A stretch of 64,000 nt of DNA from Leptospira sp. (GCA_034439575.1 JAWXAQ010000033.1:160001-224000), one strand, 5' to 3'. Shown: positions 1-64,000, numbered from the stretch's first letter. The notes: a model not told the origin generated them from the letters alone. Made by a program: numbers and translations.

Positions 1-1
1 T

Positions 2-778
2 CCAACTTCCCCTAAACTTCCAGATAAAATTGATCTTGAAGTGAAGCGATTAGAAGAGCGATCAAAAATTGATACTACATCTGAAAGTGAAAGGCAACAA
101 GCGGCAGATATCATAAAGGGATTTGTTGAACAAAAAGAAGATCGATTGTCTCATATTTTACCCACTCAATCAAATGATATTTCTGAATTAATGTCCACTA
201 AAGACATTAAAAAATTAGAAAATATTGTAAATACAGGTATGATGAACGCTGGTGTCGTACTTTCTCAGTTAGTCGGTAAAGAAGTGGAACTCTTTATTCC
301 TGAAATTAAATTAACTGATAGAGAAGGATTGGCAAAAGAATTTCGTTTTTCCAATGATGAATTTTTCGGTGTTAAAATTCGTATGAATGGAGATCTTAAC
401 GGCAATTTACTTATGATGTTTTCTGAAGAGAATGGTTCTGAAATTGCGAAAGAACTTCTGGGTTCTGAGGACGCCAAACACGGATCAAACGGAAATCGGC
501 TTTCCGATGATATGGTTTCGGTACTTTCCGAAATCTCAAATATTGTTTGTTCTAGTGTTATGAATTCTCTATCTAATAAAATGAAAAAAGAAATACTCCC
601 TTCAGTTCCTGAAATGATTACAGGTAGTTTTCTTGATGTGATAGACATAGTTAAGCCGGAGCGGACAAAATTTCTATCTATGCATACAGAGTTTAATCAT
701 CAAGGAAGTAATTTACTTGGCGTATTGCTCTTTTTGCCCGACTTTGATGAGTTAGTTGGTCTGATCCAAAAATCATGA
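2..778 (+). CDS. C-terminal CheC-like phosphatase domain of a larger chemotaxis protein (probably CheA-CheC fusion); 5'-truncated by window edge
   Basis: Frame is open from nt 2 (PTSPKLPDKIDLEV...) with no stop before the ORF-track GTG at 41; CheC pattern (LSQLVGKEVEL..P, LSEISNI, PSVP); overlaps cheB start. Confidence 0.75.
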   Translation, partial: PTSPKLPDKIDLEVKRLEERSKIDTTSESERQQAADIIKGFVEQKEDRLSHILPTQSNDISELMSTKDIKKLENIVNTGMMNAGVVLSQLVGKEVELFIPEIKLTDREGLAKEFRFSNDEFFGVKIRMNGDLNGNLLMMFSEENGSEIAKELLGSEDAKHGSNGNRLSDDMVSVLSEISNIVCSSVMNSLSNKMKKEILPSVPEMITGSFLDVIDIVKPERTKFLSMHTEFNHQGSNLLGVLLFLPDFDELVGLIQKS

Positions 779-1854
779 TCGGAAAACCAAAAATTATTAT
801 CATCGATGATTCTTTGTTAGTGAGAAACATTCTGAGTGATGTTTTAGAAAAGAAAGCTGGCTTTGAAGTAATTGCTACCGGTAAAACGGGTCTTGATGGT
901 GTTGAACTTGCCGAAAAACTAAAACCTGATTTTATCATACTTGATATCGAAATGCCCGTCATGGATGGCTTGACTGCTCTCGCTGAAATCAAAAAAAGAA
1001 AATTAAATTCTGCTGTAATTATGTTATCGGTTCTAACCCAGCATGGTGCAGATGCAACTTTCAAAGCTCTTGAGTTAGGTGCTATAGATTTCGTATCAAA
1101 ACCTTCATCTGGAAACCAATTTTCTCCTGATCAAATTGCAGATGTCATTTCGCAAAAAATTCGAGGCTTTCTCGATTCTAGAAGTAACCCTAGGATTTTC
1201 GGGCATCCCCAGGCTAGCACAGTCACTTCGCTTAGAGAAATTCCAAATAAAAGTTTTCAAAAACAGGACTCGATAAACGCTATTGCAATAGGCACTTCCA
1301 CGGGAGGGCCGAAAGCGCTTCAAACCTTATTTAGTGCTTTTCCAAATGACTTTTTACGTCCTATCCTTGTTGTGCAGCATATGCCCCCAGGATTTACAAA
1401 GGCATTTGCGGATCGGCTCAATTCTTTAAGTAAAGTAAAGGTAAAAGAAGCAGAACAAGGTGACATCATTGAGCCTGGAAATGCATACATTGCCCCTGGT
1501 GATTTCCAAATGCGCGTTGTAGCAAAAAATGGTTATAAAATGATAGATTTGCAACAGTCACAAACTGTAAACGGACACAGGCCATCGATTGAAGTTTTAT
1601 TTGATTCAATGGCAGAAGTATATGGCCCGAACCACCTACTTTCTGTTATAATGACAGGCATGGGTCGAGATGGTGCGCAATCGATTACTAATATTCATAG
1701 TAAGGGTGGTATCACACTTGCACAAGATGAACCCAGTTCGGTTGTATATGGTATGAATCGAGCTGCTGTAGAAATGGGGGGGATAGATCATATCCTTCCA
1801 GTTGAAGAAATTGTACCGAAGATGATTGAGTTATTAAGAGCGAGAGGAAATTAA
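775..1854 (+). CDS. cheB: Chemotaxis response regulator protein-glutamate methylesterase
   Basis: REC domain (IIDDS, LDIEMP) plus methylesterase motifs GTSTGG, VQHMP, HRPSIEVLF, MTGMGRDG. Confidence 0.97.
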   Translation: MIGKPKIIIIDDSLLVRNILSDVLEKKAGFEVIATGKTGLDGVELAEKLKPDFIILDIEMPVMDGLTALAEIKKRKLNSAVIMLSVLTQHGADATFKALELGAIDFVSKPSSGNQFSPDQIADVISQKIRGFLDSRSNPRIFGHPQASTVTSLREIPNKSFQKQDSINAIAIGTSTGGPKALQTLFSAFPNDFLRPILVVQHMPPGFTKAFADRLNSLSKVKVKEAEQGDIIEPGNAYIAPGDFQMRVVAKNGYKMIDLQQSQTVNGHRPSIEVLFDSMAEVYGPNHLLSVIMTGMGRDGAQSITNIHSKGGITLAQDEPSSVVYGMNRAAVEMGGIDHILPVEEIVPKMIELLRARGN

Positions 1855-1855
1855 A

Positions 1856-2218
1856 ATGGCAAGAATATTAGTTGTTGATGATGCAAAGTTTATGAGAACA
1901 CTCGTGAAAGACGCATTAGTTGGGGCAGGACACGAAATTGTAGGTGAAGCTGAAAATGGCAATATTGCTATTGAACAGTATAAAGCCTTAAAACCTGATT
2001 TAGTCACTATGGATATCACTATGAGAGAGAAAGATGGTATCGAAGCGACTAAGGAAATTATAAAATTTGATGCTTCTGCAAAAATCATTATGGTGACGGC
2101 ACTCGGGCAAGAAGACTTATTAGCAAAAGCTATCAAAATGGGAGTTAAGGATTTTGTAGTAAAACCTTTTCCTCCAGAAAGATTGCAACAAGCGGCCGCT
2201 AAAGCTTTAGGTATCTAG
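1856..2218 (+). CDS. cheY: Chemotaxis response regulator
   Basis: 120-aa single REC domain (VVDD, MDITM, KPF) following cheB; RBS GAGG. Confidence 0.93.
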   Translation: MARILVVDDAKFMRTLVKDALVGAGHEIVGEAENGNIAIEQYKALKPDLVTMDITMREKDGIEATKEIIKFDASAKIIMVTALGQEDLLAKAIKMGVKDFVVKPFPPERLQQAAAKALGI

Positions 2219-2219
2219 A

Positions 2220-2960
2220 TTGAGTCAGACCCCGGAATTTGTCGTCCGGTGGAATAACCAGGACGGAGGACTGACCGAAGGACCTATAAGTGTTCTTTGG
2301 AGTCTGATTGATAGTTATAAAGTAGATATTTTTGAAGTCTCCCTCGCTCGCATAACTTCAGACTTCATTCAATTTTTACGAACAACACAATCACTTTCTA
2401 TAGAACTGACATCTGAATTTGCCGTAATGGCATCTCACTTAGTGTATTTAAAATCAAAAGCTTTGTTACCAGATCCTGGTTTTGAAGAAGAGGACTATGA
2501 TCCTCCTTTGCCTAAGGAATTGGTTGATAAACTTTTAGAACATAAAAAATTTCAAATCGCCGGGCAAAAGTTAGCCGAACTTGATCGCATTACATCTGGT
2601 ATGTTTACTCGTGAAACCAATCAGGTCCTGGAAGAAGAAGAAACTTGGCTTGATGTAAGTTTAGTAGACTTGATTTCTGCTTTTAATTCTATTCTAGAAA
2701 AAGAATCTGAAAATATAGAAGAACCTCCAATATATGAGGGGCATCAGCAATATTCAGTTGAAGATAAAATGGAATATTTGCAAAGTTTACTAGATACGAA
2801 AGGTGAAATTCACTTTTTAGATATATTTACCGTTCCAAATCCTGATAAAAAAGAAGTTGTCGCAGGCTTTCTCGCTGTATTAGAAACAGTTAAAATTCGA
2901 ATTTGCAAGGTAGTCCAACATAAGGTGTTTGGCGAAATAAAAATAGTAAAGGTTGCTTAG
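2220..2960 (+). CDS. scpA: Segregation and condensation protein A (kleisin)
   Basis: EGP..L..LI...VDIFEVSL, LVYLKSKALLP, FLAVLE, GEI; adjacent to scpB. Confidence 0.93.
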   Translation: MSQTPEFVVRWNNQDGGLTEGPISVLWSLIDSYKVDIFEVSLARITSDFIQFLRTTQSLSIELTSEFAVMASHLVYLKSKALLPDPGFEEEDYDPPLPKELVDKLLEHKKFQIAGQKLAELDRITSGMFTRETNQVLEEEETWLDVSLVDLISAFNSILEKESENIEEPPIYEGHQQYSVEDKMEYLQSLLDTKGEIHFLDIFTVPNPDKKEVVAGFLAVLETVKIRICKVVQHKVFGEIKIVKVA

Positions 2961-2963
2961 ATT

Positions 2964-3683
2964 TTGGAAGATCGCAAATACATTCGAGGATTACTCGAGG
3001 CACTATTGTTTTTGTCTTCGTCTCCGATTAAACTTTCCGCATTAGCAAAGTCATGCGGTATTGAGAAAACAGAAGCAAGAGAATTATTAGATGAATTGAT
3101 ATTGGATTATGAAGAGAAGGAAGGCGGATTTCATCTTCGAGAAATCGCTGGCGGTTATCAATTTATCACAAGTCAAATTTATAGTGAAGCCTTATCAAAT
3201 ATATTCAAAGATAAAAAAAGAGAAACTCTCTCACGGGGAACACTCGATACTTTAGCTATTTTGGCTTACAAACAACCTATCACTTTGAATGAGTTAGACG
3301 AAATACGCGGTGTATCTTCAAGGGCTATGGTCGCATCCTTGATGTCAAAAAAATTAGTTAAGGCTGTAGGCCAAAAAGAAGTTCCTGGTAGACCCACTTT
3401 ATATGGAACTACAAATGATTTTTTATTGCACTTTGGATTAAGTAAACTTTCAGATTTGCCTACACCTGTGGAAGTGAAGGAATTAAAATTCGAAGAATTT
3501 TCCAGCGATTCTATTGAGATATCAGAAGATGGTGATGGATTAAATCCAGACTTTGACCAGACCACATTACCTGAAGAATTACAGATGAGTGAAGTTCAAA
3601 GGCCAGATAGTTCCGAATTTGAGAATCATCCAGATTCTGTTCCTTCGGAATCACAAAACTTTGAAACAGAAGATCAAGTATGA
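2964..3683 (+). CDS. scpB: Segregation and condensation protein B
   Basis: LEALLF, AGGYQF, LSRGTLDTLAILAYKQPIT, PGRPTLYGTT..FL..FGL. Confidence 0.95.
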   Translation: MEDRKYIRGLLEALLFLSSSPIKLSALAKSCGIEKTEARELLDELILDYEEKEGGFHLREIAGGYQFITSQIYSEALSNIFKDKKRETLSRGTLDTLAILAYKQPITLNELDEIRGVSSRAMVASLMSKKLVKAVGQKEVPGRPTLYGTTNDFLLHFGLSKLSDLPTPVEVKELKFEEFSSDSIEISEDGDGLNPDFDQTTLPEELQMSEVQRPDSSEFENHPDSVPSESQNFETEDQV

Positions 3684-4768
3684 GTTCACCTGAAATTGAA
3701 TTAAATAAACTACGGTCAGAAATAGATGCACTAGACGAACAAATTATAAGTTTGATACAAAAACGTGCTGAATTTGCGCAACAAATTGGGCATGTAAAAA
3801 AAAATTCAAATGAACCAATATATAGACCAGATCGTGAAAGAGACGTATATGATAAGGTTTCAAAAAAATCGAATGGTCCACTTCCAGCGAGCGTTATACG
3901 AGCCATATATCGTGAGATGATGTCTGGTACAATTGCCCTTGAACATCCGTTAAAGGTAGGGTATCTTGGCCCAGAAGGTTCTTTTTCATACGAAGCTCTT
4001 AGAAATAAATTTGGTTCTTCTATTGATTCAATTCCCATGCCTACAATTCCAGATGTATTCCGTGCAGTTGATTCTGGACAAATCGAATATGGAATCGTTC
4101 CTGTGGAAAATTCTACTGAAGGTCAGGTAAGCTCCACCTTAGATATGTTACTTGAGACCAAAGTAGTTATATATTCTGAATTTTATAAAAAGATACAGTT
4201 TTCATTATTAGGTTTTGATATTGATCTAGGAAATATACATAAGTTATATGGTATACGTATTGCCAATGAACAATGTAGAAATTGGATATCGGCAAATTTA
4301 TCTCATGCAGAAATCATTGAAACTTCATCCACAGCTATGGCCGCCAAAATGGTCGCAGAGTTAAAAGAAGGAGCTGCTATCGCTTCTAAAATTGCAGCGG
4401 ATATTTATGGGCTAAGCATTTTACGGGAAGGAATCGAAGATTTTTCAGGAAACACAACACGTTTTTTAGTTATAGGCAAAACTGAATGTCCGCCAACAGG
4501 AAAAGATAAAACATCTTTAGTTATCTCTCTTCCTAATAAAACTGGTTCTCTTTTTTCAGTCTTACAAAAGTTTAATGAACATTCTTTAAACTTACTTAAA
4601 ATAGAATCGAGACCATTGAAAAAAAACCGATGGGAATACAATTTCTTTATTGATTTTGTCGGTCATAAACAAGATCTAAAAATAAAACAGATATTAGACG
4701 AAATTAAAGTCCATTGTATTGGATTTGATGTCCTCGGTTCGTATCCCTTAGCTGATGAAAATCAATGA
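3680..4768 (+). CDS. pheA: Chorismate mutase/prephenate dehydratase (P-protein)
   Basis: LRSEIDALD CM domain; YLGPEGSFS, PVENSTEG, NTTRF, IESRP ACT domain. Confidence 0.95.
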   Translation: MSSPEIELNKLRSEIDALDEQIISLIQKRAEFAQQIGHVKKNSNEPIYRPDRERDVYDKVSKKSNGPLPASVIRAIYREMMSGTIALEHPLKVGYLGPEGSFSYEALRNKFGSSIDSIPMPTIPDVFRAVDSGQIEYGIVPVENSTEGQVSSTLDMLLETKVVIYSEFYKKIQFSLLGFDIDLGNIHKLYGIRIANEQCRNWISANLSHAEIIETSSTAMAAKMVAELKEGAAIASKIAADIYGLSILREGIEDFSGNTTRFLVIGKTECPPTGKDKTSLVISLPNKTGSLFSVLQKFNEHSLNLLKIESRPLKKNRWEYNFFIDFVGHKQDLKIKQILDEIKVHCIGFDVLGSYPLADENQ

Positions 4769-5661
4769 AGTCTCTTGATCATATTCTCATTTTCGGTATG
4801 GGCCTTATGGGTGGCTCTCTATCTCTAGCGATTAAAAAAAAATATCCTGATGTTAAAGTCACAGGCATTGTTCGTTCAGAAAAATCTAAAATTGAAATTA
4901 TTGAAAGTCGTATCGCAGATGAAGCGATACTGGAATCAGATTTTTTACTTAAGGCAAATTGGGGAGATTATGATTTTATAATATTTGCAACACCTGTACA
5001 AACAGTTGTGAATTATATTCCAAAGTTAAAAAATTTTAAAGACTTATATATAACAGATCTAGGATCTACGAAAAAATCTATCATTGATGAAGTGAATCTT
5101 CAATTTAATGAAGATCATAATTATATTTCTTCTCATCCTATGTGCGGTTCCGAATTTTCAGGACCAAGTGCCGCAAAGCATGATTTATATGAAAATAAAC
5201 TATGTATTGTTACGCGAGCTGAAAAATCTTCTTTAGAAGCTTCTGATTTTGTCAGAAATTTTTGGGATAAGATAGGTTCCTGGACCATGGAAATGGATGC
5301 ATCTGAACATGATGAGATATTATCGTATCTTTCCCATCTTCCACATATAATTTCAACGATACTAGTTGAAACAGCTATACAAAACAAAACTGTGAAAAAA
5401 ATTGTTTCTGCATCAGAAAAGGCGATCACTGGTGGTGGATTTCGAGATATGTCTCGCATTGCCGGTTCAAATTATGAAATGTGGGAATCTATTTTTACAG
5501 CTAATAAATCGTTTATTCATCGTTCGCTGATTGAGTTCAAAACACAAATAGAACAGATAATAAATGAATTTGATCCAAAAAAGGAAATAGATCGAGAAAA
5601 ATTACATCAATTGTGGAATGATGCCTTGAAAGCAAAGGAAATCATCCAAAAAACGAAATGA
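4765..5661 (+). CDS. tyrA: Prephenate dehydrogenase
   Basis: GMGLMGGS Rossmann, TDLGSTK, HPMCGSE, HD...SHLPH, GGFRDMSRIA. Confidence 0.93.
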   Translation: MKSLDHILIFGMGLMGGSLSLAIKKKYPDVKVTGIVRSEKSKIEIIESRIADEAILESDFLLKANWGDYDFIIFATPVQTVVNYIPKLKNFKDLYITDLGSTKKSIIDEVNLQFNEDHNYISSHPMCGSEFSGPSAAKHDLYENKLCIVTRAEKSSLEASDFVRNFWDKIGSWTMEMDASEHDEILSYLSHLPHIISTILVETAIQNKTVKKIVSASEKAITGGGFRDMSRIAGSNYEMWESIFTANKSFIHRSLIEFKTQIEQIINEFDPKKEIDREKLHQLWNDALKAKEIIQKTK

Positions 5662-6815
5662 AATTTGTAAAAAATTTATCAAAATTTTCTGGATGTAAGG
5701 CTGGAATTTTAACAAACCAAAGTGCATTTGGATTTGAAGGTTCTTATCATTTTGATGTTTATAAAAAATTTGTTGATTTGAAAGTATTATTTCTCCCAGA
5801 ACATGGTTTATTCGCAGAATTACAAGACCAAGTAAGTGGATCAGAATTAAGTTATCTGTTTGGTGATACTCGCATCGTAAATTTATACGGTGATACAGAA
5901 GAAAGTTTATCACCCAGTGCAGATACATTAAAAGAATTGGATATCATCATTATAGATATCCGAGATGTCGGATCGAGATATTATACTTTTTTGACTACCG
6001 CCTATTATATATTGGAAGCAGTGTCAAAATTAAAAAAGAATTATGCACGAGCACCACTTGTGGTAGTGATTGATTCACCAAATCCAATAGGCGAAACAGT
6101 CGAAGGAACAAGACTTCAATCTCAATATGAATCTTTTGTCGGCGTACGTTCTGTATTGCACAGACATGGATTGACCCCTGGCGGATTACTTAATTATTAC
6201 AATAACGAGTTTGAACTTAAATTGGATATAGCACTTGTTCCAGTAGGTGTATATCATTCAAAGAATTTTAATGCTTTCCAATGGGTTCCCCCTTCACCAA
6301 ATATTCCATCACAAAATACATGTTATGTCTATCCTGGTCAATGTTTATTAGAAGGAACTAATCTTTCAGAAGGAAGGGGTACTACAAAACCTTTTGAGAC
6401 TTTTGGCGCACCTTACCTTAAGGGAGATGCAAAAATTGAATTGGACAAAAGATTATTTAAACACCAGTCAAAATCTATGACTTTAAGACAGCTAAGATTT
6501 TTACCTACATTTCACAAATACAAAGATCAAATTTGTGAAGGTTATCAATTAATCATAGATAAACCAAAAAAGTTTCATTCTCTTTATTTCACTTTGTTTT
6601 TTTTGAAAAATGTTTTGGATTTATTTCCAGAACATTTTGAATTTTTAAAAGGTGTATATGAATTTCGATCTGACAGGCCAGCCATAGAACTTCTTATAGG
6701 GGATAGTTGTCTTTTGGACTATTTACATGGGAAAATATCCGATGTGGTGATCTGGGAATATTTGCAAGAACAAGAAAAATCCTGGTTTTCTCTAGTAAAA
6801 GAATTCAGATATTAG
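5658..6815 (+). CDS. DUF1343/NamZ-family exo-beta-N-acetylmuramidase-like protein
   Basis: GILTNQS, LFLPEHG, DIRDVGSRYYTF, DSPNPIG, RHGLT.G, WVPPSPNIP, SEGRGTTKPFE. Confidence 0.85.
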   Translation: MKFVKNLSKFSGCKAGILTNQSAFGFEGSYHFDVYKKFVDLKVLFLPEHGLFAELQDQVSGSELSYLFGDTRIVNLYGDTEESLSPSADTLKELDIIIIDIRDVGSRYYTFLTTAYYILEAVSKLKKNYARAPLVVVIDSPNPIGETVEGTRLQSQYESFVGVRSVLHRHGLTPGGLLNYYNNEFELKLDIALVPVGVYHSKNFNAFQWVPPSPNIPSQNTCYVYPGQCLLEGTNLSEGRGTTKPFETFGAPYLKGDAKIELDKRLFKHQSKSMTLRQLRFLPTFHKYKDQICEGYQLIIDKPKKFHSLYFTLFFLKNVLDLFPEHFEFLKGVYEFRSDRPAIELLIGDSCLLDYLHGKISDVVIWEYLQEQEKSWFSLVKEFRY

Positions 6816-6861
6816 ATTTTTTTTTAGCGAAATAGACTTGATACAACTCTAAGTATTAGAT

Positions 6862-7464
6862 ATGAAGATCTCTATGACTCAAATCATTCGAAGAATTTCC
6901 CTAGCGTTCATTCTGTTTGCACTTGTTAGCAATTGCGGCTATAACCGTATCCAAGAATTGGATGAAGAGGTTACCGCATCATGGGCTGAAGTGTTGAATC
7001 AATACAAACGAAGAGACGATTTGGTGCCAAACTTGGTAGCAGCGACTAAGGGTTTTGCTAAACAAGAAAAAGAAATCATGCAAGGAATTGCTGATGCTCG
7101 TTCCAAACTCGGTTCAATCCAAGCAACCCCAGAATTATTAAGAGACCCAGAAGCCTTTAAAAAATTTACACAAGCACAAGGTGAGTTAGGTTCTTTTCTC
7201 GGAAGGTTGATGTCGATTCAAGAAAATTATCCTGAGTTAAAATCAAGCCAGCTTTTTTCAGATCTAACAGCACAGTTGGAAGGCACAGAAAATCGTATAA
7301 CAGTAGCTAGAAACAGATTTATCAAAGCTACCAAAGATTATAATATTTTTATACGTCAATTTCCTCAAGTGTTGACTGCCAAGGCTTTTGGTTATGATTC
7401 TAAACCAACCTTTACAGTTGAAGATGAGAAAAAAATCGAAAATGCACCTAAAATAGAATTCTAA
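6862..7464 (+). CDS. lemA: LemA family protein (probable lipoprotein)
   Basis: NCGYN, WAEV..QYKRR.DLVPNLV, ENYPELKS, LEGTENRITVAR; start may be the second Met. Confidence 0.92.
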   Translation: MKISMTQIIRRISLAFILFALVSNCGYNRIQELDEEVTASWAEVLNQYKRRDDLVPNLVAATKGFAKQEKEIMQGIADARSKLGSIQATPELLRDPEAFKKFTQAQGELGSFLGRLMSIQENYPELKSSQLFSDLTAQLEGTENRITVARNRFIKATKDYNIFIRQFPQVLTAKAFGYDSKPTFTVEDEKKIENAPKIEF

Positions 7465-8891
7465 AACTGAAAGTAAACGAAAGGACTAGATACAGCGACG
7501 CTATAAATTAGAAAAGCTGTTACATACATTATCGAACAAATAGTGTAAAGTATCAGTGGACGCTCCATGATAAAATCAAAAGCGTCCTCTTTGTTATTTT
7601 GGACTATATCCACAAAAAATAAAAATCCTATCACACCTATCAATTCAATCGGAACTGTGATACCTTTTCCTTCAGTAAATGCAAATGCTTGGCCAAGCAT
7701 TTGAAAGGAAACATTGATTCCAAGAGGGATGGATTCTGTTGGTCTGGCGCGAAAGAAAAAGATAGCTATAAGAAATATGGAAAGGGGATAAATCGGTTGT
7801 AGCCATCGAGGGACTTTTTCCCAAGCATCTCGCATAACTTTAAATTTAAAAACAAATTTTTCTACAACCATCATAAAGGCGTGAGTGGCTCCCCAGAGAA
7901 CATAAGTCCAATCTGCACCATGCCAAATTCCAGAAACAAAGGTTGTAATAAATAAATTGATAAAAGAGAAAAGTTCGCCCCTGCGATTTCCGCCAAGAGA
8001 GATATAAACATAATCTCTTAACCAAGAAGAAAAAGATATATGCCAGCGTCGCCAAAGTTCCGTTAAGGTTCCTGAAAGGTAGGGCCTGTCAAAATTTTTA
8101 GGAATATGAAATCCTAAAATTCGACCCGTCCCAATGGCAATGTCCGAATAACCTGAGAAGTCACAATAAATTTGAACTCCAAAAAGTATAGCCGCTATCC
8201 ATAAAGTAGAGCCACTATAAATAGTGGGATCGGCAAATATTGGATCTATAATCGCTGTTATAGGATCAGCAATAAAAGTTTTTTTGAATACACCCCAGAA
8301 AAATTGTTTGAGACCTTTGTTTAGATTGTCTTTTTGGAACTCTTTCGGCTCTAAAAATTGGTGCAATACATCACTGGCACGTAATATCGGGCCTGCAACT
8401 AATTGTGGAAAAAATGCCAAAAATAAACCAAAGTGAAAAATTGACTTCGCTGGTTTGACTACACCCCTGTAAACATCTACTGCATAGGAAACTGCTTGGA
8501 GTGTAAAAAAACTAATGCCCATAGGTAGGATTACTCCCACCAAAGGGATGTAATTCGGATCACAAACTTCTCGCCCTAAAAAAAGATTGATGGATGCGAT
8601 CGAGAAATCCAAATATTTGAATGCAAAAAGTAATCCAAGATTTCCCCAGATAGAAACGGAAAGCCAAAAGAATTTTAGATTTTGTTTATCCGTTTTTTCC
8701 ATCGCATCGACAGCAAGTTTAGTTAATACGAAGGAAAAGATGAGTAAGATTAAAAATGGAATTTTAAAAATGGCATAAAAATATAAACTAACAAGAAATA
8801 GGAGGATTCCTTGAAATCTTTTTGGTATTGTAAAGTATAATAGAATGACTATTGGAGCAAAAATAAAGTAATGCGTTGAATTAAATAACAC
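7461..8891 (-). CDS. MBOAT family O-acyltransferase (AlgI/PatA/DltB-like)
   Basis: MLFNS, LPMGISFFTLQ, FFPQLVAGPI, DFSGYSDIAIG, WRRWHISFSSW, GIWHGA, C-terminal FVYFQF. Confidence 0.93.
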   Translation of the reverse strand: MLFNSTHYFIFAPIVILLYFTIPKRFQGILLFLVSLYFYAIFKIPFLILLIFSFVLTKLAVDAMEKTDKQNLKFFWLSVSIWGNLGLLFAFKYLDFSIASINLFLGREVCDPNYIPLVGVILPMGISFFTLQAVSYAVDVYRGVVKPAKSIFHFGLFLAFFPQLVAGPILRASDVLHQFLEPKEFQKDNLNKGLKQFFWGVFKKTFIADPITAIIDPIFADPTIYSGSTLWIAAILFGVQIYCDFSGYSDIAIGTGRILGFHIPKNFDRPYLSGTLTELWRRWHISFSSWLRDYVYISLGGNRRGELFSFINLFITTFVSGIWHGADWTYVLWGATHAFMMVVEKFVFKFKVMRDAWEKVPRWLQPIYPLSIFLIAIFFFRARPTESIPLGINVSFQMLGQAFAFTEGKGITVPIELIGVIGFLFFVDIVQNNKEDAFDFIMERPLILYTICSIMYVTAFLIYSVAVSSPFVYFQF

Positions 8892-10139
8892 TTAGTTTTC
8901 TGCTCCAAGTTCTTTTTTTATAGAATCGGCCACCCATTGATTTCCTAACTTTGTTAGATGTCCATCGCCTGGAATAAAATAATCTCTTATTTTTGTTTTA
9001 AAAGATTTATCATTTATGACCGTATCTGTTCCGCACATACTTTTGGTATATTTGGTTAGATCAATAAGTGGAACACCTTTTGATTCCCAATACTTTTTAG
9101 CACGTATTGCATAATTACCAAGAGGATGATATTTTCCATTTAGATAACAATAAATTTCTTCGACTTGCACGGGTATGGCGACGGGTCTCAATCTGAAATT
9201 GTGTTTTTTGCTAAGCTCCAACATCTTTTCGTAAGCGCCAATGGTCGTCGGAGTTAATTCTGGTAAGGTGTTCGGATTTGGAGCTTTGTCCAAACAGGTA
9301 AATTCATTTGTCGGAATCGGTTCTGGACAGATATGAGGATCAATATATGTATCCCCCTTACACTTTTTCTTATGAACCGTAAAAAAGAATGTATCATGTA
9401 AATATTCTAAAGGAGAAAAAATAGCCGAAGTAATTTCCTTTTTCCCTGCCAATTTATTTTGCGCCCAAATAATGACTGTTTGTTCATACGCTAACTTTAA
9501 TGCTTGTAAGAAAAAAGATATACGTGTGGCTTCAAACTGGAGTTTAAAGTTTTGTTTCCAATTCGGGTCATTTTCATGAATGGCATCCAGTTCATCATCT
9601 GGCAAAATGCCTTGATTTCTTAATACTTCTGGCATGGCAAAATCATTGGGCGAAATAAAGAATAAAACCTCTCTAACATTCGTTACTTTTTGCGAAATGT
9701 CTTCCAGCCTTTTGGCATCTCCCAGTGAACCATAGGCGTCCACACCTAAATTTAAAGTTTGATATGTTGTGCCTTGGATAGAAACACCATTTAACAAAGA
9801 ACAAAATGTTTCTTGATCAGAGACCCCAAAACCCATAACCATACTATCCCCAAGACAGAAAATCTTATAAGTTGCGGGATTTGGTTCTTCTAGTCCTCTT
9901 AAGCCCAGTGAATTTGTCGTAAATTGACCTTCCCATAAGCCTGCATGGTGTTTTACAAATCGACTCTCGTTTGCTTGCAGAGTCACGCCGTAGTCTTTGT
10001 GATAGGCATGAAGAAGTTTTACATCCCTATAATATTGTAATGAAGGAGGATTGAGGATTCGTAATGTGAATTCTACGCCTGCGATGGTGATTAGAAAAAA
10101 TAGTCCAAGAAAAACTATTTTTCGCAAAAACAACTTCAT
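8892..10139 (-). CDS. SGNH/GDSL hydrolase-family protein, N-terminally anchored (AlgJ/PatB-like partner)
   Basis: GDSM block I, NLGVDAYG, PND, DGH near C-terminus; abuts MBOAT gene. Confidence 0.8.
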   Translation of the reverse strand: MKLFLRKIVFLGLFFLITIAGVEFTLRILNPPSLQYYRDVKLLHAYHKDYGVTLQANESRFVKHHAGLWEGQFTTNSLGLRGLEEPNPATYKIFCLGDSMVMGFGVSDQETFCSLLNGVSIQGTTYQTLNLGVDAYGSLGDAKRLEDISQKVTNVREVLFFISPNDFAMPEVLRNQGILPDDELDAIHENDPNWKQNFKLQFEATRISFFLQALKLAYEQTVIIWAQNKLAGKKEITSAIFSPLEYLHDTFFFTVHKKKCKGDTYIDPHICPEPIPTNEFTCLDKAPNPNTLPELTPTTIGAYEKMLELSKKHNFRLRPVAIPVQVEEIYCYLNGKYHPLGNYAIRAKKYWESKGVPLIDLTKYTKSMCGTDTVINDKSFKTKIRDYFIPGDGHLTKLGNQWVADSIKKELGAEN

Positions 10140-10205
10140 CCTTCTAAATTTTTAGAATTCGCTAGAGAAGCAAGCATTTAGAGAGATATGTAAGAGTTTT
10201 GAAAT

Positions 10206-10886
10206 CTATAAAATCTTTTCTATGAGCAAATAGAAAAAAGAAAGGTTTCCTAAATATTGAATCATAATAAGGAAACCAATACCAATTTGAATGATATAAG
10301 GACTTCCAGAAAAACCTTGGTAGGCGAGATAAGAAACTATACCAAGTATGATTTCTGGTATCAGTACATAGATTGCCATTCCAGAAAAACTTTTTACATT
10401 TTGTGCATACCACGAGCCCAAAGAACTAGAATACGCTTCCGCAATTCCAAAAATAAGTAGGGAAAAAATTCCCACCCAAAGGCAAGTCCCGATAATCGAA
10501 ACTGATCTTTCTTCCAATTTAATCCCTGTATAAACAAGAATAAACAAGGGGATCGACCATAATCCAGCCATATATCCCGACACAGTGCCAATTTTGAAAA
10601 ATCCATCTTCAGGAAAAACTAACACCTTTAATACGGATGACAAAAACCAATCGGGAAAAACCATAAGAACTGATAAAGGAAGCAAAAATTTCCAAATCCG
10701 AAAGGGTGCATAAAATCTAAATATTTTTGCGACGGCTACGAATGTTATATGATAAAAAATGGTTAGATAAAATAATTTCCAGCCCTGCGAAAATTCAGAA
10801 AATCGTAAAAACAGAAAGGCAATGAGGGAATAAAAAGCAAAGTAACAGGCTAGGAGAGATTCTTCTAGAAAAATGAACTTTTTCAT
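10206..10886 (-). CDS. Hypothetical polytopic membrane protein
   Basis: 226 aa with about six hydrophobic segments. Confidence 0.7.
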   Translation of the reverse strand: MKKFIFLEESLLACYFAFYSLIAFLFLRFSEFSQGWKLFYLTIFYHITFVAVAKIFRFYAPFRIWKFLLPLSVLMVFPDWFLSSVLKVLVFPEDGFFKIGTVSGYMAGLWSIPLFILVYTGIKLEERSVSIIGTCLWVGIFSLLIFGIAEAYSSSLGSWYAQNVKSFSGMAIYVLIPEIILGIVSYLAYQGFSGSPYIIQIGIGFLIMIQYLGNLSFFYLLIEKIL

Positions 10887-11032
10887 ATATCACCACGAAA
10901 TCTAAAATTGAATCTCCGAAAATCAATCTAATTTATTAAGCGGAATATTAAAATTTAGCTCTTCGTTTAAGTTTAGATAAAACTAAGGATTTATGGATTT
11001 AGTATAATTCTTAAGGAAGTCTAATGCGCGTC

Positions 11033-11110
<78 letters not shown>

Positions 11111-11124
11111 AACGTAGTACCAAT

Positions 11125-12432
11125 TCACCACGATAGCCTTTGGCGTAAAGTCGGTTTTGCCCTATGGTCGAAGTGACGAAAGTATTTAAAAAACGTATCT
11201 TCTAAATTAAACTTGTTTTTGTTCTCTTTTTTGCCAATGAGTACCAACCGATCTTTAGCGCGAGAAATTCCGACATAGAGAATTCTGCGTTCTTCTTCCA
11301 AATTTTGGATGTTTGCCTGTTCTGGAAGATTCCATCCCGAACTTAAATCAAGGATCACTGTCCCAAATTCCAAGCCCTTGGCGGCATGAATGGTCATAAT
11401 TTGATTTGGTTCTATACCAATATCAATCCATTCCTTTTTACGAAAATTTGACCTAACGAGTATTATAGAATCCGAATCAGTTTCAAACAATGATTTTAAG
11501 ATTGGTAATAAGGACTTCCGATCAGACTTTGGGTTTTCTAATACATACTTTTGAAAAGAGGTTTCGCCCAAACGAAATGCCCTGACATCCTTTTCTATCT
11601 TTCGTTTATTTTTAACTAAGGCTAAAGTGGATAATTCAATAATACCCTTCAGAGAACGATAGTTTGTTGATAAGGTAAATTGTTTTGTCTTTGGAAAATA
11701 CTTTGGAAAAGTTAAAAATGGTTCTGGTGTCGCTCCCCTGAATCCATATATGGCTTGCCAATCATCGCCTACGATTGTTATATTTTCCGGATCCATAAAC
11801 TTTAAGATATTTAATTGGGAAAAATCAGTATCTTGAAATTCATCTACGATAATATGATCAAACCTTTCTTTAAGGTTACGAGTCCAAGAAACCTTGGCGC
11901 TTAAATTTTCTTCTACTATTCGAGGTAAATCTTCAAATTCAAATTTATGAATTTTGTTTTTCCACTCTTCCAATGCTTTTGCATAGGAAGAATAAATTTC
12001 AGGATATTCTTTCCTAAAGAAAAAAGAATCTTTTTGGAATAATACAGGGAAGGGTATGCCTCCGATTTGAAATTTATAATTTTGAAGAAAATCAATAGAA
12101 AACTTTTCTTTTTCCTCTGAACTCAATATCTTCATCGGATTCGTTTTGTAATAGGGATGGAATTCCAAAATCGATCGAAAACAAAATGCATGAAACGTAG
12201 AGACATTATAATTTTTTGATAATGAATTCTTCTCTATTCTATGTTTAAATTCATCTGTAGCTTTGTTTGTAAATGTAACAACTAAGGTGCGATCTGGAGC
12301 GATTTTTCCTTTGTTCTCGGATTCACGCAAAAGTCCTATCATCGTAGCCGTTTTTCCTGAACCTGCAGCAGCTATAATCTGTTTGTGGCTATGGGTAGAT
12401 TCGATAATAGTTAATTGTTCCTCATTCCACAC
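11125..12432 (-). CDS. Compact UvrD/PcrA/Rep-family SF1 helicase
   Basis: AAAGSGKT, VTFTNKA, TFHAF, VDEFQD, GDDWQAIYGFRGA, NYRS, TIHAAKGLEF, EERRILYVGISRA. Confidence 0.9.
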   Translation of the reverse strand: MWNEEQLTIIESTHSHKQIIAAAGSGKTATMIGLLRESENKGKIAPDRTLVVTFTNKATDEFKHRIEKNSLSKNYNVSTFHAFCFRSILEFHPYYKTNPMKILSSEEKEKFSIDFLQNYKFQIGGIPFPVLFQKDSFFFRKEYPEIYSSYAKALEEWKNKIHKFEFEDLPRIVEENLSAKVSWTRNLKERFDHIIVDEFQDTDFSQLNILKFMDPENITIVGDDWQAIYGFRGATPEPFLTFPKYFPKTKQFTLSTNYRSLKGIIELSTLALVKNKRKIEKDVRAFRLGETSFQKYVLENPKSDRKSLLPILKSLFETDSDSIILVRSNFRKKEWIDIGIEPNQIMTIHAAKGLEFGTVILDLSSGWNLPEQANIQNLEEERRILYVGISRAKDRLVLIGKKENKNKFNLEDTFFKYFRHFDHRAKPTLRQRLSW

Positions 12433-12481
12433 ATAGACAAAGGTCTATGAATTTAGAAATTGGATAAAAAAATAAGTAAAT

Positions 12482-14020
12482 TTATTTTTGACGTTTCTCT
12501 AAATTGATTATGGCTTCTCTTTTTTTGATAGAAAGACGCAAGTATTCAATCGCAGTTTTATCAGTCGGATCTATCAATAGTACTTTTTCAAATTGATGGA
12601 TAGCTTCATCATAATTTCTATTTTGGTATTCTTCGATGCCATTTTGAGAAAGTGCTGAAATTTGATGATGTTCCTTTTTTCTTAAAGAATCTAATTCTGC
12701 CTTCGAATTTGTGTTTTGTGGAAATGTGTGCAATGAATCCAAATAGGCACGTATAGAATCAAATATATTTCCTTGGTTTCGATAGGTATTTGCCTTACTT
12801 CGTTCTTTTTCACTTTGATAGATCAGTGAATTTTGAATCCCTTCCTTTGCAATTGTTAGATTGGGATTGATACTAAGAGCCTTTTGAAATTCTAATTTCG
12901 CTACCGTATAATTTCCAGAATCAAAATTTGATTTTGCCTTAGCTAAAATATCTTTTATTTTTGAACCTGATAATTTTTCTAAAGCCAATTGTTGGTAAGC
13001 TAATGCCGTTTGATTTGTGGGATCATCTTTTAGTATATTATCAAAAACAGCCTTACTAGATTTCCACTTCTCTTCGTTTAACAATTGCAATCCGATTGAA
13101 AAAAGTTTACTTTTTTTGGCTCTTTCTGAAATCGCTTTCGGGATTGAGATATTTGACTCTTTAGCAAAATTTTCATTTAACAAAAAGTTGAAATGTTTTG
13201 GAAGATGAACCCCTTCATTTTCGCAAGTTGATTTCATACTTAGTATGGAATTTACTATCTCGCCAGTCTCGATACCTATTTTTGTATAATCTGCACTGAT
13301 TCCAAACGTAGCACCAGATTTAACTAAAGCAGGAAAGGAACTCATTAGAATAATCGAATTTTCTTTACTAAATTTTGATATAACTTCAAAATTTTCCGCA
13401 TTATAAAGTGGATCTGAAGGAATGTACAATGCATCTGGCAATTTTGTAATATCTTTTAAATCTTTCAGAAAGGAATCCGATGATGACTTTTTTTTCTTAA
13501 AATACATTTTGTTTTTTAGATCAAAATGTTCGCCTTCTTCTGAAGAAAATTCTCCTTCTATATTCGAGTAAAAAGAATAAATGATTTTTGATTTAGGATT
13601 TATATCTTTTAAAGTGATAAAAAAAGATTCCAATGGCACATCCATACTAACGCCACATAAACGGGAAGACTCAAGGTCAAGACCTTTGGGAAAGGAAACC
13701 ATAGAAAAAACGATAGGAATTTTGTGAGTATTTTCCTCTGCAATCCTAGTTGCTCCTTTTCCGATTGTAATAATAAGAGGGATTCCTTTATTTTCTAATT
13801 CTTGAAAGTACGTCGCGGGTGAATCATACTCAGCTAATATTATATCCAAATAATTTACATGAATCTCTCGATTAATGCTCGTTTGTATTCCGAATAGGGC
13901 TTGTTCGTAAATTGAGTTGTCAGAAGTTAATAGAATTTCAATTGGTTTATTTGCGTCGGATAAAAGTTTTGAAACATTGAATGATATGAAAAGGCCTAGA
14001 AAAACAATTGTTTTAAGCAT
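12482..14020 (-). CDS. Exported ABC_sub_bind-like (periplasmic binding fold) protein with C-terminal TPR repeats
   Basis: Signal peptide; IITIGKGA, IPIVFSMVSFP, GVS, DALYIPSD, LVKSGATFGISADY..IG.ETG; TPR motifs (FQKALSINPN, FEKVLLIDP). Confidence 0.75.
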   Translation of the reverse strand: MLKTIVFLGLFISFNVSKLLSDANKPIEILLTSDNSIYEQALFGIQTSINREIHVNYLDIILAEYDSPATYFQELENKGIPLIITIGKGATRIAEENTHKIPIVFSMVSFPKGLDLESSRLCGVSMDVPLESFFITLKDINPKSKIIYSFYSNIEGEFSSEEGEHFDLKNKMYFKKKKSSSDSFLKDLKDITKLPDALYIPSDPLYNAENFEVISKFSKENSIILMSSFPALVKSGATFGISADYTKIGIETGEIVNSILSMKSTCENEGVHLPKHFNFLLNENFAKESNISIPKAISERAKKSKLFSIGLQLLNEEKWKSSKAVFDNILKDDPTNQTALAYQQLALEKLSGSKIKDILAKAKSNFDSGNYTVAKLEFQKALSINPNLTIAKEGIQNSLIYQSEKERSKANTYRNQGNIFDSIRAYLDSLHTFPQNTNSKAELDSLRKKEHHQISALSQNGIEEYQNRNYDEAIHQFEKVLLIDPTDKTAIEYLRLSIKKREAIINLEKRQK

Positions 14021-16491
14021 TATTTTGCCCTTCCTGTTTTAGATTTTTCCCTTTCTATGGATTCAATTCTTTTGATTGCTTGTTTGAATTTTGGATCTAA
14101 GGCTAAACATTTTTGCCATTTCTCTATGGCTTTTGTTTGGTCCTCTAATAGAAAATATACATTGCCGATTTGGTAGATATTATCTATGTCTTTAGGATCA
14201 AGAACTTCTGCTTTTAGATAGTATTTTAAGGATTCTGAATATTTTTTTAATCTGAATAGTCGATCTCCTATTTGAATGGCTTCCATTTTTTGGTCATCTG
14301 GGCTTTTTCTCGAAATCTCACCAAATTGAAGTTCTGCGTCAATTATGGAATTGTTTTTGGAATTCAGAGTATTTAATATTTCTTTGGCCCGTGCGTGATT
14401 AGGATTAATTAGAAATACTTTTTCTATGACTGTTTTCGCCCTTACAAAAATTCCTAAATCAATATGAATTTCCGCCAAATTGATAAGATTTGGAATGTGA
14501 TTTGGGTCACGAAGTAATAGTCGCTCTCCGAAATCTGCCGCTTCCGCCTTTTTACCCCAGTAGAGGAATGCCTTTGACACCTGAAAGATAGCATCATTAT
14601 CAATAGGATTGAGGCTTAAATATTGCGTATAACATTCTATAGCTTTGTCCCATTGTTTGATTTCCATATATCCTTGGCCAAGAAGATTTAAGAGTGCTGG
14701 AAATGGTTTTTTATTTGATAGAATTTTATTTAAATAAGTAATCGCATCTTTGGTTTTGCCTGATTCTATTAGGGAATGGCCATGTTCAATTGTCGAATTT
14801 TGTTCGTTAGTTGGAATGGTATCTTTGATATAATTGATTGGTTCATCAAAAGAAATTTTTATTAATGAAATATCATCATATAATTTTCCAAACATTTTTA
14901 TCTTTTCTAAAATACTTTTTAAATCGCCTTTTCCTTCTTCTACTCTTTTTAGAAATTGATTTCCGTCTTCATTAATCATTTCTATATTTTCATCATAACC
15001 GATAATCAAATCATCTCGACCATCTGAGCCTGTTATGATTTGATCCCCTGGGTACAATTGAAAAGTTTTGATAAAAAAACGATTTTCTTGTCCTGGAGTT
15101 CCAATTTTACATAAATCAACATTGCCTTCTAAAAAACTAGCTTTACCATCTCTATACAATACCGTCCAAGGATGTTCGGCATTCATATAATACAGAAGCC
15201 CCGTTTCATTTTCTACAAGACCTATACATACAGAAATGTACATGGTCCCGTCAAATGACAAAAATACATTTTGTAAATCCAAGAATCTTTCTTTCAGCCA
15301 TGTTTCTGGAAATAACAAAGTTTGTGCATAGGTTCTCGAACGAATGAGTCCAGCGTTGAATACAACACCTAAGGCAAGTGCGCCGCCAGCACCTTGGATA
15401 GACTTGCCCATAGCATCAGCATTCAAAAAAACTGTATAATTTTTATCCCTTAATTTGATCGTATCGGTGATACAGATGTCTCCACCAATTTGTGATTCCC
15501 AACTTCGAAACGAAAATTTCTTTTTTTGTTCGGTTATGAATTCGGTTTTTACATTTTTTGAAAAGTTATTGTTAGATGACAGAGGTTCAAGTAATAGCGA
15601 TGTGAGATAATAATCTCCGTCTTGTGCTTCCTTTAATGCCTTAACTTCTTCCAAACTTTGATTCAATTCGTCAGTTCTTTCTAATACTTTTTTCTCAAGA
15701 TGCTGAGTGAAATCTTGAATTTTTTCCCCCATTAAATTGAAAGCATGTGCCAATTGACCGATTTCATCTTTTCCTTTAAGGTTAATTCTGTGACTAAAAT
15801 CTCCCGTTCCCAGTTTTTGTGCCCCTTCATTTAATACTTGTAAGGGTAGGGACAATGATATGGAAAGAAATAGAGCGATGCCTATTCCTATAACAAAGAG
15901 GATGGCCGCAGAAAAGAATATAGAATTTCTCAAATCAACAATCGGAGAAAAAATTTCATCAGAGTTAAATTCAAAAACAGCAGTACCAATGCGCATATTT
16001 TTATCCCGATATTTAATATATATGGGATAGGCAAATTCTAGTATGGATCCAAATTCATGTTTGATTTCTCGTGAGGTAAGGCTTGTTAAATTTGAAAAAT
16101 ATTCAAAATTTCCATTGGAAACTATTTGGTCCTTATTTTGTGAATTGAGGCGTGCGACGATATTGCCATCTAGATTAATAATGTATGTGTCTTTTAAGGC
16201 ACGAACATTAGAATCTTTTAATTTTGTCAAAGCAGAATTTGTGGCTTCAAAAGTATCACCAACTAACAACTCATCATCTGCAATTTTTGCTATGTTATTT
16301 GCTATGTTTCGACAAACTTCATATGTTTTTTCAATTACTATACCTTTGTTTTTGAAATATACAATTGTGGAAAGTGGGATGACACAGAGGACAACGATAC
16401 CTGATACCAAGAGCACCATCTTCGTTCGGAGTTTCGTATTCTCGAGTAGATGAAAGTGAGACTTCTCCATGCCTATGATCCGACCAATCAT
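14020..16491 (-). CDS. Membrane sensor: 2 TM + periplasmic domain + HAMP + PP2C/SpoIIE phosphatase + TPR repeats
   Basis: HAMP (PL..L......G.GDF...DEIGQLA.AFN.M), GGD, DAMGK, SDG, DDIS; C-terminal TPRs. Confidence 0.88.
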   Translation of the reverse strand: MIGRIIGMEKSHFHLLENTKLRTKMVLLVSGIVVLCVIPLSTIVYFKNKGIVIEKTYEVCRNIANNIAKIADDELLVGDTFEATNSALTKLKDSNVRALKDTYIINLDGNIVARLNSQNKDQIVSNGNFEYFSNLTSLTSREIKHEFGSILEFAYPIYIKYRDKNMRIGTAVFEFNSDEIFSPIVDLRNSIFFSAAILFVIGIGIALFLSISLSLPLQVLNEGAQKLGTGDFSHRINLKGKDEIGQLAHAFNLMGEKIQDFTQHLEKKVLERTDELNQSLEEVKALKEAQDGDYYLTSLLLEPLSSNNNFSKNVKTEFITEQKKKFSFRSWESQIGGDICITDTIKLRDKNYTVFLNADAMGKSIQGAGGALALGVVFNAGLIRSRTYAQTLLFPETWLKERFLDLQNVFLSFDGTMYISVCIGLVENETGLLYYMNAEHPWTVLYRDGKASFLEGNVDLCKIGTPGQENRFFIKTFQLYPGDQIITGSDGRDDLIIGYDENIEMINEDGNQFLKRVEEGKGDLKSILEKIKMFGKLYDDISLIKISFDEPINYIKDTIPTNEQNSTIEHGHSLIESGKTKDAITYLNKILSNKKPFPALLNLLGQGYMEIKQWDKAIECYTQYLSLNPIDNDAIFQVSKAFLYWGKKAEAADFGERLLLRDPNHIPNLINLAEIHIDLGIFVRAKTVIEKVFLINPNHARAKEILNTLNSKNNSIIDAELQFGEISRKSPDDQKMEAIQIGDRLFRLKKYSESLKYYLKAEVLDPKDIDNIYQIGNVYFLLEDQTKAIEKWQKCLALDPKFKQAIKRIESIEREKSKTGRAK

Positions 16492-16539
16492 TGAATCCGT
16501 AAAAGTTAAGTTGTAAAGGAAAAAAGAGTAAAGGGAAAA

Positions 16540-19368
16540 TTAAAATTTATAACCGAGGCTGATCCAAATATTTCGTCTTTCTAATGGGTGTTGAGTAGGG
16601 TAATACTCTCCAGTCGCAGCGCGAATTCCTGGGTCAAAAAATTGTTGGTTTAGAATATTGTTTGCTTGGATTTGTAAAAACATTCCCTCTTTAATAAAAT
16701 CCTCCCAACGAAAGTTGATTCTAAACATTTCATAGCCGGCCACACTCCCTGTAGGATTTGTTGCAATTGTTCGTCTAACATCAACGTAGTTTGTCCCAGC
16801 ATAAATCGAAATTTTGGATCTAATATAATAAGTGATTCCTAAATAACCTTTGTGTGGTGCTATATTTGGGATATTTCCTCTGGATGGAACTCTATTTAAA
16901 CCTGTCAATTCTTTGTATAATAAATTTTCTAAATCATCTTTATAATTTGCACCTAAGCGACCTTCGGTTGAGGGGGATGTTTGTAAACTAGCGGGAAGAT
17001 CATAATAATAACCTTGCGCATAAGTATAATTGAAATTGATGCTAATATTTTTGCGAACAGTCCAAACGGATTCTGATTCAATTCCAAATATATTGGCACG
17101 CCCTACGTTTTGATTTTGTAACCACGGATTGCGTGGAGAAATATTATTGATGATCGAAGAATCAGTAGTTTGAACTTGTAAAATTAAGTCTGATATAGCA
17201 TTGTAATAAGCCTGTGCGGATGAATAAAAATCTTTTGTGAATCTATATGCTACTCCGACTTCTACAGATGAAAGTTTTTCTGGAGTTAAACTCGCATTAG
17301 GCTTTCTTTGTTGCGTTTGTGAAAAAAGTTCAATTGCTGATGGTTCTCGGAAGGCACGACCAAGCAAAAATTTAAAAGTTAAATCTCTTGTTGCTTGATA
17401 AATGGCACTCACTCTCGGAGTACTTGCATATCCGTATGTCGTAATATAGTCACGTCTGAACCCAAAAGTGAGAGAAAGTTTTTCTACGGGTCGGTAGACT
17501 TGCTGCAAGTAAAGTGCATAGTTTGAATATTGATAGCGATCTGAACTTCCATAATCTTTTCCTACTACGAAATGTCTTGCAGATACTCCGAATATTGTAG
17601 ATATTTTTGATGTTGGATTCCAGTTTAACCTTGATTCACCGAAGTATCCATAATCTGGTCTAGAATAATTGTTTGATCTTGTAACATCTGTGGAACGGTA
17701 ATAGGCACCAGGGTCGGTTTGGTTTGGATATTCTTCTTTGCTTGAATTTAATACATCAGAATTTCTGATGATACCTTCTGTATCTAATGACAATGTTTCG
17801 CTTATTTTGTGATTGTAACCGACTAACATAGAGTTACTTTTGAAATCCCAAGCCGAACCTTGAAATCCGGGGACACCAAGTCCTCCCTGTCTTCTTGTGT
17901 CGATTTGTTGCGTACCATTCGGAAATGTTCCTTGCCCTTGTAAGTATTGCCAATTGACTGTTTCGAAACGAAATCCCCCCTTAGAAAATTTAGCTGTTAT
18001 GTTGTAAGTTTTTTCTTTGGAAACATTATATCCTGGACTCCAAAAATAACCGACTGAATTAGAATCGGGATTGCACATAGTATTTCCGCATAAATCGCGG
18101 GAAAATTTATAGAATGGATCAAATTTATAATTATAATTTGGATTGTCTTTTGTTGCTCCATTTTGTTTGGGATCAAGGGAATTTATATTCGCCATATTAG
18201 GACCATCTGTTTGGTAATAATAACCAAACACGCTATAGGACATTGGACTGGATCCTTCGGAGGCTCCCCTTGCGGAAAAACTCGCGGATGCACCTGGGTT
18301 TGAAAAGGAATTTGCCTTTGTTGCTTCATAAGAGCCCCATGTAACATCAACATGATTTCCGGGATTTGTCGCTCCATCTTTCATTATTATGTTGATGATT
18401 CCATTGAACGCATTTGCACCATACAAAGCCGATGCGGGTCCCGATATGATTTCTATTCTCTCTACATTGTTTAATGGAAACCTGACGCTTCCAGCTAACA
18501 TTGCATTTTCATTTAAATTATTGTCTGGTATACCGTCCACATAGAGTAGGGTCCTTTGCATACCACCAACTAATCCTCGTTGGTGGATGAGTTCTGGGTA
18601 AATTCCATAATTGTGTTGAAAGTCCATGCCTGGGACATCATGCAATGCGTCGGATAAAGTTCGGTAACCTCGTTCTTTGATATGTTGAGACGAGATGACA
18701 TAGATGGCTGCTGGAGCCTCTTTCAATTTTGTTTTGGTTCTTGTCGCTGTAATGACTTCTGTCTCTTCTAAAAGTTTAAATATTTCTTGGGCTTCTTTTT
18801 GGATGTCTTGTTTTTGAATCGGAAATTCAATTTGTTTTGCAATTGGTGTTTGAAGTAAATATTCATTAATATTTTCGGAATTAATTTTAGCATTAGGATT
18901 TAGTTTGATTCGGATCACCAAACGATTAATAAACTTTTCTATAATTTTTGCATCCGATTCTTGTGTTTCATCTTTTGGAATATTTAATCCTTCCAATTCT
19001 TGTGAATGATCTGTTTGGTTCATGGCATCTATCAGTAATCCGGATTTTGTCGCATAGATTTGTCCATATAGATTCAATACATTACTTTCGCTCCTTTGGT
19101 AGTATCCAGAAATCATAATGGCGTCTTCAGATTTATATTCTGAATTATCTATGGATATCGATTTGCTATTTTCTATAAGTATAATCGTATATCCTAATTT
19201 TTGCAGTTCAACTTTTGTTTTTTGTTGGATAGTTTCCGAAACAACTGAGTCGGTTTTAGATTGGAAAGGAGAAAAAGTTTTAATATAAATGATTCTTTCG
19301 GCTACAGGTACAGTGTGCACCGCAGTCGAAAGAGAAATAAAAAGAAGGCACAGGCGAATCCACTTCAT
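16540..19368 (-). CDS. TonB-dependent receptor with long N-terminal extension
   Basis: EVITATRT..LKEAPAAIYVI plug start, ERIEIISGPASALYGANA..GIINI, C-terminal LGYKF; ATG at 19368 preferred over the ORF-track start at 19386. Confidence 0.9.
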   Translation of the reverse strand: MKWIRLCLLFISLSTAVHTVPVAERIIYIKTFSPFQSKTDSVVSETIQQKTKVELQKLGYTIILIENSKSISIDNSEYKSEDAIMISGYYQRSESNVLNLYGQIYATKSGLLIDAMNQTDHSQELEGLNIPKDETQESDAKIIEKFINRLVIRIKLNPNAKINSENINEYLLQTPIAKQIEFPIQKQDIQKEAQEIFKLLEETEVITATRTKTKLKEAPAAIYVISSQHIKERGYRTLSDALHDVPGMDFQHNYGIYPELIHQRGLVGGMQRTLLYVDGIPDNNLNENAMLAGSVRFPLNNVERIEIISGPASALYGANAFNGIINIIMKDGATNPGNHVDVTWGSYEATKANSFSNPGASASFSARGASEGSSPMSYSVFGYYYQTDGPNMANINSLDPKQNGATKDNPNYNYKFDPFYKFSRDLCGNTMCNPDSNSVGYFWSPGYNVSKEKTYNITAKFSKGGFRFETVNWQYLQGQGTFPNGTQQIDTRRQGGLGVPGFQGSAWDFKSNSMLVGYNHKISETLSLDTEGIIRNSDVLNSSKEEYPNQTDPGAYYRSTDVTRSNNYSRPDYGYFGESRLNWNPTSKISTIFGVSARHFVVGKDYGSSDRYQYSNYALYLQQVYRPVEKLSLTFGFRRDYITTYGYASTPRVSAIYQATRDLTFKFLLGRAFREPSAIELFSQTQQRKPNASLTPEKLSSVEVGVAYRFTKDFYSSAQAYYNAISDLILQVQTTDSSIINNISPRNPWLQNQNVGRANIFGIESESVWTVRKNISINFNYTYAQGYYYDLPASLQTSPSTEGRLGANYKDDLENLLYKELTGLNRVPSRGNIPNIAPHKGYLGITYYIRSKISIYAGTNYVDVRRTIATNPTGSVAGYEMFRINFRWEDFIKEGMFLQIQANNILNQQFFDPGIRAATGEYYPTQHPLERRNIWISLGYKF

Positions 19369-19497
19369 AAATTTTGCCAGCGCCAATCCTATCGGAATTG
19401 AGAAATCTTGTCATGCCCGAATATTTAGGACTTATGATTTTATTCCCGATTTCGAATTTTTATTTTTAAATCTCTGAAATCGAATATTCATGCAATT

Positions 19498-21957
19498 TTA
19501 GAGATTGATTGTGACACCAAAATTGACCTGGCGAAAGAGCCCTGGTTGAATTCCTTCTGGTAACCGAGTAGAGATATATTTTTGATCCAAAAGATTTTTA
19601 CCTGTTAGAAAAACAGACCATTTCTCTCTTTTATATCCTATACTTGCATGGACTAATTCATAGGCAGGGATCACACCATTTGTTCCATCAGCATCTGATC
19701 GAATCGAGTTATAATCAAGTAATGATTTAATATTGCTATCTGATGAAGCAGTGTCATACCAATAAACTCCGCGCGTATTCTGAAGGTCATGGTATTGTTT
19801 TGAGAAGTGTTGCCATTCGGCACGGACATAAAATCCTGTTTTCATAATTGCACCTAACGCAATCGTCATCACATCTTTCGATACATATGGTAACCAATTT
19901 CCATTTGTATCGATATGAACAAGTGGATTACTATTTCCTTTCGCCCATTCACTTAAATTATAAGTGTATTGATTAGATTTTGCTTCGTTACGCGAATAAA
20001 TTAAATCCAATGGAACATTGAAATTCCAATTGAAAAAATTACCAAAATCAAATGTAAGATTTGTTTCCACTCCCTTATGTTGTGACCTACCTGCATTGAC
20101 AGGTCTTGCACCCAAGTTCCCACCAGCCGCAGAACTATTGATAATTTGATCTTGAAAATCTAACAGATATCCTACGATCTGCATATTTAAATATTTTGTT
20201 AAATCTCCCCTAATACCTGTTTCATAGTTCCAAGATTTTTCTGCTTTCAGTGAAAGATCTTGTGCAGATGGAGATATGGCAGATTCATAACGAGGTGGGG
20301 AAAATCCTCTATGAACTCCAGAAAACCAAGTGAAATGATCTAAGATATCATAAGTGATTCCAAAACCGGGCAAGACGATTTGTTGTGTGGTTTTTCCTTC
20401 CCGGTCCATTTGGACTGTTGGATTTGTACCACTGGCATAATTAAAACTAACTTCATCAAAATTTTGTCGCCCTCGCATCATTAGACGGCTTTGTGAAAAA
20501 GATTCGTAACGAACACCAGGTATAATTGCAAACTTATCTGTTAGGCGGATTCTGTCTTGGATATATACAGAAATTGCTTTTGCATTTCTTTGTTCGTCAT
20601 CTCTAAGATCACCAGATTTTGAAAGGCTTGTGCGAGATTCGATTGGAACTATTGGGGTCGTGCCTGGTCCATTCGGAAATAAAACAGCGTCATATGTTCT
20701 AGGTCCTGTCAATAATTGGGCACGAGCGGAATCAAAATGATATCGAATTCCTGTATCTATCTCATGTTTGATGGATGCAGTATCAAATTCAAATTGTAGT
20801 TTTGTTTCAATTCCATAAAACTTATATGTTCTGTCTCTATGTGCATTTGTTCCACGCATCCAAACAGTATCGCCTAATCGACTTGTATATGGTTCACCAT
20901 CAAAAGTATTTAGTGTATCAGTGGGTCTTGCTGTTGTACGAGAAGAATTTCGCGTATATTCTTGACGTGCCCAATTTCTTTGTGTATAAGCTGAATACAC
21001 TCGTGTTATTAGGCGAGCATGATCAGAGAGTGTCCACTCATGACCGAGAGAAAATGAATACCTTTCAATAGTTCTCTTATCATTTTCTGCGGGATTGTCT
21101 TTGGGGTTATGTTGGTACATACCATTCGTCAAACCAATGTATGTAGCTTGAGATTCTTGTTGGTGAAATCCTACTTTTGTTGTAATGGAATGTTTATCCG
21201 TTAGTTGGTGGGTGGTTTTGAGATTTGCTTCATTGACCCAAAATCCTTGGTGATTTCTGAATCCATCTCCTTGTTTGCGGAGGACATTGATATCAAAGCC
21301 AGTATTTCCAAATGTGCCACCGTAATTTACCATGTTTGATACATACCCGTTTTCACCACCTATTGCTTGCAAGGAGAGTGTTGGGTCCTTAGGTGGTTTT
21401 CGCGTGATAAAATTTACAACGCCTCCAATGGTTGATGGTCCAAATAAAATAGATCCTGATCCTTTTACAATTTCGACTCTCTCCATTCTTTCTATGGATG
21501 GCGCATAATACATTTCAGGTTCGCCATAAGGATTGAGAGAGGTAAATAGCCCATCTTCCAAAACTAAAATTTTTCTAGAGACTTCGTTGCTGATTCCGCG
21601 AAAGCCTAAGTTCATAGTTAAACCAGCCGCGTCTTGATAACGGACGTTAGCTCCAGGGACTCTTCGCAGAACTTCCATTCCATCTGTGGGACGAGTTTCT
21701 TCTAAAAATTTTTTGCCAATAATAGTCGCTGAACCTGGGATTCGTTTTAGATCCTTTTTTTCACCTATGACAGTAATTTCGGCTTTTTTCCAACGTGGGT
21801 CATCAACATTGATGATTTCTTCCTCTTTGGCCGGATCCTTAATTTCAGGCTCAGTTTTATCCGCCGGTTTTTCTGGATTTGTCGTCGTCGGTTGTGCGAT
21901 TAATGTTTGGCAAAGAAAGAATGTAGTCAGTAGCAAAGAAATTCGCTTTAAAACCAT
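19498..21957 (-). CDS. TonB-dependent receptor, FecA-like (probable iron uptake)
   Basis: EITVIG TonB box, LRRVPG, ERVEIVKGSGSILFGPSTIGGVVNFIT, KNLLDQKY; Fur-like boxes upstream. Confidence 0.9.
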   Translation of the reverse strand: MVLKRISLLLTTFFLCQTLIAQPTTTNPEKPADKTEPEIKDPAKEEEIINVDDPRWKKAEITVIGEKKDLKRIPGSATIIGKKFLEETRPTDGMEVLRRVPGANVRYQDAAGLTMNLGFRGISNEVSRKILVLEDGLFTSLNPYGEPEMYYAPSIERMERVEIVKGSGSILFGPSTIGGVVNFITRKPPKDPTLSLQAIGGENGYVSNMVNYGGTFGNTGFDINVLRKQGDGFRNHQGFWVNEANLKTTHQLTDKHSITTKVGFHQQESQATYIGLTNGMYQHNPKDNPAENDKRTIERYSFSLGHEWTLSDHARLITRVYSAYTQRNWARQEYTRNSSRTTARPTDTLNTFDGEPYTSRLGDTVWMRGTNAHRDRTYKFYGIETKLQFEFDTASIKHEIDTGIRYHFDSARAQLLTGPRTYDAVLFPNGPGTTPIVPIESRTSLSKSGDLRDDEQRNAKAISVYIQDRIRLTDKFAIIPGVRYESFSQSRLMMRGRQNFDEVSFNYASGTNPTVQMDREGKTTQQIVLPGFGITYDILDHFTWFSGVHRGFSPPRYESAISPSAQDLSLKAEKSWNYETGIRGDLTKYLNMQIVGYLLDFQDQIINSSAAGGNLGARPVNAGRSQHKGVETNLTFDFGNFFNWNFNVPLDLIYSRNEAKSNQYTYNLSEWAKGNSNPLVHIDTNGNWLPYVSKDVMTIALGAIMKTGFYVRAEWQHFSKQYHDLQNTRGVYWYDTASSDSNIKSLLDYNSIRSDADGTNGVIPAYELVHASIGYKREKWSVFLTGKNLLDQKYISTRLPEGIQPGLFRQVNFGVTINL

Positions 21958-21986
21958 AAATGGTAGTCCGCCTTGAAATTGGTGAG

Positions 21987-22005
21987 TTTGAGACTAGGTT
22001 TCAAA
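21987..22005. promoter_or_regulatory. Degenerate Fur-like box near TBDR start
   Basis: TTTGAGACTAGGTTTCAAA, imperfect 7-1-7 dyad about 30 nt upstream of the ATG. Confidence 0.4.
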
Positions 22006-22080
22006 ATCAGGCGAAATTCACAACAACTTTTGATTAGGAAGACGCATATGTTGTAAGCCATTTGGTAAAAAGGTGAACTA

Positions 22081-22099
22081 AATGAGAATAATTCTAAAT
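22081..22099. promoter_or_regulatory. Fur/PerR-like box upstream of FecA-like receptor
   Basis: TGAGAAT-A-ATTCTAA versus consensus TGATAAT-N-ATTATCA. Confidence 0.6.
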
Positions 22100-22109
22100 T
22101 GATTTTGAC

Positions 22110-22215
22110 TGGAATGGGGGCGTATGATAGGGGTTAGGGGAGGCGTTTCCCACAATCCACTCCTCCCCACCCAGTTTATGTCGGGCGGGGGCGCCCGAAA
22201 CCCACCAAATTCCCG
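22110..22215. repeat. GC-rich palindromic (REP-like/terminator-like) element downstream of glyA
   Basis: Inverted repeats GGGGAGG/CCTCCCC, CCCCACCC/GGGCGGGG, TCGGGC/GCCCGA in an AT-rich background. Confidence 0.55.
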
Positions 22216-23460
22216 TTACAATCTGAAATTGTCCATGGGGAAACTTTTTGTAATTTCTGCAACTCCTGCTTTCACTTTTTCAGTCCAAGCCTTATCACCA
22301 AAATTGTCTAAAAAATCGCAAATCAAATTCCCAACTCTTTCGATCTCGGCATCTTTCAATCCGCGGGTAGTAAGAGCAGGCGTTCCAAGTCTAATACCCG
22401 ATGCCACTGCTGGAGGATTTTTATCAAATGGGATGGCATTTTTATTTACTGTTATTCCCACAGCATCCAAACCATCGGCGGCATCACGGCCAGTTAAACC
22501 TTTAACAGAAACATCAAGTAGCACCAAATGATTGTCAGTTCCTCCTGAAATCACGCGATATCCTCTTTTTTGGAATACTTGAGCCAGAATTTTAGCGTTC
22601 TTTAGCACTTGTTTGATGTAAGTTTTGAATTCTGGTTTGAGTGCTTCCCCGAAAGCGACAGCCTTGGCCGCAATCACGTGCATCAAAGGACCACCTTGAA
22701 TCCCTGGGAAAACTCGTGAATTTAATATTTTTTCATTTTCTGTTTGAGAGAGTATCAATCCACCACGAGGTCCACGTAATGTTTTATGAGTAGTCGTCGT
22801 TACATAATCACAAATTCCAATTGGGGAAGGATGTTCGCCTGCAACCACCAAACCAGAAATATGTGCAATATCCGCCATGATTTTCGCCCCAATGGAATCT
22901 GCAATTTCTTTGAATTTTGCAAAATCAATAATTCGTGGGTAGGCAGAAGCACCTACAACGATAAGTTTTGGTTTATGTTCTTTAGCAAGTTTTGCGACTT
23001 CAGAATAATCGATGGTCTCATCTTTTTCAGTCACACCGTATGGAATTGGTCGATAGTATTTTCCGCTAATATTTACAGACGAACCATGGGTTAGGTGACC
23101 ACCGTGAGCTAAATTCATTCCCAAAAATGCATCTCCGGGTTCAAGTGCCGCTAAAAAGACCGCCATATTCGCCTGTGCACCGCTATGTGGCTGGACATTG
23201 GCATATTCAGCACCAAACATTTTTTTTGCTCGTTCAATGGCCAATTCTTCAACTTTGTCGGCATTCTCACAACCGTTATAGTAACGTTTTCCCGGATAAC
23301 CTTCAGCATACTTATTTGTTAAAGTGGAATGGTATGCTTCGAGAACAGCTCTGGAAACAAAGTTTTCACTTGCTATCATTTCAAGAGAATTTTCTTGTCT
23401 TTGGTCTTCGTGTTTTAATGCCGTATAAATTTCTGGGTCTTGGTTTTGTAAAAAGCTCAT
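22216..23460 (-). CDS. glyA: Serine hydroxymethyltransferase
   Basis: [39 protein letters not shown]. Confidence 0.98.
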
Positions 23461-24326
23461 GTAGGAATTTCTCTGTTTAGGATATAGGATAAACTTTCGT
23501 ATTTTCTCTTACGAATTATTTCAGATTCTTTTAATACCGATCTACGAAAAGAAGAAAACCCTCGCCCAAAGAAGGAAAATTCCTCTTTGTTTGCTGGATT
23601 TTCAAGACCTAAATAACTCAATAATGTGTCAAAAAAATCCGTTTCGAATTGGTCTAAGGCAAAGTCATTTGGAAGGGAAGTTAAAAAATCATTATGACTT
23701 CGTTCTTTTCTATACTCAGGTTCTTCTGGTGGATGAAGAAGGATCCCAGTTACTTTTTTAATGAGGGCAGGATCTAAAATCAATGTTCCATGTTGGACAA
23801 TACAATTTTTTTTTCGAAATTGGGCATTACCAGAAATCTTTTTAATCATTCCATTTTCCAAAACTGCGATATCAGATTTGCCTTTCGAACTCACACTTAT
23901 ACTTTGTTTCTTTAAGGCTTTCATTACAAGACCTAACAAGGCTTCATAAGAATCTTTAACTGAAAACAATTCAGGTCGTTTCTCTAAACTTATATAAATA
24001 GAATAATTTACATTATCAGTGGAATTTTGGTAAACAGTCCCACCGCCTGAAGCCCTTCGGGTTATATAGGTAAAATCATCTATTTTATGTTTGGTGAGGG
24101 TTTTGTTGGTAATATTGTTTTTGAAATTTGTGATTACACTTTCCTCTATTGTCAAATTTGGATTTTCAGATAATCCAAGGACAATACATTCGGGATTTTT
24201 CCAAAGACGTATCCCGCCAATAAGTCCAAATTTTACAAGGTTGAGTGCAATCCCTTCTTCGATCGCTAAATTAGAGTAAGGTGAACGAATCTTTGTGATC
24301 GGAAAGTAAAAAACTTTATCTTTCAC
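23457..24326 (-). CDS. Lipoate-protein ligase A family
   Basis: [22 protein letters not shown]. Confidence 0.85.
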
Positions 24327-25144
24327 TCGTTAAAATACTTTTGCGATGCTTCATTCAAAAACTTTTTCTCACTTCTCGATAAACTATTCATACCATCTTT
24401 GGAAATTTTTTCCAAAAGTTCATCTACTCTTTTTTTAGCATTCTCTCTGCTATTCATTTCAACTTGGTATCTTTGAAATCTGCGTTTTTGTAAATACCGT
24501 GATAAAGACCAACCAGTTGGCTTTGAACTCGACTGCCAATTGTGATATAGTTTGATCAAAATAAAAGCGCCAATGATACCCCCAAGATGAGCCATATGTG
24601 CAATGTGACCACCTTGCGAAAAAACAATCATTAACATGAGTATCATCACAAAAAATTTCGCCTTTAAAGGAAAAATCAGCATAAAGATAATTTCTCGATT
24701 GGGCCAGAGAAAAGCGTATGCGGCGAGAAGTCCAAACGTGGCACCACTTGCACCGAGTACGATACCTTGGGGAAAACCAAGTAGGGAAGCAAGGAGAGTG
24801 ACCGCCCCACCCATAAAGGCACAGAAAAAATAAAATTTCAAAAAAGGTCGATTTCCATAATGGGCTTCGACTTCAGAACCAAACATCCATAAGGTTAACA
24901 TATTCATAAGTAGGTGCATGAAATCACCATGAAGAAACGAATAGGTCACCAATTGCCAAACAAAACCTTGCATCACCGCGCTTGGGTTCAGCGCAAAGAA
25001 GGCCTCGATGGCATTTGTCTTTAAAATCAAATGGCTTACGTATTGGATTAGAAAGATAATGCCGTTTGTGAAGAGTAAAATCCGCACGGTAGGGGTGAGT
25101 TCCGGTCCGAACCTAAGTTGATATCCTGGATTACGAGGGGGCAT
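24323..25144 (-). CDS. Rhomboid intramembrane serine protease with C-terminal DUF6576-like tail
   Basis: WQLVTYSFLH, HLLMNM, GASG, AHLGG; start set at ATG 25144 to avoid overlap with the divergent gene. Confidence 0.9.
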   Translation of the reverse strand: MPPRNPGYQLRFGPELTPTVRILLFTNGIIFLIQYVSHLILKTNAIEAFFALNPSAVMQGFVWQLVTYSFLHGDFMHLLMNMLTLWMFGSEVEAHYGNRPFLKFYFFCAFMGGAVTLLASLLGFPQGIVLGASGATFGLLAAYAFLWPNREIIFMLIFPLKAKFFVMILMLMIVFSQGGHIAHMAHLGGIIGAFILIKLYHNWQSSSKPTGWSLSRYLQKRRFQRYQVEMNSRENAKKRVDELLEKISKDGMNSLSRSEKKFLNEASQKYFNE

Positions 25145-25202
25145 AATTTCAAGGTCGTAAATCTTGAGTGACAAGGAAAGTTCATTTCTGACAATCGAGG
25201 AA

Positions 25203-26156
25203 GTGATCGTACAACTATTTGGGGTTCGTGGGTCGATCGCCGCCCCTCTACGCAATCAAGATTATCGGAAAAAGATTCTAGATATCATTTCTCTGTATGA
25301 AAAGGCACCCCAAGGTCTTTCGCCTGAGAAATTCTGGAAATCTTTGCCATACCATTTGAAATTTGTGACAGGAAGTGATACAACTTGTGTCAAAGTCACA
25401 GATTCTCAAGGCGAAGTGTATGTTTTGGATATGGGCACAGGGATTAGAAATGTGGGCGACGAATTGGTCCAGTCCTATCTTAAAAATCCCCATCCAAGAA
25501 ATGTAAATATATTTGTCACCCATACCCATTGGGATCACATCCAAGGCCTTCCATTTTTTAAACCTATATACTTTCCTGATTTTTCTTTAAAATTTCATTC
25601 TCCTTATTCTGACCTCGCGAATCGATTAGAACGCCAACAAAGTCCAGAGTTTTTTCCGGTCAGTTTCGCCGCTGTGGGATGTAAGAAAGAGTTTAAGTTT
25701 TTTTCACCTGGTGAAGTGCTTATGTTTGATGGTGGACTCAAAGTCGAATGTTATCCACTCCGCCATCCGGGAGGATCTTATGCTTATAAATTTACCACAA
25801 AAGAAGGTAAAACTTTTATATTTGCGACTGATGCAGAGTTTACAGGCCAAGATATGGAACTCATTCATGAATCAGCACCTTTTTTTAAAGATGCTGATCT
25901 TCTCATTTTAGATGCGCAATATACATTAGATGAATCCTTCTCAAAATTTGATTGGGGTCATACATCCTATACGATGGCAGTCAATTGTGCTACCTCTTGG
26001 AATATCAAAAATTTAGTTTTAACACACCATGAACCAAGTTATTCAGATCAGAAAATTTATGAAATATTCGAATCAGCGATCGACCATAAAAGATTGTTAG
26101 GTGAAAAGAAACTCAAGATTCATTTGGCCAGAGAAGGCTTACGTTTTCATTTATAA
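25203..26156 (+). CDS. MBL-fold metallohydrolase (phosphodiesterase-like)
   Basis: GVRGS, DMGTG, THTHWDH, HPGG, TDAE, WGHT, THHEP; GTG 25203 after GAGG. Confidence 0.88.
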   Translation: MIVQLFGVRGSIAAPLRNQDYRKKILDIISLYEKAPQGLSPEKFWKSLPYHLKFVTGSDTTCVKVTDSQGEVYVLDMGTGIRNVGDELVQSYLKNPHPRNVNIFVTHTHWDHIQGLPFFKPIYFPDFSLKFHSPYSDLANRLERQQSPEFFPVSFAAVGCKKEFKFFSPGEVLMFDGGLKVECYPLRHPGGSYAYKFTTKEGKTFIFATDAEFTGQDMELIHESAPFFKDADLLILDAQYTLDESFSKFDWGHTSYTMAVNCATSWNIKNLVLTHHEPSYSDQKIYEIFESAIDHKRLLGEKKLKIHLAREGLRFHL

Positions 26157-26174
26157 ATTATATATATAGATCAT

Positions 26175-28595
26175 ATGGACAAAGAAAAAACTTTAAGATA
26201 TACTCTCTCTTCCTTCTTCTTTATCGCTCTTTTTGGTGGATTGTTTTTTGGTTACATCCTTTCAGAAGTAAACCAGGGTAAGGAATTACAAAAACTTGCA
26301 TCCTACCAACCAACGACACCTACGAAGTTATATGATTCCAATGGTGTTTTGTTTGCTGAGCTATATCGCCACAAACAAGAACTTTTAAAATACCAAGACA
26401 TTCCTCCGCATGTGATTCAAGCTTTCCTAAGTGTGGAAGATGATAATTTTTTCAATCACTTCGGTATTGATTTTATGGCCATCGCGAGAGCCGCCATAAA
26501 AAACGTGTTAGCTGGTAGAATCGTGCAAGGTGGATCCACATTAACGCAACAATTAGCAAAAACGATATTGCAAGAACGTAAAAAAACATTTGCACGTAAA
26601 TTTTTAGAAGCCTTACTCACTTTACAAATTGAGCAAGAATACACCAAAGAAGAAATATTAGAAATTTATTTCAATTTAATCTATTTGGGTCATGGAACGA
26701 CAGGCCTTTCCTCAGCGGCAAATGTATATTTCCAAAAAGATGTGAGAGATTTGGACATTGCAGAGGCGGCAGTACTAGCGAGGCTTCCGAAAGCACCTGT
26801 TACTTATTCTCCATTCAAAAATCCCATGGAAGCCAAAAATGCTCATTTGGTAGTATTGGGACTTATGGCAAAAAATGATTTCATACCAAAAGAAAATGTA
26901 AAACGTATCCATGAAGAATTTTGGGATAAATATTGGCCAATTGTCATCACGCAATCTCCCTCCCGTTCTACCTGGGGTGCGAAGCTAAACCGAGCACCGC
27001 ACTTTACGGAATATGTACGCCAAATTTTAGAAAAAGAAATTGGGGAAGAAGCGGTATATACTGGTGGTCTTCGCGTTTATACCACTTTGGATGTGCGAAA
27101 ACAAGAGATTGCCGAAGAAGAACTTAGAAAATCTTTAATTGAACAAGACCGCATTGCTTTTGGAGCAAACTTTCGTTATGCGGGAAGGGCTGATCGATCT
27201 CTTGTATCTTTGTATAATCTGCTCGGTTCTGTATTTCCTGTGGGAGTGCCCTTTATCACAAATTTGGATGATCGCCAATCTTTCCGATTACAATTAGAAA
27301 AAGATATGGCACCGGCTCTGGAATTGTTAACGGACTTTGTTCCTTCCGAAAATGAAAGTGCCGCAGTCAAAGAATTCCGCAGGTCATCGTTGGTTTTTTC
27401 TTCCAACTTACACGTTGAAGGTGCCATTATAACGATTGACCACCAAACGGGCTATATCCAAACCATGATTGGTGGATCCAGATTTACACCAAAAAATCAG
27501 TTCAACCGAGCCATGTCAGCAAGACGCCAAACTGGCTCCGCATTTAAACCCTTAGTTTATGGTGCAGCGATTCAAAATCGATCGGTTGGATCGGGGACTG
27601 GCATTATGGATGCTCCCCTAACAACTCTCACCGAAGAAGGCGAAGGTTATTCCCCTCAAGATATTTCTGGTGACTTTCGGGGGATGGTGCCTTTATCTAG
27701 AGCACTTTCTCTTTCATTAAATATCGTTTCTGTACAAGTATTAATGCGCACAGGAACCGATGCTGTAATCGATTTTTCTTCACGATTAACAAAAGCAAAT
27801 AAAGCAAGATTTCCAACTGGACCGGCACTCGCATTAGGAGTCGCAGAACTCACACCTTATGAAATGGCTGTGGCCTATTCTATTATGGCAAATAAGGGAA
27901 AAGATGTGGTTCCGTTTAGCGTTCGTTATGTTTTGAATCAAAGTGGATCAGTTATCTACAATCGTGAAAAACAAGTGCAAGAAGAACTTGCTGAAAAAGC
28001 AAAAAATGGAACGATTCAAATTATTCCTGAAGCGACTGCCTATATCATCAGACAAATGTTAATTGGTGTTGCAACTGGTGGTACTCCCACAGCAGCTTTA
28101 CGTGATGCTGATAAAGGAAATTACAAAGGTATTTCTGGTGGTAAAACAGGATCGACATCATCTTATACAAACGTCTGGTATTGCGGTTTTGATCCAAAAT
28201 TTACAACAGTAGTTTGGATGGGGTTTGATAAATCATCCCTTTCTCTCGGCCAAGGAACTACTGCCGCAGGGGTTGCAGCACCTATTTTTGGAAAACTTTA
28301 TTCTAGATGGTACAATGGAGGACCGTATCCTTCTTTTAACCCAGAAGGTAAGCCAGAGGAAATACCACAAGATGTGGTTAAGGGTGCGACTTGCTCATTT
28401 AATGGTCTAACCCCTGGACCCAATTGCCCGCTTGTGGGGAATCTATTTTTAAAACCAATTACAATTGCGGGGCGAACCCTTTCTGTACCAGGCTCGAGGC
28501 AATGTGATGGAGACAGAGACCATTTTCGTTCCCTTGATTTGAAAGACTTTCTGCAAAGAGAACTAGAAATCACGGATGATGAATTAAAACATTAG
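26175..28595 (+). CDS. Penicillin-binding protein 1A (class A)
   Basis: [24 protein letters not shown] transglycosylase; SAFK, SLN, KTG transpeptidase. Confidence 0.93.
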
Positions 28596-28601
28596 ATTCT
28601 A

Positions 28602-28652
28602 TATACATTTTGTATAAATTATGTACAAATGTGTAAATTTTGTACATAATTT
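28602..28652. promoter_or_regulatory. Candidate enhancer (UAS): tandem TRTACA-N3-TGTAYA-like dyads / 14-bp inverted repeat
   Basis: TATACATTTTGTATA, TGTACAAATGTGTAA, TGTAAATTTTGTACA; arms AAATTATGTACAAA (28616-28629) and TTTGTACATAATTT (28639-28652). Confidence 0.5.
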
Positions 28653-28856
28653 TCATCTGTTTCCTATTATTTTTCTAACATAATCGCTATCAATTTTCCA
28701 AAGTTAATTTGACTTAGTAATTTTTTTTTACCATTCACTGCCGATTTTTTCATCGAATGAGCAATATAAGTTGGTATAACTAAGCCAATGGGTCTTAAAT
28801 AGAACTAATTCTTAATTTCCGCATTACCTAAAATGTTTTTAGTAAAAAATCATTAT

Positions 28857-28873
28857 TTGGTACACTTATTGCA
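28857..28873 (+). promoter_or_regulatory. Sigma54 (RpoN) -24/-12 promoter
   Basis: TTGGTACACTTATTGCA: GG at 28859-60, N10, GC at 28871-72. Confidence 0.75.
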
Positions 28874-28927
28874 AATATTCTCTTAAGTGATCAGTTCCCA
28901 TTCAGGGAGTGATTCTTGGGGGAAAAA

Positions 28928-29365
28928 ATGAAACTCAAACTAAGCTTAACACTTTTAACATTTTCTTTTTCTTTGTCTGCATACGATCTTAAAGAAACTG
29001 GTGAAGACATTTCTTCTCTCCTTGAATCTTACGATAAATCTACTTTAACAGAAATTTCCAATGAATTGATCAAAATGGCTTCGAAAGAAGAAAACATTGG
29101 AGAGTTTGATTTAGCAAGCGTTCACTATAAACGCGCGTTGAAGATTCGTGAGTCTATCGGATTACGTTCCCACAAAAGTTATGCGTCCATTTTATACCTT
29201 TCGTCTGGAGCACAGTTCCAGGCAGGCCAAAGTTGTGAAGCTTCAATTTCAGCAAGAGAAGCGAGTATCGAATTTGCAAAACATGGTTTAGTAAAATACC
29301 AAGAAAAAGCTCTTATCGATCACGAAGCTTATGGCAAAGTTTGTTCCCTAGTTGCTCTAAATTGA
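28928..29365 (+). CDS. Small exported TPR-like helical protein
   Basis: Signal peptide (..SLSA), GEFDLASVHYKRALKIRE TPR-like repeat; ATG 28928 after GGGGGA. Confidence 0.8.
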   Translation: MKLKLSLTLLTFSFSLSAYDLKETGEDISSLLESYDKSTLTEISNELIKMASKEENIGEFDLASVHYKRALKIRESIGLRSHKSYASILYLSSGAQFQAGQSCEASISAREASIEFAKHGLVKYQEKALIDHEAYGKVCSLVALN

Positions 29366-29416
29366 GTTTTGATTCTTTTCTAGAGATGGTTACCCTCTTT
29401 TGATTCTGCCTTTGAG

Positions 29417-30064
29417 TCAATCCAATCTCCCGTAATTGTATACGTGAGGTTGGAATTCTTTTTTTGTATACTTCGCTTTAATTAATTTAAATCTTTCATC
29501 TTCTAAATAAGGTTCTATCAATTCCCAAGCGATTCCAAAATTTGCTTCTTTATATCCTGATTCATATAACATATGTGCTATTGATTTTTGTTTGGGATCA
29601 AAGTAGTATAAAAGTGCGTGAGAAAATTCTTTGAAATTATCTTCAACCATCGAACATGGATTTATTATATCAAATTTAATTTCTGAAAGATTTGCAATCG
29701 GCATAGAACATTCTTTTTCACTTAATTTCAATGTTTCGAGTAATACCCAAGGTCCTTCTTGGCTATAAACACCGATTCCTTTTAGCACCTTAATTTTTTT
29801 AACAAGTGTTAAAGTTTCAATGATAACCAAGTTTTTTGCAAAGGTCTTATCTTTTTTGAACTCTATCCATTCTTTATAAGAATAATGATAATCTTTTGAT
29901 CCCATTGGTGACTTATCTTTGGAAGGACGAATATAAATTCCTTCCAAGAGGGTATCCGAATTTTTTATAGTATCAATTGGTTTAACTGGAAGCGAACGAA
30001 TCCATTTTGGTTCTGGATTGCATTTTAAAGATAAGCCACCAATCAAAAGAAAGGTGGCAATCAT
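29417..30064 (-). CDS. Hypothetical lipoprotein
   Basis: Hydrophobic N-terminus ending in LSLKC; start uncertain (30064 vs 30112). Confidence 0.6.
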   Translation of the reverse strand: MIATFLLIGGLSLKCNPEPKWIRSLPVKPIDTIKNSDTLLEGIYIRPSKDKSPMGSKDYHYSYKEWIEFKKDKTFAKNLVIIETLTLVKKIKVLKGIGVYSQEGPWVLLETLKLSEKECSMPIANLSEIKFDIINPCSMVEDNFKEFSHALLYYFDPKQKSIAHMLYESGYKEANFGIAWELIEPYLEDERFKLIKAKYTKKEFQPHVYNYGRLD

Positions 30065-30071
30065 TCGAAAA

Positions 30072-31499
30072 TTAAAACTGAAAGTAGATAAAATCTTGTC
30101 CACCGTCGCCAAAAATTCCCATAAGTAGGAATATAACCACTGCCATGACTGGCAATAAATAGTTTTGGTAAGGCTTTAACTTTGTATAGGCGTAATCAGA
30201 GTATTGTAACCAGTTAAATACAAGTCCAAGTAACACGAGTAGAGGCAATTCATCGGCACGGTCAAGAGTATCACCCATATCTTTAAATGTGAGTATTCCT
30301 TTAAAGACATCCCATACAGTAGCCATGGCTTCGTCACCACGTGCCGCTGAACGAAAGAAAATGCCTGAAAATGAAAAGGTGATATAAACAAATAGAAAGC
30401 GAATCAAAGCTACACCAGGCAAAGTATCAGGTAGGATTTTCTTTTTGCCTCGAAATAGATAGAGCGAACGTTCTATCCATAAAAATGCACCTAGGTAGGC
30501 TCCCCAACAAACGAAAGCCCAATTGGCACCATGCCAAAGCCCACCAAGACACATGGTGATGAACATATTAATATTTGATCGAAACACAGTTCCTTGGCTT
30601 CCACCAAGTGGAATGTATAAATAATCCCTTAACCATGAAGAAAGTGTAATGTGCCAACGACTCCAAAGATCTCTATAACTTTGGGCAAGAAATGGTCCTT
30701 TGAAGTTTTCTGGTATTTCATAGCCGAGTAGATTTGCGGATCCTCGAGCAAGGTCAGTGTATCCAGAAAAATCACAATAGATTTGAGTACCAAATGCCAT
30801 GGTAGCAAAGAAGAGCGAAAAACTATCGTACTTTCCTGGATCCAAATAGATCGGAGAAATGATGGGCGCTATGTTTTCTGCAATTACAACCTTTTTGAAA
30901 AGCCCACCAATGATTAGAAATAAACCTTTTTTCATTCGGTCCGCATCAATTTCTGGATGGTCAATTTGCGGAATGAAATTATCAGATCGCATGATGGGTC
31001 CTGCAATCAATTGCGGAAAAAACAAAATGAAGAGAAAGTAGTCAGCGAAAGAAACTTTTTCTTTGAGTATTCCGCGATCAATATCCACTTGCAGGGCGAT
31101 GATTTGAAACGTATAAAAGCTAATCGCAAGAGGAAGAAAGATATTCAAGGATGAAGCAAATGACTTAACTTCCTGCCAACCAAACAATGAATAGAGTGTG
31201 CCAGTCACAAAATAAAAATATTTAAAGAAAGCCAGGTTGATGAGGTTTAAGACTACAACGAAGACAACCAATGACTTGTTTGATTTTCCTTCCGCCTTTC
31301 TTTTGAATATTAGATTACTGAATAAATAGTTAATTAATATAACAGCAAGAAAGTGAAATAGAAATGGAAAACTAAAATAGGCATAAAATATTAAAGAGGA
31401 AAGTATCAAAAGGGGCTTTCGTCCCTTTTGTGAAATATTCCAATAGATAATATATGTAAAAAAGAATAATATTAAATAGGGGATTGAGTTAAATAACAT
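30072..31499 (-). CDS. MBOAT family O-acyltransferase (second paralogue)
   Basis: MLFNS, LPLAISFYTFQ, FFPQLIAGPI, DFSGYTDLA, WHITLSSW, GLWHGA, FIYFQF. Confidence 0.93.
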   Translation of the reverse strand: MLFNSIPYLILFFFTYIIYWNISQKGRKPLLILSSLIFYAYFSFPFLFHFLAVILINYLFSNLIFKRKAEGKSNKSLVVFVVVLNLINLAFFKYFYFVTGTLYSLFGWQEVKSFASSLNIFLPLAISFYTFQIIALQVDIDRGILKEKVSFADYFLFILFFPQLIAGPIMRSDNFIPQIDHPEIDADRMKKGLFLIIGGLFKKVVIAENIAPIISPIYLDPGKYDSFSLFFATMAFGTQIYCDFSGYTDLARGSANLLGYEIPENFKGPFLAQSYRDLWSRWHITLSSWLRDYLYIPLGGSQGTVFRSNINMFITMCLGGLWHGANWAFVCWGAYLGAFLWIERSLYLFRGKKKILPDTLPGVALIRFLFVYITFSFSGIFFRSAARGDEAMATVWDVFKGILTFKDMGDTLDRADELPLLVLLGLVFNWLQYSDYAYTKLKPYQNYLLPVMAVVIFLLMGIFGDGGQDFIYFQF

Positions 31500-31505
31500 G
31501 AATAC

Positions 31506-32501
31506 CTACAGATCCCAAAGATAATAAAACCGTGCATTTGATTTTGAATTAAAAAACTTTTCGAAGTTTCCAAGTAGGGTAGGTGAATCAGTACCTTTGT
31601 TCGCTAAGTAAATATTTTCAACTCGGGCACTTCCTCTTTCAAAAATCACAAGGCGAGGATTTCCATTACGATTTCCTAAATATTTTGGATGAGCCATAAG
31701 TAACATTTGAATGTCATCAAAATATCCAATAAAGTCTACGAGACCTTCTTTTTTTGCTTGATCTGCTGTGAAAATTCTTCCGTCACATAACTCACGTAAT
31801 TTGCTTTCTGTTACGTTGGGTCTGCCACGTTTTACTACTTGAAAAAATCTTTCAAAAAGATTATCAACAATGGATTGGAGGATTTTTTTCTGTTCCATTG
31901 ATTGTTCAGAAAAAGGAGATCCGATGGCTTTATTGGTACCTGAAGTGACTGATTGGTCTTTGACACCAAGTTTATCCATACCTTCTTTAAAATTAAATCC
32001 TTGCAGTATGACACCTACAGATCCTGTAACGGTTGTTGGGTGAGCGCCAATGGCATCAGTACTCATTGCGATATAGTAGGCTCCACTTGCGGCGGTATCC
32101 ATAAAAACAGAATAGATCGGAATGTTTTTCTTTGCTTTGAATCTTAAAATTTCTTGGTAGATGATATCACTGGCAGTCACAGTTCCACCTGGTGAATTTA
32201 TTTTTAAAAGTATGCCTTTGATTTCATTGTCTTTCTCTGCGTATTTGAGAGTTTCTTTGATCCTTGCTACTTGTGATTCTGAACTTGCCCCAAATAAGTT
32301 ACCTTCTTTCGATTCGTCCGAAATAACGCCTTCGATGGGGATCACTAATATTTTATCTTTGTCTTTTCCTGATATGACCTTTTCTTCAAAATTGGGCTTT
32401 GTGCCACCGAGGGAGGGAAAACTTGCGAAAATGCACTGTTCCAAAAAACAGACGGCAAAAACGAGTATAAAGGGTTTTAAAAAATGCTTCCGTAAAGACA
32501 T
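31506..32501 (-). CDS. sppA: Signal peptide peptidase SppA (36K type)
   Basis: INSPGG, AASGAYYIA, TGSVGV, DGRIFTA. Confidence 0.92.
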   Translation of the reverse strand: MSLRKHFLKPFILVFAVCFLEQCIFASFPSLGGTKPNFEEKVISGKDKDKILVIPIEGVISDESKEGNLFGASSESQVARIKETLKYAEKDNEIKGILLKINSPGGTVTASDIIYQEILRFKAKKNIPIYSVFMDTAASGAYYIAMSTDAIGAHPTTVTGSVGVILQGFNFKEGMDKLGVKDQSVTSGTNKAIGSPFSEQSMEQKKILQSIVDNLFERFFQVVKRGRPNVTESKLRELCDGRIFTADQAKKEGLVDFIGYFDDIQMLLMAHPKYLGNRNGNPRLVIFERGSARVENIYLANKGTDSPTLLGNFEKFFNSKSNARFYYLWDL

Positions 32502-32525
32502 AGAACCTTTTTATGATCGGAAAGA

Positions 32526-33458
32526 TTGGGTTCAATCATTTTTGGGGGAAAGTCTTTGTATCATTTAAAAACTAAAGCGGCCTCTTTTACAATACAACCT
32601 ACAAATGGTGGCCAGTGGCTTGCCTTAAAGTTGGGATCCCCACTGGATGGAAAGGAAATGTCCATTGTGGCAGGTCACAAACCGGCAGATCCTTTTTTTG
32701 CTTCAGGTTCATTTTTGATGTTTCCCTGGGTAAACCGCCTGGACCCAAATCCTTGGGCTAGGGAACCATTTTATCCGAGCAAACACTGGTTAACTGATGG
32801 CAATGGTATCTCTTTACACGGGCTTTATCATAATCTCCCGAGAGTATTGAAAGAAGAATCCATTTCGCAAAGTGATAGTTTTGTTAGTTTTTCCTTCCTT
32901 TTACCTCCCGAATGGAAAGACACAGTGATTGGCAAAATGTTAGTCACTGAATCCTTTTATCTGACAGATCATGAATTGAAAGTTTGTTATGAAGTAAAGA
33001 ACACATCAGACTCTGAGTTTTTGTTCGCACTGGGTATACATCCTTACTTTTGTTTGGGGGGAGAAAATACGATTGATGATCTATATTTATTTGGGTCTGG
33101 GTTTTCGGAAGTAAAGTTAGGTGATTTTCTATTGCCAGAAAAGATTGAAAAAGAGTCGGTTCGTTTTGCCTCCGAAATAAAACTAGAAGGCCTTAATCTC
33201 GACAATCTTTATAAGTCAAACGTGGAAGATGTCTCCAAATCCTATTTTGGTTTTTTTTCCATGAACCGAAGGGAAAGGGTGATCGTAGGTGGTGGATCGT
33301 TTTATCAAGTGTACACTCCATTAGATAGAAAATCCATAGCGATAGAACCAATGACGGCGACAGGAAATTTTTTACAATTTGAGCGCGAGTACGCATTGCA
33401 CTTGGGTCCAGGAGAGACAAAAAAAGTGGAATTTTTTATCAGAATAGAAACTTTTTAG
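32526..33458 (+). CDS. Aldose 1-epimerase family protein
   Basis: LMFPWVNRL, LHGL, GIHPYF, LDN, QVYTP, IAIEPMT. Confidence 0.82.
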   Translation: MGSIIFGGKSLYHLKTKAASFTIQPTNGGQWLALKLGSPLDGKEMSIVAGHKPADPFFASGSFLMFPWVNRLDPNPWAREPFYPSKHWLTDGNGISLHGLYHNLPRVLKEESISQSDSFVSFSFLLPPEWKDTVIGKMLVTESFYLTDHELKVCYEVKNTSDSEFLFALGIHPYFCLGGENTIDDLYLFGSGFSEVKLGDFLLPEKIEKESVRFASEIKLEGLNLDNLYKSNVEDVSKSYFGFFSMNRRERVIVGGGSFYQVYTPLDRKSIAIEPMTATGNFLQFEREYALHLGPGETKKVEFFIRIETF

Positions 33459-33498
33459 AATAATTCTAGCGCGTCATTCGTCTAAAAAACGAGGTTCG

Positions 33499-33720
33499 AT
33501 GATCACTATGACTGAAATGATTCTGCAATCCTGTAAACAAGTTAGTAAAAATCTTTTAGAAATCAAGTATTTCGCTGAGAAAAAGAATACAAGTCGAACA
33601 TCCGTTTATAGAGCATTAAGCGACAAAAAACTAAACGAAGTTAAAATTGGAAAGAATTCACGTTTTATAATATTAGATGATAATGCTAAGAGATGGAAAC
33701 CTGGCCGTCAGACTTCATAA
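33499..33720 (+). CDS. Small basic HTH protein (excisionase/AlpA-like)
   Basis: IKYFAEKKNTSRTSVYRAL...KL...KIG..RF pattern; GAGG RBS. Confidence 0.55.
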   Translation: MITMTEMILQSCKQVSKNLLEIKYFAEKKNTSRTSVYRALSDKKLNEVKIGKNSRFIILDDNAKRWKPGRQTS

Positions 33721-34603
33721 GTTGATTCGCCAAATCCGTTTCTATTTCGGATAAATAATTTAAATTCAAATATTCCTTTTGAATTAGGTTATGCGTCGAC
33801 TTAGAAGGGTATGAGAATATTTCTTTTGGTATAAGTGCAATGAGTTCTTTGTCGGCTATGCCTTGCAGACCCCAAAAATTTAATAAAAAATTATCTGATG
33901 GAGTTTGTAAGGAATGTCCCATAAACACATACTTACTTTTTCCAAAACTAACATCGGAATATCTATCTTTTGCACGAATGAAAAGTTCAGCGACAATAGG
34001 AAATGGTTCAAAAAAAGTTTTGGTTTTGAATTTGTATTCTATTTTTTGTAATCGATAAATTCTAAAAAAACAATCTACCTTCCCATTAAAATCCAAAATT
34101 TGATTAGTGTTATAAAATTTTATATAATCAGAGTTAAGTGGCGATTGTAATTGTAAATACCTTAGATGACTTAAATGTAAACTTTTTGGTTTTTTTAGAA
34201 TTTTGCTAGCTTTAACTTTTAAGGACACTTTTTTTGTCGGTCTAGGTATTTTGTTTTCCAATAGTTCACTTAGCAAGGCTTGGATTTGGATTCTTTTTTC
34301 TGCCCGAAGTTTACCAGGAAAAAAGAGGTAATTGTACCTATCCCATCCTGCGAATTCAAATTGAACAACTAATTTGAGTTCCGAGTGCAAAATGGCTAGA
34401 GCCTTTGTTTCCCAATTGGATCCGTAAAAGTCCTTTAGGTGTTTCTGGAAAAGGTCACTCAAATTTTCTGTCAGCTTTTGTTTCAAAATACTTTCTTGGA
34501 CCTGGATGTGAGAGAAAAATAGATAAACATCCGTTTTGTGGTCTTTCTTTCTTTTTTTAAGTCCACGGAATATTTTTAATAATATAAAATATAATTTCAT
34601 CAT
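33686..34603 (-). CDS. Hypothetical basic protein
   Basis: 305-aa ORF, Lys/Phe-rich, no recognised motif. Confidence 0.55.
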   Translation of the reverse strand: MMKLYFILLKIFRGLKKRKKDHKTDVYLFFSHIQVQESILKQKLTENLSDLFQKHLKDFYGSNWETKALAILHSELKLVVQFEFAGWDRYNYLFFPGKLRAEKRIQIQALLSELLENKIPRPTKKVSLKVKASKILKKPKSLHLSHLRYLQLQSPLNSDYIKFYNTNQILDFNGKVDCFFRIYRLQKIEYKFKTKTFFEPFPIVAELFIRAKDRYSDVSFGKSKYVFMGHSLQTPSDNFLLNFWGLQGIADKELIALIPKEIFSYPSKSTHNLIQKEYLNLNYLSEIETDLANQLMKSDGQVSIS

Positions 34604-34638
34604 ATGAAGACTGTCGATTGGTCGATCTATAGAACAGA

Positions 34639-35409
34639 ATGACAGACTTAGCCTTTGAAAACAAAGATTTTTTATGGGGAAATGATGCCGGCCCCATACG
34701 TATCCTCTCCGAATACCTCCACCCGAAAGCGGAATTTACAAAAAAGGGAATCACTGATACAGTTGTAGTCTTTGGTTCTGCACGAATTCCAAGCAAAGAA
34801 GCATTGGCAAGTGACCCAAATCATCATAAAGAACTCGGCAATTTATTGCACTACTACCAAGACGCTGTCGAATTTTCCAAATTGATGACAGAGTGGGGCA
34901 AGTCTTTCCATACGGAATTTGCCGGACGTAGCCTTCATATTTGCACAGGCGGAGGACCAGGCATTATGGAAGCTGGAAACCGAGGGGCCAAGGAAGCGGA
35001 CGGAAAGTCCATTGCACTCAACATTGCCCTCCCACATGAACAAAATCCCAATCCTTTCGCAAGTCCCGATTTGAGTTTTGAATTCCATTACTTTTTTACA
35101 CGCAAACTTTGGTTTATGAAATATTGCCGGGGGATGATTGCCTTTCCAGGTGGATTTGGTACTTTTGATGAATTATTCGAAACACTCACATTGGTGCAAA
35201 CAGGTAAAAAATCCAAGATTCCCATCTTACTTTATGGCTCTGCGTTTTGGAAAAAAATTTTCAACTTCCAAGCCTTGGCTGATTTTGGACTGATTTCTCC
35301 CCAAGACCTTCACTTATTTGCTTTTGCAGATACGCCTGCCGAAGCATTTGCTTACTTCCAGGAAAAGATTCGTTTGGAATTGACCAAGAAATTAGGTACA
35401 AAAACATAG
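34639..35409 (+). CDS. LOG family (TIGR00730-like) nucleotide phosphoribohydrolase
   Basis: [27 protein letters not shown]. Confidence 0.88.
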
Positions 35410-35428
35410 CGGAAATAAGGGAAATCAT

Positions 35429-35719
35429 ATGGCAAGAACATGCGTAGTAACAGGAAAAGGAACGACAGCGGGAAATAACGTTGCTCACTCCCACAAAAAG
35501 AATCGTAGGATTTGGAAAGTGAATGTGGTTACTAAAAAAATATTCTTAGAAGATGAAAACAGATGGGTTCGTGTGAAAATTTCAACGCGAGCACTCAGAA
35601 CTCTTCGTAAAAAAGGATTAAAAGTGGCCATTAAAGATCACGGCGGAGATATCGGCGCGATCGCTCCTAAAAAATACATTGGTGTCACACCTACAAAAGC
35701 GAAAGTCGCAGTCGCTTAA
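35429..35719 (+). CDS. rpmB: 50S ribosomal protein L28
   Basis: [10 protein letters not shown]...GNNVAHSH...RR.WK.N, STRALRT. Confidence 0.95.
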
Positions 35720-35740
35720 ACTTTTCTTCTCTCGGGCGAC

Positions 35741-36394
35741 ATGAAAAAGTCCGAGAAAAAACCTTCCCCCGAATTTGCAAAAACCATATACGATAAGTTA
35801 TATGAAGAATTCGGGGAAGTAGAAACCCCTCTCCATTTCAAAGCTCCTCACGAACTGGCCATTGCAGTCATACTTTCTGCGCAATGCACGGATGAACGAG
35901 TCAATTTAGTGACTCCAGCCTTATTTGAAACCTTCCCCACTTTAGAATCATTCGCCAAAGCAAAGTTATCTCAGATAGAAAAACTAATATTCTCAACTGG
36001 ATTTTATCGTAATAAAGCAAAAAACATCCAAGGATTTGCGAAGATGTTGATTGAGAATTATAGCGGCATCATTCCAAATCAATTGGAAGAGGCGATTAAG
36101 TTACCAGGTTTTGGTAGAAAAACCGCCAATGTGGTGTTAAATGAAATCTATGGAGTGAACGAAGGTTTTGTGGTAGACACTCATGTCAAAAGACTGACAA
36201 AAAGACTCGGACTCACAAAACATTCCGATCCGATTAAAATTGAAAAAGATATTATGGTTTTGCTTGCACCGCATTTATATCGAAACTTTTCTCTGTACCT
36301 AATATTTCTCGGTCGAAAGAATTGCCAAGCCCGCCGTACGGATTGCCCAAATTGTAAACTTGCGGAGATTTGTCCTTCGTACTCTGAGAATTAG
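35741..36394 (+). CDS. nth: Endonuclease III
   Basis: LSAQCTD, LPGFGRKTANVVL, VDTHV, C-X6-C-X2-C-X5-C cluster motif. Confidence 0.95.
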   Translation: MKKSEKKPSPEFAKTIYDKLYEEFGEVETPLHFKAPHELAIAVILSAQCTDERVNLVTPALFETFPTLESFAKAKLSQIEKLIFSTGFYRNKAKNIQGFAKMLIENYSGIIPNQLEEAIKLPGFGRKTANVVLNEIYGVNEGFVVDTHVKRLTKRLGLTKHSDPIKIEKDIMVLLAPHLYRNFSLYLIFLGRKNCQARRTDCPNCKLAEICPSYSEN

Positions 36395-37091
36395 CTGGCA
36401 ATACTTCTTCTTCTACGCTTGGATGTTTTCTTTTCCAAGAACGATTTCTATCTTGGAGATTGATAGAGAGAACATCATGGTGCATTCGAATCAAATTTCT
36501 TTTCCTAAAATAAAGATCCAATACTCCCAATTTTCCAAAATCTGTAGGGCAATGAATTTGATGCACATTTCCAATATAAACAAAACTAGCTTCCTTACCA
36601 GGTTCTGCCAAAAGAAAGATAGGTAAATTTGATGCATCGGGGAAAGTTTGTGGTATGGAGGGATTTAATTTTTCTTCATGAGTTTTCACAAAATAAACCA
36701 AGGCATCTAGATCATTTGGATCGAAATCTTCTTTTGTTTTATCATTTAAAAAGCCTAATCCGAGTTTGACGAGACCAATTTCCAAAACATTCCCTTTGTC
36801 AGATTGATAACCATCATAGGGAAACGTTTTTAAGTTTTTATCATCTGATTTAAGAAAGGGAAATAAAAGGTAGGCTCTTCCGTCTTTTTTTTCATGGTTT
36901 TGTTTTTCTGATTCCACCCATGAAAGGAGGGCACCCATTCCCCCTCTACCTTCCGCATTCATTTTGGTAATAGCATTTTTGCCACAATGAAAGAAGAGCT
37001 TTATGGGGCGGTCTTCCAAACTCGGATGAGAATCTATGGAAATGGTAAAAATAATAATGCTAAATAATATGACGTGAATCTTCATTGGCAA
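36252..37091 (-). CDS. Exported hypothetical protein, possibly degenerate 5'-nucleotidase/metallophosphoesterase fold
   Basis: Signal peptide; GRGGMGAL..V..EK and GKLGVLDL segments; 3' end overlaps nth. Confidence 0.55.
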   Translation of the reverse strand: MPMKIHVILFSIIIFTISIDSHPSLEDRPIKLFFHCGKNAITKMNAEGRGGMGALLSWVESEKQNHEKKDGRAYLLFPFLKSDDKNLKTFPYDGYQSDKGNVLEIGLVKLGLGFLNDKTKEDFDPNDLDALVYFVKTHEEKLNPSIPQTFPDASNLPIFLLAEPGKEASFVYIGNVHQIHCPTDFGKLGVLDLYFRKRNLIRMHHDVLSINLQDRNRSWKRKHPSVEEEVLPANSQSTKDKSPQVYNLGNPYGGLGNSFDREILGTEKSFDINAVQAKP

Positions 37092-37181
37092 AGAACCTTA
37101 ATCCAAAGAACGGTAAATATTGGGGAATCATGAACCAAAAAATATGTAAGCTGTCTAACATTAGGATGGAAACCAAATAAA

Positions 37182-38093
37182 ATGAAACTCATCCGAAACC
37201 TTATTTTGTATGGAAAAATGATAAAATTCTCACATACCCTTTTTGCCTTACCATTTGCAGGCATTGCTTTTATACTGGCCTTCCTCGAATCCTCTTTGGA
37301 GATCAATGATATAGTCCGCATCGGGTTACTTTGTATCCTTTGTATGGTGAGTGCCAGAAGTGCCGCTATGGGTTTTAACCGTTATGTGGATGCAGAGATT
37401 GATGAAAAAAATCCTAGGACAGAAAAAAGAGAAATCCCTGCAGGAAAAATCTCAAAGATTTCATCTTTGCTTTTTATAGGCCTTTCTTCGTTTATTTTTA
37501 TTTTATCTAGTTTTTTCGTAAATAAATTAGCATTTTTATTATCTTTTCCTGCACTCTTTCTATTATTTTTATATTCACTTACGAAAAGGTTTACACTTTT
37601 TTGTCACCTAATTTTGGGTTTTGCGCTCGCCTTGGCTCCGCTTGGCGCCTGGATAGCAATAACCGAATCCATAAGTCTTGTTCCTGTATTATTTTCATTG
37701 GGTTTGCTATTCCATATAGCCGCATTTGATGTGTTATACGCAATTCAGGATATGGAGTTTGACAAAAAAAACGAATTACATTCCATTCCAGCTAAATTAG
37801 GTGAAAAAAAAGCCAGGACTATCGCCATATTGCTTCATCTTCTTTCTATATCGATATTCGTTGTGGCTGGAAAAAATTCAGAACTCGGTTATTCTTATTT
37901 TATAATGCTCGGAATCATTGCCCTACTTATTTTCTATGAGCACCAATTGTCTTGGAAACATGAAGCGAAAGAATTGCCTATAGAATTTTATCAAATCAAT
38001 TCTTATATCAGTGTGGTATTGTTACTCGCTATCCTTATTGATAAATGGGGAGATATTGTATTGAAGATTTCTTCTGGTTTATCGCTTAGATGA
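37182..38093 (+). CDS. UbiA-family prenyltransferase (MqnP-like)
   Basis: [23 protein letters not shown]...[28 protein letters not shown]. Confidence 0.9.
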
Positions 38094-38686
38094 AATTAGT
38101 CGTAGGTTTAGCGGGTGCAAGCGGGTCAATTTATGCAGTTTCATTTTTACGAGCTCTCTCTCATCTGGAGGGGGAAAGTTATTTTATTGTCAGTCCACCA
38201 TCACTTAGGATTTTTTCAGAAGAATACGAAACAAAAGTATCGAAACCAGAAGAGATTTTAGAGTTTATTGCATCTCGTTACCATTTTGGTAACAGGCATA
38301 AGTTTCATATTCGTAATTTTCATGATATAGGAGCAGACATTGCGAGTGGATCAAATGTATGGGATGCCATGGTTGTGATTCCATGCAGTATGAAAACTAT
38401 CGCATCCATAAATGCGGGTCTAACCGAGAATCTGATTGAAAGAGCCGCTGACGTGAGTTTAAAAGAAAGACGTAAACTCATTGTTGTTCCAAGAGAAACT
38501 CCATATAACCGCATTCATCTGCGAAATTTACTTTCTTTGGATGAGGCAGGGGGCATTATACTTCCTGCTTCTCCAGGATTCTATCAAATGCCAAAAACAT
38601 TGGATGACCTGGGAGATTTTATCGCAGGACGAGTGTTTAATTTGTTAGGTGTGGATGTATCCCTTTTTCCTAAGTGGGAGGGGTGA
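38090..38686 (+). CDS. ubiX: Flavin prenyltransferase
   Basis: GASG..Y, IASGS, PCSM, RAADV.LKERR.L..VPRETP, PGFY. Confidence 0.95.
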
Positions 38687-39083
38687 ATTTCCGAAAGTGG
38701 GGGTAAGGTTTTCCATTTTCACCTAAACAAACATAGGTGATCTCACTTTCTATCACTTCGGAAATTTTTCTAGTTTGTGGATTGTTTGTCACAGCGAGGG
38801 TAATGCTCGTGACTGATGATTTACCATACTTTACGATCTTTCCATAAATTTGTATGATATCGCCAGCCCTTGCAGGAGAACGAAAGACTACATTGTCCAT
38901 AGAAATCGTGACTATGTTTGTGTATTGAATTTTTGTCATCACAAACATGGCCATACCCTCATCGATCCATGATAACATTTTGCCACCGAAAAGGTTGTTG
39001 TGATAGTTTAAGTCATCTGGTTGGACTAAGTGTTGTGTCACTAGTTCCATATCTTGCAATTTTAATAAGGTCGATTCTGACAT
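38670..39083 (-). CDS. Acyl-CoA thioesterase (hotdog, YciA-like)
   Basis: P.DLN...NLFGG..LSWID, G.SS, TYVCL...GKP. Confidence 0.88.
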
Positions 39084-39150
39084 TTTACCAATAAAATTTT
39101 GTTTTCGATTTCTTCGATACCAAAAACCCTTGATAAAAGATTTGAATCAA

Positions 39151-40095
39151 ATGTATTCATACTCCCACAGGAACATCCTCGACACCCTCCAATTTTCCAA
39201 AGAAGACTTAGATTTTTTAATTGAAAGATCCCAAGTGATGCAAGGCCTACATGAATCAGGGGAAGCCTTTGGAATTCTCAAAGGTAAATTACTCGCCTCC
39301 CTTTTTTTTGAAGCCTCCACAAGAACTAGACTTTCTTTTGAAACCGCAATGGAGAGGTTAGGTGGTAGACTCGTCTCAACTGTAGGATTCCAATTTTCTT
39401 CGATATCAAAAGGTGAAACTCTCTATGATACTATGAAAATGATCGAAGGTTATGTGGACATTGCCGTCATTCGTCACCCTGTGGAAGGGAGTTCCAGAAT
39501 TGCCGCTGGAGCTGTTTCGATTCCGGTCATCAATGCAGGGGATGGAGCAGGCCAACACCCGACTCAAGCCTTACTCGATCTTTATACGATCATGTCAGAA
39601 AAAGGGCGATTGGATAATTTGAGTATAGCCTTTATCGGAGATCTCAAGTATGGTCGGACGATACATTCGCTTATCAATTTGCTTCGACATTATAAAGTTC
39701 ATTTGTATTTGATTTCTCCTGAAGAACTTCGACTTCCTGATTCTTATAAAAAACACCTAAATGGTTTTCCTATGACATGGGAAGAAACAACAGATATAAA
39801 AGCTGTGTGGGATTCTGATGTTGCTTATGTGACTCGCATCCAAGAAGAACGATTTGCAGATCATAGAGAATACGAAAAATTAAAAGATATTTATAAAGTG
39901 AATAAAGAACTTGTTCTTGCTTCCAAAAAACAAACGACCATATTGCATCCGTTACCTCGCGTAAATGAACTTTCGACAGACGTAGATGATCTGCCAAATG
40001 CCGCATACTTCAGGCAGGCAAAATATGGAGTCGTAGTTCGTATGGCATTATTATGTTTGAGTCTTGGTGTTAAATTTGGTGAGAAACACTATTAG
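39151..40095 (+). CDS. pyrB: Aspartate carbamoyltransferase catalytic subunit
   Basis: [39 protein letters not shown]; start 39151 or 39130. Confidence 0.97.
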
Positions 40096-40467
40096 ATGAC
40101 AAAAAAAATTTGGTCATTACTTGAGGCACGTGAAATGCTTCCGCTTGTAAAAGACATTACTAGCGAATATTATTTGAAGTCTAGTAACCTAGCAAGTGAA
40201 CTACGCACAAAAGTTTTCCCAGAAAACGTATTGGAAGAAAAAGAAGATAAGATATCAGAACTCGTTCAAACTTGGTCCAATGAAATATTGGCACTCGGAA
40301 TGGATGTCAAAGGCCTTTGGCTTGTAGATTTTGATCATGGAAATGGATATTATTGTTGGACTTGGGGCGAAGAAGATGTGTTATACGAACATGGGTATAA
40401 TGATGGCTTTCGTTCTAGAAAATTAATCGAAGAACCAAAAGAGGAATCAGATGACGGGAATCAATGA
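40096..40467 (+). CDS. DUF2203-like protein
   Basis: EA...LP.V, G..VKG..LVDF, Y.CW..GE......H....GF..RK. Confidence 0.75.
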
Positions 40468-41677
40468 AAATTATTTAAAATTAAAAGCAGGATATTTATT
40501 TCCTGAGATCGGTAGAAGAGTCAAAGCATATTCGGAAGCGCATCCAAATGAAAAAATCATTCGGCTAGGGATAGGGGATGTTACTCTTCCACTTGCACCA
40601 AGCATAGTAAATGCGATGGTTGATGCCGCCAAAGAAATGGGAAGTGCCAATGGATTCCATGGATATGGTCCCGAACAGGGATATAGTTTTTTAATCCAAA
40701 AAATCATAGAACACGATTATACCAAACGTGGTGTAAAAATTAGCGAAGATGAAGTTTTTGTTTCTGATGGATCAAAATGTGACTGTGGAAATATTCAGGA
40801 AATATTTTCGCTAGATAGTAAAATCGCAGTCGTAGATCCCGTTTATCCAGTGTATGTTGATACCAATGTGATGGCAGGACGTACTGGTGAAATTGATGCG
40901 AATGGTCGTTATGCCAATATCGTTTATATGCCAGCAACGGAATCAAATAACTTTGAACCAGATTTCCCTAAAGAAAAAGCAGATATCATTTACCTTTGTT
41001 ATCCGAATAATCCCACAGGAATGGTCGCTACCAAATCTCGCCTAACGGAATGGGTAAACTTTGCAAAAAAAAGTGGAAGTATCATCCTTTATGATTCTGC
41101 CTATGAGTCTTTTATCCAAGATCCAGAAATTCCAAAATCGATTTATGAAATCGAAGGCGCCAAAGAAGTGGCTATGGAATTTCGTTCCTTCTCTAAAACA
41201 GCGGGATTTACAGGAACAAGATGTGCCTATCTCGTGATCCCAAAAGAACTGAAAGGAAAAACTTCGAAAGGGGAAGAAGTGGCTTTTAATTCTCTATGGG
41301 CCAGACGTCATACGACCAAATTTAATGGTGTCTCCTATATCACACAAAAAGGGGCGGAAGCCGTATTTTCCGCACAAGGCCAAATCGAAATCAAAGAGCA
41401 GATTTCCTATTATATGCAAAATGCGAAACTCATCCGAGAAGGTTTAACAAAGGCAGGTTATGCTGTTTTTGGGGGAATGAATGCTCCCTACATTTGGTTA
41501 AAAACTTCGAATGGCTTAAAATCTTGGGAATTTTTTGATCATTTATTATCAAAAGCGCAAGTTGTCGGAACTCCTGGATCGGGTTTTGGACCAGCCGGAG
41601 AAGGATATTTTCGACTTTCTGCCTTCGGAAAGAGAGAAGATGTGATTTCTGCTCTAGAACGCATACAAAAATTGTAA
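40451..41677 (+). CDS. dapL: LL-diaminopimelate aminotransferase
   Basis: [54 protein letters not shown]. Confidence 0.96.
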
Positions 41678-41729
41678 AAATTGAGCAAGGTTTTCCTGAT
41701 AGCTCCGATATATATTACAAGGTAGAGCT

Positions 41730-42716
41730 ATGGGAAAATGGAAATACATCCTCTTTACGGTACTTGCGGGATTGCATATCTCGCATTTAAGTGCTGTGTC
41801 CCCCGAACAAACGAATTTGGGGATATTGATCTTCGAGAACAAGGAAAACATCAATTTCATTAACGTGTGTTTGAGTAACCTTGCCCCTCCACAAGAAGAA
41901 GCGCAAGGCAAACCACAACCAGGTGCGCCCGCAACTGAACCTGCGAAAAAAAATATTGATCATGATTACTTCAAATTATTGAAGGAAGCAAATCAATCTG
42001 ACTTTAGCGGAAACATGTGGTATTTACAGAGTAATTACACTTATTCATTTCGTCAGCTACGACGTGCGCAAGGTGAATTGAAAAATATTTTTGAAGTAGT
42101 GATTCAAAAATACATTGAAGATGCAAGATCTTTGTTAGAATCTGCGGCACCAACTATTATTCGTTCTAATGATAGTCAATCCAAAGCATTACTTAGGTTA
42201 GGCTTCCGTGACCTACGTTCTTCTGAAGACTTATATACTACGGGACTCAATTCAAGTCCGCACCAGTTTCGATATAAGCTGAAATTGTATCAAGAAGGCA
42301 TCTTAACACTTCGCCGTGCAAAACGTTTTGCGATCCTTGCTATGATCTATAGCAAAACTCCGGATGAAGACAAAGCAGAATACCAATATAGATCGAACGA
42401 AGACTTAAAAGAAGCTCGTGCCGAAGAAAAACAAAGAAATTACGAAAAGGTTCGTGATACTTTGATTAACTTTATCGAGAACAAAAGAATGGAACGTACA
42501 GTACAACCTCCGGGCAATCCTGATGCAAAACCATTGGATCTTTTGGAACAACACGATGACAATTACGGATTTATCACCGCCAAACGTCTCGACCTTTTAT
42601 TAGAAGCGAATGCACAGATAAAAGAAACAGAAGGCGCCAAACGCGAATCAGTCCCTGCTGTTCCCGTTATCGATGATCAAGGCAAAGCTTCCTACCCAGA
42701 AGCTCCTAAAAAATAA
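41730..42716 (+). CDS. Exported helical protein, possibly leptospiral OmpL37-family
   Basis: Signal peptide followed by AVSPEQTN; family assignment from recollection only. Confidence 0.5.
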   Translation: MGKWKYILFTVLAGLHISHLSAVSPEQTNLGILIFENKENINFINVCLSNLAPPQEEAQGKPQPGAPATEPAKKNIDHDYFKLLKEANQSDFSGNMWYLQSNYTYSFRQLRRAQGELKNIFEVVIQKYIEDARSLLESAAPTIIRSNDSQSKALLRLGFRDLRSSEDLYTTGLNSSPHQFRYKLKLYQEGILTLRRAKRFAILAMIYSKTPDEDKAEYQYRSNEDLKEARAEEKQRNYEKVRDTLINFIENKRMERTVQPPGNPDAKPLDLLEQHDDNYGFITAKRLDLLLEANAQIKETEGAKRESVPAVPVIDDQGKASYPEAPKK

Positions 42717-42717
42717 T

Positions 42718-43356
42718 ATGAAAATCATAGCCTACCTACTTTTTTTTAGTGTTGTTTTCTCATTGGTAGCCAAGAGCACTCTTTCCTACCGTGAGAGAAA
42801 AAAACAATTTGATCAGAAAATTACCCTTCTCTTTGACATCCGCGAAAATCTTTCCTTAGAAGAAGAAGCAGGCAAAAATCCATTGGGTGCGGTCAAACAA
42901 AACGTGGAAGAAGCTTACCGCGCAGGTGCTCGTGCTGAAATGGAAAAAAGTCTGACACTTGCTGAAGGGGAAGTTGTTTATGTAGCACGTAAACTATGTT
43001 CCAAATTAGAAGATATTTCCGCTGACCTTTACCAGAAGTCTCAATCTAGTTTTTATTTTGTGGAAACGGAAGAAAAAAACAGCGGCAAAAAAATGGAGTG
43101 GGATACAAGGGAAAAAATTATTCGTTACCTTGGTATGGCCAAAGTAGAGAAGGATCATGCCAAAGAATTTTTCCTATCTGGCAATTATCATATGTCCCTT
43201 CATACGTACAAAAGATCCATTGTTTACTCTTTACTTTCATTAAGAGCGCAAGGAGTGGAGACACCAGAAGGATATGCTAATGCTGCCAATTCTTGGTCAG
43301 AACCTGTATGGCAGTCCATAAATAAACAAAAGCTAGGAACCATCCAAACAAATTAA
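42718..43356 (+). CDS. Exported helical hypothetical protein
   Basis: ATG 42718 directly after upstream stop; signal peptide MKIIAYLLFFSVVFSLVA. Confidence 0.7.
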   Translation: MKIIAYLLFFSVVFSLVAKSTLSYRERKKQFDQKITLLFDIRENLSLEEEAGKNPLGAVKQNVEEAYRAGARAEMEKSLTLAEGEVVYVARKLCSKLEDISADLYQKSQSSFYFVETEEKNSGKKMEWDTREKIIRYLGMAKVEKDHAKEFFLSGNYHMSLHTYKRSIVYSLLSLRAQGVETPEGYANAANSWSEPVWQSINKQKLGTIQTN

Positions 43357-43377
43357 AATTTACACTTTAGAGATTTT

Positions 43378-44577
43378 TTGCAAAATGACTCGAAAGTGAA
43401 AATCGAGATTCTCTACAAACACTTCTTACTAACTAAGGCGAGCCATTTGCCGGTGGTTGATGCAGAGGGAAATCTTATAGGACTTCTCTCTAAAGACCGC
43501 GTATTGCGTGAGTTAGCTGACCTAGGCGAAGAGAGAACAGAATATAAAACCATTCCCATTACCCTATTAGATAAAGAATTGAGTGAAGGTTTGATCAACT
43601 TTTTTAGAGATTCAAATAAACTTCCCGTACTTGGGGACAATGGAGAAAGAAAAGAATTTTGGGATAAACCAAGATTTCTTGCCGAATTTCACAAGTTAGA
43701 TGCTACACAAAAAACTGATCCGAAACTTGTTTCCCTACAAGAAAAAAAAGAAAGAGTAAGGGACACCAAAGAATCCATACATTGGTTTATGGAAATGATT
43801 CTCGCAAATTTCCCAGATGGACTTGTGGCAACGGATGTAGCAGGAAATGTTATTTTTTATAACGAAGCATTTGAAAAAAAGTTTTTGCCTCTTCCCTTTT
43901 TTAAAGATTCCATTGAAACAGCTGAAGGTTATTTAAAGGATCTGAATCGAGATTTATTTGGCTCATATTTGCGTGAAAATGATTTAGAAATTGAATCTAA
44001 GGGACATTCATTACACAAATTACAAACACTAGTTAAAGAAGTGGATGCATTTGTAAAAATGATCACTCTTCGAAAAGAAGAGAAGGTCGCTGGATTCCTC
44101 TACCAATTTTCTCCCTTAACTTCAAACCTAGATACGATCTCAAATAAAGGTACTGTGTTTCCAGATTTGGATATGGCCCTAGCAGCTAAATTCCCCTTGG
44201 AACGAGTGTTAGAAGAGATGGAGTCTCGTTATATTTATGAGACATTAAAGCGAAATAAAAATAATATATCTCATGCGGCACAAGAATTGGAAATTCCAAG
44301 GACCACTCTCCAAAACCGCATTAAGTTTTTAAATATCACGGAGCGGTTCAAAGAAGAAGAACAGGGGAAGAAAAAAATGGTCGTCCCTCGCAAACGAACT
44401 AACGCTCAAATAAGCCTTCCAAAGAAAGAATCTAAAAAAGATTCTAGTTATCCATCTCCGAAAAAGAAAACGATTCCAACCAAAAAGAAAGCTAAGCTTG
44501 CAAAGAAGCAAATCATCAAAAAAACAATTGCGAAAAAGAAAATGAAAACTGTGAAAAATAGTAAAAAAAGACGTTGA
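43378..44577 (+). CDS. CBS + PAS + Fis-type HTH regulator with Lys-rich tail
   Basis: LPVVD.EG.LIGLLS..DR (CBS); ILANFPDGLVATD..G.VIFYN (PAS); NISHAAQELEIPRTTLQNRIK (HTH_8). Confidence 0.8.
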   Translation: MQNDSKVKIEILYKHFLLTKASHLPVVDAEGNLIGLLSKDRVLRELADLGEERTEYKTIPITLLDKELSEGLINFFRDSNKLPVLGDNGERKEFWDKPRFLAEFHKLDATQKTDPKLVSLQEKKERVRDTKESIHWFMEMILANFPDGLVATDVAGNVIFYNEAFEKKFLPLPFFKDSIETAEGYLKDLNRDLFGSYLRENDLEIESKGHSLHKLQTLVKEVDAFVKMITLRKEEKVAGFLYQFSPLTSNLDTISNKGTVFPDLDMALAAKFPLERVLEEMESRYIYETLKRNKNNISHAAQELEIPRTTLQNRIKFLNITERFKEEEQGKKKMVVPRKRTNAQISLPKKESKKDSSYPSPKKKTIPTKKKAKLAKKQIIKKTIAKKKMKTVKNSKKRR

Positions 44578-44712
44578 CGGATTTCCTGAGAGAGTCACCT
44601 TTTCCCTACCATTTAGGTAAATTTCTACCGCACCCCGTAGTTTCCGCTGACATTCCAGTCATAAATGGTTTCCCAATTCTAAATTCAAAATTTAAACCTA
44701 TGTAAAATTTCT

Positions 44713-46116
44713 ATGGCATCACGCAAACAAGAAGAACTACAATTTACAAATCCCGAAGAACAACCTGAATATTCAAATGGCATCATGGACCAAGAAGAAG
44801 GTTCTGAACCCCCAAAAAACTTCAAAAAGAAACGCGGTCGTTATGAAGGTCCGATTCCTCCCTCCCTCGATTTAGTCGAGTTAAAGAAGAAAAATATCAA
44901 TGAACTCGCCGATCTTGCAAAAGGTCTAGGTGTAGAAAATACTCACGGTCTCAAAAAACAAAATCTTATGTTCGCCCTCTTACAGGCGCAAACGGAAAAA
45001 GATGGCCAAGTTCATGCCGCAGGTGTTATGGAAAAATTACCAGACGGTTATGGTTTCCTTCGCTCACCTGATTACAATTATGTGCCAGGTCCAGATGATA
45101 TTTATGTTTCTCCATCTCAAATCAAACTCTTTGGCCTTAGAACTGGTGATACAGTTGAAGGACTGATTCGCCCACCTAAGGAAGCAGAAAGATTTTTCGC
45201 GATGTTACGCGTTGAGTCTATCAATGGTTATCCTGTAGAAGTGGCTCAAAAAAGAAATTTATTTGATAACTTAACACCCCTTTATCCAGACGAAAAGATC
45301 AATATGGAATTTGACCCGAGTCATTTAGACACGCGAGTCATTGACCTTATGTGTCCTATTGGTAAAGGACAAAGAGCTCTTATCGTTGCACCACCTAGGA
45401 CTGGTAAAACTGTCCTTATGCAGTCCATTGCGAATGCTATAACAAGAAACCATCCTGAGATTTTTCTTATCGTTCTACTGATTGATGAACGTCCAGAAGA
45501 AGTAACAGATATGGCTCGTCATGTGAAAGGTGAAGTTGTCAGTTCTACCTTTGATGAACCAGCCCAAAGGCACGTGCAAGTAGCCGAAATGGTAATTGAA
45601 AAGGCAAAACGTCTCGTAGAACACGGAAGAGACGTAGTAATTTTACTCGACTCTATCACGCGTTTGGCGAGAGCATACAACCAAGTCGTTCCGACATCAG
45701 GAAAGATCCTTTCTGGTGGTGTTGACTCAAATGCTCTCCACAAACCAAAACGATTTTTTGGTGCCGCAAGGAATATCGAAGAAGGCGGATCTCTCACAAT
45801 TATTGCCACAGCTTTGATCGATACCGGTTCCAGAATGGACGAAGTTATTTTTGAAGAGTTTAAGGGAACTGGTAATATGGAAATCCATTTGGACAGAAAA
45901 CTTGCTGACAAACGAATTTTCCCTGCCATAGACATCAATCGCTCTGGAACGAGGAAGGAAGAGTTACTCCTTCCGCAAGACGTGCTCACCCGTGTCTTTA
46001 TCCTTCGAAAAGTACTTTCTCCTATGAGTATCACAGAAAGTATGGAACTATTAATCGAAAAGATGAGAACCGCCAAAACGAATGACACATTCCTGGCGAG
46101 TATGAATACAAACTAA
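44713..46116 (+). CDS. rho: Transcription termination factor Rho
   Basis: [50 protein letters not shown]. Confidence 0.99.
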
Positions 46117-46127
46117 GAAGGGCCACC

Positions 46128-46328
46128 ATGAAAACTGACATCCATCCAAAATACGTAGCAGCAAAAATCAAATGTGCATGTGGCAATGTGATAGAAACTA
46201 GATCTTATGCTGGCGATATGAGCGTTGAGATTTGTTCAAATTGCCATCCTTTCTTTACAGGAAAATCAAAACTGCTAGATACTACTGGCCGTGTAGATAA
46301 ATTTAAGAAAAAATACAAGATGAAATAG
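46128..46328 (+). CDS. rpmE: 50S ribosomal protein L31 (Zn-binding C+ type)
   Basis: [29 protein letters not shown]. Confidence 0.97.
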
Positions 46329-46384
46329 GCTTCAAAACCTTTTATTATCAGTCTAAGATTTGATCGTTTTCTAGGAGAATTCCA

Positions 46385-47179
46385 ATGGCAGTGATGGACT
46401 TTAATCGATATAAGGAAATCAACGACCAAAGGTTGAACTACAAAGAAATGGAGGATGCGAATGTCGTGTCCTATTACCGCAACACAGGTTGCGGTGACGG
46501 TTATCGCATTTATTTAAAAGTCGATGATGCTGGCCTCGTCAATGATGCCAGTTATACTACGACTGGTTGTGGTTTTGGTATTGTTGCTCTTGCCATGGCC
46601 ACCGAATATGCGAAAGGTCGCATGATGAGTGAGCTAAAGACTCTCACTCCAGAAATCCTCGAAACCTTATTTGAATTTCCTGAGCGTAGAAAAAATTACC
46701 CTGAATCAGCTTGTGCAGCTTTAAAAAAAGCAGTAGAAGATTGGGAAAAGGGTGGTGGTGTTCCTGCGGAAAAACGCATCACCAAAGCTCGAACCATGGA
46801 CTTATTACAAACCCAAGGACACTTGAAGGATTCGGATCTATCAAGCGTTATGTTAGAAAAAGAAAACTTCAACGGTGTGGATTTTTCGAACTCAAAATTG
46901 AATAATGCGTTTTTGCAAAACTCCAGTTTTGTGGGAGCCAATTTTTCAAATGCCAATTTACGTGCTTCCTTCTTTAACGGTGCCGATCTAAGAAACGCTA
47001 ATTTTCGTGGAGCTGATCTTCGTTTTGCCAAATTGGCTGGAGCAAATATCGAAGGTGCTGACTTTACGGATGCCCTGTATGATATTGGAACTCGAGTTGA
47101 TCAAAAACAAATGTATATCTTTGACACGATGATCAAAGCAGGCAAGGATTTGTATCTGACTGATGAGGAAGAAGCTTAA
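46385..47179 (+). CDS. IscU/NifU-N-like scaffold domain fused to pentapeptide repeats
   Basis: NTGCGD, TTGCG, then A(D/N)LxX-type repeats (FVGAN FSNAN LRASF FNGAD LRNAN FRGAD). Confidence 0.85.
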   Translation: MAVMDFNRYKEINDQRLNYKEMEDANVVSYYRNTGCGDGYRIYLKVDDAGLVNDASYTTTGCGFGIVALAMATEYAKGRMMSELKTLTPEILETLFEFPERRKNYPESACAALKKAVEDWEKGGGVPAEKRITKARTMDLLQTQGHLKDSDLSSVMLEKENFNGVDFSNSKLNNAFLQNSSFVGANFSNANLRASFFNGADLRNANFRGADLRFAKLAGANIEGADFTDALYDIGTRVDQKQMYIFDTMIKAGKDLYLTDEEEA

Positions 47180-47370
47180 TGCAAATTGGTGACAAAGTCA
47201 AAATCACCAAACGAACCTTTCTTTACCAAGGCATTTTTATCTTCACTGGTGCCGTTGTTGAAATCAAATCATTAGATGAATCAAACCAAACTGCGATTGT
47301 ATTGTACAATGATAAAGAAGGGCATCCTCACGATTTACAATTGGAATTGTCTGATTTAGCTCCACTTTGA
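47179..47370 (+). CDS. Small hypothetical protein (SH3/KOW-like beta barrel?)
   Basis: TAATG coupling to upstream gene; MQIGDKVKI pattern. Confidence 0.65.
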   Translation: MQIGDKVKITKRTFLYQGIFIFTGAVVEIKSLDESNQTAIVLYNDKEGHPHDLQLELSDLAPL

Positions 47371-47389
47371 ATTCGAAGCTCCGAATTTC

Positions 47390-47417
47390 TTGACACAAAT
47401 TTCGCTTTATATAACCT
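47390..47417 (+). promoter_or_regulatory. Sigma70-type promoter
   Basis: TTGACA-N16-TAACCT upstream of the STAS gene. Confidence 0.45.
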
Positions 47418-47448
47418 ATTGCTAGCGGATAACAGATTCGAATTTTAG

Positions 47449-47808
47449 ATGCTCATTCAGACTCACTCTCAAGAAAACCACTTACTTTTTTCCATCCAAC
47501 GAGATATCCTTATGGAAAATTCTAGAGAGTTTTACCAAGAATTTGAAAAATCAATGGAAGGAAAAACATTCGGAAAAATTACACTTAATTTTGGTTCCGT
47601 AAAATTTTTGGATTCTTCTGGAATTGGTGCAGTCATCAAAGCTTCGTCAGCTCTTCACAACAAAGGCATAGAAATTTTTGTTACAAACTTAAATAAAAAT
47701 TTGAACTCTGTATTTCGCTTATCCGGTTTAAATCATATTCTATCTATTTTAACATTGGATGAATATCTTTCCAAGTTCCCTGAATTTAAAAAGGCTTTGG
47801 AGCCATAA
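47449..47808 (+). CDS. STAS-domain anti-sigma factor antagonist
   Basis: V.FLDSSGIG phosphoserine motif, VFRLSGL. Confidence 0.88.
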   Translation: MLIQTHSQENHLLFSIQRDILMENSREFYQEFEKSMEGKTFGKITLNFGSVKFLDSSGIGAVIKASSALHNKGIEIFVTNLNKNLNSVFRLSGLNHILSILTLDEYLSKFPEFKKALEP

Positions 47809-47809
47809 A

Positions 47810-48577
47810 ATGAAATCAGTATTTTCTATTTTTTCGGTCATCATCTTTTGTCTTCTAACTTTGGTAAGTTGTGCAAGTGGTACAAAGTCACGAGAGCTCT
47901 TATACAATAACAACGACTTTGCGGTTTACAGCGTCAAACGTGAAAATCTTTCTCTAAAATCAGAAACTAGAGTTCCAAAAACTTTTGCCCATCCTGTTCA
48001 AATTTCCGAACAAAAAATTTTAGATCTACTTGGTAATTTAAAATTTAGAAGAGAAAGTTCTTATGGTAATATAAACTTATTTGCATTTGAAGAAGAAGAG
48101 ATAAAAGATTTTGCTCCAGATCTTTCCGATGCATTACAAAAAATAAAAACGGGAGAACTTCTTCTCGTTATTTCAAAATTCAATCCATTGAAATCAGTTG
48201 TTTCTCATTATGTGCGCACAAGTTTTTATATGTGGTCCACTGATAAAACTATAGAAATCGTTTTTGGGGAAATCCAAAAAGAAATCGAATTTGATGAGCA
48301 GGGAAATTATTACGACTGGTCACGTATTCCAGAAATATCTTTTGATAACACTGCGGATGCCTATTCGGTGATCCCAAATTCAGCCTATGCTTATAAACAA
48401 GTAGAAGGTTTTAAAAATAAACGATGGTTAGTTTTTAATAAATCTGAAATTGAAAATATAAAATTTGAGAAAAGAAAATCAAAAGTGAAAGAAGTATCAA
48501 AAACGATAGAATCAGATATGTCCACTCCTGAAAAGAGAGTGGATAGAGACGAAGAAGACGCTATTATTCAAGATTAA
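47810..48577 (+). CDS. Lipoprotein of unknown function
   Basis: MKSVF...LTLVSC lipobox; ATG at 47810. Confidence 0.75.
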   Translation: MKSVFSIFSVIIFCLLTLVSCASGTKSRELLYNNNDFAVYSVKRENLSLKSETRVPKTFAHPVQISEQKILDLLGNLKFRRESSYGNINLFAFEEEEIKDFAPDLSDALQKIKTGELLLVISKFNPLKSVVSHYVRTSFYMWSTDKTIEIVFGEIQKEIEFDEQGNYYDWSRIPEISFDNTADAYSVIPNSAYAYKQVEGFKNKRWLVFNKSEIENIKFEKRKSKVKEVSKTIESDMSTPEKRVDRDEEDAIIQD

Positions 48578-48584
48578 TAAAATC

Positions 48585-50255
48585 TTATCTAGCATTTGAA
48601 GGAATGGTTCTTTCTGTTTGAATGCTTCCGTCTTGACCCAATTGCAATATTGTTTTTCCGAGCACTGAATTTAGTGGTGCTCTATAAATTCTTCCCGCTC
48701 CGAAACTGACTTCAACTCCTGGAAAAATTTCTCTTTGCACTTCAACATAAGCGGTTTTGCTCGGTTCATAGGATCCAAGTGCAGTCTCAAATTGTTTTTG
48801 TTGAGTTTCAAGTAAGTTCGAATATTTTTCATTGGCTTCTTTTAATTTAGAAATCATTTCTTTTTCATCTTCTTTCAATTCTCTCTTCTGAGATTGTTCT
48901 AGTAACTTTTGTAAGGTGAGTTGAACCTTTCTAAGTGTTGATTCCTTTTCTGTAATTTCATAGCGCATACGATTGAGTTCTTCTAATAAATCAGGGGGAG
49001 TTCCAATGGCGATTTTGGTTTTAGTTTCTACTACGGCACCTAACTTTTGGCATGCTATAAAGTTTCCAGCGATAATTGTGCCTCCTATGATTTCACCTCG
49101 ACCACCCGCCGCCTGGATAAAATCTTTCGCAGAAAGTTCAGAATGCATTGAGGCCTCTTCGATAAAAATGCTTCCGCCGGCGGTGAGTTTGCCTTGTTCT
49201 ACGAACTTTACGTAGATATTGCCCTCGGATTCGATAAAACCTTCCCCACGTCCCATAAACCCACCAGAGATCACGATATCACCTTTAGCTTTTAAGAAGG
49301 CTTTGCCGACGGAACTATTGATGATGATACTTCCATTCGTATTTAATGAAAAACCATCACCTATTTTTTGTTCGACGATAATAGTTCCAGGAAAATCAAC
49401 ATTTCCGGTCGAATAATCCACTGCTTCGAGATTGATTACTTCATCGACACGTATTTCCCCATTCCTTTCAAGCACAGGTCGCCCAGCAATTTTGGAATAA
49501 AGTTTCCCATCTCTTTCTTCAACGTTATTTCCTATGATCCAGTATGCTTCTCTTTCTGATTGGCAAGGTATAATTTCAGAAGTCACAGTTTTTCCTTGCT
49601 GACCAGCCTTAGGTGGAATTTTCTCTGCAAGTAATACGTCTGGTTTAACAGATTGAATCATCGAGATATTTTTATAATCCATTCTACCGTGTTCATCTTC
49701 TTCCAAATGAGGTTTGTTATCTGATCGAAAATACAGTTTAATTTCGCCATCCCGACCGGGAATGGCAGGAAAACCTTTGGCAAAAAGTATGGGTGATAAA
49801 AAAACAGGTTCCCTTATGATAGAAATGACAATAGGATCAAGGATACCCACACTAACACCCACACTTGCAAATTGTTCGCGAAGTTGATGTTCTGTGAGTA
49901 AAGCACCACCATGTTTTGGAGGATGGAGAATTAAAGTCGCTGACATATGATCTTCGGCAATATGAATATCGACGTAAGATTCTTCTGGTGTACCCTTTGA
50001 CCAATGCCCAATTTCAATTTCTCGACCATCAGCGATAGCAATGATTTTTTTGATTTGTTCCGGGTCGTAATTCTCTACACCAAATAATTTGATTCTTGAA
50101 ATGACATCTTTGATATCAACTTTTTTGCCCTTGGCACCTGCTTTTGTTACACGGAGAAAGGCCTTACCAACTTTATTTTCAATTTGGAAAAAACCATTTT
50201 CATTGTTTTCAAGGTCTTGTAAGATTCTATCAGTGTATGATTCTGGATTTGCCAT
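48585..50255 (-). CDS. FapA/DUF342 family protein
   Basis: G.PAIPGRDG, GRMDYKN, VDYSTGNVDFPG beta-helix, coiled coil, IFPGV. Confidence 0.85.
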   Translation of the reverse strand: MANPESYTDRILQDLENNENGFFQIENKVGKAFLRVTKAGAKGKKVDIKDVISRIKLFGVENYDPEQIKKIIAIADGREIEIGHWSKGTPEESYVDIHIAEDHMSATLILHPPKHGGALLTEHQLREQFASVGVSVGILDPIVISIIREPVFLSPILFAKGFPAIPGRDGEIKLYFRSDNKPHLEEDEHGRMDYKNISMIQSVKPDVLLAEKIPPKAGQQGKTVTSEIIPCQSEREAYWIIGNNVEERDGKLYSKIAGRPVLERNGEIRVDEVINLEAVDYSTGNVDFPGTIIVEQKIGDGFSLNTNGSIIINSSVGKAFLKAKGDIVISGGFMGRGEGFIESEGNIYVKFVEQGKLTAGGSIFIEEASMHSELSAKDFIQAAGGRGEIIGGTIIAGNFIACQKLGAVVETKTKIAIGTPPDLLEELNRMRYEITEKESTLRKVQLTLQKLLEQSQKRELKEDEKEMISKLKEANEKYSNLLETQQKQFETALGSYEPSKTAYVEVQREIFPGVEVSFGAGRIYRAPLNSVLGKTILQLGQDGSIQTERTIPSNAR

Positions 50256-50258
50256 AGT

Positions 50259-51329
50259 TTAAAAATTATATTCTAATATATGTTTGACGATATCAATTTC
50301 GCCAGAAATTCGTATGTCTAAAATTTTAGAAATACTGTTAGAATTGTCAATTCCAGAAATAACATTTTCAAAATTACAATCTGAAATATCGGAATGACTC
50401 ATATAGGCACTGTGAAAATATTTTTGTAAAGATTGCACTAAAAATGGAAACTCTGCAAAGTCACCACGATCTGTATAAAGAATCGGAGTATTTGCCAGAT
50501 AACATTCAGATAAAATTCCATAACCAGGTTTTGTTAAAACATAATCGCAGGCAGTCACTAAATCTGGATAATAACAATTTTCTGGTGATATAACATGCTT
50601 TAAATCAAGACCTGGAACACCGTAAGCCACCAATTGTATTTCTTTTGATAACTTTTCCCATTTCATTTCAAAGCCAGACAGTCCATAAGCACCAAAGGAA
50701 AGTAATATATACTTTTTATCTTTTTGAAAGCCAAAAGATTTTCTTGCTTCATTTTTTGAAAGATTGGGTTTTCTACCGACGAGACCGACATTGCTAAATT
50801 CGAGAAATGGAGGCATGGGACAAGTGAAAGGTAAAAACAAACCTTCCGTTGCGAACGAATATTCAGTACGATAAATGTCGCTTATGACTGAAAAATATGG
50901 ATCATCTTTTGCATAATTTTGATAAATAAAATCCCATGTAAAATTTCCTATAAAAATGGATGGAATCCCAACTTCCACAGCCAAAACTAAAGGCAATGAA
51001 GCAGCATCAGTGAGTATGAGTTGAATTTTATTTTTACGGCAATACTTAGCCTCTGTTTGAAGGAGAGAATTTTTTATTTTTTCAAACTCTTGTAAGCTTT
51101 CTTTTGTTTTTGTAATATCTAAAGAAAGCGAATCTTTCTGAAAGACCCCTACATCCAAATTCAATTCTCGTTTAATCAGTTTAGGATGGGACCAATCTAT
51201 AAACTGGACTCGACTAGAAATCAAATGTACTTCACTAATTTCCTTTTGATTTAATAACTCTTTAAGTATAACTGATGTTCGACTGATATGTCCAAACCCA
51301 TGACCAGAAGCGTAATAATATATATTCAA
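50259..51329 (-). CDS. GT-B glycosyltransferase-like protein
   Basis: SGHGFGHISR, LLSFG, YPDLV..CD.V.TKPGYG..SE. Confidence 0.8.
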   Translation of the reverse strand: MNIYYYASGHGFGHISRTSVILKELLNQKEISEVHLISSRVQFIDWSHPKLIKRELNLDVGVFQKDSLSLDITKTKESLQEFEKIKNSLLQTEAKYCRKNKIQLILTDAASLPLVLAVEVGIPSIFIGNFTWDFIYQNYAKDDPYFSVISDIYRTEYSFATEGLFLPFTCPMPPFLEFSNVGLVGRKPNLSKNEARKSFGFQKDKKYILLSFGAYGLSGFEMKWEKLSKEIQLVAYGVPGLDLKHVISPENCYYPDLVTACDYVLTKPGYGILSECYLANTPILYTDRGDFAEFPFLVQSLQKYFHSAYMSHSDISDCNFENVISGIDNSNSISKILDIRISGEIDIVKHILEYNF

Positions 51330-51332
51330 GAC

Positions 51333-52166
51333 TTAACCTTTGTTTTGTTGTCTTATGGATTCGTATAAAACGATACCACAGGACATTGCCAAATTTAAAG
51401 AATCAGCTTCACCGAACATAGGTAAGTAGAGTTTTTTGTCACTTATAGCTTTTGCTTCGGGGCTTAGTCCGTATTGTTCACTTCCAAATAGAAAAGCAGA
51501 TTTTTTTGTGAGATCAACACTTGAATAGAGAATGTTTCCTTCGGGTGTCACAGCATAGATTTGGTATCCGAACTTTCTTAAATTCGAAATTGTATTGTTT
51601 AAATCACTAATATAAGTTGGAAGCGTGAAAAGAGTTCCGGTGCTTGCACGAATTACGTTTGGATTAAAAAGATCTATCCTCGGATCAGTGATGATCACAA
51701 GTCCCACACCTGCTCCTTCTGCGGATCGTAAAATTGTCCCTAAATTCCCCGGTTTTTCAACACCTTCAATGATAAGGATTGGATTTGTGTCGATTCTGGA
51801 AAGCGTATCCCAAATCATTTCTGCATTGGGAGTTTCTGCTATGGCAATGAGTCCGTCAGGGCGATCTCGATAGGAAATTTTTTCGAAGATTTTTTTCGGA
51901 AGTTCATAGACTGGACAATGGACACTAGATACTAACTTTTGTTCGTTCTTTCCTAAATAACATTCGGGGGAAATAAATAAAGAATGGAGATTGATCGGAA
52001 AACAATCTAGGTCATTTGATTTTTTAGTAATGGCTTTTTGGATTTCACGATAACCTTCTATAAAAAATTTTTTCTCCTCATCTCTGTTACGTTTTTCTTT
52101 GAGAGATGAAACCCATTTTACTTTTGGATTGGAAAAACTTGTAATTTCTTGGACTTTGATGGGCAT
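51333..52166 (-). CDS. TrmH/SpoU family RNA methyltransferase
   Basis: IEG.RE, EKPGNLGTILRSA, FGSEQYG, PM.G.ADSLNLA. Confidence 0.92.
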   Translation of the reverse strand: MPIKVQEITSFSNPKVKWVSSLKEKRNRDEEKKFFIEGYREIQKAITKKSNDLDCFPINLHSLFISPECYLGKNEQKLVSSVHCPVYELPKKIFEKISYRDRPDGLIAIAETPNAEMIWDTLSRIDTNPILIIEGVEKPGNLGTILRSAEGAGVGLVIITDPRIDLFNPNVIRASTGTLFTLPTYISDLNNTISNLRKFGYQIYAVTPEGNILYSSVDLTKKSAFLFGSEQYGLSPEAKAISDKKLYLPMFGEADSLNLAMSCGIVLYESIRQQNKG

Positions 52167-52171
52167 TCCAT

Positions 52172-53011
52172 TTACACTTTTCTTTGAAAAAAAGAACAAA
52201 AGCCAGATGGGTATTTTTTCCCTGATGTTTCTGGGATGAATAATTCGTCCGTATGATAAATCCCTTTAGTTTTGATCCTACTTGAAAGAATTCTTTCTAA
52301 TGTGAGTGGGCTATATCCTTGGCTATGACAACTTAAGATCACAAACTTGGGTGAATGGTCGCATAACTCCATAAGTGCATCCATAAGTTCAGGCAGATTT
52401 TCTTCTATTTTCCAAACTTCTCCTTTGTTCCCACGTCCAAAACTGGGGGGATCCAAAATGATGCCTTGGTATTTTTTGTTTCGTTTGATTTCGCGTCGTA
52501 TAAATTTTAAAACATCATCCACGATCCACCTAACGGGTTTATCACTAAGGCCTGAGAGAGTGGCATTTTCACGAGCCCAATCAACCATTCCTTTGGATGC
52601 ATCCACATGACAAACATTCATTCCAGCATCTAAGCAAGCTAAGGTGGAGCCTCCAGAATAAGCAAAAAGATTTAATACTTCAAAACCATCTCCGGTTTTG
52701 CCAAGCTCACGTATTCGATCCCAGTTTGTCTTTTGTTCGGGAAAAATTCCAATATGACCAAACGGTGTGAGTTTAATTTTGAATTTCAAATTTGCAAAAT
52801 CGATTGAAAAACTTTCTGGAATTTTTTTATTAAAACTCCAAGATCCTGAACCAGTATCATTTTTCACATAACGAGCATCAGCATCATTCCATAATTTTGG
52901 CGTTTCTTTTCCATAGGCTGAGGAAGGGGAGGATCTGATGAGTTTGTATCCACCCACCATTTCCAATTTTGTAAAATCGCCGGAATCAAGTAATTCGTAT
53001 TGTTGTTTCAT
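52172..53011 (-). CDS. Class I SAM-dependent methyltransferase (RlmI/RlmK-like)
   Basis: GIFPEQ, LNLFAYSGG, VDAS, ILDPPSF. Confidence 0.85.
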   Translation of the reverse strand: MKQQYELLDSGDFTKLEMVGGYKLIRSSPSSAYGKETPKLWNDADARYVKNDTGSGSWSFNKKIPESFSIDFANLKFKIKLTPFGHIGIFPEQKTNWDRIRELGKTGDGFEVLNLFAYSGGSTLACLDAGMNVCHVDASKGMVDWARENATLSGLSDKPVRWIVDDVLKFIRREIKRNKKYQGIILDPPSFGRGNKGEVWKIEENLPELMDALMELCDHSPKFVILSCHSQGYSPLTLERILSSRIKTKGIYHTDELFIPETSGKKYPSGFCSFFQRKV

Positions 53012-54978
53012 TTTATTTCCAAAAGAATAAATGTAATATCGTCTTCCCATTCTTTTAAAGTACGTCTAGAGAACGATTCTAATTCAGTGATCAGTGCCTT
53101 TACCCACAATTTTGGTTCTAAAGAAAAGTTCAGTTCCAAAAATTGGACCAATCGATTTTCTCCATACATTTCCTCTTTGGGATTGAATGTTTCTGTGACA
53201 CCATCAGTTAAAATTAAAACCCGATCCCCGGGTTCTGTCGGAAAACTAACTTCATCAATGCTGATATGTGGAAAAGCTCCGATGATGCGACCTTTAGGAT
53301 GTACTTTGATGATTTCACCAGACTTTCTTTGTAAGTAGGAAGAAGGATGGCCTGCCCTTCCAAAACGCCAAGTTTTCGTTTCTACATTTATGTAAGTATA
53401 TGCGGCCGTTAGGTATTGGGGTGTACAATTTCCAAATAAAACTTGGTTCATACCTTCTAATACGCGTTTTGGGGAAAACAGGTTGTCCTTTTGAGTCGCA
53501 TAGGCAATTTTTCCCATAGCAGAGATAAGGGATGCTGGAATTCCATGACCCGAAACATCACAAAGCAGGGTACCAAGCTCACTTGTGTTTGGCGAATAAA
53601 ACTCATAAAAATCTCCGCCCACTTGTTTCATAGGTTGGATAAAAACTTGGATCTGTAAGTTATCGATATTTGGTATCGTTTTTGGCAGAGATTGCATTAG
53701 GATATCACGAGAGATTTGCCTTTCTTTTTCATGGCGCATCACTTGTGCTTCTGCTCTATCTTTATCCAATCGGAGTAGTTGAATGCGATCTGCTAAGGCA
53801 AAAGAAAAAAGTGTGATATCGGCAAGGGATGCTATAGGAAATAACATCTCTTCTAAAAAGGAATTTGTTTCTATCGTGAATACTTTTAGAAGACTATAAA
53901 CAATACTTGAAGTCATAAGTATAATAAAAGCGGCACCAAAGTAATAGAATGATCTGATTCTTTTATAAAAACCTAGTATGATCAGACTCAAAACAAAGAG
54001 TGCAAAAATGGTGGTTAACCAACTAAGTATAATTGAAGCTAAATAGATTTGTCCAGAAAGTGAAAATACAATATTTATTATAAATGCTCCTATCATAACA
54101 TGCATTAATCGAGAAGCAATCGGTAATCTTTTATTTAGTTTTAGAAAACTATTTGTAAATAAGCCGAAAAAAAGCAAACTTGTGCTAAAGAAAAGAGAGA
54201 TACCGCTCCGCATAAAAAAAGTTAATTCAGGGAATAGAAAAAATTGTGAGAAACCAAGTAAACTCATCTGTCCTAATCCAAAAAAGAAAACATAACCTAA
54301 ATAATAAACGTAATTGATATCTCTTACAAAAAACGAAATGGCCAGGTTATAAATAAGAATTAGGCCGAGAGACCCAAAGAAAAGACCATATACCCACTGT
54401 TCGGTGTAATCTTTTTCTCTAATTTCTGATTCAGGGATCAGATTCACTGCGAATTGAAGAGAAATATCCGATTTCACTTTGAGATAAATTGGATAACCAA
54501 AATTATCTTTCGGAATCTCAACTACATAATTTCTATGTTTGATTTCGCGAAGTGACATGGGAATCATATGCCCAGTTCGTTTTTCGACGATTTGTCCATT
54601 TGGCAAAACAAAATAGAATGTCACTGAATCTATATTATGCGCTACAAGTTGTAAAAGTAGGGGATTAGCGGACGTTTGGTGTGACTTATCTATCAGGAAG
54701 CGAAACCAATGAGATGATCCAGTGAATCCAAAATTAAAAAAATCTACATTTTGATTTTTAAAATCTATCGATTCTGAATGATTTAATATATCGTCTATTT
54801 TGAGTTTGTTGGTTTTATCTTCCCAAGTTTCGATATTTTTAGTAAGGGGCTGGGTGGCGGATAAACTTACCGAGAAAAATATTAAAATAGTAAAAGTGAG
54901 TGCAGATAAAGAAAAGACAGGAGAGCCTAGGCCGTCCTGTCTTTTGAATTTAAAAGTTTTAAGCGTTCTTTTTGGCAA
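53008..54978 (-). CDS. 7TM-DISM (DISMED2 + 7TM) sensor with SpoIIE/PP2C phosphatase
   Basis: NFGFTGSSHWFR DISMED2, GLFFG..YN, 7 TM segments, LSFALA-like FSFALADR, VGGDFY, DVSGHG, AGH, TDG, DDIT; start uncertain (TTG 54978). Confidence 0.88.
   Translation of the reverse strand: MPKRTLKTFKFKRQDGLGSPVFSLSALTFTILIFFSVSLSATQPLTKNIETWEDKTNKLKIDDILNHSESIDFKNQNVDFFNFGFTGSSHWFRFLIDKSHQTSANPLLLQLVAHNIDSVTFYFVLPNGQIVEKRTGHMIPMSLREIKHRNYVVEIPKDNFGYPIYLKVKSDISLQFAVNLIPESEIREKDYTEQWVYGLFFGSLGLILIYNLAISFFVRDINYVYYLGYVFFFGLGQMSLLGFSQFFLFPELTFFMRSGISLFFSTSLLFFGLFTNSFLKLNKRLPIASRLMHVMIGAFIINIVFSLSGQIYLASIILSWLTTIFALFVLSLIILGFYKRIRSFYYFGAAFIILMTSSIVYSLLKVFTIETNSFLEEMLFPIASLADITLFSFALADRIQLLRLDKDRAEAQVMRHEKERQISRDILMQSLPKTIPNIDNLQIQVFIQPMKQVGGDFYEFYSPNTSELGTLLCDVSGHGIPASLISAMGKIAYATQKDNLFSPKRVLEGMNQVLFGNCTPQYLTAAYTYINVETKTWRFGRAGHPSSYLQRKSGEIIKVHPKGRIIGAFPHISIDEVSFPTEPGDRVLILTDGVTETFNPKEEMYGENRLVQFLELNFSLEPKLWVKALITELESFSRRTLKEWEDDITFILLEIK
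54912..54945 (-). terminator. Intrinsic terminator after gltA
   Basis: Perfect 11-bp arms AAAAGACAGGA/TCCTGTCTTTT, U-rich tail, 13 nt after the gltA stop. Confidence 0.7.
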
Positions 54979-56248
54979 CTTCGTAAGGCGTTTCAATGGC
55001 ACCTGTGTAAATTTGACGAGGGCGTCCAATTTTCATGTTTGGATCCTCAATCATTTCTTTCCACTGTGCAATCCATCCTGGCAATCTACCCATAGCAAAC
55101 ATCACAGTAAACATGTTAGTCGGTATTCCTAAGGCACGGTAAATGATTCCAGAATAGAAATCCACATTTGGATAGAGTTTTCTTTCTACGAAGTATGGAT
55201 CATTGAGGGCGGCTTCTTCCAACTCTTTGGCGATATCAAGAAGAGGATCTTTTATGCCCAATTTGTTTAATACTTTATCACAAGCTACTTTGATGATTTT
55301 GGCACGAGGGTCAAAATTTTTATAAACTCTATGACCAAAACCGTTCAATCGGAAAGAGCTATTTTTGTCTTTTGCTTGTTCTACGATCTTTTTAACACTG
55401 AGACCAGATTTTTTGATCCCTTCTAACATTTCTAATACTTCTTGGTTTGCACCACCATGACGTGGCCCCCAAAGAGCCAAAATGCCTGCAGAAATCGCGC
55501 CATATAGATTTGCAAGTGAAGATCCCACCAAACGAACAGTCGATGTGCTACAATTTTGTTCATGGTCTGCATGTAAAATTAAAAGAAGATTTAATGCGGC
55601 AACTATTTCTGGATCAATTTTGTATTCTTCTGCAGGAACAGCAAACATCATATTCAAAAAGTTACTACCATAATCCAATTCGTTTAAGGGATGTATGGTA
55701 GGTTGGCCAATTGATTTTTTATATGCGAAGGCAGCGATAGTCGGAAATTTTGCAAGCAAACGAATGATAGAAATTTCTCTATGTTCTTCATTCATCGGAT
55801 CATAAGAATCTTGATAATACGTAGATAAACATCCCATCATGCAAGACATGATTGCCATAGGGTGACCGTCTTTTGGAAACCCATTGAACAGACGTTTGAG
55901 GTCTTCATGAATCATCGTATGATGCGTGATGGATTGATTCCAGTTTTTTAGCTCAGCTTCATTTGGAAGTTTGCCATGGATCAATAGATAGGCTACTTCG
56001 GTAAACGTAGATTTTGCGGCAAGGTCTTCGATTGGAATCCCTCTATATCGCAAAATTCCTAGTTCGCCGTCTAGGAAAGTAATAGCACTTGTGCAGGCAC
56101 CGGTATTTAAATATCCGCTATCGATTGTCACATAACCTGTCAGCTGGCGAAGCTTAGTGATATCAATCGCCTTCTCATTTTCGGAACCAGTTAGTACAGG
56201 GAGTTCATACTCTTTCCCATCGATTTTTAGAATTGCCTTTTCGGACAT
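54959..56248 (-). CDS. gltA: Citrate synthase
   Basis: LRYRGIPIE, HADHEQNCST, HGGAN, GFGHRVY, YPNVDFYSG. Confidence 0.98.
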   Translation of the reverse strand: MSEKAILKIDGKEYELPVLTGSENEKAIDITKLRQLTGYVTIDSGYLNTGACTSAITFLDGELGILRYRGIPIEDLAAKSTFTEVAYLLIHGKLPNEAELKNWNQSITHHTMIHEDLKRLFNGFPKDGHPMAIMSCMMGCLSTYYQDSYDPMNEEHREISIIRLLAKFPTIAAFAYKKSIGQPTIHPLNELDYGSNFLNMMFAVPAEEYKIDPEIVAALNLLLILHADHEQNCSTSTVRLVGSSLANLYGAISAGILALWGPRHGGANQEVLEMLEGIKKSGLSVKKIVEQAKDKNSSFRLNGFGHRVYKNFDPRAKIIKVACDKVLNKLGIKDPLLDIAKELEEAALNDPYFVERKLYPNVDFYSGIIYRALGIPTNMFTVMFAMGRLPGWIAQWKEMIEDPNMKIGRPRQIYTGAIETPYEVAKKNA

Positions 56249-56316
56249 ACCTTCTCCTATCTATTCTCTTTCTATGTTGAAGGATGGCGAAGGAAAATCC
56301 GAGGAAAAGCTATTTT

Positions 56317-58590
56317 TTAAAGCTTATGGTATTTTTTCATAATGTCATACGCATAATAATTCGAGACCACAATTCGGCAATAATCCCTGGATTCCTTCAC
56401 AGGTAGGTCTTCCAGAAAATGGTTAAAATCACCGCGATAGACTGCTTTTTTCCATTTTCGCAGATTGCCTGGTCCTCCATTGTACGCGATGGATGCCCAT
56501 TTGAGTTGCCCCTCATTTGATTTGAGAAGGTATGCTAAAAATTTGGTTCCTAGGCGAATGGAAATATTTGGCGTATAAAGCGAATAATCGGTCACGCCCA
56601 TTCTTTGTGCGAGTTCTTTGCCTGTGGCGGGCATGATTTGCATGAGTCCTTTGGCATTAGAACGAGAGGTGGCTGTTTCTTTAAAAAAAGATTCCTGACG
56701 CATTAGAGCATAAACCATATCTTCTGAAATTTGGTTTTCATCGGCATATTTTTTCACAAGGTCTCTGTGAGGGCGCGGGTAAATGCGAGTGGAAATTTGT
56801 GTCGGAAGTAAAATCGGATCATCAGGAATCATATATCGTTTCAATAAGGAACGAGTATAAAAAGCCGTATAGTAGGTGTTTTTCGATTGGTCGCCAATGC
56901 CGACAAGGATTTCTTCTTTTTCCTCTTCCGATATTTTTTCTTTGAGGCTGTAATGGTTAACAAGCGATAGACCAAGTGTATCCTCACCGATTCTAAAATA
57001 GTCAGAAGCTAAGGATAACATACGATTGCTCTGTACTCGACTACTTGCATTGGCGAGTTTGGTTCCCAATTCATACGATCCTTTCGGGTAAACGAACCCT
57101 AAATTTTTACCAACAAGCGCATATGATTCTTCGGGTATGCCTGCGGTATAAGAAAGATATTCAAAAAGAGAATCTTTATTATACGTAGGATTGTTCGGCT
57201 CAGGTTCTTGTTTGATATTTGTAATAAATTCTTCACGTATAACGCGCGTATAATAAGATCCAGGACAAAGGTAATAATATCTTTTTAATTCTTTTTTTAA
57301 TCTTTCCGTCTCTTGTTTTGATTGTAAGGCACGTAAATACCAATAAACAAGTCTTCCTTTGACTGGTAAATTTGGGATCTCTGCTAGCGCTCTCTCAAAT
57401 TTTGAAATAGGCGCATATTGGATTTCTCCGTTTTGTCGTATAACGAGTGTATCGAGAAGCCTGTCTTGGTAAAATAAATTAAAAGGATACCTGCCAAGAT
57501 ATAAAACTAAATTTTCAAAATATAAATTTTCATCCCCAAGTCTATCATATGAGGCTGCTAATATTCGGTAGGTACTCGGATCTTTTCCGCCAAATGTTTT
57601 TACGAGATCTATCGCTTTGTGAAATTTATTTTGATGGTAAAGAATGTCACCAAGAATGCCTGTCCAAGATGGATCGATGTCAACATAACTTCTATTTGCT
57701 CTGAATACTCTGAAAAGTTCATCTGTGCGATCAAGTTTTACTAATTGTAATGTGAGGTTTTTAAACCCTTGGTAAAAGTGTAAGCGAGATGAAAATAATT
57801 CAGGGCGAGATTTAAAAATAGCTTCCTTGTCAGCATTATTAATCGCTGGAAAAAAAAGTGTTAATTCCGAAATCGGCAATTGATGTATGTACCCATTGCC
57901 CTTCCACTTTCCTAAATCTGCCGCTATGTATTGGATGGTGTATTCTTGTGTGGTATCTTTTTGCGCACAAAGAATCCATTCCTGAATGGCTCCGGCCTCG
58001 TCACCAAGCATTAGTTTTGCTTTCCCAAATCTATATTGAGAATCAGGTGTCACGATATAATATCTCACGGATTCCGGGATACTTGTGGTTTTATCTATAA
58101 TCTCTTTCCACTTATTTTCAATGGCAAGGAGGCGAATGAGTTCATCGAAGGCCTTACGACAAATAGGATCTTCTTCGAAGTTTAAACGGGATAGGTATTG
58201 GATTTTTTCATCATTGGTAAAATGATTTCTCTGAGAAATTTCGTTGTATAATTTCCAATATGTCAGACGGAAAAGTGTCGTCTGAAAGGGCATAGTCTGT
58301 GTGAGAATTTTTTTTGTTTCATCATTTGAAGTATCACTCACAAACACGCCGCGCACTAAAGAGATCATATATCGAAATCTAGTTTCTTTATTTCCGTTAG
58401 GTGCTTTTTCGTGGTATTCTATTAAGCTATAAACTTCGCTTTCGCGAGTCGGAGAATTTTTTTGAAATTTCCCTTCAATTTGATTCCATTGGTGGGATTT
58501 TACCCAATAATAGAGGTCTTCTTCTGCAGATAAGTGTGTGGTGAAAAGACAAACCACCAGAATTCTACTTGCTACCCAAAAAAACCTCAT
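56317..58590 (-). CDS. Soluble lytic transglycosylase (Slt70-like)
   Basis: Signal peptide, long helical region, RQES, GLMQIMP, AYNGG, ESRDY. Confidence 0.9.
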   Translation of the reverse strand: MRFFWVASRILVVCLFTTHLSAEEDLYYWVKSHQWNQIEGKFQKNSPTRESEVYSLIEYHEKAPNGNKETRFRYMISLVRGVFVSDTSNDETKKILTQTMPFQTTLFRLTYWKLYNEISQRNHFTNDEKIQYLSRLNFEEDPICRKAFDELIRLLAIENKWKEIIDKTTSIPESVRYYIVTPDSQYRFGKAKLMLGDEAGAIQEWILCAQKDTTQEYTIQYIAADLGKWKGNGYIHQLPISELTLFFPAINNADKEAIFKSRPELFSSRLHFYQGFKNLTLQLVKLDRTDELFRVFRANRSYVDIDPSWTGILGDILYHQNKFHKAIDLVKTFGGKDPSTYRILAASYDRLGDENLYFENLVLYLGRYPFNLFYQDRLLDTLVIRQNGEIQYAPISKFERALAEIPNLPVKGRLVYWYLRALQSKQETERLKKELKRYYYLCPGSYYTRVIREEFITNIKQEPEPNNPTYNKDSLFEYLSYTAGIPEESYALVGKNLGFVYPKGSYELGTKLANASSRVQSNRMLSLASDYFRIGEDTLGLSLVNHYSLKEKISEEEKEEILVGIGDQSKNTYYTAFYTRSLLKRYMIPDDPILLPTQISTRIYPRPHRDLVKKYADENQISEDMVYALMRQESFFKETATSRSNAKGLMQIMPATGKELAQRMGVTDYSLYTPNISIRLGTKFLAYLLKSNEGQLKWASIAYNGGPGNLRKWKKAVYRGDFNHFLEDLPVKESRDYCRIVVSNYYAYDIMKKYHKL

Positions 58591-58638
58591 GCATACTTCC
58601 TATACTTACGAATTTTAGAGGGAAAGGAAACCCTCCTT

Positions 58639-59889
58639 ATGAGCTCACAAAGCGAACTAAAACTACCTTGGCCAGAAATCAAACTCCACTTTGTAGGAGC
58701 CGAAATCCCGAAAGAAAACAAGGCATCTCATGCCAGCGTTTCGGAAGAGGCTCTAGACAAAACCAAACTTCCAGAATTATGGAATGCTTTTTTACATACT
58801 TTTTCGGGGAAATATTCTCGCTTTGCCAACTACCTTATGTATCTATCGACCGATTTTTCTGGTGGTTTCAAAGTTTGTTCTGTTCTTGCACCAAATTCCC
58901 CACAAAATCCATTCTCTGTTCCATTTTCATCCCCAGGGCCTGCTCTCGATATAGGCATTAGAGATACCATTTGGAAACTTTCAAAAGACAAAAGATGGGA
59001 AGAACAAGACCGCGATGAGTGGGAGTTACTAGGATACAGCTTTCTTTTGACTGGCAATATCATTGATTTTAAAGACTGGGTTCAGTTCACAAAATCAGAA
59101 TTTGGACTCAGTGAAGATTGCAAAAGATTTTTATATTTGCTTAAGTTTGGCTCAGATATTCCAGTTTCGGAAAAAAGCCTTTTGCAGATGTTAGTTGAAT
59201 ATAGTGAAGGACACATTCAAAATGTAGACTTCAAATTAATTTCTGATGCTGTTATGAAAGATGGTTATTGGCAATTGGCGGGAGTGCTTATTGATGCAAT
59301 TGGTAAAGCAAATTGGATGGGAGAAAATATCCTTCCCTTTTTAGATTTTTTATCTGGGTTTTATAATGATTGGAAGGATTGGGAAAAAGCTAAATTTTTA
59401 AATATTACTCTTGGGAAAGTTCCAGCTTATCCCGCTTTAAAGAAAGCTTCCAAAATTTTGAATAAAAATCAATTTCAAGAATATTCGAAACATCTAAAGT
59501 ATTTATTTCGTGGAGATTTTGAAGAATCTGAAAGAGGATTTGGATATGAATCGAATGTTCCCATTGATCCATTTATGATCACACTTTTAAGGTTTGATAA
59601 AGAAAGAGAAATTTATACAAATGAACTTCAAAACCAAATTCATTTGGCACCATATTCTTATATATTAAACTTACGGATGGCAATTGTTTATTTTCGAATC
59701 GGTGATTACCATCGATTTATGGAATTTTATGAAAAGGGCGGAAGGCTTAAATTTTTGCCAATTCCCTTGTATCTCTTCGCAAAAGTCAAAGAATCCAGAA
59801 AAGAAGAAACATTGGCAAATTCCATTTTGATTGCTTTGGAAAAACATGGGAGAACACCAAATTTCCCCGTCGAATTGGGTGAAATATAA
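58639..59889 (+). CDS. Hypothetical protein (helical C-terminus)
   Basis: Long ORF; ATG 58639 after AAGGA. Confidence 0.7.
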   Translation: MSSQSELKLPWPEIKLHFVGAEIPKENKASHASVSEEALDKTKLPELWNAFLHTFSGKYSRFANYLMYLSTDFSGGFKVCSVLAPNSPQNPFSVPFSSPGPALDIGIRDTIWKLSKDKRWEEQDRDEWELLGYSFLLTGNIIDFKDWVQFTKSEFGLSEDCKRFLYLLKFGSDIPVSEKSLLQMLVEYSEGHIQNVDFKLISDAVMKDGYWQLAGVLIDAIGKANWMGENILPFLDFLSGFYNDWKDWEKAKFLNITLGKVPAYPALKKASKILNKNQFQEYSKHLKYLFRGDFEESERGFGYESNVPIDPFMITLLRFDKEREIYTNELQNQIHLAPYSYILNLRMAIVYFRIGDYHRFMEFYEKGGRLKFLPIPLYLFAKVKESRKEETLANSILIALEKHGRTPNFPVELGEI

Positions 59890-59891
59890 TT

Positions 59892-60665
59892 ATGCCTTTA
59901 TCGCCAGAAGACATACAAGAGTTAACAAAATTGCAAAAGATGATACGCAATTTGGAAAAAATTGAACGGTCAGCAAAAGATGACACACAAAAAGAAAGAG
60001 TTGCATTTGATATCGAAAGATACCGCAGACGTATGCAAGAAGTTTCTCCAGAAGGGATACCTGAGAATCTAGAACAAACTATGCAAAATGCGAAATTACG
60101 TGCCTCCGATCCAAGCAATGTAAAAAATAAAGTCATTTCGCAATACCCTGTTATGAAAATATCACCTAATTCCAATGATACGGAAATTAATCAGATCGGC
60201 ACTTTGATTAATATTATGGATTTAGAATATATTCCAATCGTTGGGGATGCTCATATTAAGTTTGATTATTCACATGCAACAGAAAGAGATTCGGTATTGA
60301 AATATATGGAAAACTTACGTCGCAATATTAAAATTCTCGTGGAAACAATCGAAGAATATGCCGCGGCCGATAAACAAGAGTTTCGTGAGCAACTTTCTCG
60401 AATGAAAAATAAACAGTCTCGTATTTTTATCGCAGAATCCTTTGAGACTCTCACTAAATTTCAAGAATTTTTGAGATCGGTAAATGATGAAATCAAAGAA
60501 GGAAATAACGTCATTATGAACATGGATGAACCTATCAAATTCAATCCAAGATTTGAAAAAGCGACCATGCTCGAGGGAAAATCGATCATGGAAGGACTTC
60601 GAGAATTCCAACAATTTGTGGATGAATCCTGCGAATTGATAAAACTCCCATCTTTTAGGAGTTAA
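59892..60665 (+). CDS. Hypothetical coiled-coil/helical protein
   Basis: 257-aa ORF closely following the upstream gene. Confidence 0.75.
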   Translation: MPLSPEDIQELTKLQKMIRNLEKIERSAKDDTQKERVAFDIERYRRRMQEVSPEGIPENLEQTMQNAKLRASDPSNVKNKVISQYPVMKISPNSNDTEINQIGTLINIMDLEYIPIVGDAHIKFDYSHATERDSVLKYMENLRRNIKILVETIEEYAAADKQEFREQLSRMKNKQSRIFIAESFETLTKFQEFLRSVNDEIKEGNNVIMNMDEPIKFNPRFEKATMLEGKSIMEGLREFQQFVDESCELIKLPSFRS

Positions 60666-60735
60666 AAAAACCTTTTCAAGCTTGGGGACTCCTCCTAGAC
60701 TGGGAAAAACTCTTTATAAGGGACCGCAATAACGC

Positions 60736-61176
60736 ATGGCTCTAGTTAAAAACCAAACAGAAGTAACTAATTCCACGATCGGAGAAAACTCCTACTTCAA
60801 TGGTAAATTCTTTATTAATGGCTCATTGAAAATCGACGGCAAGTTTGAAGGAAAATCCCTGCAAGCGGAACACCTTTATATTGGTGTCACTGGAAAAGTA
60901 AAAACCAATATTACGGCTTCGAGCGTGATAGTAGAAGGAATTGTTGCCGGAAACGTGACAGCTCGTAACCGAGTCATGTTACTTCCGACTTCAAAGATTC
61001 TTGGTGATATCAAAACCCCTGAACTTATCATTCAAAATGGAGTGATTTTGGAAGGTCGTTGTATGATTTCAAATGATCTCAAACACAGTGCGAAAGATTT
61101 GATCGAGTTAGAATACTCAAAAGACTCTTTAAGCGTTGAAAAAATCTTTGGGAAACAACCAAACGCTAAAGAATAA
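60736..61176 (+). CDS. Bactofilin (polymer-forming cytoskeletal protein)
   Basis: STIGE...F.G, LKIDGKFEG, G.V..NI.A..VIVEG.V.GNV.A, GDIKT..L.I..G...EG. Confidence 0.9.
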   Translation: MALVKNQTEVTNSTIGENSYFNGKFFINGSLKIDGKFEGKSLQAEHLYIGVTGKVKTNITASSVIVEGIVAGNVTARNRVMLLPTSKILGDIKTPELIIQNGVILEGRCMISNDLKHSAKDLIELEYSKDSLSVEKIFGKQPNAKE

Positions 61177-62118
61177 TTGAAGACCATTCTTCTTTCAGAA
61201 GGAGACCCGACTAGTATCAATTATGAACTAATTTCAGGGTCTCTTTCTTATTTAAAAAAAGTATCCAAAACCTATCGTATTGTCCTCGTCCGAGGAAATC
61301 ACAAAATCAAATCTAAAGACTTCACACGAGTTGAAACATTGCCAAATGAACCTGGTTTGTATGCTTTAGAATTCAGCTCAGTCTCACCGTCCGAAGACAA
61401 ACAAATCAAATTAGGAAAACCAAGTGAAGTCTCAGGGCGAGTGGCATACCAATCACTTTTGCACGCGATACAATTGCAAAAAGAGACGAAGGATTCTCAT
61501 TTGATCACTCTTCCTTTAAGTAAAGAGTGGGTGATTAAGGCTGGCGTCAGCGGTTTTCGAGGACATACGGAAACATTAGCAGATGCATATCGCTGTCCGA
61601 CTTTTATGATGATGACGGGTAAAAAATTAAAAGTGATTCCGCTTACCACTCATGTTCCGATTCAAAAAGTCGCCGATGAACTAACAAAAGTTCAATTACC
61701 AGAACTCATCAAAGCCATCCGGCAAACTAAATTATTAAAAAATCCAAAGATCGGCCTTCTTGGCCTTAACCCGCACGCGGGTGAAGGGGGTAAGATCGGG
61801 GATGAGGAACAAACAATTTTATCCCCTATGATTGATGCGTTTAGAAAGGCAAAATTTCAAATTTCAGGACCAATTCCAGGTGATTCTGCGTTCAATGTAA
61901 GCCAATATCCTTATGATCTTTATCTCTCCTGTTACCATGATCAGGGTTTGATTCCATTTAAAATGATTGAAGGAAAGACTGGGGTGAATGTAACCTTAGG
62001 ATTAGATTTTATTCGCGTATCGCCAGATCATGGCACGGCCTTCGACATAGCAGGTAAAGGCAAAGCTGATCCATCGGGACTAATCTCTTGTTTAAAACTT
62101 TTGGTAGCCGACAGATGA
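61177..62118 (+). CDS. pdxA: 4-hydroxythreonine-4-phosphate dehydrogenase
   Basis: GDPTSI, GHTE, TTHVP, LNPHAGE.G..G.EE, YHDQG, RVSPDHGTAFDIAG. Confidence 0.93.
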   Translation: MKTILLSEGDPTSINYELISGSLSYLKKVSKTYRIVLVRGNHKIKSKDFTRVETLPNEPGLYALEFSSVSPSEDKQIKLGKPSEVSGRVAYQSLLHAIQLQKETKDSHLITLPLSKEWVIKAGVSGFRGHTETLADAYRCPTFMMMTGKKLKVIPLTTHVPIQKVADELTKVQLPELIKAIRQTKLLKNPKIGLLGLNPHAGEGGKIGDEEQTILSPMIDAFRKAKFQISGPIPGDSAFNVSQYPYDLYLSCYHDQGLIPFKMIEGKTGVNVTLGLDFIRVSPDHGTAFDIAGKGKADPSGLISCLKLLVADR

Positions 62119-62534
62119 CACTTATTGAATATCTTGCTTTCCCGATTCTATTTATTTGGTTTATAGGATTACTATTAACTTTCTTTAGGCGAGATTTAGA
62201 GCCACATTGGAAATTCTTTTTCTTTTTGGTTTTTTGTTTTTATATGGTTCAGTTCTTTCCTGAATTTTGGGCTGGAATCGGAAGATGGAAATTGAATCCA
62301 AAACAAGAATTGTTGACTTGGATCTCTGCTATGGGCAATGCTTTTTATGTTTTTTTGTTTTTGTTATGGCCCATTGTTTTGGTTCGCATTTATTATTCGG
62401 CATCGAATAATTTGAGTAAGACGCTCATTCCCGTTCTTGCTTATGGAACCGTGGTTTATTGGGTATTATTTTTGTTATGGTCCTATTATTCGAAAGAATG
62501 GAATGAGTTTTTGCAAAGTATCATCAATAAGTAA
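62115..62534 (+). CDS. Hypothetical membrane protein (about 4 TM)
   Basis: ATGA overlap with pdxA stop; hydrophobic segments. Confidence 0.7.
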   Translation: MTLIEYLAFPILFIWFIGLLLTFFRRDLEPHWKFFFFLVFCFYMVQFFPEFWAGIGRWKLNPKQELLTWISAMGNAFYVFLFLLWPIVLVRIYYSASNNLSKTLIPVLAYGTVVYWVLFLLWSYYSKEWNEFLQSIINK

Positions 62535-62551
62535 ATTTTTAAGGAAATAAA

Positions 62552-63667
62552 ATGCCAGTACCTTTTATAGATATCAAACGATTCGAAGCCGGATTCCTAA
62601 ATGAGTGGAATGAAAAAGTAAAAACTCTTTCCTCTGTTGCGCAATTTATCGGCGGAACAGAAGTGAGCGAGTTAGAGAATGAGTTATGTGCATGGACACA
62701 AACAAAATTTGCACTAGCTTGTGCTAACGGTACTGATGCGATACAAATTGCTTTAAGAGCTGTTGGAGTAGGTCGAGGTGATAAAGTTTTAGTTCCTGAT
62801 TCTACGTTTTGGGCGACTTTTGAGTCTGTTGTCAATGTTGGAGCTGATCCTTATACAATAGATACAAATCCAAACGATTTACAAATGGATTTTTCGGTTT
62901 TCAAAGAAGCCATTGAAAAAGTAAAACCAAAGGCTGCGATCATCGTACACCTATATGGTTGGGGATCTGGTGATATCGAATCGTATCGAAAATTGTGCAA
63001 AGAAAAAAATATCCCATTAATCGAAGATGGTGCACAATGTTTCGGGGTAAAATACAAAGGTGATCCGATTTATAAAGATGCATTGATTTCTACTACTAGT
63101 TTTTATCCAGCAAAGGTGTTAGGTGCTGCTGGTGATGGTGGTGCAGTTTTTACAAATGATGAAGAACTATCAATCATAGCGAGACGGCTTGCCAATCATG
63201 GCAGAACTTCCCATTATGAGCATGGTCTCGTTGGATGGAATTCTAGACTAGATTCGTTGCAAGGTGCCTTCCTTAGACTATCTTTAAAACATCTGAATGC
63301 ACGAATTGATTCTAGGCGTAAGTCAGCAGAATTCTTTTACAAAAATTTACCTACACTAGGTATCAATGTCATTCATCCACCGAAGGATTTTTATGAAAAT
63401 GGATATTGCAACGTAACACTTGTAAATCCAGAAGAGAGACCCAAAATCGAAGCAGTTTTGAAAGAAAAAGGCATCGGATTTGGAAATATCTATCCTGGTG
63501 CCATGTCAGATCAACCTGGAGCGAAACCTCATTTAATTGAAAGATTTGGCAAAGATCAAAATGCTAGACGGATCGCATCCTCGGTGTTAAACTTTCCTTT
63601 ATTCGCATACATGACTGATTCTGAATTGGATGAAGTTTTATCAGCGATAAAGGCATATAAATCCTAG
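62552..63667 (+). CDS. DegT/DnrJ/EryC1/StrS sugar aminotransferase
   Basis: [35 protein letters not shown]. Confidence 0.93.
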
Positions 63668-63674
63668 GATCAAT

Positions 63675-64000
63675 ATGGAAAAATTTAGAGCCGGTGTATT
63701 TCTTTTTTTATTGCTAGTATTAGCAGTCTTGACTTTTAGTTTAACTAAGAGTTGGCGATTGTATGATTCTGGCTATGAAGTAACTGTGGAATCACCGGAG
63801 GATAAAGATAAGGAAAAGGACAAAGAAACTGTCGTTGAACCAACAGATATCATTGATTTAGAAGATGGGAATGGAAAAGTATTTTGGAAGCAGTTCTATA
63901 TTTATCCCGTTGGACTTGTAACGGAAACAGGTGGTTATAACCCAGATGGTATCATTTCTCATGCGAGAAATCTTTATTCTACAAATTTAAAAACAGGATC
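63675..64000 (+). CDS. Membrane-anchored hypothetical protein, 3'-truncated by window edge
   Basis: MEKFRAGVFLFLLLVLAVLTFSL..., frame open to the end of the window; AGGA RBS. Confidence 0.65.
   Translation, partial: MEKFRAGVFLFLLLVLAVLTFSLTKSWRLYDSGYEVTVESPEDKDKEKDKETVVEPTDIIDLEDGNGKVFWKQFYIYPVGLVTETGGYNPDGIISHARNLYSTNLKTG

What the first reader, a model, noticed from the sequence alone, without database searches (positions are those of the whole stretch)
12482..19386. Candidate trans-envelope signalling system: extended TonB receptor + HAMP-PP2C-TPR phosphatase + orphan binding protein-TPR
Seen: three co-oriented, tightly spaced genes (48-nt gap, then a shared base at 14020). They encode an outer-membrane TBDR, an inner-membrane TM-periplasmic-TM-HAMP-SpoIIE-TPR protein and an exported ABC_sub_bind-like protein with TPRs. 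No ABC permease or ATPase, ECF sigma or FecR is nearby. Known: classical TBDR signalling uses FecR/FecI, and PP2C/SpoIIE enzymes dephosphorylate STAS anti-anti-sigma factors. Inference: the receptor imports or senses a ligand, the binding protein relays it to the membrane phosphatase, and the output is partner switching rather than transport. I know of no characterised example of this arrangement.
Basis: partly seen in the sequence, partly recalled or inferred. Interest (0 to 1): 0.8.

Follow-up and report, generated by a model that had tools for sequence, protein, structure and literature searches.

The report
Three-tier envelope sensor with phosphatase output
A freshwater Leptospira carries a conserved gene set for an outer-membrane receptor, a transporter-less periplasmic binding protein and a membrane phosphatase that most likely sense an outside molecule together, a new variant of a relay so far described only with a kinase output.

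Summary
Three tightly packed minus-strand genes encode: a TonB-dependent receptor (TBDR) with an N-terminal extension (NTE) of about 200 residues; a TM-Cache-TM-HAMP-PP2C-TPR phosphatase; and an exported PF04392-TPR binding protein.

They behave as one unit.
- The binding protein sits next to this sensor type in 20 of 22 informative loci across Leptospirales.
- Binding protein, sensor domain and NTE occur in the same 9 of 41 related genomes.
- Their trees share the main clades.
- The genome is 99.98% complete. It has only two PF04392 genes, both beside such a phosphatase, and no PF02653 permease.

The NTE models as a TolB-N/PelC/HpaA-like domain, not a FecA-type STN domain. The sensor domain models as WalK/LuxQ-like Cache. 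In three relatives with a short phosphatase, SiaB-like, SiaC-like and PAS-PP2C genes follow it. That supports a partner-switching output.

PahS/PahP/PahK of Cycloclasticus is a published TBDR-binding protein-kinase relay (PMC10570129). This locus is a new variant of it. Physical contacts, ligand and substrate remain unshown.

The parts
16540..19386 (-). TonB-dependent receptor with N-terminal extension (TBDR-A type). The ORF starts at TTG 19386; the likely start is ATG 19368, followed by a signal peptide.
   Evidence: ORF, translation, Pfam Plug plus barrel, start region. It is 73% identical to the receptor at the same position in Leptospira ognonensis (L022).
18889..19305 (-). NTE domain of the receptor (P0001 residues about 28-166): an alpha/beta fold like TolB-N, PelC and HpaA, located in the periplasm.
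   Evidence: AlphaFold2 model on 13 sequences, pLDDT 79.9, pTM 0.70. Foldseek: HpaA 8t8d E 3e-6, plus FlgT, TolB, LpoB and PelC. VIA-align: HpaA Z 10.1, PelC 9.6, TolB 1c5k 9.6. Conserved in 14 receptors. No Pfam STN match.
18724..18888 (-). Conserved helical linker (EVFxLLxE-type helix) and a TonB-box-like stretch (EVITATR) between the NTE and the plug.
   Evidence: Alignment; helices 164-202 in the model. Reading it as a TonB box rests on the recalled consensus, not on a tool.
18397..18726 (-). Plug domain of the receptor.
   Evidence: Pfam PF07715, residues 221-330, E 7e-23.
16543..17973 (-). Beta-barrel of the receptor, ending in ...GYKF.
   Evidence: Pfam PF00593, residues 472-910, E 2e-29; translation.
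14020..16491 (-). Inner-membrane sensor phosphatase: TM - Cache - TM - HAMP - coiled coil - PP2C/SpoIIE - TPR.
15922..16353 (-). Periplasmic single Cache/PDC sensor domain (residues 47-190).
   Evidence: Model with pLDDT 77.3. VIA-align: WalK extracellular domain 4ywz Z 15.0, rmsd 2.4, 140 aligned; LuxQ 2hj9_C Z 10.1. A profile of this region (residues 1-215, both membrane helices included) matches strongly only the 2 binding-protein-linked phosphatases of the genome, which has 48 SpoIIE matches; one further ORF matches weakly (E 1e-5).
15712..15867 (-). HAMP domain.
   Evidence: Pfam PF00672, residues 209-260, E 5e-14.
14848..15444 (-). PP2C/SpoIIE phosphatase domain. The Asp residues of the GGD338, D359, D490-G491 and D539-D540 motifs are all present.
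   Evidence: Pfam PF07228. These residues are invariant in 19 orthologues. Their role in metal binding is recalled knowledge of the PP2C family.
14032..14814 (-). Cytoplasmic TPR domain of the phosphatase. It is part of an output module shared by 13 paralogues in this genome.
   Evidence: Pfam TPR families; blastp of residues 286-823 against the genome's ORFs.
12482..14020 (-). Exported PF04392 (ABC_sub_bind) binding protein with a C-terminal TPR domain. Its start overlaps the phosphatase stop by one base.
13091..13948 (-). Type I binding-protein domain (residues about 25-310). C122 and C266 are invariant.
   Evidence: Pfam PF04392. PDB relatives 6hni, 3lft and 3lkv. Alignment A1.
12506..13063 (-). 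Periplasmic TPR domain of the binding protein (residues about 320-505), with a conserved EYLRLS motif near its end.
   Evidence: Pfam TPR_2/TPR_1. Conserved in all 10 aligned orthologues. All 16 database relatives carry PF04392, and 15 of the 16 also carry TPR families; the exception is a 391-aa partial record.

Best explanation
This is a three-tier envelope-spanning sensor.

Proposed mechanism:
1. The TonB-dependent receptor captures an external ligand and passes it inward, or reports its occupancy.
2. The exported PF04392-TPR protein has no ABC transporter. It acts as a periplasmic co-receptor: it binds the ligand and docks on the Cache domain of the membrane phosphatase.
3. HAMP transmits the change to the cytoplasmic PP2C domain.
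4. The PP2C domain dephosphorylates a small SiaC- or STAS-like phosphoprotein and so flips a partner-switching module. The cytoplasmic TPR domain probably recruits the substrate or its kinase.
5. The receptor's TolB-N-like extension and the binding protein's TPR domain are the likely contact points between the outer-membrane and periplasmic tiers.

Shown here: domain anatomy, conservation, co-occurrence, co-divergence, absence of the PF02653 permease family, intact catalytic motifs, and SiaB/SiaC-like neighbours in relatives.

Inferred: every binding step, the direction of regulation, the ligand and the substrate.
For: 1. Anatomy.

2. Synteny. I examined 24 distinct binding-protein loci: the window plus 23 others, after dropping 6 duplicate fetches (L027=L016, L028=L018, L034=L019, L035=L017, L037=L020, L041=L014).
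- The Cache-HAMP-PP2C gene is directly adjacent in 20 loci. It is absent in 2 (L021, L032). Two contigs are too short to tell (L024, L036).
- Orientation varies: tandem with overlapping stop and start, or divergent. Flanking genes differ.

3. An NTE receptor lies within 10 kb in 11 of the 24 loci. It lies 11-15 kb away in 3 more, and on other contigs in 1.

4. Phyletic profile over 41 genomes. Strong matches to the binding protein, the NTE and the sensor domain fall in the same 9 genomes, from 5 genera. Thirty-one genomes have none. One (G039) has a weak, divergent pair without an NTE.

5. Co-divergence. The clades (window, L022, L013, L014) and (L015, L040) recur in the binding-protein and sensor trees. 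They also recur in the TBDR-B tree, where the own-genome copy on contig C15 stands in for the window.

6. No ABC partner. PF04392 has 2 matches in the genome, both beside such phosphatases. PF02653 has 0, against matches in 12 of 14 control genomes.

7. Dedicated sensor domain. Only 2 ORFs in the genome match the sensor-region profile strongly, and both are the binding-protein-linked phosphatases (one further ORF matches weakly, E 1e-5). The genome has 48 SpoIIE matches.

8. The PP2C Asp motifs are invariant in 19 orthologues.

9. Output. In all 3 short-form loci (L019, L020, L033), three genes follow the phosphatase:
- A 159-197 aa gene. It matches DUF6272/slr1658/SiaB-like families in 2 of the 3 loci (L020, L033); the L019 gene matched no Pfam family and was not scanned against NCBIfam.
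- A 122-146 aa gene with weak SiaC matches (E 5e-4 to 3e-3, below the cut-off).
- A SpoIIE phosphatase gene of 402-415 aa. It carries a PAS domain in L019 and L033; L020 matched SpoIIE only.

10. Precedent. In PahS/PahP/PahK the binding protein binds both the receptor and the kinase, and the ligand shifts those affinities (PMC10570129, passages and sections 10 and 14).
Against: - No interaction was demonstrated.
- No RNA data exist for co-transcription.
- The window holds no SiaB/SiaC/STAS gene next to the trio. The nearest STAS match is about 28 kb away at 47458-47742. The genome has 27 STAS matches and one SiaB/SiaC pair on another contig, so the substrate is open.
- The long-form PP2C is a different subtype (ADAMGKS motif) from the short forms that sit beside SiaB/SiaC-like genes. 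Transferring the output from the short forms is therefore an inference.
- The receptor is not always adjacent. Three loci with full 10-kb flanks (L025, L031, L033) show none.
- Of the 3 NTE receptors outside binding-protein loci in relatives, only 1 has a signalling neighbour and 1 sits beside a GH31 glycosidase, like an ordinary nutrient importer. The own-genome copy on C15 is a fourth such receptor and lies beside a membrane cyclase.
- Related genomes are not independent, so the co-occurrence counts overstate the evidence.
Confidence: 0.6

Rival explanations
1. Import first, then sense, with no outer-membrane contact. The receptor is an ordinary TonB-dependent importer. The binding protein and Cache-PP2C sensor detect the imported ligand in the periplasm, as LuxP-LuxQ does. 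The NTE serves the receptor itself, for example by docking TonB/TolA or peptidoglycan, and takes no part in signalling.
For: - The phosphatase-binding protein pair is the invariant core, while the receptor's position varies.
- TolB-N, PelC and LpoB-like folds are common in envelope proteins that have no signalling role.
- One NTE receptor sits beside a GH31 glycosidase.
Against: - Strong NTE matches were found only in genomes that also hold the binding protein and sensor: 9 of 9, against 0 of 32.
- Two receptor lineages with different barrels keep the same NTE beside the pair.
- In PahS/PahP the binding protein does bind the receptor (PMC10570129).
Confidence: 0.22
2. Ligand-independent envelope-state relay, as in YfiB-YfiR-YfiN. 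The PF04392-TPR protein is a periplasmic regulator that holds the phosphatase in one state. The receptor's extension sequesters or releases it in response to envelope or TonB status rather than to a small ligand.
For: - It has the same three-tier layout: an outer-membrane protein, a periplasmic protein and an inner-membrane HAMP enzyme. The Yfi comparison is recalled, not tested here.
- All full-length members carry a TPR protein-binding domain.
- There is no transporter.
Against: - The PF04392 domain is kept whole and matches ligand-binding relatives over most of its length (6hni, 3lft, 3lkv).
- The solved members of this family bind L-Trp, L-Tyr or L-Phe (PMC10443332, Table 1).
- The receptor keeps a full plug and barrel.
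Confidence: 0.1
3. Transport system with an attached regulator. The binding protein hands the imported substrate to an unrecognised inner-membrane transporter. The phosphatase merely regulates uptake genes, or is an unrelated neighbour.
For: Databases name the protein an (oligo)peptide ABC transporter substrate-binding protein. PF04392 is classically an ABC binding-protein family.
Against: - There are 0 PF02653 matches in a 99.98% complete genome.
- No ABC gene lies in the scanned 7.4-28.6 kb. None turned up among the neighbours scanned in related loci, of which only a subset was scanned.
- Overlapping stop and start link it to the phosphatase.
- The pair is kept in 20 of 22 informative loci.
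Confidence: 0.06

Closest known systems
PahS/PahP/PahK/PahR cell-surface sensing system of Cycloclasticus sp. P1 (Wang et al. 2023, iScience, PMC10570129; I read the abstract, sections 10 and 14 and passages, not the supplements)
   Same: - The gene cluster runs TBDR -> periplasmic substrate-binding protein -> inner-membrane sensor.
- The binding protein serves signalling, not an ABC transporter.
- It is reported to bind both the receptor and the sensor and to shuttle the signal across the periplasm.
   Different: - The output is a histidine kinase with the GacA-like regulator PahR, not a PP2C phosphatase.
- PahS has 687 aa, which leaves no room for a 200-aa extension.
- PahP has 318 aa and no TPR domain.
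- It occurs in Gammaproteobacteria and senses PAHs.
- The paper does not say whether PahP belongs to PF04392, and I could not test it.
SiaABCD partner-switch pathway of Pseudomonas aeruginosa (PMC7647112, passages read)
   Same: - SiaA is a two-TM, HAMP, PP2C membrane phosphatase.
- It dephosphorylates the STAS-like SiaC, which is phosphorylated by the kinase SiaB.
- Short-form relatives of this phosphatase are followed by SiaB-like and SiaC-like genes.
   Different: - No binding protein or TBDR is known for SiaA.
- P0002 scores 63 bits against a cut-off of 700 for the SiaA model.
- The window has no adjacent SiaB/SiaC.
- The fourth gene in the relatives is a second SpoIIE phosphatase (with a PAS domain in 2 of the 3), not a diguanylate cyclase.
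FecA/FecR/FecI-type TonB-dependent transducers (cell-surface signalling; recalled textbook knowledge)
   Same: A TBDR carries a periplasmic N-terminal domain placed before the TonB box, in a locus with a signalling partner.
   Different: - The extension has a TolB-N/PelC-like fold, not STN. There is no PF07660 match.
- No anti-sigma or ECF sigma gene lies nearby.
- A soluble binding protein sits between the two membranes.
Sensors that depend on a binding protein: LuxP-LuxQ, TorT-TorS, ChvE-VirA, CBP-ChiS (recalled; LuxPQ structure 2hj9 matched; ChiS paper seen only as a search listing)
   Same: An orphan periplasmic binding protein docks on the periplasmic PAS/Cache-type domain of a membrane sensor encoded next to it.
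   Different: The outputs are kinases. No dedicated TBDR takes part. The binding protein has no TPR extension.
Chlamydia RsbU (PMC11619594; abstract in a search listing only)
   Same: It is a sensor PP2C phosphatase that heads a partner-switching mechanism.
   Different: No binding protein, receptor or TPR domain is described there.

Membership tests
TonB-dependent receptor | Plug domain plus 22-strand barrel domain | tested here: met
   PF07715 at 81.6 bits (cut-off 23.9) and PF00593 at 104.1 bits (cut-off 27).
TonB-dependent receptor | TonB box before the plug | tested here: inconclusive
   A conserved E-V-I-T-A-T-R-like stretch is seen in the alignment. I judged it against a recalled consensus only.
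FecA-type TonB-dependent transducer (cell-surface signalling) | STN (PF07660) N-terminal signalling domain | tested here: not met
   No STN match at E <= 0.01. The extension models as a TolB-N/PelC/HpaA-like fold.
FecA-type TonB-dependent transducer (cell-surface signalling) | Adjacent FecR-like anti-sigma factor and ECF sigma factor | tested here: not met
   None among the ORFs scanned between 7.4 and 28.6 kb.
PP2C/SpoIIE protein phosphatase | SpoIIE domain above the curated cut-off, with metal-binding Asp motifs | tested here: met
   PF07228 at 69.9 bits (cut-off 25). GGD338, D359, D490 and D539-D540 are invariant in 19 orthologues. The role of these motifs is recalled.
SiaA (NF038263) | Equivalog score and a siaBCD operon | tested here: not met
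   63.3 bits against a cut-off of 700. There is no SiaB/SiaC next to the gene. The single SiaB/SiaC pair of the genome is on contig C15.
PF04392 ABC transporter substrate-binding protein | Domain match above the cut-off | tested here: met
   61.6 bits (cut-off 25.9). PDB relatives 6hni, 3lft and 3lkv.
PF04392 ABC transporter substrate-binding protein | Cognate permease (PF02653) and ATPase in the operon or genome | tested here: not met
   0 PF02653 matches in the 99.98% complete genome, against 12 of 14 control genomes. None in the locus. That PF02653 is the usual partner of this family is recalled.
PahS/PahP/PahK-type three-tier sensor | Gene cluster of a TBDR, a periplasmic binding protein and an inner-membrane sensor | tested here: met
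   The same logic appears in PMC10570129.
PahS/PahP/PahK-type three-tier sensor | The binding protein physically binds both the receptor and the sensor | not testable with these tools
   This needs bench assays. No structure-prediction result here can be used for or against it.
PahS/PahP/PahK-type three-tier sensor | Histidine-kinase and response-regulator output; sequence homology to PahS and PahP | tested here: inconclusive
   The output here is PP2C, not a kinase.

The most novel reading that the evidence does not exclude
The TolB-N-like extension defines a new class of signalling TonB-dependent receptors. In this reading the extension, or the conserved helix just before the TonB box, binds the periplasmic TPR domain of the transporter-less binding protein. 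Ligand- and TonB-driven movement of the plug then releases or loads the binding protein. The binding protein switches a Cache-HAMP-PP2C phosphatase and, through it, a Ser/Thr partner-switching cascade. That would be cell-surface signalling without sigma and anti-sigma factors and without a kinase.
Probability: 0.3. Interest if true: 0.75.

Novelty: new variant of a known kind. Interest (0 to 1): 0.6.

Why it matters
TonB-dependent signalling is textbook only for the FecA/FecR/FecI type. A relay through a periplasmic binding protein has been described once, with a kinase output (PMC10570129). This locus suggests three further points:
- The same three-tier logic has been wired to a PP2C partner-switching phosphatase.
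- It uses two accessory modules not reported there: a TolB-N-like receptor extension and a TPR tail on the binding protein.
- The parts are inherited, duplicated and lost together.

It also gives an entry point into Leptospira signalling. This genome has 48 SpoIIE phosphatase matches and 27 STAS matches, and my searches found no paper that assigns them inputs.

There is a practical consequence as well. Databases name these proteins oligopeptide ABC transporter binding proteins, which is probably wrong.

Tried and rejected
- **Complex prediction.** I sent three chains: binding protein 22-512, Cache domain 47-190, and NTE 18-215 as the partner. The answer was 'no answer' (scores 0.05 and 0.14; the mark is 0.32), and the controls were not run. 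This says nothing either way.
- **RNA evidence.** No RNA holder was listed. The 20 holders are DNA metagenomes, so co-transcription could not be tested.
- **Promoter and terminator scan.** It found 36 promoter-like sites, against 44.9 expected from shuffles. No terminator-like site lies in the three intergenic gaps. This is not informative.
- **PDB sequence searches.** With the whole P0002, TPR proteins swamped the list. With the PP2C segment alone, no phosphatase was found.
- **Word-indexed homologue searches.** They reached only close relatives: 5 for the NTE and 15 for the binding domain. I therefore could not survey PF04392 neighbourhoods in other phyla.
- **Protein atlas.** The nearest clusters are TolB_N at 0.77, which is below the level that counts. 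I treat it as a lead only.
- **The small TPR protein beside the third NTE receptor.** I considered it as a TPR partner and dropped it, because it has no signal peptide.
- **The second receptor upstream (19498-21957).** I considered it as part of the system and rejected it. It has no NTE, and no counterpart lies in the L. ognonensis locus.
- **Alignment A4.** It held one wrongly cut row and was replaced by A5.
- **Literature searches for this arrangement.** None found a paper on a TBDR with a PF04392 protein and a PP2C phosphatase.

Full report
**1. Observation**

The three ORFs are real and lie on the minus strand:
- 16540-19386, 948 aa;
- 14020-16491, 823 aa;
- 12482-14020, 512 aa.

The first gap is 48 nt. 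The second and third genes overlap by one base in TAATG. The receptor most likely starts at the ATG at 19368, which gives a signal peptide.

Pfam gives these domains:
- Receptor: Plug and barrel. The first 200 or so residues match no family.
- Second protein: HAMP, SpoIIE and many TPRs.
- Third protein: PF04392 and TPRs.

NCBIfam gives only sub-threshold matches.

The ORFs scanned between 7.4 and 28.6 kb are housekeeping genes plus a second, plain receptor. One of them (8892-10139) matched no family. None is an ABC component, an ECF sigma factor or FecR. One 330-aa plus-strand ORF (25164-26156), an 83-aa ORF and five short ORFs that overlap larger ones were not scanned.

**2. The unit is conserved**

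A search of 41 related genomes with the binding protein found full-length matches in 9. One of these is a paralogous locus in the window's own genome. A tenth genome has only a weak, TPR-only match. A pattern scan of 185,579 species genomes returned 20 loci, all from Leptospirales.

After dropping six duplicate fetches, 24 distinct loci remain. A profile of the phosphatase's N-terminal sensor region finds that gene directly beside the binding protein in 19 of them. A 20th locus (L039) holds only the C-terminal part of the phosphatase, at a contig end. L021 and L032 lack it. L024 and L036 are too short to judge.

The pair is arranged either in tandem with overlapping stop and start, or divergently. 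The flanking genes differ between loci.

**3. The receptors**

Every receptor found beside the pair carries the same N-terminal extension, although the barrels fall into two lineages.

In Leptospira ognonensis, the closest relative, the order is TBDR-A, phosphatase, binding protein, TBDR-B, helicase. The window keeps TBDR-A. The sister of the L. ognonensis TBDR-B lies on another contig of the same genome (C15:36211-39024), beside a 7TMR-DISMED2 membrane cyclase.

Where the NTE receptor lies across the 24 loci:

| Position of the NTE receptor | Loci |
|---|---|
| Within 10 kb of the binding protein | 11 |
| 11-15 kb away | 3 |
| On other contigs of the same genome | 1 |
| Not seen within full 10-kb flanks | 3 |
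| Contigs too short to tell | 6 |

**4. Phyletic profile**

Over the same 41 genomes, strong matches to the binding protein, the NTE and the sensor domain fall in the same nine genomes, from five genera. Thirty-one genomes have none. One genome (G039) has a weak divergent pair without an NTE. In the window's own genus, 3 of 25 genomes have all three parts and 22 have none. Related genomes are not independent, so I use this as a pattern and not as a statistic.

The trees of the binding protein and the sensor share the clades (window, L022, L013, L014) and (L015, L040). The TBDR-B lineage shows the same clades, with the own-genome C15 copy in place of the window's receptor, which belongs to the TBDR-A lineage. 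This fits inheritance and duplication of the whole unit together. The first tree is a quick IQ-TREE run and the other two are FastTree.

**5. Not a transporter component**

The genome is 99.98% complete. It has two PF04392 matches, both next to such phosphatases, and no PF02653 permease match. PF02653 was found in 12 of 14 control genomes. Databases nevertheless name these proteins (oligo)peptide ABC binding proteins.

**6. Folds**

The NTE model (13 sequences, pLDDT 79.9) has an alpha/beta fold. Its best matches are HpaA (Z 10.1), PelC (9.6), the TolB N-terminal domain (9.6) and CsgG (8.4). Foldseek gives E 3e-6 to HpaA. These scores are moderately above the background of 7-8 that the tool quotes.

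A profile search of 1.84 billion representative proteins found only 84 proteins at E <= 1e-10. The full-length ones among the stronger hits are receptor-sized; many other hits are short fragments. The extension is therefore a rare module.

The periplasmic part of the phosphatase (pLDDT 77.3) is a single Cache/PDC domain. It matches the WalK extracellular domain at Z 15.0 and the LuxQ periplasmic domain at Z 10.1. In the window's genome this sensor-region profile matches strongly only the two phosphatases linked to a binding protein, with one further weak match at E 1e-5. The genome has 48 SpoIIE matches.

**7. Output**

The PP2C Asp motifs are invariant in 19 orthologues.

The long form found in the window (PP2C plus TPR, with the motif ADAMGKS) belongs to an output module shared by 13 paralogues that have other N-terminal parts.

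Three relatives carry a short form without TPR and with the canonical GDVSGHG motif. In all three, three genes follow it:
- a 159-197 aa gene that matches DUF6272/slr1658/SiaB-like families in two of the three (the L019 gene matched no Pfam family);
- a 122-146 aa gene with weak SiaC matches, below the cut-off;
- a second SpoIIE phosphatase, which carries a PAS domain in two of the three.

This is the gene logic of the SiaABC partner switch (PMC7647112, passages).

The window's genome has one canonical SiaB/SiaC pair elsewhere and 27 STAS matches. The substrate of this phosphatase is therefore not identified.

**8. What is known**

I read the abstract, sections 10 and 14 and several passages of that paper. 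According to it:
- pahS encodes a 687-aa TBDR, pahP a 318-aa periplasmic binding protein and pahK a histidine kinase, and the three form one gene cluster.
- PahP is reported to bind PahS and PahK.
- Ligand binding is reported to shift those affinities.

The three-tier principle is therefore published.

What differs here is the PP2C output, the TolB-N-like extension, the TPR tail on the binding protein, and the lineage. My searches found no paper on this combination.

I could not test that here.

**9. Mechanism and verdict**

The most likely reading is this chain of events. The receptor takes up or reports an external ligand. The binding protein carries the signal to the Cache domain. HAMP switches the PP2C domain, which resets a SiaC/STAS-type phosphoprotein. 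I give this a confidence of 0.6.

The main rival keeps the binding protein-sensor pair and treats the receptor as a plain importer (0.22).

The ligand is unknown. The solved PF04392 proteins bind aromatic amino acids (PMC10443332, Table 1), which is only a starting point.

No binding step has been shown, and no expression data exist. The finding is a new variant of a known kind. The best next step is to test it in cultured saprophytic Leptospira that carry the locus.

Noticed in passing
window 19498-21957 (-): A second, plain TonB-dependent receptor (819 aa, siderophore/FecA-like sub-threshold matches, no N-terminal extension) lies 111 nt upstream of the trio. It has no counterpart in the L. 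ognonensis locus.
   Followed up: partly
own genome, contig C15:36211-39024 (L042 6212-9025): A third NTE receptor, sister of the L. ognonensis TBDR-B, has moved away from the locus. It now lies divergent from a small cytoplasmic TPR protein and a 7TMR-DISMED2-7TM-adenylate/guanylate cyclase.
   Followed up: partly
window 53008-55029 (-) and 47458-47742 (+): The window also holds a 7TMR-DISMED2-7TM-SpoIIE phosphatase and a 119-aa STAS ORF. Genome-wide there are 48 SpoIIE, 27 STAS and 21 HATPase_c_2 matches.
   Followed up: partly
own genome, 13 ORFs (for example C27:303827-306964 and C8:67262-69658): A PP2C-TPR output module with the unusual motif ADAMGKS in place of GDVSGHG is shared by 13 paralogues that have different N-terminal parts. 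They may converge on a common substrate.
   Followed up: partly
L021 (G040) 3635-12301: In one relative the binding protein follows two NTE receptors. After it come a multi-pass membrane protein (194 aa) and a class III cyclase domain protein (258 aa), not a phosphatase. The matching sensor phosphatase is on another contig.
   Followed up: partly
L046 (G033:C32) 7833-11827: An NTE receptor 44% identical to the window's overlaps the start of a cytoplasmic PAS-HisKA-HATPase_c kinase (359 aa).
   Followed up: no
G039:C1:3050132-3051788 (L010): A divergent pair: a TPR-only match to the binding protein lies next to a weak match to the Cache sensor (E 4e-16), in a genome with no NTE receptor.
   Followed up: no
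window 11125-12432 (-): A short UvrD-like helicase (435 aa) follows the locus. The same gene follows it in G024 and L. ognonensis, so it marks the ancestral right-hand border.
   Followed up: partly
protein P0089: A 1175-aa protein from the representative library matches a 60-residue piece of the NTE profile 13 times, as a repeat protein.
   Followed up: no
L016 7703-9090 and L043 (G038): In the Leptonemataceae-type loci, the 11-15 kb between the binding protein and its two NTE receptors holds exported proteins of unknown function. Among them are a 127-aa signal-peptide protein and a Lepto_7_Nterm protein.
   Followed up: no
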